Positions 1-32,000 of a stretch of DNA of 32,000 bases are shown here, one piece after another. The stretch is from assembly GCF_000015225.1 (NCBI RefSeq), contig NC_008698.1, forward strand, positions 1,650,001-1,682,000, in the 5' to 3' direction. The stretch is from Thermofilum pendens Hrk 5 (GTDB lineage: Archaea; Thermoproteota; Thermoprotei; Thermofilales; Thermofilaceae). The position numbers were made by a program, and so were the translations under genes. Positions within the stretch are counted from its first letter, which is position 1. Every line of letters starts with the position of its first letter. The notes beneath the pieces were generated by a model. The model did no database searches, was not told the origin of the DNA, and saw nothing but the letters and a program-made list of their open reading frames with translations.

Positions 1-13
1 CAAACCGTAGGCT

Positions 14-32
14 TTAAAAATGTAAAAAAATT
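14..32 (-). terminator. Oligo-T tracts downstream of the protease gene (candidate archaeal terminator)
   Basis: Just past the TAA stop (39-41, minus strand) the minus strand reads ...AAATTTTTTTACATTTTTAAAG. It has a T7 run (plus-strand A-run 24-30) and a T5 run (16-20). Archaeal termination typically occurs at oligo-T. Confidence 0.35.
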
Positions 33-38
33 TATTTT

Positions 39-3000
39 TTACTTAGATACTCTAATCCAGTCCTCTAATAGATACCAGTCCGTCCATTTTACGTAGCTAC
101 CTCCATAGTCCCTGTAGTACACCGGTAGCGACGGGAGACTTACAAGGAAGCCAGCAACGGCATCGAACTTCTGACCCTCAGCACCGTAGTTCTGCACCAT
201 AAAGGAGAATGTAAACACAGTTCCAGACGGATAGGGTCCAGAGACCGAGGACGGCGAGATAGAAGTGATCCCCGGCGTGTATCTCTGATCGTAGTCGAGC
301 CACGGAGTCATCGGTCTATACGCACCAGCAGAGATATATTTCACAATGTACGGAAGTGAGTACCTTATCACGAACGTGCCACCACCAGTAACGGACGCTG
401 GAAGCTTCTGCTGAGCCTGTAGCACCCTTGCTTTCGCCGAGATAATCTCGGAAGCCCCAGCCGACGCGTCAAACAGCGCGCTCCTCACTACAAATGTGAA
501 CACACCGCTCTCAGGCTTGCCGTGCGGGTACAGCCATGTACGGTAGTCGATAGCCGGGAATATCACTACGCGCTTAGCGTTCTGCACAGAGCCCGCGCCC
601 GTATCAAACCACATGAAAAGCCCTCCTCCCAAGTACCGATGCCACGAAGCACCCTGACCGAAGTAGGCACCCGCGAACTGGCCGTCGGGTCCAACGGCGT
701 AGGCTATTAGCGAGGTATCAGGCAGAGACCAGCCAGCCTCGAACTCGAAAGCTAGACCGTTCGGCACGCCGGGCTTAACGTGGAACAAGCGCCAGTCGCC
801 CGACTCGTACCTCCAACCCCAGTCGTTAGCACCCCTAATGCTGAACGCACTAGGCCACCTGCCGTTAACACCTGTAACCAGGTTTACAGAGGAAGCTCCA
901 ACCGTAGTATACACGTTGAACGAGTACGGTATCGCCGTTGCGTGACCAGTAACGTTGTTCACTGCAACAACCTCGCCAATATACGTCGTGGGCACAGCAT
1001 TGCTTGGAACCTTGAGAGTTAGCGTAAAGGTCTGCGAGCCACCAGGTGAGATCGTAGCCGTGCTCGGCGAGACAGAGACCCAGCTATCGCCAGCCGTGTC
1101 CACGTAGTTAACTGTGACTGTGACGGGTATCGGTGGTACGTAGCTCGGCGCGTCGGGACCCCTTACCAGGTCTACCGTGACTACTATCCCCTTGAAGCCT
1201 CCCGCGCTTAGCCTACCCGCCGGGTTGCTCATCGTGGCTAGGTTCCAGTTAGACCAGGCGGCGCCGTAGTTCACGAGTACCATTTCGTCTGGATCCGGGA
1301 CGCCGTTAGCGTTGGTATCGCTCCTCCAGATGTGGATCCACACCCTCACCCTCACGTCCGGCCGATAGTTGTAGTTCGAGTCGAACTTGGAGAACGGGAT
1401 AGTAGCCACGACCTCCATGAAGCGCAACGTGGACGTCAGGTTAGCAGCGGTGAAGACCCAGTAAGTTCTATTGTAGCTTGTCCCAGGCGAGAGCGAAAGA
1501 GACCTGCTCAGCACCGTGGTATTCGTCAGCTTAAATATCCGTGGAGACAGGGAGACGGAAACAGTCTTGTTTGTTGGGTTCTTAACAGTCAGTGTGATAC
1601 TTTTGTTGCCACCGACCGGTACGTCACCGAAGAACAGCGAACCACCAATTCTCGATGCTACCGCAGACGGCATACTACAGCTTGGGAGAGATAGCTCGGT
1701 ACCAGCCCACCAAAGCATGTACGCAGCGATATTGTCGCACCACTGCCAGTACCAGGTACTAGCCGCTTTAGAGGAGTAGGCAGACCATAGAGAGTTACTC
1801 ATAAACTGAATTTCGTACTTAGCCGCTGTTTTACCAGCAAGCAATCTCGCTAAAGACACAGCGTAGAATGCGTTTACGCGGCCGAAGCCTTGGGACGGAC
1901 CATCGTACCCTACTCCCTGGGCAGTAGACGCTATTATGCTCTTCACGAGGTCGGGATCCGCCGTGGGCAGAACCTGGTACACCAGCGCCGCAACACCGGC
2001 TGTGAGCGGGGTAGCGTAGCTAGTACCGCCGAATATGGTGTAGTTCACGGTTACAGGAGCCGCTGTGAAGCCGAAGGCGCCCACGTTTACCACGTCCGGC
2101 TTAACGTAGCCAGCAACAGTGGGCCCGCGCAACGACCAGCTCACAACCTCGTCGAAAGCCCAGCCCCCTCCAGACATGAAGACAGAGCCGTAACCCTGCT
2201 TCGATAGTACGTAGGCGAAGTGCATCGAGGTGGAGGCACCTACTGTTAATACTCCGGGAGACGCGCCGGGGGACGTTATGGTACCGTAGCCAGGGCCACC
2301 GTTGCCGCCGGCCTGCACTATCAAAATACCGGGGTACCTCGGGTCGAGGAAGCCTGGCATAGAGAGACCCGCAACGAACACGGACTCCAGGTCGTAGCCG
2401 AAAGCTCCTACGTCGTAGGTGAAGTACGAGGTACCCCAGCTGTTACTTATGATATGCGCCCTCCTGCTACCAGTGTAGTAGAATTTCCCATCGTATGGGT
2501 TAACATCAAAGCCCGCCGCCCACAGCATGCCGACCTCGACGTTCCCGATCCACAGAGCCTTAACGCCTACTATCTTGGCTCCGGGCGCTATGCCGGTAAG
2601 CTTGACCACGCCCAGCCCAGTTACGTTATACGCTACGACGCCACGTCCCGCCGCTGCCGATGCGCACGAAGTACCATGACCGTAAAAGTCGTAGAAAATG
2701 CTAAGCCAACGGCCCTGTCTATCCCAGCCAGGGAAAATCTCCGCAGGATAGTTGAAGTACCACCACCAATCATAGAAGAAGCCGCCGGCAACGCCGAAAG
2801 AGTCGTCAGGAAAACCATTTCTGTCGTAATCAGGCGCGATAACCCTGTTCGCTGAGTACCTCAGAACACTACCCCTCCCATAGGGATCAATTGGTGGTGC
2901 CACCTCGTCGTCAAACCTGCCGTTATTATTAACGTCTATAAGTGCGTAGGCGTAGTAACCAAAGGTGTACGGCTTTACTAGCAACACGCCGACGATACGT

Positions 3001-3920
3001 ATGCCGTCATACCTCCATAGATACGTGACACCAAACCTAAGCCCGCCACCAGGCTGAGACACCATGTTATACACAGATAATGGGATTCTGTAGTAGTCGT
3101 AGGGTGGATAGATATCTACAGGCCAGGGTATAAGCGTGGTGTAACTCTTGCCACCGACATAGACATGAGTAGAGTTAACAAGCTGAACATCCTGGAAAAG
3201 AAGCACTTGAGACTCATCAGCGTCGAAGACCAGCGGCTCTACTACCCACTCACCTTTGTAAGTGCCACTCCAGTACGCGAGTGCCGAAGTCAAATCTGGA
3301 TGACCAAAGTCAACACCCGTATCTACTATCGCAATGTTCACACCAGAGCCGTTGACACCGTAGACTGAACGTACCTGCGCTGCACCTATTAATTGCCCAA
3401 TAATTACGTTTGTAGGTGCAGGACTTGGCAGCTTAGGCAGATTGTCGATTTCTGGTAACCTTTCAAAGGTTCGAGGAACAGGTTTCGCAACAACAGCCTC
3501 CACGTAGTCACCATACGCACGCAGAACCTGCTTAACAACTTCCGGCTTCTCAGCAACCCTGAACATATAGCGGCCCTGCTTGTCCATCACAAGCCTAGAA
3601 ACCTTAACCTCTCTCACCTTCACTTGTTTCCCGTTAGCAACAGAAAGTGTACGCTCAAAGGTATACATTTTCAACACTTCGCCGTAAGCCTTGGAAACTA
3701 TGTTCTCCGAGACACCCTTCTTAAACACTACCGTGGATGCCCTTACTTGCTCACCACCAGCAGTAAAGTTGCCCACGAAGACTCCGGATGGAATACCCGC
3801 GTTGTCTAAAGGCTGTGTTTCTCGTGGAAATGCTACTACTGGAAGAGAAGAGAACAGCAACACTGCCGCTAGTACAACTGCTACTAGCTTTTGTCCTGCG
3901 ATTGTTTTCTTATTCCCCAT
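39..3920 (-). CDS. Secreted subtilisin-family (S8) serine protease, pyrolysin-like, 1293 aa
   Basis: The ORF begins with an N-terminal signal-like segment (KLVAVVLAAVLLFSSLPVVA). Catalytic motifs occur in subtilase order: IAIVDTGVD (Asp ~200), HGTSCASAAAG (His ~415), AGGNGG (oxyanion Asn ~540), GGTSYATPLTAGVAAL (Ser ~633). About 215 aa are inserted between Asp and His, and about 650 aa of beta-rich, sequon-rich sequence follow the catalytic domain. Confidence 0.9.
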   Translation of the reverse strand: MGNKKTIAGQKLVAVVLAAVLLFSSLPVVAFPRETQPLDNAGIPSGVFVGNFTAGGEQVRASTVVFKKGVSENIVSKAYGEVLKMYTFERTLSVANGKQVKVREVKVSRLVMDKQGRYMFRVAEKPEVVKQVLRAYGDYVEAVVAKPVPRTFERLPEIDNLPKLPSPAPTNVIIGQLIGAAQVRSVYGVNGSGVNIAIVDTGVDFGHPDLTSALAYWSGTYKGEWVVEPLVFDADESQVLLFQDVQLVNSTHVYVGGKSYTTLIPWPVDIYPPYDYYRIPLSVYNMVSQPGGGLRFGVTYLWRYDGIRIVGVLLVKPYTFGYYAYALIDVNNNGRFDDEVAPPIDPYGRGSVLRYSANRVIAPDYDRNGFPDDSFGVAGGFFYDWWWYFNYPAEIFPGWDRQGRWLSIFYDFYGHGTSCASAAAGRGVVAYNVTGLGVVKLTGIAPGAKIVGVKALWIGNVEVGMLWAAGFDVNPYDGKFYYTGSRRAHIISNSWGTSYFTYDVGAFGYDLESVFVAGLSMPGFLDPRYPGILIVQAGGNGGPGYGTITSPGASPGVLTVGASTSMHFAYVLSKQGYGSVFMSGGGWAFDEVVSWSLRGPTVAGYVKPDVVNVGAFGFTAAPVTVNYTIFGGTSYATPLTAGVAALVYQVLPTADPDLVKSIIASTAQGVGYDGPSQGFGRVNAFYAVSLARLLAGKTAAKYEIQFMSNSLWSAYSSKAASTWYWQWCDNIAAYMLWWAGTELSLPSCSMPSAVASRIGGSLFFGDVPVGGNKSITLTVKNPTNKTVSVSLSPRIFKLTNTTVLSRSLSLSPGTSYNRTYWVFTAANLTSTLRFMEVVATIPFSKFDSNYNYRPDVRVRVWIHIWRSDTNANGVPDPDEMVLVNYGAAWSNWNLATMSNPAGRLSAGGFKGIVVTVDLVRGPDAPSYVPPIPVTVTVNYVDTAGDSWVSVSPSTATISPGGSQTFTLTLKVPSNAVPTTYIGEVVAVNNVTGHATAIPYSFNVYTTVGASSVNLVTGVNGRWPSAFSIRGANDWGWRYESGDWRLFHVKPGVPNGLAFEFEAGWSLPDTSLIAYAVGPDGQFAGAYFGQGASWHRYLGGGLFMWFDTGAGSVQNAKRVVIFPAIDYRTWLYPHGKPESGVFTFVVRSALFDASAGASEIISAKARVLQAQQKLPASVTGGGTFVIRYSLPYIVKYISAGAYRPMTPWLDYDQRYTPGITSISPSSVSGPYPSGTVFTFSFMVQNYGAEGQKFDAVAGFLVSLPSLPVYYRDYGGSYVKWTDWYLLEDWIRVSK

Positions 3921-4196
3921 AGCAGTATTATTTGTGCTTAACTAACATATATTTTTTTTCTTATTTCTTTCCGAAATTTTTTCAAACTTTTCGTTATTCT
4001 TTTGTTTTTCCACGAAGACTATACCACAACGCTATTAAGGGCTATATCGAGAGACACAGCACTGGGAGCACAAAATCCGCCCACCACCGACGGCTAGGCG
4101 TAAGATTGGTAACCCGAACTATACAGTTCCTTGTTTCAAAATCGCAGGCACCGAGGCGAAAACACAAATATTATTCCAAAAAACAACAACCACGCA
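3921..4196. promoter_or_regulatory. Divergent A/T-rich intergenic region holding the protease and wecB promoters
   Basis: This 276-bp non-coding spacer separates the divergent ATG 3920(-) and ATG 4197(+). AAATATTATT lies about 24-33 nt upstream of the wecB ATG. AAATATATG lies about 33 nt upstream of the protease ATG on the minus strand. The region also has long T/A runs. Confidence 0.4.
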
Positions 4197-5285
4197 ATGA
4201 CCAAAGTTGTATCAATAGTCGGTGCGCGCCCCAACTTCGTGAAGCTAGCCGCGGTCGCAGAGACCTTCGACAGAGAATTCGAGCACACAGTCATCCATAC
4301 GGGCCAGCACTACGACTACGAGATGTCGAAGGTATTCTTCGAGCAACTGAGACTCCGCGACCCAGACATACACCTCGGCGTCGGGTCGGGGAGCCAGGGC
4401 TACCAGGTCGGCGAGATAGTCAAGAAAGCCGAGGAGCACTTGAAGAGCATAAACCCCGACGTGGTGGTCGTCTACGGCGACACAAACAGCACGCTCGCCG
4501 GCGCCCTCGCCGCCGCGAAAGCCGGTTACCCAGTGGCACACGTAGAAGCAGGGCTACGCTCGCACGACATGAAAATGCAGGAGGAGATAAACAGGAGAGT
4601 CGTCGACCACGTGTCAGCACTCCTCTTCGCGCCGACCCCCTCCGCCAGGGACAACCTGCTGAAAGAAAACGTGCCCGGAAAAGTCTTCCTCACAGGCGAC
4701 GTCCACGTGGACGTGCTCCAAAAATGGATAGAAAGCATACAGAGATCCAACATACTCGGAAGGCTGGGGCTACTGGAGGGGGAGTACGTGATGGCGACAA
4801 TCCACCGCGCCGAAAACGTCGACGACCCAGCAAAGCTAGCAGAAGTAATCAAGTGCCTCAAAGAACTGGCGGCACTCACGAAGGTCGTTTTCCCCATCCA
4901 CCCCCGCACAAGGAGCAGAGCAGAAGAAGCAGGTTTAGAAAAAGAGCTATACAGCAACCCCAACCTCGTAGCCACGAAGCCCCTCGGCTACGTAGACTTC
5001 CTCAGACTAGTCACGGGGTCAAAACTCGTCGTCACAGACTCGGGAGGGGTGCAACGAGAAGCCTACCTTCTAGGAAAGCCAGCGATAGTCCTACGCGACC
5101 GAACGGAATGGATAGAGCTCGTGCAGGCCGAATGGGTCAGACTCGCCGACGCAAACCCAGCCAGGCTCGTACAGGAGTACAAAAAACTGCTAGAAAAGCC
5201 ACCAGCCCCACAACCCGGGCTACTCGGCGACGGAAAAGCCGCCGAGCGAATAACGAAAACTATTTCAGAGCTAATGAGAAGATGA
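4197..5285 (+). CDS. wecB: UDP-N-acetylglucosamine 2-epimerase (non-hydrolysing)
   Basis: Hallmark motifs are present: GARPNFVKL, HTGQHYD, VYGDTNSTL, HVEAGLRS, QEEINRR, TDSGGVQREA, and a C-terminal GDGKAAERI. I prefer the ATG at 4197 (MTKVVSIVGARPN) over the TTG at 4131 listed in the ORF track. Confidence 0.92.
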   Translation: MTKVVSIVGARPNFVKLAAVAETFDREFEHTVIHTGQHYDYEMSKVFFEQLRLRDPDIHLGVGSGSQGYQVGEIVKKAEEHLKSINPDVVVVYGDTNSTLAGALAAAKAGYPVAHVEAGLRSHDMKMQEEINRRVVDHVSALLFAPTPSARDNLLKENVPGKVFLTGDVHVDVLQKWIESIQRSNILGRLGLLEGEYVMATIHRAENVDDPAKLAEVIKCLKELAALTKVVFPIHPRTRSRAEEAGLEKELYSNPNLVATKPLGYVDFLRLVTGSKLVVTDSGGVQREAYLLGKPAIVLRDRTEWIELVQAEWVRLADANPARLVQEYKKLLEKPPAPQPGLLGDGKAAERITKTISELMRR

Positions 5286-6095
5286 GATCCTTTGAGCCAA
5301 AACGTATGTAGTAAAGCCCATCCTCCTCACCTTAAAGCCGTGGGATTTCAACAAGCAGATAATGTCCTTCGCTCTGCGGGATACTTCCACTACGATAAAA
5401 TCGACTCTCTCCAAGACGCTCTCCATGCCCTTCAAAACGTCATACTCCGCACCCTCGACGTCCAGCTTAACAAGCCTTATACGGTCGAATCCCCTTAGCA
5501 CGTCGTCCAACCTGACAGCCTCCACCCCGACTAAAGAACCCTTTACGCCTCTGTCATGGTAAGCAGATGACAACCCGTAATAGCGCCCAGAGGGAACAAA
5601 TAGCGTCACGCGCCCTCGCGTGCTCCACGCACACTTATCGACTACTATGACACCGGAAAAGCCGTTAAGCCGGAGATTAGCTTTCAGCACAGCTACCGTT
5701 TGCGGCACAGGTTCCATGGCTACAACCCTAGCACCTCTCAACACACCCAGGAGAGTGTAGTAACCTACATTCGCGCCGACATCCACGAAAACGTCTCCCG
5801 GCGACAGGGCTGAACGTATGAACTCATCTACGGGTCCCTCTCGACCCGGAAGTAAATAGTACAAGTCCTCCGTCCCTCCTCGAACGAAAACCACCACACC
5901 TAGTTCTTTTACGAGGTAAAAGCCGCTGAAAAGCATCCTAGGGTTGCTGGGCGTTGTTACGAGAGAAGCCAGCAGATCCACAGCCGCGGACAGAGGAATG
6001 TTTACCGCACTCCTAAACGTGAGCCCTCTAAAAGACCTGAAAATCCTCATCCACAGGAAGACCCTCCCAGCGACGAGCCCTAACCTCCTCTTCAT
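5271..6095 (-). CDS. FkbM-family SAM-dependent methyltransferase
   Basis: Motifs match Methyltransf_21/FkbM proteins: VFVDVGANVGYYTLLG (SAM-binding glycine motif), LKANLRLNGF, and LVKLDVEGAEYDVLKG. The 3' end overlaps the wecB 3' end by 15 nt in convergent orientation. Confidence 0.8.
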   Translation of the reverse strand: MKRRLGLVAGRVFLWMRIFRSFRGLTFRSAVNIPLSAAVDLLASLVTTPSNPRMLFSGFYLVKELGVVVFVRGGTEDLYYLLPGREGPVDEFIRSALSPGDVFVDVGANVGYYTLLGVLRGARVVAMEPVPQTVAVLKANLRLNGFSGVIVVDKCAWSTRGRVTLFVPSGRYYGLSSAYHDRGVKGSLVGVEAVRLDDVLRGFDRIRLVKLDVEGAEYDVLKGMESVLERVDFIVVEVSRRAKDIICLLKSHGFKVRRMGFTTYVLAQRISSSH

Positions 6096-6099
6096 AGCG

Positions 6100-7380
6100 C
6101 TACCCTACAAGCTCTTTATATATACCAATTATCTTTTCGATTCTCTTTTCAATATCGAACTTCTCCTCAGCTAATCTTCTGCCGTTCATACCCATCCTTT
6201 TAGCCTCGTCAGGGTTGTCGATGAGCCAGAGAATCTTCTCGGCTATAGCCTTTGGATCCCTAGGCGGAACTAGGAATCCGTTATAGCCGTCAATTATCTG
6301 ATCCACTATCCCCCCAACTCTCGTACCCACAACGGGCTTACCCGATGCCATAGCCTCGGTCACGACAAGGCTCCATGCCTCCTGCAACGAAGGAACCACC
6401 ACAGCGTCGCTTGCTGCATAGTAGTGAGGCATCTCGTCCCGCGGAATCCTGCCAGTAAAAATTACATTGTTTTCCAAGTTTAACATTTCAACAAGCTTTT
6501 CGTGGTATGTTCTTAAAGGACCTTCACCACCAATTACAAAGACAACATCGCTTCTAAGTTTCACCACCAGGGCCGCTGCTTTTATCAGGTATTCAAGGCC
6601 GTACACAGGTCTATGATGACGAGCACTAAACACCACAAACTTGTTTTCTATACCAAGCCTTTTACGAATAAGAGAGCCGTTAAGGTTCGGGTTAAACCTT
6701 TTGATGTCAACACCGTTATGTACCAAGTACGTACCGCTTTTCCGTCCACGCAACTTCACAGCCTCCTCAAAAACAGCTCTACTAGCTACGATTACCGCGT
6801 CTGCGTTCACAAGGACTTCGCGTACCAAAGCGTCGTACCGCTTGCTAAGTCTAATACCGTATTTTACAGATGGTTCCACAAGAATGTCGTATCCATGCAG
6901 AGTAACCACTAGAGGCTTCTTAGTCCTGCGTTTAGCTATCAACCCTGAGAAACCCTCTGGATAGGCAAAGTGAGCATGAATGAGATCGATACGAAGGTTC
7001 TCAACAACGTTGGATATGTTTAAAGCGTAGAGATTCTCCCAGTAAAGCATTAAGGGATTCCTTAGAAGAGCAAACGGAGAGTACAGCGGAAGGTTCTTCA
7101 GAAGTTCTACAAATGCTTCTGCATCAACGCGTCTTCTTATTCCATGGAAATTGATACCATAAGAGGAAGAGCTTTCCTCTACTGCCGCCCGCACTACATG
7201 GACGTTCACTCCTCTTTGCACCAGTCTATAAGCTTCGTCGAAAACAAACGAGTAAGTAACCTCTCTAGGCGACTTACCTACAACAGACGAAACTATAGCA
7301 ACCGATATGTCACTACTTCCTGCCTCCATCATCCTTCTTCGCCTCGTTGCTCTGGTATACAACCATCCTCTTAATCGCAT
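6100..7380 (-). CDS. Family 4 (GT-B) glycosyltransferase
   Basis: The C-terminal donor-domain signature is SLQEAWSLVVTEAMASGKPVVGTRVGGIVDQIIDGYNGFLVPPRDP (an E-x7-E-like motif). The start is an ATG with CTATAAAAG about 38 nt upstream on the minus strand. The stop lies 4 nt before the FkbM start. Confidence 0.85.
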   Translation of the reverse strand: MRLRGWLYTRATRRRRMMEAGSSDISVAIVSSVVGKSPREVTYSFVFDEAYRLVQRGVNVHVVRAAVEESSSSYGINFHGIRRRVDAEAFVELLKNLPLYSPFALLRNPLMLYWENLYALNISNVVENLRIDLIHAHFAYPEGFSGLIAKRRTKKPLVVTLHGYDILVEPSVKYGIRLSKRYDALVREVLVNADAVIVASRAVFEEAVKLRGRKSGTYLVHNGVDIKRFNPNLNGSLIRKRLGIENKFVVFSARHHRPVYGLEYLIKAAALVVKLRSDVVFVIGGEGPLRTYHEKLVEMLNLENNVIFTGRIPRDEMPHYYAASDAVVVPSLQEAWSLVVTEAMASGKPVVGTRVGGIVDQIIDGYNGFLVPPRDPKAIAEKILWLIDNPDEAKRMGMNGRRLAEEKFDIEKRIEKIIGIYKELVG

Positions 7381-7510
7381 CGACGAGATTCACGCTTCTT
7401 CCGCCTTCTTTTATAGCTTATATCCAAATATTAAGCAACACCAGAATGTAAGCGCTATAATATTTTGAAAAACAATGGCAGAGATACACTCTCATCATAG
7501 AAAGCTGGCT

Positions 7511-7786
7511 TTACGGCATATTCCACATTATTAACCGCGCGCGATACAGCTTTACCGGGATCGGCGGAATTCTCAATGAAAATTCATTTTTTAATAGCAA
7601 CGGTAAACTGGAAAGTAACAATTTGAACAACTGCTTCTTTGATAAAATCTCCGATAAGGGTTTTAAGTAAATGTAGTCCACGAGAAACACTTCTCTAAGA
7701 GCCTCCGCCTCCAGTCTTAGCCGGGGATGATCAAAAGAAGTTATGATTAAAATTCTTAGCTTTTTACGAGGAACATTCCTTGGCAT
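7511..7786 (-). pseudogene. Possible N-terminal remnant of a glycosyltransferase (91-aa ORF)
   Basis: Only the first ~40 aa (KKLRILIITSFDHPRLRLEAEALRE) resemble a GT N-terminal Rossmann strand-loop. The rest is low-complexity L/K/S-rich sequence, followed by ~130 bp of non-coding DNA. This call is weak. Confidence 0.25.
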
Positions 7787-7792
7787 TCTTCT

Positions 7793-9883
7793 TTACTCCC
7801 GCAGGTATAGCAGAGTTTTTAGTAGTATGCTTCTGCTCTGCGGGTGCAGTACCGTAATCTCGAGTTTTCTTGAAAAGAATATGCCTATGTCGAGATCTCT
7901 AACTTTACTTGGAATCTCTACCTTTACCTCGTTGAGCCCTTGCACGATGTTCATGACGACGACTCTTGAGACGCTATCGAGTCCCTGCAGTATGATTAGC
8001 GTGTTGTTGTACTGTTCCTCCGAATTTACTCCTAGCGTGACGACGTATTTTTGCCTAATGCCGCTGGCGTTTACTACGACTTCTAGTTTTGCATACTCTA
8101 ATTTCACGCTGCTTGGGCTCTGCTTTAAGCGTTCTCCCTCAAAAATGGTAACTGTATAGTTTGCCCCGCATGTTTGGCCGGGGATATTCCTGCATGAAAA
8201 CATCGATTTCATGTAGTTGTAAGCCCCGACGCGGTAACTTACCCAGGATGGAATGACGTTGCTCGTGAAAGCAACGCACACCTCGAGCCCCGAGCCTAGC
8301 AATACTTGTGCTTCTCTCTGAGAAAGAGGAGAGTTCACCACGACGATGCCCGGCGGCAGGTAGAGCTTCAGTTGCGGTATATTTGTCAACACAATGGAGG
8401 ACCCGCAGTTTGCCTCGCCGAGCTTTGCCAGAAGCTCGTGCACGCCGTGTTGCCTTAGGTAAGCGTTTTTCTCGAAGGTTACCCTAAAGGTTTCGTATGA
8501 ATTGGCAAGCAGAAGTACTGTTACTAAGACCAGGGCTATGGCACGCTGTGTTCTCACAGGAATCCTCGAGTGCACTTTCTCTACTACGAGGAGCATAAGA
8601 GCAGAGGCTACGAGGCCGTTCACCCAAAGCGTACGTTCTAGGAAGTTGTAGAGAGATGAGCCTGGTACCTGGAAGGTTGCCTTGTAATTAAGGCTTACGA
8701 TGTACTCGGCGTAGAGCAGTAACTGAGATGCTACGAAAGCCGCGACGACTACTTGGGTATTGCTCCGCGTAACTGCGTAGAGGGCAGTAAGGCCCGTTAC
8801 TTCCAAGATTACGAAGGCTAAAAGGCTGTTACGAGCTAGATCCCAGAGGTTTCCGTTGAGTATATGAAAATAGAACACTGGAAGAAGAAGGAATAACAAG
8901 AGTGATAACATTATGCCGTGCCTGCGTTCTTTCCAGAAGAGAAGGGGGGAGAGCAACGCTAGCGAGGAGAGGAGCGGGCTGTACACATCGACGCTCAGCG
9001 TGTTCACGAGGTAGAGGTATTTTTCGTGTATGGGTATATCGTACCACAGCCTTCCGGGAGAGAAGGGGGTCTTATAAAAGAAGTTTACCAGAAGCCCGAG
9101 CGGGGACACGAAAACGTATCGAGAAAACACCCTGTTGAGGTTCAGGTCGTGAAGTACGTAGTACGTTATGTGTGCCGGGACGTCTAGAAGGAGCTCGTAG
9201 GCTACGGGAAGAGCAATTGCAACTATGAAAAGTGTCTTGTGCCACTTTGAGAGGCGCCAATACTTTTTCCATGCAAAGACTACGACTAAGAGAATCCAAT
9301 GAGCAATTACTAGAAGCATGTTAAGTTTTACCAATAGGGCTAAGGCTGCTACTATGTAAGATTTGAGGATCCCTGTGAGCTTGGCCCATCTTCTAAGGGA
9401 CCATATAAGGTAGTAGATCGAGAGTAGGGATAGCGATGCAAACGCGAAGTCCGTCAAGTAAAAGTTGAAGTACACTACGGCGAACGGGTTAAATGCGACC
9501 GCGGTCCACAGGATCAGCGCTTCTGGAAAATCTACAAGTTCCCGTATTAACATGTAGGTGGACGCAAGGTAGACGAGGAGGAAGGGGAGGTTGACTACCG
9601 GTGCTGGGGGTACAGCGGTTCCTGACGCCGCCTCGACGAATGCGAGGTACAGTTGCCATAGTAGTCTACCCTTAACTACCGCCGTGTAAGGTCTCACGGG
9701 GTCGTAGTCGAAGGGTAACAGTATTCCGTAGCGCAAGAAATCCTGAGCATTGCTCAGATACACGAGCTCATCTGGTGTTAGAACATCACGACCAGGAGAG
9801 AGAGCAAAGTATACAGATGAATATATTATTACAAGAAAAGCTACAAACATTTTTTCTGAAGTTAAAGCTTTAATTTTAAGCAT
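7793..9883 (-). CDS. Polytopic membrane protein, GT-C-like (ArnT/PMT-type) glycosyltransferase candidate with a C-terminal soluble domain, 696 aa
   Basis: More than 10 hydrophobic segments span residues ~10-450. A first-loop acidic motif (TPDELVYLSNAQ) resembles the D/E-E loop-1 motif of GT-C enzymes. A C-terminal non-membrane domain of ~220 aa follows. The gene is AT-rich. Confidence 0.6.
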   Translation of the reverse strand: MLKIKALTSEKMFVAFLVIIYSSVYFALSPGRDVLTPDELVYLSNAQDFLRYGILLPFDYDPVRPYTAVVKGRLLWQLYLAFVEAASGTAVPPAPVVNLPFLLVYLASTYMLIRELVDFPEALILWTAVAFNPFAVVYFNFYLTDFAFASLSLLSIYYLIWSLRRWAKLTGILKSYIVAALALLVKLNMLLVIAHWILLVVVFAWKKYWRLSKWHKTLFIVAIALPVAYELLLDVPAHITYYVLHDLNLNRVFSRYVFVSPLGLLVNFFYKTPFSPGRLWYDIPIHEKYLYLVNTLSVDVYSPLLSSLALLSPLLFWKERRHGIMLSLLLFLLLPVFYFHILNGNLWDLARNSLLAFVILEVTGLTALYAVTRSNTQVVVAAFVASQLLLYAEYIVSLNYKATFQVPGSSLYNFLERTLWVNGLVASALMLLVVEKVHSRIPVRTQRAIALVLVTVLLLANSYETFRVTFEKNAYLRQHGVHELLAKLGEANCGSSIVLTNIPQLKLYLPPGIVVVNSPLSQREAQVLLGSGLEVCVAFTSNVIPSWVSYRVGAYNYMKSMFSCRNIPGQTCGANYTVTIFEGERLKQSPSSVKLEYAKLEVVVNASGIRQKYVVTLGVNSEEQYNNTLIILQGLDSVSRVVVMNIVQGLNEVKVEIPSKVRDLDIGIFFSRKLEITVLHPQSRSILLKTLLYLRE

Positions 9884-9972
9884 GCGTTTTAAACATTTTT
9901 AGTTATCGTATGCAAAAAAGGAATTCTTTCGCAAGTTCGAAAAGCGAATCCTTGGGCATCTCAGCACTACAG

Positions 9973-11316
9973 TTACTCGGTGTATATGCCTAAGCCGTAG
10001 TATTTGAAGCCGGCTTTGCTAGCCTTTACCGCGTCTATTATGTGCCTGCAGTCGATAACGACGCGACGCGCCATGGTCTCTCCCAACCGCTCAAAGCACA
10101 GATTCCTGTAGTCGCCCCAGTCAGTGGCTACAACGATAGCATCGCATCTCCTCGCACACTCGTAGACGTCGCTGAAGAACGCAACGTTTCCAATACCTTG
10201 GAGGACTCTTTTAGCGGCATCAAGGGCCAAGGGGTCATGGGCATGCAACACAGCTCCCTCCTTGGCAAGCCTCTTCACCAGCTTTATCGACTGGCTTTCA
10301 CGCACATCGTCAGTACCGGGCTTGAATGCTAAGCCGAGGACAGCTATTCTTTTACCCCTAAGGTCCCCGAGAGCCCTTCTGAGGAGCTCTAAAGCCTCGT
10401 CTATTTGCGTCTCGTTAACCTCGAGAATCGCTTCGAGAAGCTTGGCGTCAACGCCTAGGCTTTTCGCCAGTTTTATTAACGCCCTCAAATCTTTAGGCAG
10501 ACACGAACCCCCGAAGCCGAGGCCAGCATCGAGGAAATCCCTGCCTATCCTAGGATCCAGACCTATGCCACTGGCGACCTCAATAACGTCCCCTCGAGGT
10601 AGGCGTTGTGCGATTCTGGCTATCAAATTAATGAAGCTAACCTTCATGGCTAAGAAAGCGTTTGCCGCGTACTTTATCAGCTCAGCGTTAACAATACTTG
10701 TTCTGATAACCGGCGGCATCTTCTCGCCGTGGAACCTTCTGTATACGCTCTCAAGGATGTCACCACTTCTCTTATCGTACTCACCAATGACGATCCTAGC
10801 CGGGTTAAAGATGTCGTAGAGGGCCTTGCCCTCTCTTAAGAACTCCGGGTTCATGCATAGGCCAAAGTCTCTGCCGCATATCTTACCGGATCTCTCCTCA
10901 ATGATCCTCTTAACTACGCCCTCAGTGGTCCCCGGGAGAACCGTACTCCTAACAACGATAAGCTTGTAACCACCTTCATCCTTTAGCGCCCTGCCAATGT
11001 CCTCTGAGGCGTTTTCCAATTGCGTCAAGTCTAGCGACCCGTCGGCTTTCGTTGGCGTGCCAACGAACACAAACACCACGTCCGATTCCTCAATAGCTTT
11101 GGCGACGCTGGTAGTGGCCTTGAAAAGACCTCTCTCTAAGACACCTTTCAAATAATCATTGAGGGCTGGTTCATACACCGGGCTCACGCCCTTATTTATC
11201 AGCTCGACCTTCTCCTCATCAGTATCTACTCCCACTACCTTGAACCCCCGGTGGGCTAGGGCAACGGCAAAGGGCAGACCCGCGTAACCGAGGCCTATTA
11301 CTGCCACTCTATCCAT
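9973..11316 (-). CDS. Nucleotide-sugar 6-dehydrogenase (UDP-ManNAc / UDP-glucose dehydrogenase family)
   Basis: It has an N-terminal NAD fold (VAVIGLGYAGLPFAVALAHRGFKVVGVDTDEEKV) and the catalytic Cys motif GFGGSCLPKD. It is full length for the family (447 aa). The GLGYxGLP form together with the neighbouring wecB favours a WecC-like UDP-ManNAc dehydrogenase, but specificity cannot be settled from sequence alone. Confidence 0.9.
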   Translation of the reverse strand: MDRVAVIGLGYAGLPFAVALAHRGFKVVGVDTDEEKVELINKGVSPVYEPALNDYLKGVLERGLFKATTSVAKAIEESDVVFVFVGTPTKADGSLDLTQLENASEDIGRALKDEGGYKLIVVRSTVLPGTTEGVVKRIIEERSGKICGRDFGLCMNPEFLREGKALYDIFNPARIVIGEYDKRSGDILESVYRRFHGEKMPPVIRTSIVNAELIKYAANAFLAMKVSFINLIARIAQRLPRGDVIEVASGIGLDPRIGRDFLDAGLGFGGSCLPKDLRALIKLAKSLGVDAKLLEAILEVNETQIDEALELLRRALGDLRGKRIAVLGLAFKPGTDDVRESQSIKLVKRLAKEGAVLHAHDPLALDAAKRVLQGIGNVAFFSDVYECARRCDAIVVATDWGDYRNLCFERLGETMARRVVIDCRHIIDAVKASKAGFKYYGLGIYTE

Positions 11317-12199
11317 CGCTCATCACCGAGACCAGCATCCTGCGCACCGCCAGCTGGTAGCTCTCATAAAGTGCCTTCCAATAGCTCTGTGGAGTCCCCA
11401 CGTCGAGCCTCCTCTCGCCAGGCTTGAGCTTTACGGCGCAGACATCGCATCCGTCATCGATCATAGCCTTAATGGCCGCTGTGAGCTGAACCTCTCCACC
11501 GCTGTCAGGCTTAACGTTCCTTAAATACGAGAATATCTTGGGCTTAAACGCGTAGACGGCTATAGCGGCTATATTTGTAGGGGGTTCTCTCGGCTTCTCG
11601 ATAATATCTAGGACGCGTAATATGCTTCCGTAATCGTTCACAACCTTGCCCCTGAGTACGCCGTAAGCCCGCGGATCCTCGACATCCTCCGCGAGCAATG
11701 TAGCGTCGCAATCGTACTCTTGAAATACCTTAACGAGCCTCCTCAAATGGTTGTGCCCCTCGCTAATCACGGCATCGTCGCCTGCATGGACGATAAAGGG
11801 ATCAGCCCCCACGAAGGGCTCAGCCCTGAGCACGGCGTCGCCAAAGCCACGCGGCTCAGGCTGATTTATAAAAAATATCTTCGCATTGCGGATCGCGGAG
11901 TAGAACTTCATCAGCTCGTTAGCCCTATTCTCGACCCCCTTAGCCCGGAGCACCTCTATGAAGTCTGCATCGGGAGTAAAGTAGTCCTCAATAGCACGCT
12001 TGCTTTTGCCAACGATAAAACACACTTCTGAGACCCCCACACCGAGCAACGACTCGAAAACAATGTGTATGATCGGCTTAAGGCCTACAGCGTTGTCCGA
12101 CACTGAGAAAAGTGGCAACATCTCCTTAGGTAGCTCTTTAGTGATGGGCAGTAGTCTCGTGCCCAAGCCGGCAGCTGTGATCACAGCCTTCTTCAACAT
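11309..12199 (-). CDS. galU: UTP-glucose-1-phosphate uridylyltransferase
   Basis: The N-terminal motif AVITAAGLGTRLLPITKELPKEMLPL is typical of GalU. I prefer the ATG at 12199 over the TTG at 12205 in the track. CATATAAT lies ~31 nt upstream on the minus strand. The stop overlaps the dehydrogenase start by 8 nt. Confidence 0.85.
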   Translation of the reverse strand: MLKKAVITAAGLGTRLLPITKELPKEMLPLFSVSDNAVGLKPIIHIVFESLLGVGVSEVCFIVGKSKRAIEDYFTPDADFIEVLRAKGVENRANELMKFYSAIRNAKIFFINQPEPRGFGDAVLRAEPFVGADPFIVHAGDDAVISEGHNHLRRLVKVFQEYDCDATLLAEDVEDPRAYGVLRGKVVNDYGSILRVLDIIEKPREPPTNIAAIAVYAFKPKIFSYLRNVKPDSGGEVQLTAAIKAMIDDGCDVCAVKLKPGERRLDVGTPQSYWKALYESYQLAVRRMLVSVMSDG

Positions 12200-12337
12200 A
12201 AACAACTGTCTAATTAGCGCACATTATATGAATTTTTGCCCTGCTCCCCCGTCGTATGCACAGAAAGGCTTTACGCTCTTCTTCGTGCGCTTCATCATTG
12301 CCTCACTGTAATGATAGAGAACTTAGAGTTGTTCGCG

Positions 12338-12432
12338 CGCCGACGCAAACCCAGCTAGGCTCGTACAGGAGTACAGAAAACTGCTAGAAAAGCCACCAGC
12401 CCCACAACCCGGGCTACTCGGCGACGGAAAGC
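12338..12432 (+). repeat. Orphan copy of the wecB 3' region (matches 5144-5240)
   Basis: By-eye alignment shows 2 substitutions (GCC->GCT, synonymous; AAA->AGA, K->R in the wecB frame) and an A-run one base shorter. The copy is joined directly to the dehydrogenase fragment listed next. Confidence 0.9.
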
Positions 12433-12585
12433 TCGAAAGCGAATCCTTGGGCATCTCAGCACTACAGTTACTCGGTGTATATGCCTAAGCCGTAGTATTT
12501 GAAGCCGGCTTTGCTAGCCTTTACCGCGTCTATTATGTGCCTGCAGTCGATAACGACGCGACGCGCCATGGTCTCTCCCAACCGC
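12433..12585 (-). repeat. Orphan copy of the dehydrogenase 3' end plus 36 bp of its downstream flank (matches 9937-10090)
   Basis: Positions 12447-12585 are identical by eye to 9952-10090. The edge differs only by an A-run one base shorter. The fragment covers the last 39 codons and the stop of the dehydrogenase gene. Confidence 0.9.
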
Positions 12586-12792
12586 GCGCGTCCCGTAAAC
12601 ATCCTTAAATATATTTTTATGTAGGATTATTTTCGACAGGAAAAAGCTTGGTAAAATTAAAAATAGTAATAATGCTACAGGAATAGATGCCCCTAACTTA
12701 TATGCAGTTGAAAGAACATAAACGGCAACAAGTACCATTAAGATAGCAACTTCGATTGTCCGCTCTGACAAATTTTCACCCCTCGGAAACAT
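12514..12792 (-). CDS. Hypothetical small membrane protein (about 92 aa from the internal ATG)
   Basis: From MFPRGENLSERTIEV there are two hydrophobic segments (AILMVLVAVYVLSTA, IPVALLLFLILPSFFL). The C-terminal ~25 codons read into the duplicated dehydrogenase fragment, so the present end is probably not native. The N-terminal part of the 151-aa track ORF overlaps the GT4 gene out of frame and I discard it. Confidence 0.25.
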   Translation of the reverse strand: MFPRGENLSERTIEVAILMVLVAVYVLSTAYKLGASIPVALLLFLILPSFFLSKIILHKNIFKDVYGTRAVGRDHGASRRYRLQAHNRRGKG

Positions 12793-13984
12793 ATTCAATA
12801 AATCTCTTAACACTATAATCGTATAGATAAGGTTTAAAAAGATCAAAACTAGGCAACTTGATAGTATCTGAACCTGATTCGCGCAGAATCCTAGCAATAG
12901 TTTCAGCGAAAGCCTTAGGATCCCTCCTTGACGTATAGAGCCCTTTTTCTCTAAAAGCCGAGCTTTCATACACGGGGAGCTCGGTAGCTACAACAGGTAT
13001 TCCCAGGGCTAATGCCTCAATAACCTTTATCGGCATAATAGTTGCTGTAGTTTCTGTCGATACACGAGGAAGAACCATCACATCGAAGTCTCTTCTAGCT
13101 ATGCACAGGGCAACAGGATGACTAACGAATCCTGTTATTTCGACAGGCACTCCTAGCTTCGTACATTCCTTGAGGAGCTGGCGCTTTAAGGGACCGTCAC
13201 CGACAACCTTTAGCTTCGCCTTATAGCCTAAACGATTGAGCTCGGCAACTATACTGCACAGCATGTCTACACCCTGCCATGGAGCTAAAAATCCAAGAAA
13301 TCCCACCGTCACCTCGTTCTCCGTTTTTGTTTTCCTTCTGCATATGCGCCTTACAATTTTTACTGTGTTTAGCATTATACCTGGAGGTATTACAATTATT
13401 CTTTTAGGTAAAACCTTCTTTCTAAGAACAAGAGACTTAGCAAAATCAGCCGAGTGCGTTATTATCCCCGCCGTTCGTTCTAAGACGTGTCTGTCAATAG
13501 AATTTATTAACATTAACGTCAGCTGTCGCAACAGTACTTGGTAAATTCCATCTTCAAGAATAGCGGCTATTTTTACAAAACATTTCCTCGCTAAGCGTGG
13601 AGAAAATGCAAGCAGTAATGCTAACCTAGAGTCTCTCACATAGATTATATCAAAATGTATCATCATATCAAGCGTTAGCGTTAAAATATATATCATCAAA
13701 GAGTAAAATATAAAAATTATTAAGTTCATCAAATATAAAAAATCCGAGGGTAATAATGCAAAAGGAAGCAAGATTATTCTCGTATTAGAAGGCCTATCAA
13801 GTAGATATTTTTTATACTCACGGCTAATAACGTACCTCAGTCCTACAGGTGCGATAATAAACACGTTCCTTGCATGCTTTGCAAGACTCATTGCAACTTG
13901 CCACTCGTTTATTACATCTCCTGTGGATCCTACAATTGCACTTATAAACAGCAACGTTTTCTTATTCTTATTTATGCTTCCCAT
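12776..13984 (-). CDS. Family 4 (GT-B) glycosyltransferase, very AT-rich
   Basis: The C-terminal half matches the GT4 pattern (VGFLGFLAPWQGVD, KLKVVGDGPL, IMPIKVIEALALGIPVVATELPVY). I prefer the ATG at 13984 (MGSINKNKKTLLFIS) over the track start at 14092. It has an unusual hydrophobic insert (LMNLIIFIFYSLMIYILTLTL). Confidence 0.8.
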   Translation of the reverse strand: MGSINKNKKTLLFISAIVGSTGDVINEWQVAMSLAKHARNVFIIAPVGLRYVISREYKKYLLDRPSNTRIILLPFALLPSDFLYLMNLIIFIFYSLMIYILTLTLDMMIHFDIIYVRDSRLALLLAFSPRLARKCFVKIAAILEDGIYQVLLRQLTLMLINSIDRHVLERTAGIITHSADFAKSLVLRKKVLPKRIIVIPPGIMLNTVKIVRRICRRKTKTENEVTVGFLGFLAPWQGVDMLCSIVAELNRLGYKAKLKVVGDGPLKRQLLKECTKLGVPVEITGFVSHPVALCIARRDFDVMVLPRVSTETTATIMPIKVIEALALGIPVVATELPVYESSAFREKGLYTSRRDPKAFAETIARILRESGSDTIKLPSFDLFKPYLYDYSVKRFIEYVSEG

Positions 13985-14146
13985 TCTTCTAGCCCCCTCT
14001 TGCTGAGGGTTGTAGGGGTAAATATTCTTAGAACCCCGACCGAGTGCCCCATCTTGGACCACTTCTCGGCAAAGAAGCCTACCCTCGCCCAAGCCGCGCC
14101 TGGGAACGGATTCGGGAAGCCGAGGAAAAGCAAAATTCTCATGCGA

Positions 14147-15331
14147 CTAATCTAGCTTGTTTTGTGACTGCTCGGTAAGCTGATTTACCAAGGTGTATTT
14201 TATGGCTTTGAGGAAGCCTTTCAGCATTTCCTCGTAGGAGTACTTCTCGCTTATTAAGCGTTTCAATTCCATTCCGATAGCCTTTCTTTTATTGGCATCC
14301 ATTGCTAAAAGTTTTAGGCTTTTGGCTAGTTCTTCAACGTTTCCTGGAGGTATTACGAGTTCGGGATGTCCGAAGAGTATGTCGTATGCCGCGGCGCACG
14401 TTCTCGTGGATATTACCGGTTTCCCGGCATATGCCGCCTCGTTAACCACCATACCCCAGGCCTCGTAGTACGAAGGGTAACAAACTATGTCTGCTAGCTC
14501 GTAGTAGATTCCCCTGTCCTCTACCCTGACGAACTTAAGACTAAGCATTGTTACCTTGCTTTCAAGTTTGCTTGCCTTTACAATATCGTCAAGAAGTCTC
14601 TTGTACCAAGGATCGACGAACGTGCCGGGAATCAACAGGTGCAGGTTATATTCATTTATTTTTGTTAAAGCTTTGAGAATTAGGTGGACACCTTTTAAAG
14701 GAATTACTCTCCCAATGTAAAGTACTACGATCTTATTGTCCAAGCCTAGTTTTCTTCTAAGAGCTCTAGCCCTGTTTTTAATTTCCTCGTTTATGTCGAC
14801 GTAGCTTGCATTCGGTGCTACGAAAATCCTTCCCTTCTCGACTCCTATGTTCTTGTAAAACTCTTTGGATAGCGTGCCAGGTACTATGAGCGCATCGGCT
14901 TTTAGTGCCACCGTACGTGAGAAAGGCCATAGAAGATTTGAAAGGAGGCTGCTGTGCCAGAACCACCTCTCTTCCCACAGGATAAACTTCGCTCTTAGCA
15001 TCTTGGAGGTAAGAAAGGCTATTAGCGTGCTGGGGTACGTTGAGTCGCCGGCAATTACTAGATGTGGTCTCTGCTTTAACAAGTGGAATAAAAGTGTGAC
15101 TGGAAGCCTTATCCCTTTTATCCTAGGTCCTTTATTTATCACGAAGTCTAGTTCTTTTTCCGGTTTCTTCACGTATTCGTAGACATCATCGAAGAAGAAT
15201 TTTACATGAAAAACTCTGCTTAGTGCTTTAAATAGGGGAACCCTATAGTGGATGTAGTAGTTGTGTACGAATGCTATTCTAAGCTTTTTGCAGTATTTTC
15301 CTTTATGCGAGAATTCCTGTACCTGTTTCAC
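14147..15331 (-). CDS. Family 4 (GT-B) glycosyltransferase
   Basis: Motifs are VLYIGRVIPLKGVHLIL and PSYYEAWGMVVNEAAYAGKPVISTRTCAA. The GTG start overlaps the upstream stop as GTGA. Confidence 0.85.
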   Translation of the reverse strand: MKQVQEFSHKGKYCKKLRIAFVHNYYIHYRVPLFKALSRVFHVKFFFDDVYEYVKKPEKELDFVINKGPRIKGIRLPVTLLFHLLKQRPHLVIAGDSTYPSTLIAFLTSKMLRAKFILWEERWFWHSSLLSNLLWPFSRTVALKADALIVPGTLSKEFYKNIGVEKGRIFVAPNASYVDINEEIKNRARALRRKLGLDNKIVVLYIGRVIPLKGVHLILKALTKINEYNLHLLIPGTFVDPWYKRLLDDIVKASKLESKVTMLSLKFVRVEDRGIYYELADIVCYPSYYEAWGMVVNEAAYAGKPVISTRTCAAAYDILFGHPELVIPPGNVEELAKSLKLLAMDANKRKAIGMELKRLISEKYSYEEMLKGFLKAIKYTLVNQLTEQSQNKLD

Positions 15332-16470
15332 GAAACTTGCACCTTATAGATTGCTTCGTGAAGCATTTTCTCTATTTTTCCCACGACTACCTCTAAGTCG
15401 TAGTTCCTAACTATATATTCTCTAATTTTTTTGTTCAAGTTATAGTACTCTTGAGGCGAGCTTTCCCAAAGCCGGTAACACTCTTCTATCGCTGACACAA
15501 AGCCACGGACGTCCTCTGCGTCGACCAGCCTCCCGGTTACTCCATCCCTTACTATGTCGAGTACTCCAGGGATCTTTGAGGCGACGGCAGGTAGCCCGCA
15601 GGCTTGAGCCTCGAGAAGGCTTAGGGGCATACCCTCAGATCTGGAGGGTAGTAGGAACAAGTTTGCTTCCCTATAAATGCTCGGCATGTTTTCATGCTTC
15701 ACGTATCCTAGGAATACTACATTTTGGTATTTTTGAGCAAGCTTCTTAATGTCTTCCTCGAGGGGGCCTGAACCTACTATTGTAAACTTCACGTCGTGTA
15801 AATTTAGCTCATCGTTAATGAGGTAAATAATTCGCAGTAGGGTGTCTACACCTTTATCTTTTAAGAGTCTTCCTACAAAGACGATATTAAAGTCCTCGGA
15901 GGCAGAGGGGTCCCTGCACAGTTGGAATGTGCTCGTATCCACTCCATTGGGTATGAACTCGATCTTTTCCTCCGGTATCCCGTGGCTCTTTAGGAAGTTG
16001 CGCTGGAACCTGTTGAGCACATGTAGCTTGTCGAAGCTGTTGAACGCCGCTATGTAGAGCGGGGTGTAGAGACGCGCTAGGACGTTGTCTGCGAGCATGC
16101 AGTGGAAGACGGCAACTGCTGGCACGCTTAGCGCCTTGGACTTTTTCAGGAGGGATACTGTTAGCTCGTTGGGGGAGTACGCGGGGATGTAGAGGACGTC
16201 GTACTGCTTCGAGGGCTTGACTAGGCAACGGGGATCCACTACTGGGAAGCCTCTCGGCAGTTTTATGTAGCCGCACTTGTGTAGCTCAGCGCCGCGGTCT
16301 AGGAGCTTCGACTCGTTGCCCGCGCTGGTAGCCGGGTGCGGCGCCCAGTTGATATGCAGGACTCCGACCTCGTGCCCTCTTTTGCTGAGCCTCGTTAGCA
16401 CTTCTACTGCGAATCTTTCGCCGCCACCTGGGTAATCGATGTTTGCTGGGTTGACGTAAAGGATTTTCAT
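15328..16470 (-). CDS. Family 4 (GT-B) glycosyltransferase
   Basis: Motifs are MKILYVNP...GGGERF, FVGRLLKDKGVDTLL, and PSRSEGMPLSLLEAQACGLPAVASKIPGVLDIVRDGVTGRLV. The ATG start overlaps the upstream stop as ATGA. Confidence 0.9.
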   Translation of the reverse strand: MKILYVNPANIDYPGGGERFAVEVLTRLSKRGHEVGVLHINWAPHPATSAGNESKLLDRGAELHKCGYIKLPRGFPVVDPRCLVKPSKQYDVLYIPAYSPNELTVSLLKKSKALSVPAVAVFHCMLADNVLARLYTPLYIAAFNSFDKLHVLNRFQRNFLKSHGIPEEKIEFIPNGVDTSTFQLCRDPSASEDFNIVFVGRLLKDKGVDTLLRIIYLINDELNLHDVKFTIVGSGPLEEDIKKLAQKYQNVVFLGYVKHENMPSIYREANLFLLPSRSEGMPLSLLEAQACGLPAVASKIPGVLDIVRDGVTGRLVDAEDVRGFVSAIEECYRLWESSPQEYYNLNKKIREYIVRNYDLEVVVGKIEKMLHEAIYKVQVS

Positions 16471-17618
16471 TGAATACTTCCAGCATTATTTCTCCTACAG
16501 CAGGCTAGCGTATCGTAGAGTCTGGCGAACTCCCTTGCAATAATGTTGATGTCGTAGCGCTCGGCTCTCTTTCTCAGTGTTTTCTCCTCGAAGGTATAGC
16601 TGTTGAACCTGACTATAGCTCTGGCCAGCACTCTTACGTCATCCTTTGGCACAAGTATGCCTGTTGCACCGTGCTCCACGACTTCGTTGAGCGGTGGTAT
16701 GTCGTAGGCTATTACTGGTACTCCGGCGGCGAGCGCTTCTATGAGCACGATGCCGAATCCCTCGGGGTACCCGAGGTGGATCAGCGCCTGAGCTTTTGAA
16801 AGCAGACTCAGCTTTTCCTCTTCGCTTACTGATCCCAGCAACTGAACGTTCCTAACGAGTGAAAACTTTCTTATGAGCTGGGCTAGGTACGGTCGTAGAG
16901 GCCCCTCGCCCACTATGAGAAGCTTGGCGTTGGGCTCTGCCTTGGCTACCGCTTTGAAGGCTACTATCGCGTGGTCGTAGTGCTTCCTTTTCTCCAGCCT
17001 TCCCACCATGATGAAGGTGTTTTCCTCTGGATCTCTGCGTACCGAGAGGTACTTCCCAGTATCTATGCCCGGAGGGATCACAACGATGCCGCCCTTCCTC
17101 ACGGCTCTGAGCGAGGCTAGCTTTTGCCTGACGCTCTTTGAGACTGTAAGTACGACGGTGCAGGGGCTGTTGACCTCGAATACATCCTGTACCGCTACCT
17201 TGGCGAGCTTGGGTATCACCCCGGAGAATTGCGCTGTTTCTTCGAGGTGATGTATTGAACATACTTTTGGCACACTATTTACAATAAACCAGGGTATTAA
17301 GTTGGGAAAATGGTTGTTGAAGTGTAGGATTAACTCTTCCTCACCGGTGCACTTAACTATTCTTTTGAGCATTTTCGTCGATAAATTCAGAAATTTTACT
17401 GCATTCTCGGGTTGTGCTGATGGAAGATCATCCCGGTACACATTAAGATTCAAAATTCTTACATAATCTTCCTTTTGGAGGCTTTCCTCAACACGCCCCG
17501 CAATTATATCTATGCGATATTTTCCAGCTATTTTTTTCATTACTTCGTAGAGAAAACCTACACCGCCACTTTTAGTTGTTAAGTAGTCCGTTAAAAATAT
17601 TATTCTGGTTTCACGCAT
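16467..17618 (-). CDS. Family 4 (GT-B) glycosyltransferase
   Basis: Motifs are MVGRLEKRKHYDHAI, LLIVGEGPL, and YPEGFGIVLIEALAAGVPVIAYDIPPLNEVVEHGATGILV. The ATG overlaps the upstream stop by 8 nt. GC drops sharply in the 5' third of the gene. Confidence 0.9.
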   Translation of the reverse strand: MRETRIIFLTDYLTTKSGGVGFLYEVMKKIAGKYRIDIIAGRVEESLQKEDYVRILNLNVYRDDLPSAQPENAVKFLNLSTKMLKRIVKCTGEEELILHFNNHFPNLIPWFIVNSVPKVCSIHHLEETAQFSGVIPKLAKVAVQDVFEVNSPCTVVLTVSKSVRQKLASLRAVRKGGIVVIPPGIDTGKYLSVRRDPEENTFIMVGRLEKRKHYDHAIVAFKAVAKAEPNAKLLIVGEGPLRPYLAQLIRKFSLVRNVQLLGSVSEEEKLSLLSKAQALIHLGYPEGFGIVLIEALAAGVPVIAYDIPPLNEVVEHGATGILVPKDDVRVLARAIVRFNSYTFEEKTLRKRAERYDINIIAREFARLYDTLACCRRNNAGSIQ

Positions 17619-18675
17619 TTACTCTCATCGTCTGAAGCTCTCCTAAAAATCTGAGGTAATTGTTGACGAAAGTCTGAATGGTGTAGCCCGATATATTGGG
17701 CGTGCAGGTACTGGTTTCCTTGGCTACTTGTTCCGCAATTTCTCTCAGGTTTTTGGCTATGTAGCCGCAACCTGTCTCTTCTACTATTTCGACTGCAGCA
17801 TTGAGCCCTGTGTCGAGGACTATGGGTGTTGCTCCGCATAGGATTGCTTCGAGGGTTGCTATGCTGAATCCTTCGGCGTCTGAGAGGTTTAGGTAGTACT
17901 TGCTGCGCGCGAGTAGTTCGAGTTTTTCCTCTTCGCTTGCCTTCCTGTAGCTGTGCACCTCGTGGTGTAGCTTTTCGAGCTGCGCGGTTACTTCGTTGTA
18001 GAGTGGGCCGTCTCCTACTACTGCTACTCGGAGGGGCTTGTCTACCTGCCTGAGTACTTCTATTAGCCTCCACCAGCCCTTTGTGTACGTGAACCTGCCG
18101 ATCATGGTGACGTCTATGTCCCTGCTTCGCCCCCTGTACTTCGCGTAGTCGTCGGGGTTCAGACCTATGGGTACCGGTGCTACCTTCACGGTGCCCACCT
18201 CGCTTAGGATCCTGTTGGCCACGAGCTTGGAAGGTGTGATTACGAGCACGGCTTTCCTCAGTAGCCTTTTCTCCGCGATGGCGGCGAGTGTTCCCAGAGG
18301 CTTGGAGAAGTAGTGCTCCCAATATTTTCCCCAGTACTCGTGGTACGTCAGCACGAAGCTACGTGGCTTCATGAAAAGCGCGGTCGTGTACGGCACCGTG
18401 ACGTCTACCACGTCGCACTTCAGCTTTTCAACGAGCTTCGCGGTCTTCCAGCCGAACTCCAGCGCTGGGAGTAGGCGCCTCCTGCCCTTCTCGTCGTAGA
18501 GCCTAGGTGGGGGTCCCACGGTCGCTAGGGGGATTTCGCTTTCGCCGTAGTCGTACGTGACGTATACGACGTCGTGCCCTCTCTTCATAAGCTCTTTGGC
18601 GAGGATGTAGTACCTCCTCTCTGCCCCGCCGTAGGAGTGAGGCCATAAATGCGAGCAAACAAAGCAAACTTTCAT
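17611..18675 (-). CDS. Family 4 (GT-B) glycosyltransferase
   Basis: Motifs are MKVCFVCSHLWPHSYGGAERRY, MIGRFTYTKGWW, VAVVGDGPL, and SDAEGFSIATLEAILCGATPIVLDTG. Confidence 0.85.
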   Translation of the reverse strand: MKVCFVCSHLWPHSYGGAERRYYILAKELMKRGHDVVYVTYDYGESEIPLATVGPPPRLYDEKGRRRLLPALEFGWKTAKLVEKLKCDVVDVTVPYTTALFMKPRSFVLTYHEYWGKYWEHYFSKPLGTLAAIAEKRLLRKAVLVITPSKLVANRILSEVGTVKVAPVPIGLNPDDYAKYRGRSRDIDVTMIGRFTYTKGWWRLIEVLRQVDKPLRVAVVGDGPLYNEVTAQLEKLHHEVHSYRKASEEEKLELLARSKYYLNLSDAEGFSIATLEAILCGATPIVLDTGLNAAVEIVEETGCGYIAKNLREIAEQVAKETSTCTPNISGYTIQTFVNNYLRFLGELQTMRVNA

Positions 18676-18710
18676 ACGCTCTGCTAATCCTTGGCCTGGA
18701 GAGTTTTATC

Positions 18711-19499
18711 CTAGCGCAATGCTTCCCGGTTGCCGCCCAAGATCTTGGAGGCTTCGTCTAGCTCTTTGAGGGTGTTCAGCGGCAACCATGCGTGGTGGGG
18801 TACGGGGTATGCGTGTAGCCTGCGTTGCTCTGCGAGCAGGGGTAGCAACGTTGACTCGAATTCTACCGCGCTGGGCGAGTCCATGTCTACGACCTCTAGT
18901 AGTAGCTTTAGGGCTTGGGGCTCGAAGGCGTACAGCCCTATGCTCGCGTGTATCGGTAGTACCGGCTTCTCCTTGAAGCTTACAGCCATTCCCTCCGCGT
19001 CTATCTCGACCACGCCGTAGGGGAGCGCTAGCCCGAGTGTCACCGCTACGCTCGCCCACGCCCCCATCCTCCGCGCCGCCTCTACGTGGCTCGCGAGGAA
19101 CCTTAGCGGCAACGTGTCGTCTAGGTAGAGGTCGTCCGGGAAGACTACGAGCGCCCTCCTCTCCGGGTCCACGGCGCCCGTCTGCAGCGCGTGCTTCAGC
19201 GCCTTCCCTTTCCCCACTTTGGGTAGGGGTGGGTCCATCGATACCTTTACGTTTACTCCGAGCTTTTTCCCGGCTTCCCGCGCTTTCTCGGCTACGGGTT
19301 CCTGCCTTGTTAGGACTGTGAAGTCCTTGAAGCCGCACCTCGCGTAGTACTCGATGCAGTGCTCTAGGAGGGGTTTGCCGTTGAGTTCTAGGAGGGGCTT
19401 GGGCACTGGTACGAGCCCCATTCTTCTCCCTTCCCCGCCGGCCATTACTACTACCTGCGTCTCGGAGGCTTCTCTCGCTACCTGCTCGATGGCGTTCAC
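18711..19499 (-). CDS. Sugar-1-phosphate nucleotidyltransferase (NTP_transferase family)
   Basis: It has the N-terminal pyrophosphorylase loop VVVMAGGEGRRMG...PKPLLELNGKPLLEH and a central FPDDLY. The track start is a GTG and the exact start is uncertain. Sugar and nucleotide specificity cannot be determined. Confidence 0.85.
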   Translation of the reverse strand: MNAIEQVAREASETQVVVMAGGEGRRMGLVPVPKPLLELNGKPLLEHCIEYYARCGFKDFTVLTRQEPVAEKAREAGKKLGVNVKVSMDPPLPKVGKGKALKHALQTGAVDPERRALVVFPDDLYLDDTLPLRFLASHVEAARRMGAWASVAVTLGLALPYGVVEIDAEGMAVSFKEKPVLPIHASIGLYAFEPQALKLLLEVVDMDSPSAVEFESTLLPLLAEQRRLHAYPVPHHAWLPLNTLKELDEASKILGGNREALR

Positions 19500-19534
19500 G
19501 CCGTTAACCCTTGTACCTAAAGCGTATGCGGTGG

Positions 19535-20524
19535 TTATGGAAGTCGCCTAGAGTCGGCGTCTTTCTTGCTCGGTTGTTTTGTGGTGGCTTTTAGCTCGGC
19601 TTCGAGCCTTGTTAGTCGCTCTGTTATTCTGAGCTCCAGCCTTTTGAGGTAGAGGGACATTATCGCGTTGAGCAGGGCTACGAGGCCCACGCCTGTCCCC
19701 ACGATTGCTATTATGCCCCATACTTGGTGCTTGACTCCCTGTACTAGCCAGCGGTAGCCGACCCAGGCTGCCAGCACGAGTGATGGTATGAGTACGATTG
19801 AGGCTGCGGAGAAGAATAGGAATACGGGGTTGTAGCGGAGCGCGAGCCTGAACGCGTCGAGGACTATTCTCAGCCCGTGCCTCTTCCTGAGCTTGGGCTC
19901 GCCGACCCTCGGCCTGTACTCTATCGGTATCTCCCCGATTCTCCTCGTCGTGGACGCTACGTGAGCGGCTATCTCTACCTCCACGCTGAAGCCTTTGGAC
20001 TCGAACTGGACTTCCCTCGCTACCTCCGTCCTGACGAGGTACATCCCACTACACACGTCGGAGAGGTTTGTCCCGAAGAGAACGTTGAACGTCTCAGTGA
20101 TTACCCAGTTCCCGAACCTGTTGAGGAGTGGTATGTTCTCGCGCCCCCTAGTTCTTGCCCCTATGACTTCGTCTAGCCCCCTCTCCCTAGCCGTCCTCAG
20201 AAGCTCTGCGACGTGCCGCGCTGGGTACGTGTAGTCGCCGTCCATCACGACTATGTAGGGCGTTTCGACGTACCTGAGCGCGGTTCTAACGGCGTCCGCC
20301 TTGCCCCGGCCCTCCTGGAGCACGACCCTGGCCCCCTTCTCCGCGGCGACTTCCCTCGTCCTGTCCGTGCTTCCCCCGTCGACGACGAGTATGTTCGTCC
20401 ATCCCTCGCCTTTAAGCTCGTCTATCACGAGCCCTACCCCCCTCTCTTCTTTCAGCGTTGGGATGACTATCGTTACCTCGGAGGCCCAGGGGTTCGCGGG
20501 AGTGCTCGTCGCCCTAGCCTTCAC
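19535..20524 (-). CDS. GT2 polyprenyl/dolichyl-phosphate hexose synthase (Dpm1/GtrB-like) with two C-terminal TM helices
   Basis: Motifs are VTIVIPTLKEE, ILVVDGGSTDRT, and VVMDGDYTYP (DxD). The C-terminal hydrophobic pair is FLFFSAASIVLIPSLVLAAWV and VWGIIAIVGTGVGLVALLNAIM. This is the GtrB/DPM-synthase architecture. The start is a GTG. Confidence 0.85.
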   Translation of the reverse strand: MKARATSTPANPWASEVTIVIPTLKEERGVGLVIDELKGEGWTNILVVDGGSTDRTREVAAEKGARVVLQEGRGKADAVRTALRYVETPYIVVMDGDYTYPARHVAELLRTARERGLDEVIGARTRGRENIPLLNRFGNWVITETFNVLFGTNLSDVCSGMYLVRTEVAREVQFESKGFSVEVEIAAHVASTTRRIGEIPIEYRPRVGEPKLRKRHGLRIVLDAFRLALRYNPVFLFFSAASIVLIPSLVLAAWVGYRWLVQGVKHQVWGIIAIVGTGVGLVALLNAIMSLYLKRLELRITERLTRLEAELKATTKQPSKKDADSRRLP

Positions 20525-20924
20525 CCCTGTAGAATGGTGGTGTGTTTATCCAGGCTAGCCCTAGATGTAGTACTAGCTGGGGCCCCGCCTTCGAAAGCTC
20601 TTCTGCGACGGCGAGGGCCCCTATCTTCAGGGCTAGCTGTATCCTCTTGGAGAGCTGTTTTAGGCCCTCCTCGAAGGCCTTGAAGACCTTGGCCTTCTCG
20701 GGCCACACTTTCTCCAGGATCTTGAGTAGCTGTTCCTTTAGGAGGGGGCTCTTTATAGCCTTGAGCCTCCCGGCGAGCTTGAGGAGCGCTCTTTCCTCCG
20801 CGGAGAGCCTCCAGAAGGTTCCGAGCCTCAGCGCGCGCTTGTAGGCGGCGGAAACAAGCGATGGCGTCAGCGAGGGTACTGCAGGCGATGGAGGCTCTCC
20901 GCGCGCGCCCCTCAAGCGAGACAC
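20514..20924 (-). CDS. Small all-helical orphan protein (~136 aa), first gene behind a TATA-like box
   Basis: Only the C-terminal part of the 656-aa track ORF looks coding (SAAYKRALRLGTFWRLSAEERALLKLAGRLKAIKSPLLKEQLLKILEKVWPEKAKVFKAFEEGLKQLSKRIQLALKIG...WINTPPFYRGEG). The only in-frame starts are GTG 20924 and TTG 20915. TTTATTAT lies 24 nt upstream of the GTG. The stop overlaps the GT2 start by 11 nt. I recognise no family. Confidence 0.55.
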   Translation of the reverse strand: MSRLRGARGEPPSPAVPSLTPSLVSAAYKRALRLGTFWRLSAEERALLKLAGRLKAIKSPLLKEQLLKILEKVWPEKAKVFKAFEEGLKQLSKRIQLALKIGALAVAEELSKAGPQLVLHLGLAWINTPPFYRGEG

Positions 20925-20963
20925 CGCCTTTCTTAGTCGAAGAAAAAATAATAAAGCTTTTCT
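20821..20963. repeat. Direct repeat copy 1 (promoter plus first ~34 codons of the small gene)
   Basis: It aligns by eye with 28414-28557 in the same orientation, with 4 substitutions and a 1-nt indel. It ends exactly at the stop codon of the 479-aa membrane-protein gene (20963). Confidence 0.9.
20925..20962 (-). promoter_or_regulatory. TATA-like box for a leaderless transcript of the small gene and downstream operon
   Basis: The minus strand reads CTTTATTATTTTTTCTTCGACTAAGAAAGGCG-GTG. The TATA-like octamer corresponds to plus-strand 20948-20955, 24 nt from the GTG. Confidence 0.45.
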
Positions 20964-22402
20964 CAGCCTTGGTACTCGTAGACCGCTATTTCCCCGAATC
21001 TTTTCACTTCTTTGAAGCCTGGGGGTGGGTTTGGCATGTTGTACCAGCCTTTTCCCGCGACCCACCAGATCGTGTAGACCTTCGCGCCCGTGGCTGCCTC
21101 TCTGCGCGCTGCCCGCAGGATTTCTTCCGCGGTGTTGGGCCTGTACTGGTTCGGCGCTGAGAGCATGTGCTCGCCTACGCGTATTAGCTTCGAGTTTTTC
21201 GCGTATAGTGCCGCCCAGCTGTGGAAGGCTTCGTGTAGTACTAGGGTTTTGTTTCCGGGTAGTGTGTCTACCCACTTTACTGCCTGTATTGCGCTCGGGG
21301 TGTCGGATAGTGGTAGGGTGTTTTGGAGCATGGATGTCTGCATGTAGTGTTTGTAGATGTTCCAGTCTCCGAAGTACTTGTTGAACTGTTGCTCGGGGGG
21401 TAGGGCTATGTAGGTCGCGGTCATCGAGGCGTATACGGCTACGAGTGCGAGCGCGGCTTTCCTCGCGCGCCCGGGTTTTTCGAGGAGTTTTTCCAGCCCG
21501 GCGCCCGCCGCCAGGGATGCGGGGTAGTTTAGGAGTATCGCCCAGCGGAACCAGAGCACCGTTGTTCCTGTCAGGAAGGAGTACGTCATCGCGAGGCAGG
21601 TGGCTGTCCAGGCGAGCGTCCCCCTGTCTCTCAGCGTGCTTGCGCCGTAGGCTAGTAGGGGGAGGAGGGGTGCGTAGAGGTACGCTAGGAAGCCTGTCGC
21701 GTACGCTAGCATGTACGCTGGGTCTACCCCGGCGAGCCTCTCGGCGGGTACGGCCAGCGCCCCTGTCTCCGGGGTGTAGACCTGGTAGAGTAGGAGGGCG
21801 CCCGCCGGTAGCGCTGTGAAAGCCCTGAGGGCTTCCCTGGGGGTCTTCGAGGATAGGAGCCTTGCCGCCGCCACCGCGGCTAGTATCACTGTTATGAACT
21901 CGTGGGTCCAGCCTATGAGGAAGGCTAGCGCCGCCTGCGCGGCTGCGGCTGCGCGCCCGGGCTTCTTGTCGAGCTCCATGTAGGCTAGGAGCATCGCTGT
22001 TGCGAGCATTTGCCTGTGCATCTCCCAGGATATCCTGAGCCCCACGAAGTAGGTCGTTGAGATGAGGGCGGCCGCGAGGGAGGCTTTCTCGCCGAGCCCG
22101 GTTGACCTGGCGTAGCGGTAGACGGTGTAGCCTAGGAGCCCGTTGAGGATGGGTGCGAGGAGCTTGACCGCTAGGATGGGGTCTCCGAGGGCCTTGTATG
22201 CGAGCGTTACGATTAGGAAGTACAGGCTCGTCGTCTTGAAGAGCTGGGGGATGCCCATCGAGAGGAAAACCCCTTGGTAGGCGTTTACGGCGTATATGCC
22301 GACGGGGTCGAAGCCTACCGTGTAGGGCCATGAGAGGATTTCGGGGATCGTTCTTACGAGCGCCGGTATTAGTGCTGAGAGGACGGCGTTCCTCCTGCTC
22401 AT
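20963..22402 (-). CDS. Polytopic membrane protein with a C-terminal soluble domain; GT-C-like glycosyltransferase candidate, 479 aa
   Basis: About 10 or more hydrophobic segments span residues ~5-345, followed by a soluble tail of ~130 aa. It starts with ATG 3 nt after the upstream stop. It sits next to the Dol-P-hexose-synthase-like GT2. The functional call rests on architecture and context only. Confidence 0.6.
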   Translation of the reverse strand: MSRRNAVLSALIPALVRTIPEILSWPYTVGFDPVGIYAVNAYQGVFLSMGIPQLFKTTSLYFLIVTLAYKALGDPILAVKLLAPILNGLLGYTVYRYARSTGLGEKASLAAALISTTYFVGLRISWEMHRQMLATAMLLAYMELDKKPGRAAAAAQAALAFLIGWTHEFITVILAAVAAARLLSSKTPREALRAFTALPAGALLLYQVYTPETGALAVPAERLAGVDPAYMLAYATGFLAYLYAPLLPLLAYGASTLRDRGTLAWTATCLAMTYSFLTGTTVLWFRWAILLNYPASLAAGAGLEKLLEKPGRARKAALALVAVYASMTATYIALPPEQQFNKYFGDWNIYKHYMQTSMLQNTLPLSDTPSAIQAVKWVDTLPGNKTLVLHEAFHSWAALYAKNSKLIRVGEHMLSAPNQYRPNTAEEILRAARREAATGAKVYTIWWVAGKGWYNMPNPPPGFKEVKRFGEIAVYEYQG

Positions 22403-22405
22403 CGT

Positions 22406-24325
22406 CTATGCCTCTAGGTGTCTGGTGGTTGGGGGGATTTCTGGGTCTACTACTCCTTCGCCTTGCGCGGCGTTCACGGTCCATTCTCCTAGTAGTAGCT
22501 TTCCGTCGGGTGTGTAGGCTTGTAGGGTTATGTTTGCGGGGGGTATTCTCGGTAGTAGTGCGTGCCCCGTGGAGTTCGTCTTTGCGGTTGAGAGGGTTGT
22601 TCGCCCTAGCAGTGCTACTACGAGTATCCCGGTTGCGGGTTTTCCGTCGGGGGTTGTGAAGGCGACTGCTATTTTTCGGAGGTTTGCCTTGAGCGTCGCG
22701 TTGGTGTCGGAGTTTACGCTGATTTTTAGTGGCCCGGCTACTTCTAGCCCTGCGTAGATCGCGGTGAGCGTTGCTTCTCCTTCCACGTGTTTTACCTCGG
22801 CTTCTCCCTTGGCGTCGGTTTCTCCTGCTTTGAGCCCGTTTAGTAGTAGCGTTGCGCCGGGTACTGGGTCTCCGCAGGCGTCTACTACTCTTACTCTGAG
22901 GGTGTAGCCGGGGGGCTTGACTGTCACGGTGAGGGTTAGCGTCTCGTTGTGCGCTATCGTCGAGACTTTTACTGTGACGGTGTAGTTGCCGGGGGCTAGC
23001 CCTTGCCGCGCCGATACCTTTAGCCTCGCCGTTAGGTTGGCTTTCCCGGTGCTGGGCTCGACCTCAGCTGTTATCCCGGGTGGGGCTTCCGCGCTTAGGG
23101 TGATGGGTAGGGGTAGCTGGTGGGTTACGTTGAGCGTTATCGTCGCGTTTTCGCCTGGGTAGAGGGCTGGGACCGCTCCCGCCGTTACCGAGGGCTTGCT
23201 TGCTCTCTGCAGTGCGTACCTCGCGGCGCTCACTATCATGGCGTTCGTCTTGTCGGTTATCGCGTAGACGACGTTGCCGTTTTCGTCGACTCCCTCGTAG
23301 AAGCAGTTGGGCGTTTTAGCCTTCATCACGTACTCCGCTAGGAAGGCTGTGTAGTTGGTGTTCCAGATGGCGTGCATGCCTAGAGCCGCCTTGGCGTATA
23401 CTACGGGCGTCATGCTGAGCTTTCCGAGGGAGCCGCTCCACACGGTCCACGTCTCGCCCGTGTATATGTCGACTATCCACTCGTAGATGTAGTACGGGGG
23501 CGCGTTGACCTGACCCTCCGTGAACGCGGTGGGCTTACCCGTGGCGAGGTAGCGGTTTTCCTGCGCCTTGTAGACCTTGTACGCCCACTCGTAGAACTCG
23601 GGCGGGGGGTCTAGCTCGAAGATCGTGAGGAGTATCGGCTCCATCGTTACCTCCACGTAGGGTAGCCGGACCCCGTAGGCGTCGACAGTCCTCGTGTAGG
23701 GTAGCCTCCCGAGCATCGAGAGGGCCTTCATGACCTGGGGGGTGTTGAAGCCCCAGAGGTGGAAGCCGTAGGCGTAGTAGTACGAGTAGAAGCCGCTGTC
23801 CGGCACCGAGCCCGCGAAGGCCGAGAAGCCGTTCCTCTCGACGACGTAGTCCACGGTCGGCGCGAGCTCCGGGAAGCTCTTCTTCAGCCTGTAGAGGGCT
23901 ATCAGCAACCTCCCGGCGTCGCTGGGGTTCGAGGGCCCCGCATTCTCCGCCGGCATGCCCGTGTCCGAGCTGTACGCCGAGTACGGCACGCCGGAGGGGT
24001 GTAGCGGCCTCGTGGAGAGGAAGGCGAGCACTTTTTCGGCCCTGCTGATAGCCTCATCCCTGGATATCAGCCCGAGCCACGCCGCGTCGACTATCGCCGA
24101 GAGGTAGCTGCCGACGTCCCAGTCCGTCACGTAGTGCCAGGAGGGCGTCGCGTAGTTGATCCCCCTCTGGCTCAGCCCGAAGCCGGGGGAGAAGTAGCCC
24201 CACGCCGCCCTCGCTAGCTCCAGCCAGTCTACGGGCGGCTTCGCCTCGACGCTCGCCTGGCGCTGCGGGGGTACGAGCGTAGCCGCTACGAGCAGTACGA
24301 GGACCGCGAGAGCCGCTTTCTTCAC
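22406..24325 (-). CDS. Secreted protein: N-terminal helical (alpha/alpha)6-like glycoside-hydrolase-like domain plus Ig-like and CarboxypepD_reg-like beta domains, 639 aa
   Basis: It has a signal peptide (MKKAALAVLVLLVAATLVPP). The N-terminal domain (~400 aa) is aromatic-rich and helical (TDWDVGSYLSAIVDAAWLGLISRDEA, FYSYYYAYGFHLWGF), reminiscent of DUF3131/glucoamylase-like six-hairpin folds. The C-terminal segments APGNYTVTVKV and LRVRVVDACGDPVPGATLLLNG...TDAKGEAEV are typical of Ig-like and carboxypeptidase-regulatory-like domains. The GTG start is preceded by GGGTGAGGGG. Confidence 0.65.
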   Translation of the reverse strand: MKKAALAVLVLLVAATLVPPQRQASVEAKPPVDWLELARAAWGYFSPGFGLSQRGINYATPSWHYVTDWDVGSYLSAIVDAAWLGLISRDEAISRAEKVLAFLSTRPLHPSGVPYSAYSSDTGMPAENAGPSNPSDAGRLLIALYRLKKSFPELAPTVDYVVERNGFSAFAGSVPDSGFYSYYYAYGFHLWGFNTPQVMKALSMLGRLPYTRTVDAYGVRLPYVEVTMEPILLTIFELDPPPEFYEWAYKVYKAQENRYLATGKPTAFTEGQVNAPPYYIYEWIVDIYTGETWTVWSGSLGKLSMTPVVYAKAALGMHAIWNTNYTAFLAEYVMKAKTPNCFYEGVDENGNVVYAITDKTNAMIVSAARYALQRASKPSVTAGAVPALYPGENATITLNVTHQLPLPITLSAEAPPGITAEVEPSTGKANLTARLKVSARQGLAPGNYTVTVKVSTIAHNETLTLTVTVKPPGYTLRVRVVDACGDPVPGATLLLNGLKAGETDAKGEAEVKHVEGEATLTAIYAGLEVAGPLKISVNSDTNATLKANLRKIAVAFTTPDGKPATGILVVALLGRTTLSTAKTNSTGHALLPRIPPANITLQAYTPDGKLLLGEWTVNAAQGEGVVDPEIPPTTRHLEA

Positions 24326-24347
24326 GCGCCCCTCACCCGCCCCGTGC

Positions 24348-25610
24348 TTATATGGGCTTCGGAGTCCTTCTCCAGACGCGCGGCCTTCTCAGGATTATCT
24401 CGGCGAGGGCGTGGAGGGCGACCGCGGAGAGCGTGAACCAGTACGCGTAGATAACCGGGACCCAGGCTAGGTTCTTCGCGCTTACGGGCCTCTCGCTGAG
24501 CGCGAGGGCGACGCTGACCGAGAAGAGGGACACGGCGTTCAGCGCGGCGACGAGGGCGGCGGGTGTCGAGAAGTGGTTTACGTGGGGCAAAGCCGTCGAG
24601 GCGAGCCAGGCGGCCACCGCTAGGAGGCTGAGCGCCATCAGGTAGGGCCCCGCCGAGAGGATGGCGGCGTCCAGCCCCCTCCTGCCCGCGAGGGCGAGGC
24701 GCAGGTGCCTCGCGAATGCCTCCATGTACCCCCTATACCACCTGTTCCTCTGCACGGCGAGGCTCCTCAGCGAGGTCGGCGCCTCCTGCCAGGAGACGAC
24801 GTCGTTCGCGTACTTCACCCTGTAGCCCCTGGCGAGGAGGTCCATCGATAGCTCCAGGTCCTCCGCGAGGGCGTCCTCCCTCCACCCCCCGACCTCCTCG
24901 AGCGCGCTCCTCTTAACGAACTGGCAGCTCCCGGTGAGCGGTACGAAGAGCCCGAGCCTCTCCCTCCCGCGTATGAGCGCGTGGAACCAGGCCTTCTCCT
25001 CCTTGGAGGCTACCCTCGCGAGCACCGATTCGCGCTCGTTGAGTACCAGCGTCTTCCCCTGGACCGCGGCGACCCCCGGCTCCTCGAGGTGCTTCACGGC
25101 GCGCCTTATGGCGTCCCTCTCGGGGACGCTGTCCGCGTCGAACACCGCTACGACCTCCCCCGTCGCCTCCCTAAGCGCCCTGTTCAGCGCGGCGGGCTTC
25201 CCGCGGGGCTCCTCCTCCCTTATCAACCTGACCGCGCCCGGGTACCTTTCTCCGGCTCTCCGCACTATCTCCTCGACGTACCCGTCCGAGCTGGCGTCGA
25301 CGACTATCACTTCGAGCTTCTCCAGGGGGTAGTCCGAGGATAGGATAGCGTTGAGGCAACGCTCGACGCGCCTCCCCTCGTCCTTCGACGGCACTATGAC
25401 TGTCACCCTGGGAAGCCCGTTCCCCGGGTCGTCCCCGCTGCCCCGGGGGGCTAGTAGCCCGGCGACGATTATGGGGGCGTGGTAGGCGGACCACGCGAGT
25501 ATGCCCGCGAGGGTGAGGAGGGAGAGGGCGTCTAGAAGCAGGTAGAAGGCTTCCGGGAGCAATCCCGGAGGGGCTACGGCTCCGAGTAGCGCTGACGGCT
25601 CCGACGTCAT
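24348..25610 (-). CDS. Processive membrane-embedded GT2 polysaccharide synthase (BcsA/PgaC/NodC-like), 420 aa
   Basis: It has an N-terminal TM pair, then VTVIVPSKDE, VIVVDASSDG (D), VFDADS (DxD), TGSCQF, LAEDLELS (ED), and AVQRNRWYRG (Q-x-x-R-W), followed by 3-4 C-terminal TM helices. This is the complete motif set of processive beta-glycan synthases. Confidence 0.9.
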   Translation of the reverse strand: MTSEPSALLGAVAPPGLLPEAFYLLLDALSLLTLAGILAWSAYHAPIIVAGLLAPRGSGDDPGNGLPRVTVIVPSKDEGRRVERCLNAILSSDYPLEKLEVIVVDASSDGYVEEIVRRAGERYPGAVRLIREEEPRGKPAALNRALREATGEVVAVFDADSVPERDAIRRAVKHLEEPGVAAVQGKTLVLNERESVLARVASKEEKAWFHALIRGRERLGLFVPLTGSCQFVKRSALEEVGGWREDALAEDLELSMDLLARGYRVKYANDVVSWQEAPTSLRSLAVQRNRWYRGYMEAFARHLRLALAGRRGLDAAILSAGPYLMALSLLAVAAWLASTALPHVNHFSTPAALVAALNAVSLFSVSVALALSERPVSAKNLAWVPVIYAYWFTLSAVALHALAEIILRRPRVWRRTPKPI

Positions 25611-25642
25611 TGTCTCGAAACCTCGTTAAGCTTCTGCGCCAA

Positions 25643-25665
25643 GAACTTTTCTAAAATTTAAAAGT
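25643..25665. promoter_or_regulatory. Inverted repeat spanning the TATA-like box of the GT2 synthase promoter
   Basis: AACTTTT (25643-25649) and AAAAGTT (25659-25665) are perfect reverse complements separated by CTAAAATTT. They lie 33-55 nt upstream of ATG 25610 on the minus strand. A GGCTTT-GTC-AAAGCC hairpin at 25682-25696 plus a T-rich run could terminate the upstream gene. Confidence 0.3.
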
Positions 25666-25727
25666 TTTCGCTCGTTCGAGGGGCTTTGTCAAAGCCGACT
25701 AAAAGAGAGAAGCCTCGCCGAGCGCTG

Positions 25728-26939
25728 CTAAAGCTCGAATTCTATTACCGGGCCGCACTGCTTTTCGAGCTTCGCCGCCCTGCGCACCAGCAGTGCCACT
25801 GCCGCAGCGGAGGCGAGGATTATGGCTAGGAGGGCGAGCCCCGTCGTGACCCTCGGCGCTTCGCCCGGCGGAACCGCGGGGTACTCCCTGGTGGCGTTGC
25901 CCTCTATAAGCGCCACCGAGACGGGCTCCACGGGGTACGACGAGAGCAGGGGCCAGAATGCCTCGCCGAGGGTTAGGGAGCCCCTGCCGCCGGTGAGCGT
26001 GACGTTGTAGGTGTGGGGGCCTACCCTCACCGCGGCGTAGCCGTTTCCCCCGCCCTCCACCGATACCTCGTAGGCGTAGGGGAGGAAGCCGAGGAGGGGT
26101 TTCAGGTCGACGAGCTTCGCCGCGGGTACCTCGGCTCTGCCTATAGCCTTCTCCGAGTCTCCCAGCCTGAGCACGACGCGGGGCGATGCGCCTCCGACGC
26201 CTACCGTCGAGTATGCCTCGGCGACTACCCTGATGGAGGCTGGGGGCGACGCGTAGCCGTCCACGACTATCGAGCCGTTCTCCGCCTTGACGGAGCCGGA
26301 GAAGTTCGCCGCCTCCACGACCCTTAGGTTCTTCAGGGTTGCCCCGGCGACCTCAACCCTCGCCCCGCTGACCGCCAGCCTAGCCGTGGAGTTGCCGCCG
26401 AACACTAGGCGTACTTCCAGCTCGCCCGGCCTGCCGAGCGTTTTCGCCTCCCCGTCTACCCAGCCGTAAAGCCTCAGCTTCTTCACGAGGGTGGCGTTTC
26501 CCACCCCGAGCTTCAGGACGGCTTCCTCCGACTGGTTCAGCGCTGTGAGCCTGAGAGTTCCCGAGAGGGCTACGAGTACCGCTACCCTTCCGCCCGGCTC
26601 GACGCGCGGGGCCTTGAAGAGAGGGTCCTTGGAGGAGTTGTAGGAGCAGGGGCCGGGGGGAGTCTCTAGGAGCGGTGGCACGCTGATTGCGCACTGGAAG
26701 CTCTCGGGCGGCTCCACCGCTAGGTACAGCTTGTCCACGGCTACCTCCTTGTCCGCTGTGTTCACGAATACCGCGGCGAGCCCGCTCCGCGTCGTTGAAA
26801 GCTCTTTGAGGGCGAGCCCCGGCGGGTACACTGTGAGGTTGAGTAGGAGGGGGGTTTCAGGGCGCCGCGTGGATATCGCTAGTACTGGGGATGCTAGGAG
26901 TAGGGCGGCGAGCGCGGCTACCAGGTAGCGCTTCGACAC
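25728..26939 (-). CDS. Surface glycoprotein candidate with signal peptide and C-terminal TM anchor, 403 aa
   Basis: It has a signal-like N-terminus (LVAALAALLLASPVLA), 9 N-x-S/T sequons, and beta-rich V/G/A/L composition. The C-terminus is TTGLALLAIILASAAAVALLV followed by RRAAKLEK. The GTG start has GATAAATACT ~27 nt upstream, consistent with a leaderless transcript. I recognise no family. Confidence 0.7.
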   Translation of the reverse strand: MSKRYLVAALAALLLASPVLAISTRRPETPLLLNLTVYPPGLALKELSTTRSGLAAVFVNTADKEVAVDKLYLAVEPPESFQCAISVPPLLETPPGPCSYNSSKDPLFKAPRVEPGGRVAVLVALSGTLRLTALNQSEEAVLKLGVGNATLVKKLRLYGWVDGEAKTLGRPGELEVRLVFGGNSTARLAVSGARVEVAGATLKNLRVVEAANFSGSVKAENGSIVVDGYASPPASIRVVAEAYSTVGVGGASPRVVLRLGDSEKAIGRAEVPAAKLVDLKPLLGFLPYAYEVSVEGGGNGYAAVRVGPHTYNVTLTGGRGSLTLGEAFWPLLSSYPVEPVSVALIEGNATREYPAVPPGEAPRVTTGLALLAIILASAAAVALLVRRAAKLEKQCGPVIEFEL

Positions 26940-27059
26940 GGGGTGGGACTCGCGCGCAGTATTTATCGCTATCGGGTAGGGGGCTTCCCAGCCAGTCCTC
27001 TAGACAGCCTGGGAAACTGTTAAAGCAAAAAAGCATTAGTTTGCTTGAGAGCAGCGTTG

Positions 27060-27359
27060 CTACTGCTTTTCCTCTTTTTTCTCCTCGGCTTCTAGCTTCT
27101 TGAGCTCCTCCTCTATCTCCTTCTCTATCTCCTCTATCGGCTTAGGAGGGGGAGTAGTGGCAAGCGTGAAGCCTATCCAGGCGAGTATCCCGAGGACCCC
27201 GGCTACAGCAACGAAGCCCGTGAGCTGGAGTAGGAGGAGGGACCACTGGGTGAAGAAGAGGATCCACCCGTAGACCAGTATCCCGGCGATAGAGGCGAGC
27301 ATTATAGCCGTGCCTACGAGCTGGTCCTTGTTCATGGAACCGCCTCCCTTAACAGGCAT
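27060..27359 (-). CDS. Small 2-3 TM protein with an acidic/lysine-rich C-terminal tail, 99 aa (or 91 aa from the second ATG)
   Basis: It has hydrophobic segments (GTAIMLASIAGILVYGWILFF, LLLLQLTGFVAVAGVLGILAWIGF) and then a PPPKP linker and EEIEKEIEEELKKLEAEEKKEEKQ. A second ATG at 27335 is preceded by AAGGGAGGCGG. An A/T-rich box sits directly upstream and an oligo-T run (plus-strand A-run 27026-27032) lies downstream. Confidence 0.6.
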   Translation of the reverse strand: MPVKGGGSMNKDQLVGTAIMLASIAGILVYGWILFFTQWSLLLLQLTGFVAVAGVLGILAWIGFTLATTPPPKPIEEIEKEIEEELKKLEAEEKKEEKQ

Positions 27360-27406
27360 ACACTTTATTATATATTTCGCCGCCGCAAAAAGAAAATATT
27401 TTAAGG

Positions 27407-27700
27407 TTACTCCGGAGACGCTTCCGGCTTGCCGAGACGCTTCCTAGAGACGAAGTAGCCAATAGCGAAGCCCACCACTAAGCCTACCACGGTCCCGGCT
27501 ACGCCTACAAGCTGGGCGCGAGCCTCAGCCTCCGCTAGGCGGGACCTCGACTCGGAGAGCTGAGCCTCAAGGCTCGAAACCTGAGCCTTCAAAGCCGAGA
27601 GATCCGTCTGAGCGCTACTCAGCTTTACCTGCAGGCTTTTAACGTCTTCCTGCAACCTAGTAACGTTCTCCCTGTAGCTCTTCAGCTCCTCCTCCCTCAC
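27407..27700 (-). CDS. Small coiled-coil protein with a C-terminal TM helix (tail-anchor-like), 97 aa
   Basis: It has a heptad-like helical N-terminus (LQEDVKSLQVKLSSAQTDLSALKAQVSSLEAQLSESRSRLAEAEARA), then LVGVAGTVVGLVVGFAIGYFV and a basic tail (SRKRLGK). The GTG start has no obvious SD, so the start is uncertain. Confidence 0.55.
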   Translation of the reverse strand: MREEELKSYRENVTRLQEDVKSLQVKLSSAQTDLSALKAQVSSLEAQLSESRSRLAEAEARAQLVGVAGTVVGLVVGFAIGYFVSRKRLGKPEASPE

Positions 27701-27753
27701 CGCCGGGGCGTGAGGTGCCGCCCGAACCTGCCGGGAGCGGCTAACCCGCGCCT

Positions 27754-28038
27754 TTAGGCCTCGAGCCTAGCCAGGGTCCTCGAGTAGAGCCTCTTCAGCG
27801 CCTCCAGCAGGACCCTCCTCACGCCTTCCGGTATTACCTGCACGTCCTCGCGGGTCAAGCTCCCCAGAGACACTATCTCCAAGCCTATGACCTCTCTCCT
27901 CTCGTCGAGCTTCAGGACGATGTTGTCGTTCAGAGGCTCCGAGAAGCTCTCCCTTCCGGGCTCGTCCAGCCACAGGTCCAGGGTGTCGAGCTCCGGAGCG
28001 TAGTAGACGCGTACCTTCACGTCTGCCGCCTCCTCCAC
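27754..28038 (-). CDS. DUF2283-family protein (putative antitoxin partner)
   Basis: VKVRVYYAPELDTLDLWLDEP...NIVLKLDERREVIGLEIVSL matches the DUF2283 pattern (Y-D-x-E-x-D-x-L-x-I...G-I-E-I). The more likely start is GTG 28020, preceded by GGAGGAGG. The track start GTG 28038 is given as the outer bound. Confidence 0.75.
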   Translation of the reverse strand: MEEAADVKVRVYYAPELDTLDLWLDEPGRESFSEPLNDNIVLKLDERREVIGLEIVSLGSLTREDVQVIPEGVRRVLLEALKRLYSRTLARLEA

Positions 28039-28077
28039 ACCACCTCACCTCTGGCCGCTCTTTTAGTTAAATATCTT

Positions 28078-28350
28078 TTAGTTATAGGCCGTTATTATAA
28101 AACCCTCGCTATTCAAGTGCTTAACGACCACACAGATGAGCTTATCCATGTATGTGCCGTAGTACAGGTACACTCTGGGGTCGCGAGGGCTTCTCCTAAC
28201 CTCGAGGAGGTTCGCCAGAGCCTCTCTGACCACGCCCTCCAGGCCCTTCAGCGAGGGGTGCTTAATGCTGACAATGTACTCCCAGTACCCCCTGGAGACC
28301 CTAACTCTGACCCCTAGTTTACTGGTGACCTCGAAGAGCGGCTCGCGCAC
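28078..28350 (-). CDS. Small toxin-like protein (DUF4258 / RelE-barnase-superfamily-like), 90 aa
   Basis: It has the internal motif YWEYIVSIKHPSL and the C-terminal signature DPRVYLYYG...LICVVVKHLNSEGFIITAY. This resembles small toxins usually encoded just upstream of DUF2283 genes. The GTG start is preceded by GTGAGG. The family assignment comes from my memory of the motif pattern, not from a search. Confidence 0.55.
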   Translation of the reverse strand: MREPLFEVTSKLGVRVRVSRGYWEYIVSIKHPSLKGLEGVVREALANLLEVRRSPRDPRVYLYYGTYMDKLICVVVKHLNSEGFIITAYN

Positions 28351-28367
28351 CCGGCCTCACAGGGGTC

Positions 28368-28517
28368 TCAGCGTCCGCATGAGGAAATAGGTGTCACATA
28401 GATCACGCCGATCCCGAACCTCAGCGCGCGCTTGTAGGCGGCGGAAACCAGCGATGGCGTCAGCGATGGTACTGCAGGCGATGGAGGCTCTCCGCGCGCG
28501 CCCCTCAAGCAAGACAC
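28368..28517 (-). pseudogene. Truncated duplicate of the 5' end of the small gene 20514-20924 (49 codons)
   Basis: It has the same TATA-like box, GTG and first ~34 codons (VSCLRGARGEPPSPAVPSLTPSLVSAAYKRALR). It then diverges and stops at TGA 28368, 17 nt upstream of the toxin-like gene start. Confidence 0.5.
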
Positions 28518-28557
28518 CGCCTTTCTTAGTCGAAGAAAAAATTAATAAAGCTTTTCT
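28414..28557. repeat. Direct repeat copy 2 (see 20821-20963)
   Basis: By-eye alignment gives about 96 percent identity over 143/144 bp in the same orientation. Confidence 0.9.
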
Positions 28558-28752
28558 TTTTTAAAGCACTCTCGGGCAGAATATTTTATTCTTTTTATTG
28601 CCCGAAGATAACTACCTAAGAAGCAATGTCCCTCGAGCTCTGACGCAAGCATGTACTTCGTCAGCTCGCCTGGAGTACTGCCTATAACGTTCCCGTGCTC
28701 CATAGGACTCTTAACCCGCGCGCGAGATTTGCGCGCTTTTGGCTCATTGTTT

Positions 28753-29601
28753 CTACTCGCGTTGTCTGAATAGCTCTTCGTAGTACTCTTCGAGCCTGGG
28801 CTTCATGTCTAGGAACTGCTTTAGGACTTTGACTTCGTACTCGGCTCTCGCCTCCGAATCCCTGTCTAGAACCAGTACGCCCGTTGAGACTACCTCGTAG
28901 GCTAGCGTGAGTGGAGCTTCGTTTAGGTGTACGAGGTCCACGTCTAGGCCTAGCGCGTCTTCGAGCTCGTTTTTCAGCTCTACGAGGTGCTTCCAGGAGG
29001 CTTCGCCCCGCGTGTACACCGCTACGTCGATGTCGCTACGACAGCGGGCCTGACCCTTGGCGCGTGACCCGAATATATAGGCGAAGACTACGTTGCTCCT
29101 GTTGCTGAGCACCCTGGCGATTGTCTCCGCGTCTTTCCCGGCCTTTGGGGGGTCTACCCCTCTGTTTTCGGTGCTCCTGGCGATCTCGTAGACTATGTTT
29201 TCTAGCTCTTCGACTTCGCCTAAAGCCTCGGCTAGCTTGCCGTAGTCTATCCTGGCGTAGCCGTGGACGAGCACGTTCCTCAACCCTACCCACAGCTCGA
29301 GCTTTCCGGCGGACGCCGCGCTGAGCATGCCGGCTCCTCGAAGGATTCTGGCAACGTCGCGGTAGCTCTCGGGCTTGCCGAGCCTCAGCAAGGAGCATAG
29401 CCTCATCCCTGCATCGATTACGGCCTCGATCGCCAGGTGGAGGTACCTCTCGACAGCCCCTCTTACAACGTAGTCACCGGCTAGGGCTTCGGGAGAGGCG
29501 CGCCTTCTCAGCTCTTTGAGCAAGCCTATGTATTCCAGGGCGCGCGCCAGCCTCTCCTTAACTATCACACCGGTTACCCCCCTTCTCCTCCGCTTTCGCA
29601 A
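28753..29601 (-). CDS. Fused HEPN (HepT/DUF86-like) and minimal nucleotidyltransferase (MntA-like) protein, 282 aa
   Basis: The N-terminal half carries GLRNVLVHGY (R-x4-H followed by x-Y). The C-terminal half carries FGSRAKGQARCRSDIDV (exact G-S-x10-D-x-D) plus LDVDLV. It is a continuous ORF with no internal stop. The start is either TTG 29601 (track) or GTG 29568, and either one overlaps the upstream gene. Confidence 0.85.
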   Translation of the reverse strand: MRKRRRRGVTGVIVKERLARALEYIGLLKELRRRASPEALAGDYVVRGAVERYLHLAIEAVIDAGMRLCSLLRLGKPESYRDVARILRGAGMLSAASAGKLELWVGLRNVLVHGYARIDYGKLAEALGEVEELENIVYEIARSTENRGVDPPKAGKDAETIARVLSNRSNVVFAYIFGSRAKGQARCRSDIDVAVYTRGEASWKHLVELKNELEDALGLDVDLVHLNEAPLTLAYEVVSTGVLVLDRDSEARAEYEVKVLKQFLDMKPRLEEYYEELFRQRE

Positions 29602-30397
29602 GCCTCCTCCTCGTCCACCCCCTAACGAGCGCGGCGTAGAGGTGGAGCTTGTAGACCTCGTACTTGTCCCCGTGCTCCTCCACGGCCTTCCTGGCGAGCC
29701 TCAGGAAGTCCTCCGCCTCTTCCATCGTGAACTCGCCTGGATCCTTCTCCAGGTACTCCCTCAGCTTCTCCACCTCCTCCTTCGTTAGGGGGTTGGAGAG
29801 AAGGCTTAGCACGGACCTCAGCTCGGCGCGGACGACGAGCGCCGTCTTTTCCTTTATAACGCCCTCCGAGGCGAGGTAGTCTATGAGGAACTCCTGGTGA
29901 GACTCGAAGCCCTTGACTACCCTTGAGAGCCTAGATTCAACTTTCTCGAGCCCGTGCTCGACGCCTGCAAGCCTGGACTCCGCCCCCTCGAGCCTCCCTT
30001 CGACCCGCGATAGCCTCGCCTCGACGGCGTCCAGCCTTTCCCCCACGTCCCCCAGTGCTTTCTCCACGCCGTCAACCCTCCTCTCCAGCGCTTCGAGCCT
30101 CCCCTCTACCTTGCTGAGCCTTCCCTCCAGGTCGGCGAGCCTCCTCTCCGCCTTGGTAAGCCTCTCCTGCACTCCTCCAAGATTTTCCTCGACGCTTTCA
30201 AGCCTCTCCTCCACTTTGTCGAGCCTTCCCTCTACGCCTTCAAGCCTCTTTTCCACCCCTCCAAGTCTTTCCTCTACTCTGTCTAGCCTGGCGTTAATCT
30301 TCTCGAACTTCCTGCCGAGCCAGTAGGCCATCGAGGAGCTGGCAGCCGCTACGCTTATAACGGTCGAGAGGACGGCGAGCGCTACGGGCTCCGCCAA
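29558..30397 (-). CDS. N-terminally membrane-anchored coiled-coil protein with 18 tandem V-E-x-R-L-x-x heptads and a helical C-terminal domain, 279 aa
   Basis: It has an N-terminal hydrophobic helix (PVALAVLSTVISVAAASSSMAYWLG) followed by RKFEK. Residues ~34-161 are uninterrupted heptads (VEERLGG VEKRLEG VEGRLDK ...). A ~118-aa domain follows (SNPLTKEEVEKLREYLEKDPGEFTMEEAEDFLRLARKAVEEHG). The track start is a TTG. An alternative ATG at 30331 would remove the TM helix. Confidence 0.8.
   Translation of the reverse strand: MAEPVALAVLSTVISVAAASSSMAYWLGRKFEKINARLDRVEERLGGVEKRLEGVEGRLDKVEERLESVEENLGGVQERLTKAERRLADLEGRLSKVEGRLEALERRVDGVEKALGDVGERLDAVEARLSRVEGRLEGAESRLAGVEHGLEKVESRLSRVVKGFESHQEFLIDYLASEGVIKEKTALVVRAELRSVLSLLSNPLTKEEVEKLREYLEKDPGEFTMEEAEDFLRLARKAVEEHGDKYEVYKLHLYAALVRGWTRRRLAKAEEKGGNRCDS
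29915..30298 (-). repeat. 21-bp periodic coding repeat (heptad array) inside the coiled-coil gene
   Basis: The units are degenerate at the DNA level (GAG-x-CTC/CGC-rich). They correspond to 18 protein heptads, and the antisense frame gives a long S/L/P-rich artefact ORF (29913-30326, +). Confidence 0.8.
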
Positions 30398-30586
30398 CGC
30401 GCACCCCTGGAAAACAGGGGCTCAGCCTCATTATATCTGTTGCGGACACCGCCGTGCTGAAAGCCGGAGGAACAGCATTTAGCGGCGGTACGGGTCTGGG
30501 TAAACGGGGAAGCGAGAAATAACCAGCTGAGAACAATTTTGGAGGGTTGCCCGACACTGTCGTAGAGCTACGCGCTGGGCGGGCCT

Positions 30587-32000
30587 TCACTTCCCGGAGA
30601 GGTTCCTCGCCGCGCGCAGGAAGACTGCCTCGTAGCGGAGCACTAGCGATGCTAGGGGCTTTAGCGGTGTGCCGCGCAGGGCTTGCCCGAGGACTTCGAT
30701 ATCTCCCCCGTCGATGCAGCCGAAGAGGGGGGCGAGCGCCCCGTAGGCGAGGGCGTAGGCTGTAGCCGTCGCGGCTACGCGTAGGGCTGGGTGCACGTTG
30801 AGAAGCGCTAGGGGGGCTAGCGGGGCGAGCGCGGCTAGCGCCGCCGCGCATGTTCTGGTAGCGTGCAGGAAGTCTACCTCTGCCCCCACCCTGCGCGCTC
30901 TCCACACGCCGTATGCCGCCGAGGAGGCCGAGGAGGCTACGAGGGAGGCTACGAGCCCGTATAGCCCTAGCCTCTGCGTGAGGGGGGCGGCGAGCGGTAG
31001 GAGTACCGCGAGCCCGGCTAGCGAGGCTTCGAGGTTGGCCCTCGTGTCGCCTACCCCTTGGAAGAAGCTCGGCAGCGCCGCTGTCCCCAGCCCGGAGAGC
31101 AGGAGGGAGGCCGAGTACAGCGAGAGGTAGCCCGGCGCGAGCGCGTATTCCCGGCCGTAAACGAGGGCGACGAGGTCCCGGGACTCTACTGCCGCGTAGA
31201 CCCCGGCTGGGACGAGGATTAGCCCGGTGTAGCGCGCGGCGTAGCGGAAGAACCTCCCGGAGTCATCGCCGCTGAGCCTCGAGAACGCCGGGAGGAGGGA
31301 GAGGGAGATGGGGGCTACGAGTAGCTGGATGAGGGCGGCGAAGTTCATCGCTACCTTGAAGTTCCCCACCTCTACGTCCGTCGCGAACCAGGCGGCTACG
31401 GAGTTCTGGTATATCCCCGAGAGGGTTCCCAGGACGCTCGACGCGTACAGCGGTAGCCCGTAGCCCAGCAGGGGTTTCAGCTCGCCGGCGGGGGCTAGCG
31501 GGAGGCGGCCGAGCCTCCTGTAGAGAGCGGCGAGCCCCGAGGCGGCGGCTAAGGCGTAGCCTGCGACTAGCCCCGCGACCGCCCCAGGTACTCCGTAGGC
31601 CGCCGCGAGGGCTAGGGAGAGAACGCTCCTCGAAAGGTCGCGTATCACTGGTAGGGCCGCTAGGGACGCGGTGTCCCCCAGGCCTAGCAACGCGAAATAC
31701 GAGAAGTTCAGGGCGGAGTTGAGGAAGACTGTGGGTAGGGCTAGGAGGGTGAGCTGGACCATCTCGGCCCTGTTGAGCAGGAGGAGGGTGAGCCTCTCCG
31801 AGAGCAGCGCGCCTAGCGCCGTCGACACTAGCGCCGACGCCAGGGTGAAGGCGAGAGCAAGCCCTACGAGCCCCGCTACTCCCTCGCGGCCCCTGCGGGA
31901 TGCTTCGCGCGCGACGGCCGCCGATACTCCGAAGTCCGTGAATATGGAGAGCAGGGAGGCGACCGTAGTCGCGAGGGCGTACTTTCCGTAGCCCTCTGGC
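30587..32000 (-). CDS. MOP/Wzx-family polysaccharide flippase (Polysacc_synt-like), 5' end beyond the window
   Basis: The frame stays open to the window edge. My translation of 31829-31999 gives PEGYGKYALATTVASLLSIFTDFGVSAAVAREASR, a typical flippase N-terminal region. The protein is polytopic throughout (12 or more hydrophobic segments), so the GTG at 31828 in the track is not the real start. Confidence 0.8.
   Translation of the reverse strand, partial: PEGYGKYALATTVASLLSIFTDFGVSAAVAREASRRGREGVAGLVGLALAFTLASALVSTALGALLSERLTLLLLNRAEMVQLTLLALPTVFLNSALNFSYFALLGLGDTASLAALPVIRDLSRSVLSLALAAAYGVPGAVAGLVAGYALAAASGLAALYRRLGRLPLAPAGELKPLLGYGLPLYASSVLGTLSGIYQNSVAAWFATDVEVGNFKVAMNFAALIQLLVAPISLSLLPAFSRLSGDDSGRFFRYAARYTGLILVPAGVYAAVESRDLVALVYGREYALAPGYLSLYSASLLLSGLGTAALPSFFQGVGDTRANLEASLAGLAVLLPLAAPLTQRLGLYGLVASLVASSASSAAYGVWRARRVGAEVDFLHATRTCAAALAALAPLAPLALLNVHPALRVAATATAYALAYGALAPLFGCIDGGDIEVLGQALRGTPLKPLASLVLRYEAVFLRAARNLSGK

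Follow-up and report, generated by a model that had tools for sequence, protein, structure and literature searches.

The chromosome of Thermofilum pendens Hrk 5 raises the question of why a 143-bp sequence, made up of a promoter and the 5' end of a small gene, occurs twice on either side of a polysaccharide-synthesis cassette. An earlier interpretation made from the DNA letters alone (the sequence-only reading) had noticed this pair and proposed three accounts of it: an att-like duplication left by a cassette insertion, the capture of a promoter by a toxin–antitoxin (TA) operon, or a substrate for recombinational loss of the cassette. These accounts are weighed here against the window (the whole stretch of 32,000 nt analyzed, positions 1,650,001 to 1,682,000 of NC_008698.1) and against related genomes.

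The repeat pair and the genes around it

The two copies (Table 1) form a direct repeat in the same orientation, with 96.5% identity over 144 columns (self-blastn, E = 3.9e-62). The pair is recovered by MAFFT, a repeat search and self-blastn alike, and the 32-kb window has just two other long repeat pairs. Alignment with MAFFT and blastn confirmed the repeat as first described, and the blastn alignment has the 4 substitutions and the single one-base indel that had been counted by eye. The copies are separated by 7,450 bp (20964–28413), with a start-to-start period of 7,593 bp. Read on the minus strand, the repeat unit begins with the A of the TGA stop codon of the 479-aa gene (20963) and holds AGAAAAGCTTTATTA (BRE/TATA-like), the GTG at 20924 and 34.7 codons of gene 20514–20924; the 49-codon open reading frame (ORF) of copy 2 ends 17 nt before the 90-aa gene. 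The geometry given in the sequence-only reading (TATA-like box, GTG, about 34 codons, edge at the 479-aa stop, 49-codon ORF and 7,450-bp interval) was correct throughout. Variants specific to copy 1 are present at 100% identity in an independent read set (Logan contig L056, SRR9438659), as is part of copy 2 (Logan contig L055, SRR9438660), so the repeat is not an assembly artifact of a single record. An Rfam search of the window was empty, and the predicted fold of the transcribed part of the repeat was no better than that of shuffled sequences (z = +1.59). A literature search returned nothing on this T. pendens locus.

Table 1. Features of the cassette and its flanks (window coordinates).
Feature	Coordinates	Strand	Remarks
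AglJ-like dolichyl-phosphate hexose transferase (GT2)	19535..20524	-	directly downstream of small gene
Small gene, 136 aa, all-helical	20514..20924	-	at position of relatives' downstream 'B' copy; heads AglJ-like glycosylation genes
Repeat copy 1	20821..20963	-	BRE/TATA-like promoter (~20963-20941), GTG 20924, codons 1-34 of intact small gene
Polytopic membrane protein, 479 aa	20963..22402	-	no Pfam match; UniRef name 'glycosyltransferase RgtA/B/C/D-like domain-containing'
DUF3131 protein with CarboxypepD_reg domain, 639 aa	22406..24325	-	
Family-2 glycosyltransferase	24348..25610	-	PgaC/IcaA- and cellulose-synthase-like; every match below equivalog cut-offs
Secreted/anchored protein, 403 aa	25728..26939	-	no Pfam match
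Small membrane protein, 99 aa	27060..27359	-	homologue near small gene in L002/L003
97-aa protein	27407..27700	-	coiled coil and C-terminal hydrophobic stretch (by eye, a TM helix)
DUF2283 gene, 94 aa	27754..28038	-	partner of toxin-like gene
DUF4258-like toxin-like gene, 90 aa	28078..28350	-	C-terminus cut by frameshifting 13-nt imperfect tandem duplication
63-nt tail, copy 2 to toxin-like gene	28351..28413	-	GAGG motif 6 nt ahead of GTG
Stump ORF, 49 codons	28368..28517	-	first 34 codons repeat-derived, remainder unrelated
Repeat copy 2	28414..28557	-	same promoter, one extra A beside TATA box; codons 1-34
Fused HepT (HEPN RNase) and MntA (nucleotidyltransferase)	28753..29601	-	stop 235 nt before stump GTG
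DUF7310 coiled-coil protein	29558..30397	-	same family flanks upstream copy in relatives

The small gene is real, conserved and specific to the Thermofilaceae, where it has 52 homologues with 60–68% identity, and copy 1 is its native promoter and 5' end. The part encoded by the repeat is the best-conserved part of the family (TPxLVSAAYKRALRxG). No second T. pendens protein appears among the family matches, so the protein database yielded no intact second copy. Next to copy 2, the fused HepT–MntA protein matches both NCBIfam families above the cut-off of 60 (MntA 102 bits, HepT 84 bits), as well as Pfam HepT-like and Polbeta. Both domains of a type VII HepT–MntA system are thus carried on one 282-aa protein; the usual form of this system is two genes.

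The TA-like pair on the cassette side of copy 2 had been read as an addiction module at the cassette edge. The DUF2283 match is sound (30.4 bits, Pfam cut-off 23), the DUF4258 match of the toxin-like gene is weak (E 0.006; 17.2 bits, under the cut-off of 25), and the pair has no PADLOC or NCBIfam match. Homologues of the toxin-like gene are always paired with DUF2283, and this two-gene module occurs in unrelated genomic contexts. The T. pendens gene lacks about 18 C-terminal residues that are conserved in six homologues, and another frame still encodes the ancestral end. With its 13-nt duplication and frameshift, the gene does not encode the intact toxin of a type II TA system. The addiction-module idea is weakened because the frameshift removes the conserved C-terminus.

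The 63-nt tail that joins copy 2 to this pair does not significantly resemble the remainder of the small gene, the local alignment being no better than shuffles, and nothing after codon 34 of copy 2 resembles the small gene. Two origins of the tail were rejected: as the small gene's last codons after an internal deletion ('TPISSCGR' against 'NTPPFYRGEG'), since the alignment is no better than shuffles, and as upstream DNA original to the TA module, since it does not resemble the sequences that precede homologous modules in L058 and L059. No convincing promoter was found in the tail, only a GAGG Shine–Dalgarno-like motif. In copy 2 the TATA box is intact and the geometry is that of a leaderless gene. 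Copy 2 is therefore a plausible promoter source for the TA-like pair; its TATA box probably fires and would transcribe the 49-codon stump together with the pair. In relatives, a DUF4258-like/DUF2283 pair directly follows a full-length upstream copy of the small gene, and what had been proposed as promoter capture looks like retention instead.

Small-gene paralogues in related genomes

In relatives of T. pendens, the small gene is present as two paralogues, A upstream and B downstream, which bracket variable cargo. Eight full-length A-type copies come from eight different metagenomes and share a common upstream flank and 3' end. All eight (one of them, L033, classed by flank similarity only) are followed by a tox83–DUF2283 pair, and seven have HepT–Polbeta just upstream; a ninth A-type copy (L052) is partial. 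In six contigs a co-oriented B copy lies 6.7–18.5 kb downstream of A, with a variable region in between, and a GT2 gene follows B either directly or after inserted cassettes. The cargo between A and B consists of TA and defense genes in most relatives, and of a four-gene polysaccharide module with small membrane proteins in T. pendens. The four-gene polysaccharide module is also linked to the small gene in the distant relative L004, where the module's first gene is 39% identical to the 403-aa protein. A T. pendens-clade strain of about 97% identity was separately detected in SRR28178319.

The order in T. pendens is that of its relatives: DUF7310, fused HepT–MntA, a 235-nt spacer, the stump, DUF4258-like, DUF2283, cargo, the small gene and GT2. 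The spacing of 235 nt from HepT–MntA is the same in L005 and L001, although the spacer sequence of T. pendens does not align with that of the relatives despite its equal length. The two-copy layout is old and common to T. pendens and its relatives, and copy 2 is probably a stump that a second, co-oriented small-gene paralogue left in the A position. T. pendens shares only about 60% protein identity with these relatives, so this descent of copy 2 rests on synteny and not on sequence; its TA-like pair has no detectable homology to the relatives' tox83 pair.

Recombination between the copies and other possible origins

Exchange between the two copies is recorded in the relatives. For instance, A and B of L005 are 100% identical over 102 nt (codons 8–41) and 75% identical elsewhere, whereas identity between the orthologous A copies of L005 and L001 falls from 93% outside this patch to 72% within it. 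This is gene conversion, and further conversion patches occur in L025 and L045. The single small gene of L007 has an upstream region (120–130 nt) and body of A type, 88–100% identical to the A copy of L016, followed by a B-type end (the last ~80 nt and the downstream flank, 80–94%). Among 43 copies, that of L007 is the sole recombinant, and the bracketed region, which spans 18.5 kb in a related contig, is missing from this locus. L007 is an A/B chimera formed by homologous recombination between two full-length paralogues. The empty site predicted by the sequence-only reading was found in the sense that a relative has a single-copy locus; that locus, however, is this recombination chimera.

These data can be joined in one model, to which a probability of about 0.6 is given: a paralogue-A stump and a B gene on which homologous recombination acts as on any direct repeats, with a deletable cassette between them. 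Because the copies are direct repeats, the homologous-recombination machinery would homogenize patches of them by gene conversion. An occasional crossover would loop out the intervening DNA as a circle and leave one chimeric gene, and the reverse reaction could re-insert such a circle. The T. pendens A copy would have lost everything after codon 34, keeping 143 bp that include 39 bp of promoter, and its 96.5% identity to B would reflect recent homogenization or a recent cycle of excision and re-insertion. The repeats would thereby make the 7.45-kb TA and polysaccharide cassette deletable, with a 7,593-bp circle and an intact small gene beside HepT–MntA as the expected products. In the relatives, conversion tracts lie only within coding sequence, and A and B have different promoters; in T. 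pendens, the identity runs through the promoter and ends abruptly at the neighboring stop codon, so simple gene conversion is not an explanation.

The conversion patches and the deletion chimera in relatives, and an unusual contig in T. pendens, support the proposal that the repeat serves as a recombination substrate for loss of the cassette. A second T. pendens assembly (GCA_054696865.1) holds the normal chromosomal locus and an extra contig of 7,470 bp (L054) that corresponds to window positions 24684→20948 followed by 28423→24685, with abutting ends, an exact circular permutation of the cassette. Its junction lies inside copies 1 and 2 but differs from the predicted recombination product: copy 1 contributes only 16 nt and copy 2 about 9 nt, and some 118 nt of the repeat's interior are absent. 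The 44 differences of the contig fall in purine-rich and homopolymer contexts, as is typical when a consensus is built from noisy long reads, and the contig could be an assembler or circularization by-product. A long target-site duplication made by a 7,470-bp element was considered and rejected: its ends would need to resemble the target flanks, and the observed matches (15/16 and 10/13) indicate homology, not target-site duplication.

The att-like duplication would make the 143 bp the attL and attR of a 7.45-kb element for which the small gene's 5' end was the site of integrase-mediated insertion. Direct repeats that carry a gene end, a discrete gene set between them, a TA-like pair at the edge and the existence of a circularly permuted contig all fit such an element. 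The sequence-only reading had seen no integrase or transposase, and none was found with Pfam and NCBIfam in the scanned ORFs, which comprised all cassette ORFs and most other large ORFs of the window; the plus-strand ORFs within the cassette do not exceed 132 aa and lie antisense to long genes. There is also no tRNA, no IMG/VR or PLSDB match to a virus or plasmid, and no foreign composition, the cassette GC3 (0.70–0.88) matching that of the flanks (0.72–0.82), so an att-type insertion is unlikely. The linkage of the polysaccharide module to the small gene in L004, the age of the two-copy layout and a circular junction without the 143-bp core expected of an attP make it scarcely credible. The repeat could instead be filler DNA unrelated to any former paralogue, for which the small gene, 7.6 kb away, served as template when a break next to the TA module was repaired. 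Its shortness, its abrupt ends, the lack of further homology and a second short composite piece in the window (12338–12585) suit this idea, but only chance would then have put the filler exactly where relatives carry the full-length copy, and at the same spacing, and the idea is very improbable.

A recent partial duplication specific to T. pendens is unlikely. A cassette would have been inserted, with duplication of the 143 bp, into a single-copy site (HepT–MntA, small gene, GT2), with DNA of an approximately 3%-divergent strain as donor, either as a circle that bore the small-gene promoter and 5' end or as a linear fragment joined by homology at one end and illegitimately at the other; the place beside HepT–MntA would be the original site of the only copy. 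The identity of 96.5% covers the non-coding promoter, both ends are sharp, the TA-like pair belongs to a module also found in unrelated contexts, and a single-copy arrangement exists in L007. Moreover, the window's two other repeat pairs are similarly close (97.8% and 98.7%) and make up a 248-bp 'pre-insertion junction' next to a low-GC insert of 4.7 kb, so the glycosylation island bears other cassette-insertion scars. Conversely, the stump sits where eight metagenomes have a full-length A copy, at the same 235-nt spacing and ahead of the same kind of gene pair, the cassette GC3 is no different from that of the flanks, and a donor circle with a junction at codon 34 presupposes a genome that already bore the stump. 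This reading also overlaps the paralogue model, since excision and re-insertion cycles would look alike. In a further alternative, selection would keep the repeats as a dedicated phase-variation switch through which the polysaccharide cassette is reversibly lost and regained. A deletion would leave the small gene and its promoter intact, inter-copy recombination is documented in relatives, and a circular or tandem form may be present in the culture-derived assembly. However, the cargo of most relatives is TA and defense genes, so the two-copy architecture is not tied to polysaccharide function; an origin-less circle would be lost, which makes reversibility doubtful, and the 7,470-bp contig may be an artifact. 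A dedicated switch is thus quite improbable, and programmed or regulated on–off surface switching is unproven.

Implications and known counterparts

The paralogue model explains a conspicuous repeat as a gene stump, with no new mobile element. It places the repeat in a family-wide layout in which two small-gene copies bracket a fast-changing island of defense and cell-surface genes, and the relatives supply clean natural cases, from hyperthermophilic archaea, of pop-out deletion and gene conversion. The model predicts that T. pendens populations are heterogeneous for the polysaccharide-synthesis cassette, which, if true, would bear on biofilm or host-association traits; T. pendens depends on other archaea for growth factors. 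A broader and rather doubtful extension is that cargo leaves and re-enters purely by homologous recombination, the small-gene pair of the Thermofilaceae being a conserved, integrase-free 'landing pad'. T. pendens cultures would then carry the 7.5-kb cassette both in the chromosome and in circular or tandem form, with heritable heterogeneity of the surface polysaccharide.

Archaeal elements mobilized by integrases (SSV-type, pNOB8-type and TKV-type) leave att duplications in tRNA or protein genes. The T. pendens locus resembles them in that direct repeats with a gene end flank a gene set and relatives include an empty site, but it differs in having no integrase or tRNA, a native composition, an ancient two-copy layout and a circular junction without a repeat core. 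Chromosomal TA pairs stabilize cassette arrays or islands, as in the superintegrons of Vibrio. A TA-like pair likewise lies at the edge of a deletable segment here, but the T. pendens locus has no attC or IntI, and its toxin-like gene is frameshifted at the 3' end, so a stabilizing role is doubtful. Concerted evolution by gene conversion is known from tufA and tufB; the patches of 100% identity within otherwise ~75%-identical paralogues of the relatives are of this kind, whereas T. pendens keeps only a stump and its identity includes the promoter.

Polysaccharide loci can exchange whole cassettes, as do the pneumococcal cps genes between dexB and aliA and the O-antigen loci between galF and gnd. 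There too, variable surface-polysaccharide genes and other cargo lie between conserved anchors that serve as recombination substrates, with a mosaic structure and scars. In T. pendens and its relatives, however, the anchors are copies of one gene in direct orientation, so that intramolecular deletion and gene conversion are possible beyond allelic replacement. The closest counterpart is 'pop-out' at direct repeats, in which homologous recombination drives Campbell-type excision and integration; it serves to make markerless deletions in the genetics of Thermococcus, Sulfolobus and Haloferax. In both cases co-oriented homologous segments flank a region and one crossover yields a circle and a hybrid copy; the L007 chimera is exactly such a product. 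The repeats here differ in being natural and derived from a paralogous gene pair (in T. pendens, with a 143-bp stump), and for T. pendens itself the odd contig is no more than a hint of activity. The mechanism, homologous recombination between gene duplicates, is ordinary, but it is unusually well documented at this locus.

Repeat pair and its genetic surroundings

Self-blastn of the window aligns copy 2 of the repeat with copy 1 in direct orientation, at 96.5% identity over 144 columns (E = 3.9e-62) and with four substitutions and one 1-nt indel. The pair is also found by MAFFT and by a repeat search, and only two other long repeat pairs are returned by self-blastn. Computational alignment thus reproduces the coordinates, orientation and differences claimed in a sequence-only reading, which had also correctly placed the copy 1 boundary at the stop of the 479-aa gene (its first base is the last base of the TGA, 20963), the end of a 49-codon copy 2 ORF 17 nt ahead of the 90-aa toxin-like gene, and 7450 bp between the copies (repeat period, 7,593 bp). 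The copy-specific bases are matched 100% by contigs of two independent public runs, L055 for copy 2 and L056 for copy 1. The protein of the small gene, like those of its neighbours, matches entries attributed to T. pendens Hrk 5 at 100% identity.

The repeat unit contains 34.7 codons of the small gene and a BRE/TATA-like box, AGAAAAGCTTTATTA, whose centre lies about 27 nt upstream of the GTG at 20924, the geometry of leaderless archaeal mRNA. Beyond codon 34 of copy 2, sequence comparison detects no similarity to the rest of the small gene, and the only signal in the 63-nt tail before the toxin-like gene is a ribosome-binding motif, GAGG; nothing there makes a convincing TATA box.

Gene order across the repeat locus, in order of transcription (all genes on the minus strand)
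Order	Feature	Window coordinates	Strand	Basis
1	Polysacc_synt flippase-like gene		-	domain search
2	DUF7310 coiled-coil gene		-	domain search
3	Fused HepT-MntA protein	28753-29601	-	domain search
4	Repeat copy 2	28414-28557	-	
5-6	90-aa gene (weak DUF4258-like), then DUF2283 gene		-	domain search
7-8	Two small membrane proteins		-	
9	403-aa secreted protein		-	
10	GT2, PgaC/cellulose-synthase-like		-	domain search
11	DUF3131 protein		-	domain search
12	479-aa polytopic membrane protein		-	
13	Repeat copy 1 and small gene	20821-20963; 20514-20924	-	
14	GT2, AglJ-like		-	domain search

None of the ORFs scanned, among them every cassette gene, has an integrase or transposase domain, and searches for tRNAs and Rfam families were likewise negative. 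The cassette between the copies resembles its flanks in GC3 (0.70-0.88), and its four-gene polysaccharide module has the small gene as a neighbour also in a distant relative (contig L004). What is foreign by composition in the window is not the flagged cassette but a low-GC stretch of glycosyltransferases and associated genes at 5271-17618 (GC3 0.37-0.60, versus 0.70-0.88 across 18711-31828). Elsewhere in the window, a 248-bp composite (12338-12585) consists of a copy of the 3' part of Epimerase_2 (97.8% identity) abutting a copy of the UDP-glucose dehydrogenase 3' end and downstream sequence (98.7%). The main copies (5144-5236 and 9933-10090) are now 4.7 kb apart, separated by FkbM methyltransferase, GT4 and 696-aa membrane protein genes of lower GC3 (5237-9932), and the composite has the look of a 'pre-insertion' junction that survives between two convergent genes.

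The 90-aa/DUF2283 pair is a two-gene module that recurs in unrelated contexts. The conserved C-terminus of its toxin-like gene has been lost via an imperfect 13-nt tandem duplication at the 3' end (TATAACTAAAAGA followed by TATTTAACTAAAAGA, 28058-28085), which causes a frameshift; the former frame is still visible, and the ancestral C-terminus, YLTKRAARGEVVWRRRQT up to the stop, is conserved among homologues and readable in another frame. In the HepT-MntA fusion, the toxin HepT is N-terminal and the antitoxin MntA lies in the same polypeptide; the same fusion occupies the same position in two contigs of relatives (L001 1776-2561 and L005 8980-9765), at 30% identity to the T. pendens protein. 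A 21-nt periodic repeat in the DUF7310 gene (30071-30279; an 83-nt register in five copies, 60-71% identity) is explained by the protein's heptad-rich coiled coil and is no separate DNA element.

Two positions of the small gene in relatives

Conservation marks the small gene as a real one: 52 homologues are known at 60-68% identity, the labelled ones nearly all from Thermofilum or Thermofilaceae, and the best-conserved stretch of the protein is the repeat-encoded N-terminus, TPxLVSAAYKRALRxG. AlphaFold predicts, with good confidence, a fold made of helices only (pLDDT 82); no PDB structure resembles it, and the family libraries searched gave no name. No further T. pendens protein of the family was among the protein-search matches, and it is from this protein search that the genome-wide copy number of the repeat is judged. 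A divergent third paralogue (41-46% identity) adjoins a PaREP1 gene upstream of another small-gene copy in L018 (7622-8011), L021 (624-1016) and L032 (527-922); in L011 (5044-5430) the order is the opposite, with the third paralogue after the other copy, and PaREP1 was not detected.

Looking up genomic contexts and scanning metagenomes yielded 50-odd loci in relatives, from which 43 gene copies were typed by tblastn and flank classification. These copies fall into two positional types, A and B. Type A (eight copies in eight different metagenomes, plus a partial copy in L052) is recognised by distinctive sequence in the 130 nt upstream and at the 3' end, and by a DUF4258-like (tox83) and DUF2283 pair directly downstream, to which the T. 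pendens pair shows no detectable homology. A fused HepT-Polbeta gene lies just upstream in 7/8 of them, the eighth (L033) having been typed by flank similarity. Type B has other flanks, with GT2 glycosylation genes downstream, either immediately or beyond inserted cassettes. Six contigs carry both types co-oriented with A upstream, at distances calculated from locus coordinates of 7.2 kb (L001), 7.0 kb (L005), 9.6 kb (L025), about 6.7 kb (L045), 18.5 kb (Ga0334722_10000619) and 14.4 kb (Ga0080004_1148709). The A-B cargo varies by locus: TA-like pairs, PaREP1, DUF7310, an ATPase, a 433-aa protein or a DUF1616/MoxR/DUF58 cluster. T. pendens has precisely this arrangement, but for a 143-bp stump at the A position. 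In T. pendens, L005 and L001 alike, 235 nt separate the stop of HepT-MntA from the start codon, although the spacer sequences can no longer be aligned.

Beyond its B copy, among PIN-domain cassettes, L001 repeats the small gene's final ~40 nt and downstream sequence twice (12113-12218 and 12539-12579; 78-88% identity), which suggests that cassettes were repeatedly inserted at the gene's 3' end too.

Recombination between copies and a permuted contig

As read from patches of identity, the two small-gene copies recombine with each other in relatives. The A and B copies of L005 share a patch of 102 nt (codons 8-41) with 100% identity, against 75% elsewhere; the probability of such a run by chance is about 1e-10. 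Between L005 and L001, the orthologous A copies show 93% identity outside this patch and 72% inside. Other identity patches occur in L025 and L045. L007, the only recombinant among the copies typed (1/43), has a single small gene whose A-type upstream 120-130 nt and body are 88-100% identical to the A copy of L016 (16-38% to B upstream regions), whereas the final ~80 nt of the gene and the flank that follows are of B type (80-94%); it lacks the whole A-B interval of a related contig. L007 is the single-crossover product of direct copies or, read backwards, the substrate of a Campbell-type insertion. The empty site sought by the sequence-only reading thus exists as a single-copy locus, but as an A/B chimera of two paralogues, attributed to crossover.

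A second T. pendens assembly, GCA_054696865.1, has the locus on a 1.82-Mb contig with identical proteins at consecutive accessions (cluster look-up), and the same cassette genes also on a separate 7,470-bp contig (L054, JBSLYP010000001.1). L054 aligns to the window from 24684 to 20948 (99.7%) and then from 28423 to 24685 (99.1%), so its ends abut and the 479-aa gene is joined to the toxin-like gene. Its junction, GGCTGAGAAAAGCTTTATTAT joined to GAGGTTTGGGATCGG, keeps copy 1's first 16 nt and copy 2's last ~9 nt, and ~118 nt of repeat interior are therefore missing; the product expected from a simple crossover differs, in that it would retain the complete hybrid repeat and measure 7,593 bp. L054 shows 44 differences from the window, located in purine-rich or homopolymer contexts, a pattern like that of a long-read consensus with poor polishing. 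That both breakpoints fall within the 143-bp copies cannot be coincidence: L054 is either a circular or tandem form in that culture or the work of an assembler or circulariser misled by the repeat.

The main contig of this assembly (1,815,852 bp) exceeds the Hrk 5 chromosome (1,781,889 bp) by about 34 kb; the excess could be an integrated copy of the 31.5-kb plasmid. A 2,737-bp contig of SRR28178319 (L057), with DUF3131 and membrane-protein genes and then the repeat's first 10 nt at its end, comes from a strain with about 97% identity to T. pendens. Of the relatives seen it is the nearest, and it offers the best prospect of resolving how copy 2 arose.

Origin of copy 2 and comparison with known systems

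We favour, at a probability of roughly 60%, the reading that copy 2 is a stump of paralogue A held similar to B through recombination, with an intact promoter that is predicted to drive transcription of the stump ORF and the TA-like pair, and that homologous recombination between the repeats could delete the cassette. The main rival, in which the cassette was recently inserted into a single-copy site from a strain of ~3% divergence, is unlikely. In its favour, the repeat ends are abrupt, identity extends through the promoter, and the window's two other repeat pairs show similar identity. It would overlap the stump reading if excision and re-insertion cycles occur.

A phase-variation switch under selection is conceivable but improbable. 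We give very little credence to templated filler DNA as the source of copy 2, and marginally less to an integrase-mediated form of the att-like duplication raised in the sequence-only reading. Three defining features of an integrative element were tested for and not seen, and the locus is therefore placed outside that class.

The family-wide layout, with two copies of one gene around a variable island, is worth following, as is the odd 7,470-bp contig; the T. pendens repeat itself is an instance of an already known kind. The repeat system resembles laboratory pop-in/pop-out, as well as the exchange of cassettes through flanking homology seen at bacterial polysaccharide loci, combined with the concerted evolution of a duplicated anchor gene.

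Follow-up and report, generated by a model that had tools for sequence, protein, structure and literature searches.

A conserved three-gene operon of Thermofilum pendens as a candidate synthase-dependent system for making an extracytoplasmic glycan

Does an archaeon build a sugar polymer at its surface by coupling a membrane synthase to a dedicated extracytoplasmic glycanase? The question is raised by a cluster of minus-strand genes in Thermofilum pendens Hrk 5, located in a 32,000-nt stretch of DNA (hereafter the window) and originally predicted to form a four-gene exopolysaccharide system composed of a processive GT2 glycosyltransferase, a secreted hydrolase-like protein, a GT-C-like protein and an anchored glycoprotein. 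Our analysis reduces the core of this system to three genes, encoding the GT2, a DUF3131 protein and a GT-C enzyme, and we give about even chances to the reading that this trio forms an operon, conserved among archaea, in which a synthase-dependent route yields an extracytoplasmic glycan. Literature searches returned no biochemical or genetic data for any member of the trio.

Organization of the locus

All four predicted open reading frames are present on the minus strand of the window and encode a candidate surface glycoprotein of 403 aa (25728-26939), the GT2 glycosyltransferase of 420 aa (24348-25610), the exported DUF3131 protein of 639 aa (22406-24325) and the membrane glycosyltransferase of GT-C fold of 479 aa (20963-22402). 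Since each of them has homologues elsewhere, they are real genes and not chance reading frames. The tight spacing that had been described is found in the sequence: a 22-nt spacer (24326..24347, minus strand) separates the GT2 stop from the start of the DUF3131 gene and carries, 5 nt ahead of the GTG, a Shine-Dalgarno-like GGGTGAGG (24331-24338), while the GT-C gene begins 3 nt past the stop of its predecessor. A putative promoter of the three-gene operon, archaeal in type, lies at 25652..25670 (minus strand), where an A-rich BRE-like stretch precedes the TATA-like TTTTAAATTTTA (25652-25663), whose centre lies some 48 nt upstream of the GT2 ATG at 25610; a GAGG (25621-25624) stands 10 nt before this ATG. 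Directly after the GT-C stop codon, the T-rich run CTTTATTATTTTTTCTTC (20939..20956, minus strand) is likely to act as the transcription stop of the operon and may double as a TATA element for the unit that follows.

The 403-aa product is anchored and rich in sequons, as had been proposed, with a TM segment near the C-terminus (residues 361-389) and nine N-x-S/T sequons; it also has a hydrophobic signal at its N-terminus and matches no Pfam or NCBIfam model. Upstream of its gene lies a TATA-like ATAAATA, and T-rich sequence follows the stop. An orthologue precedes the GT2 gene only in Infirmifilum (locus L006, 32% identity) and in a Pyrobaculum MAG (locus L014, 27%). As this gene is lineage-restricted and has its own putative promoter, and the GT2 gene carries a TATA-like box of its own, the proposed set of four does not hold and the core consists of three genes.

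The GT2 glycosyltransferase

The GT2 comprises a GT-A domain flanked by one or two N-terminal and three C-terminal TM segments, about four to five in total by hydropathy. The motifs VVDA, FDAD, AEDLE and QRNRW can all be read directly from the translation, as predicted, and include D158xD160, E250-D251 and Q287xxR290W291; DxD, ED and QxxRW are invariant in an alignment of archaeal orthologues (7/7). The protein matches the Pfam families Glyco_tranf_2_3 (2.1e-39), Glyco_trans_2_3 (1.4e-32), Glycos_transf_2 (5.7e-27) and Glyco_transf_21 (2.9e-15). Its best NCBIfam model is PgaC_IcaA (5.3e-38, residues 64-409), with 131 bits against an equivalog cut-off of 422; the NodC HMM follows at 3e-23, and the OpgH (MdoH) models reach only about 20 bits. 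Among solved structures, sequence comparison places 6YV7 (PcManGT) closest, at 9e-32, and BcsA at 2.4e-18. By sequence, the GT2 thus falls into the PgaC/NodC/BcsA class of synthases, and its motifs suggest that it is processive. The presence of QxxRW in non-processive GT2/GT21 enzymes with lipid acceptors, together with the Glyco_transf_21 match, weighs against the reading that we favour. No PilZ, PgaD, IcaD-like or other co-polymerase partner accompanies the GT2. This missing partner and the count of only about four to five TM segments leave a complete translocation channel in doubt and also weigh against that reading.

The exported DUF3131 protein

The 639-aa protein starts with a Sec signal peptide (residues 1-22, 24260-24325), in agreement with its predicted secretion, followed by an (α/α)6 domain (residues 37-373, 23207-24217). 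Beyond it come three to four β-sandwich domains (residues ~379-620, 22466-23191), CarboxypepD_reg among them. The protein carries nine sequons. A C-terminal anchor is absent from the T. pendens protein and present in most orthologues elsewhere. Both domain families that had been guessed are recovered by HMM search: DUF3131 at 6.7e-48, aligned from position 2 to 364 of the 367 in the model, and CarboxypepD_reg at 4.7e-10.

In the AlphaFold model (pLDDT 89.6), the large domain adopts the six-hairpin glycosidase-like fold that had been proposed; its closest relatives are the β-1,2-glucanase clan and GH189, not GH15 glucoamylase. Foldseek matches include EeSGL1/GH192 (5.5e-9), GH144 entries (~1e-8 to 1e-6, with 5GZH at 8e-8), and CGS and 8WY1/GH189 (~3e-7 to 6e-7), and the DUF3131 family profile matches the GH189 domain of 8WY1 at 3.2e-5. 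Asp136 and Glu270 are the sole invariant carboxylates across archaeal and Shewanella members of the family, and Asp136 aligns with the Asp of DSGNL in CGS. At the sequence level, no mapping of the catalytic residues onto the known SGL-clan residues was obtained, a point against the favoured reading.

The GT-C glycosyltransferase and neighbouring genes

The polytopic 479-aa protein, correctly surmised to be GT-C-like, has a GT-C fold in its AlphaFold model (pLDDT 86.9, pTM 0.89). An invariant Asp32 (GFD) is located just after TM1, and a small C-terminal α/β domain holds an invariant WW (446-447). The best 22 Foldseek matches in the PDB are all GT-C enzymes, with the STT3 type foremost (STT3, 1.7e-7), and ALG12, ALG9, AftA, ArnT, PglB, DPY19, Pmt4 and AftB are among the matches. 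None of 15 family members has a Pfam match; the UniRef label of the T. pendens protein is RgtA/B/C/D-like.

Next to the trio in T. pendens lies a gene for an AglJ/DPM1-like polyprenyl-phosphate hexose synthase (19535..20524, minus strand), a 329-aa protein with two C-terminal TM segments that matches, below cut-off in both cases, the NCBIfam models AglJ TIGR04182 (3.2e-66) and dolichyl-phosphate hexose transferase (3.8e-33). This synthase probably supplies the lipid-linked sugar donor of the GT-C enzyme. Between the two genes is a small, unannotated reading frame with a TTG start (20514..20915, minus strand), whose stop overlaps the GTG start of the AglJ-like gene and whose helical product of about 133 aa has no Pfam match; it was hidden inside a 656-aa frame at 20514..22484 that proved spurious. 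A 262-aa sugar-1-phosphate nucleotidyltransferase (18711..19499, minus strand; Pfam NTP_transferase, 6e-24) may provide the NDP-sugar donor. The trio itself lies in a large island that includes six GT4 genes, the AglJ-like gene, an epimerase, a dehydrogenase, sugar-nucleotide enzymes and a MOP flippase.

Conservation across archaea

Searches starting from DUF3131 and, separately, from the GT2 revealed that the order GT2, DUF3131, GT-C recurs in about 10 archaeal lineages, including Thermofilaceae, Pyrobaculum and Bathyarchaeia. The predicted co-occurrence therefore stands for the trio, whereas the 403-aa gene does not extend beyond the T. pendens/Infirmifilum/Pyrobaculum group. The trio is found on one strand in T. 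pendens, Infirmifilum, the Pyrobaculum MAG, three Bathyarchaeia, Nitrososphaeria, Caldarchaeum and Wolframiiraptor, and Geothermarchaeales has a variant in which the GT2 is accompanied by a double DUF3131 and by a large membrane protein of a different kind. The trio often has a dolichyl-phosphate-hexose synthase as a neighbour, and AglJ/DPM1-like genes also flank it in loci L001/L005, L009, L002 and L016; the conserved neighbours include no exporter, sugar transporter or downstream catabolic enzyme gene. In two Bathyarchaeia the trio adjoins Ku/LigD genes, away from any glycosylation island, and so behaves as a self-contained module. A close GT2 orthologue in Korarchaeia (L017) has no DUF3131 gene nearby, which counts against the favoured reading.

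Proposed function of the operon

The operon most likely builds a sugar polymer on the cell exterior. From its motifs and architecture, the GT2 would be an inverting membrane enzyme that uses a cytoplasmic NDP-sugar to elongate a β-linked chain, with the Trp of QRNRW holding the acceptor sugar, and the chain would be handed outward via or alongside the C-terminal TM helices. Sequence features locate the DUF3131 protein outside the cell, exported by its Sec signal and kept near the membrane on its β-sandwich stalk; most orthologues have a C-terminal TM anchor as well. Its (α/α)6 domain, to judge by the fold, would cut or transglycosylate the chain, setting its length and releasing or cyclising it. 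The fold and neighbourhood of the GT-C enzyme are consistent with its working on the outer face with dolichyl-phosphate-hexose from the neighbouring AglJ/DPM1-like synthase, where it would either branch the chain or join it to the final acceptor. A glucan-type polymer or oligomer, kept between the membrane and the S-layer or shed as matrix, is the most likely outcome of these steps; a β-1,2-glucan-like product, to which the kinship of the DUF3131 fold points, is speculative.

It is possible, if considerably less probable, that the trio serves a lipid-linked glycoconjugate pathway leading to an N-glycan, an O-glycan or a glycolipid anchor. The GT2 would then be a non-processive, PcManGT-like enzyme attaching a single sugar to a glycan carried on dolichyl phosphate, the GT-C enzyme would transfer or extend the glycan on an external protein or lipid, and the DUF3131 enzyme would trim it afterwards. 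Such a pathway would suit the best PDB match of the GT2, PcManGT, as well as the STT3-type oligosaccharyltransferases that head the GT-C matches, the surrounding island of GT4, AglJ-like, sugar-nucleotide and MOP flippase genes in T. pendens, and the sequon-rich anchored protein encoded directly upstream in Thermofilaceae and the Pyrobaculum MAG. However, all trio GT2s keep the QxxRW that PcManGT lacks, the GT-C protein is short and, as read from its sequence, devoid of WWDYG, a motif of oligosaccharyltransferases, the Bathyarchaeia trio stands apart from glycosylation islands, and the characterised relatives of the DUF3131 fold all act on multi-residue glucan chains, not on protein-linked glycans.

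Less probable again is the synthesis of a short oligosaccharide or glycolipid head group by a GT2 that is either NodC-like, with a closed pocket and a product only a few residues long, or a processive lipid glycosyltransferase making an oligoglycosyl head group for archaeal lipids, the DUF3131 and GT-C enzymes remodelling the product on the outer leaflet. The NodC/PgaC-like size and TM count of the GT2, its matches to NodC and Glyco_transf_21 and the absence of a channel-completing partner would all fit, but known SGL-clan enzymes require a substrate spanning at least subsites -3 to +2, the GH189 domain requires a DP of 6 or more, and the trio has no exporter gene among its conserved neighbours. 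We consider it very improbable that the DUF3131 protein serves catabolism, as a secreted glycanase for feeding on environmental polysaccharide, with biosynthetic neighbours of no functional meaning. T. pendens is a heterotroph, and the protein is exported and has hydrolases as characterised relatives, in keeping with such a role; against it, the gene order is preserved with very short gaps over about 10 lineages, a C-terminal anchor ties most orthologues to the membrane, and no conserved sugar transporter or downstream catabolic enzyme is encoded adjacently.

Comparison with known systems

PcManGT (Pcal_0472, PDB 6YV7-9), from Pyrobaculum calidifontis, shares the catalytic base Asp with the T. 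pendens GT2 and has WRIRR where the trio GT2s have Q(R/K)xRW. It binds and uses GDP-mannose and is reportedly a membrane-bound crenarchaeal GT2 whose fold is a minimal cellulose-synthase-like one, said to come from an N-glycan cluster and to perform single, non-processive, dolichyl-phosphate-dependent transfers. As in the three-component glycosylation systems RgtE/RgtA-D, GtrB/GtrC and Ppm1/PMT, a GT-C enzyme is encoded next to a polyprenyl-phosphate hexose synthase, here AglJ/DPM1-like; unlike theirs, the T. pendens enzyme matches no Pfam GT-C family and has a synthase-type GT2 and a glycanase as partners.

The pairing of a synthase with an extracytoplasmic processing enzyme recalls PgaABCD/IcaADBC, where E. 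coli has PgaB in the latter role. The T. pendens GT2 aligns with full-length E. coli PgaC at 26% identity, with a common TM layout and the same DxD, ED and QxxRW. The T. pendens set differs from these systems in lacking PgaD/IcaD, a deacetylase and a porin, in having an extra GT-C enzyme, and in a processing enzyme with the (α/α)6 fold of the SGL clan instead of the PgaB fold. BcsA/BcsZ likewise combines a GT2 synthase with a dedicated extracytoplasmic endoglycanase; BcsZ (GH8) is an (α/α)6 barrel and BcsA has eight TM segments, whereas the T. pendens set has neither PilZ domain nor BcsB, a GT2 of about four to five TM segments and a glycanase of a different clan. In OpgH/OpgG(D), a GT2 makes a β-1,2-glucan that is released to the periplasm and then processed by a β-1,2-glucanase, whose periplasmic location is assumed in the source. 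By analogy, this pair may be a functional counterpart for a glucan held under the S-layer. The fold of OpgG/D (GH186) differs from that of the SGL clan.

Structurally, the SGL-clan entries 8XUJ, 5GZH, 4QT9 and 3EU8 are the best matches of the DUF3131 domain (target-normalised TM-scores ~0.56-0.60), and the single invariant Asp and single invariant Glu of the family resemble the clan's candidate base and acid; sequence similarity to the GH192, GH194 and GH144 chains was not detectable. In a 2025 paper (PMC12102758), the clan's members are described as bacterial, except that GH162 is almost exclusively eukaryotic; a search of its text found no mention of archaea.

In bacterial CGS, a GT2 glucan synthase domain is fused to a DUF3131-related (α/α)6 domain of GH189, and S. 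meliloti NdvB scores on Pfam DUF3131. In T. pendens, by contrast, the two are separate proteins, the (α/α)6 domain is extracellular rather than cytoplasmic, and the GH94 length-control domain is missing; only the N-terminal third aligns by sequence, and the positions of the GH189 nucleophile and acid could not be located. Shewanella loci L010/L011 place a BcsA-like GT2 (CelA HMM, 4.8e-62) beside four DUF3131 genes, and a Klebsiella accessory block contains a cellulose synthase, three DUF3131 genes and OpgC. These clusters differ from the archaeal trio in a GT2 of another subfamily (BLASTP 4e-04), in single-domain DUF3131 proteins of about 30% identity and in the presence of GH2 and GH9 genes, and no GT-C homologue was detected in them. 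CGS and the Shewanella and Klebsiella clusters are thus independent precedents for the coupling of a GT2 to the DUF3131 fold.

Gene organization and genomic environment of the locus

The four genes grouped by the original prediction encode a GT2 glycosyltransferase (420 aa, 24348–25610), a DUF3131 protein (639 aa, 22406–24325), a polytopic membrane protein of GT-C type (479 aa, 20963–22402) and a candidate surface glycoprotein (403 aa, 25728–26939). The ORF listing places all of them on the minus strand at the predicted coordinates. The 639-aa protein matches an NCBI entry from Thermofilum pendens (Thermoproteota) with 100% identity, and identical T. pendens entries exist for the 479-aa and 420-aa proteins, which assigns the window to this species. 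The other layout details were also recovered: the 639-aa gene begins with GTG after a 22-nt spacer that carries the SD-like GGGTGAGG, and a gap of 3 nt separates this gene from the 479-aa gene. Reading of the sequence further revealed a TATA-like TTTTAAATTTTA about 48 nt upstream of the GT2 start, with an A-rich stretch ahead of it, a T-rich stretch after the stop codon of the 403-aa gene and a long T-rich run beyond that of the 479-aa gene. From the sequence we infer putative promoter and terminator assignments around the GT2, DUF3131 and GT-C genes (hereafter, the trio) and three transcription units: the 403-aa surface-protein gene alone, the trio, and a downstream unit with an AglJ-like gene (19535–20524, minus strand). 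The first gene of this downstream unit is an unannotated small ORF (20514–20915, minus strand) located between the GT-C and AglJ-like genes; it has a TTG start, codes for a helical product of about 133 aa without a match in the Pfam search, and ends in a TAG codon that overlaps the GTG with which the AglJ-like gene begins. A 656-aa ORF (20514–22484), which overlaps the GT-C gene in a different frame and masks the small ORF, was discarded as a spurious frame in GC-rich DNA.

A large glycosylation island (4131–18675) lies downstream of the operon and comprises genes for a UDP-GlcNAc 2-epimerase (4131–5285, plus strand), an FkbM methyltransferase, a UDP-glucose dehydrogenase and two sugar-phosphate nucleotidyltransferases, together with six GT4 genes. 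The G+C content shows a sharp step between positions 12000–18000 and 19000–27000: it is 41–50% in the GT4 genes (12776–17618) and 59–67% in the operon and its neighbors, for a value of 54.5% over the whole window. The GT4 block is possibly a separate acquisition. The island also encodes a 696-aa polytopic membrane protein (7793–9883, minus strand) with 10–11 hydrophobic segments, no Pfam match and a PDELVY sequence after the first TM segment, which may be a second GT-C-like or a polymerase-like enzyme. Beyond the island, a 1293-aa subtilase (Peptidase_S8; 39–3920, minus strand) with an ASH/β-sandwich domain is probably a secreted or envelope protease.

On the other side of the trio, toxin-antitoxin-like genes (27754–29601, minus strand) lie between the 403-aa surface-protein gene and a MOP-type flippase ORF. 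They consist of a DUF2283/DUF4258 pair and a 282-aa ORF fusing HepT-like RNase and Pol-beta-type nucleotidyltransferase domains. A 279-aa protein (29558–30397, minus strand) combines a hydrophobic N-terminal segment with a long coiled coil of repeated RLxxVExRL-type units (DUF7310). The flippase ORF itself (413 aa, 30587–31828, minus strand) is covered by the Polysacc_synt models in their C-terminal part alone (positions 106–274) and may be N-terminally truncated, frameshifted or mis-started.

The GT2 carries the motif set of the synthase class

The 420-aa protein is recognized by the Pfam models Glyco_tranf_2_3 (2.1e-39), Glyco_trans_2_3 (1.4e-32) and Glycos_transf_2, and its translation contains the complete set of motifs attributed to it, VVDA, FDAD, AEDLE and QRNRW. 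In an alignment with seven archaeal orthologs from six lineages and with Escherichia coli PgaC, the D158xD160, E250-D251 and Q287xxR290W291 residues are invariant; PgaC aligns end to end with 26% identity. Hydropathy reveals hydrophobic segments at about residues 20–49, 315–342, 349–372 and 381–399, corresponding to one or two TM segments before the catalytic domain and three after it. With these segments and motifs around a GT-A domain, the protein falls into the synthase class of GT2 enzymes (BcsA, PgaC, NodC, HAS). The best NCBIfam model is PgaC_IcaA (TIGR03937; residues 64–409), and since its score of 131 bits is far under the equivalog cut-off of 422.3 bits, the GT2 is not a PgaC ortholog. 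The ORF listing and the reading of the spacers disclosed no gene for a small two-TM PgaD/IcaD partner in the operon. The score with the OpgH (MdoH) model is 20.7 bits, under the equivalog cut-off of 419, and no PilZ match was found in the GT2 with Pfam or NCBIfam.

Among solved structures, the closest relative by sequence is the Pyrobaculum calidifontis GT2 PcManGT (PDB 6YV7, 9e-32), with BcsA behind it (2.4e-18). PcManGT binds GDP-mannose and has the catalytic base in common with the T. pendens GT2; it is reported to be a dolichyl-phosphate-dependent, non-processive enzyme. Kinship with non-processive enzymes had been named as an outcome that would speak against a synthase, and here the result is divided: the nearest structure is indeed of this type, but the GT2s of the conserved trio depart from it precisely in the acceptor-binding motif, the QRNRW position being occupied by WRIRR in PcManGT.

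The DUF3131 protein shares the fold of β-1,2-glucanases

The 639-aa protein contains a DUF3131 domain (PF11329) at residues 37–371, matched over model positions 2–364 of 367 with an E-value of 6.7e-48 and a score of 164 bits, for a gathering cut-off of 20.3; a CarboxypepD_reg domain is located C-terminal to it. In the AlphaFold model (pLDDT 89.6), an all-helical domain is followed by β-sandwich domains. The helical domain forms a single (α/α)6 barrel that Foldseek finds most similar to β-1,2-glucanases, the best match being EeSGL1 from family GH192 (PDB 8XUJ, 5.5e-9). Further matches are the GH144 enzymes 5GZH, 4QT9, 3EU8 and 5Z06, the entries 8RF0 and 8RF9, and 8WY1, the isolated cyclizing domain (GH189) of CGS, a bacterial enzyme that fuses this domain to a GT2. 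The catalytic-domain matches thus all belong to the SGL clan of β-1,2-glucanases or to CGS, which bears out the glycosidase-like fold proposed from the sequence; a GH15 glucoamylase identity was abandoned, as zero GH15 entries occur among the best 50 matches. The remaining high-ranked matches are multi-domain β-sandwich proteins (the S-layer protein SlaB, pilins) with low TM-scores, which we read as matches to the modeled stalk of the protein.

The relationship with CGS also emerges from sequence profiles. A profile built from 18 members of the DUF3131 family matches 8WY1 with an E-value of 3.2e-5 in the N-terminal third. As an independent check, Sinorhizobium meliloti ndvB, which encodes a CGS, was taken from its replicon in a plasmid collection: in the middle region of NdvB, the N-terminal part exceeds the Pfam threshold for DUF3131, and a stretch further along matches Pfam Glycoamylase. 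hhalign pairs the archaeal D136 with the Asp of the CGS DSGNL motif; over the C-terminal half the hhalign comparison with NdvB is non-significant, and its tentative pairing of TAFTEG and WGISEA was set aside. Likewise, no solved relative was matched by a profile built from this half of the domain, and a PDB sequence search with the Shewanella DUF3131 proteins, as a bridge to GH192 or GH194, returned no matches.

Only two carboxylates, D136 and E270, are invariant across the archaeal and Shewanella DUF3131 domains; E348 is nearly invariant, as is Y370, and Y325 is invariant. For the SGL clan, a conserved Glu has been published as the acid, with an acidic candidate base at the position of CpSGL E142, and the clan-defining residues are the Glu, Phe and Tyr equivalent to XcSGL E239, F286 and Y367. 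The D136/E270 pattern would be consistent with an SGL-clan acid and base, in a domain whose C-terminal half is unalignable to solved members. In fold, the putative DUF3131 enzyme is related to the GH189 cyclase as well as to the β-1,2-glucanases.

The 639-aa protein possesses a signal peptide and nine sequons, and most orthologs outside the T. pendens clade are anchored by a TM segment at the C-terminus, with basic residues after it; the catalytic domain is therefore placed outside the cell, near the membrane. A profile search of 1.84 billion representatives (50% identity clustering) retrieved 377 DUF3131 relatives at E ≤ 1e-30, including one cluster from the thermophilic bacterium Desulfurobacterium.

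The 479-aa protein belongs to the GT-C superfamily

Neither the 479-aa protein nor any of 14 relatives gave a match in Pfam or NCBIfam at E-values up to 1. Its structural model (pTM 0.89) is nevertheless that of a polytopic GT-C enzyme, as had been proposed: the best 22 Foldseek matches in the PDB are all GT-C enzymes, with E-values of 1.7e-7 to 2.4e-2, and include STT3, ALG12, ALG9, AftA, ArnT, PglB, DPY19, Pmt4 and AftB. In GT-C enzymes, a catalytic acid sits directly behind the first helix. All 15 family sequences compared share two acidic residues, E21 and D32, the latter within a GFD motif, and D32 lies just past helix 2–23 of the model, in a stretch that presumably faces outward as the first extracytoplasmic loop. 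An identity with the oligosaccharyltransferase AglB was rejected, since the protein is too short for this enzyme and has neither the WWDYG motif nor an STT3 HMM match. An AglJ/DPM1-like polyprenyl-phosphate hexose synthase, identified with NCBIfam, is encoded two genes downstream of the GT-C gene in T. pendens, and such enzymes also flank the trio in Bathyarchaeia, Geothermarchaeales and Nitrososphaeria. These neighbors are consistent with a dolichyl-phosphate sugar serving as donor for the GT-C enzyme.

The trio is conserved across archaea

A scan of the genome collection with a single narrow peptide pattern yielded seven loci and was supplemented by contig look-ups from the DUF3131 and GT2 sides. 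From the DUF3131 side, the order GT2, DUF3131, GT-C was found in Bathyarchaeota, Nitrososphaeria, Caldarchaeum, Infirmifilum and Wolframiiraptor, with a small soluble GT2 inserted in the trio at some loci. From the GT2 side (homologs with 45–58% identity), three of the four sampled loci, from a Pyrobaculum MAG and two Bathyarchaeia, carry the trio, and the fourth, from Korarchaeia, has the GT2 alone. At the Geothermarchaeales locus (L009), the GT2 adjoins a DUF6541 membrane protein that replaces the usual GT-C homolog, and a 1578-aa protein (7560–12296) contains the DUF3131 catalytic domain twice in tandem. Genes for an ABC transporter (ABC_tran plus FtsX/MacB) follow downstream.

In two Bathyarchaeia genomes (L015 and L016), which share this arrangement, the trio directly follows an M10 peptidase gene and a Ku/LigD cluster for non-homologous end joining. 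As it is found there outside any glycosylation island, the trio is a module in its own right. Of the four-gene set originally expected to co-occur, the GT2, DUF3131 and GT-C genes are thus conserved in about ten lineages, but the 403-aa gene is confined to a few loci: among those sampled, it has counterparts only in Infirmifilum and the Pyrobaculum MAG. Being missing from the sampled Bathyarchaeia, Nitrososphaeria, Caldarchaeum, Wolframiiraptor and Geothermarchaeales loci, its product was dismissed as a core component.

Proposed pathway and alternatives

The best-supported reading of the trio, to which we give an even chance of being right, is a synthase-dependent pathway for an extracytoplasmic glycan. 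The GT2, judging from its motifs, would polymerize the glycan; the tethered DUF3131 enzyme, judging from its modeled fold, would cut or transglycosylate it; and the predicted GT-C enzyme would decorate or attach it outside the cell. Here the locations and folds are results, and the activities, the donor sugar, the processivity and the product are what we infer. The main competing explanation is that the GT2 is non-processive and works in a lipid-linked glycoconjugate pathway. PcManGT being the best solved relative of the GT2 speaks for it, as does the gene neighborhood of the trio in T. pendens, but the GT2 departs from PcManGT precisely at the acceptor-binding motif; we consider this explanation unlikely.

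Within the synthase-dependent reading, β-1,2-glucan is the most specific guess for the product because of the fold link of DUF3131. In such a pathway, the GT2 would polymerize glucose, the exported DUF3131 enzyme would cleave or cyclize the chain on the outer side of the membrane, the GT-C enzyme would attach branches derived from dolichol, and the product would be held between the membrane and the S-layer. So detailed a scheme is improbable as a whole. Two observations warn that the specificity of DUF3131 may differ from β-1,2-glucan: the GH9 gene in the Shewanella cluster described below, and Group 4 of the SGL clan, which is inactive.

The trio is a candidate system of three genes, compact and widely conserved, and is amenable to direct tests with thermostable proteins. 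Little has been described of how extracellular or envelope polysaccharides are made in archaea; our literature searches retrieved no study of the GT2/DUF3131/GT-C module and no characterized archaeal synthase-dependent system. SGL-clan members are described as bacterial, with GH162 almost exclusively eukaryotic, and a search of the text returns no reference to archaea (PMC12102758). The present analysis extends the structural clan of β-1,2-glucanases into Archaea, ties DUF3131, a domain of unknown function, to GT2 synthases in archaea and bacteria, and defines a GT-C family that lies outside existing sequence models. If the product is a β-1,2-glucan, this system would be the first of its kind in Archaea, its product would be a counterpart of the bacterial osmoregulated or cyclic periplasmic glucans, and glucans beneath an outer envelope layer would not be limited to bacteria with an outer membrane; DUF3131 would also gain a function, including in the bacterial clusters of BcsA-like GT2 and DUF3131.

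Comparison with bacterial systems

Such a cluster is found in Shewanella sp. (locus L010, 2132–17488), where GH2 and GH9 genes lie upstream of a BcsA-like GT2 (612 aa; CelA HMM, 4.8e-62), followed by three DUF3131 genes, a 470-aa unknown gene, a GT2-like gene (428 aa), a fourth DUF3131 gene and a 344-aa unknown gene. It resembles the Klebsiella accessory block (PMC12974863). In CGS, the GT2 domain is fused to the DUF3131-related cyclizing domain. The DUF3131-paired GT2s of archaea and bacteria are of different subfamilies, so the pairing of a GT2 with the DUF3131 fold has arisen or been kept in several forms. This recurrent association with synthase-type GT2s argues for a functional link.

With respect to the Bcs, Pga and Alg systems, the archaeal operon differs in having no gene for a co-polymerase or c-di-GMP receptor (PilZ, PgaD, Alg44) or for an export scaffold, and their outer-membrane porin is a criterion not applicable to an archaeon. 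What is already known from bacteria is the design rule of a synthase with a dedicated glycanase; new here are the occurrence in archaea, a stalk-borne glycanase of the SGL type and a seemingly obligatory GT-C partner. The trio resembles these systems in that a synthase and a dedicated glycan-cleaving enzyme are encoded together, its genes being adjacent in about ten lineages.
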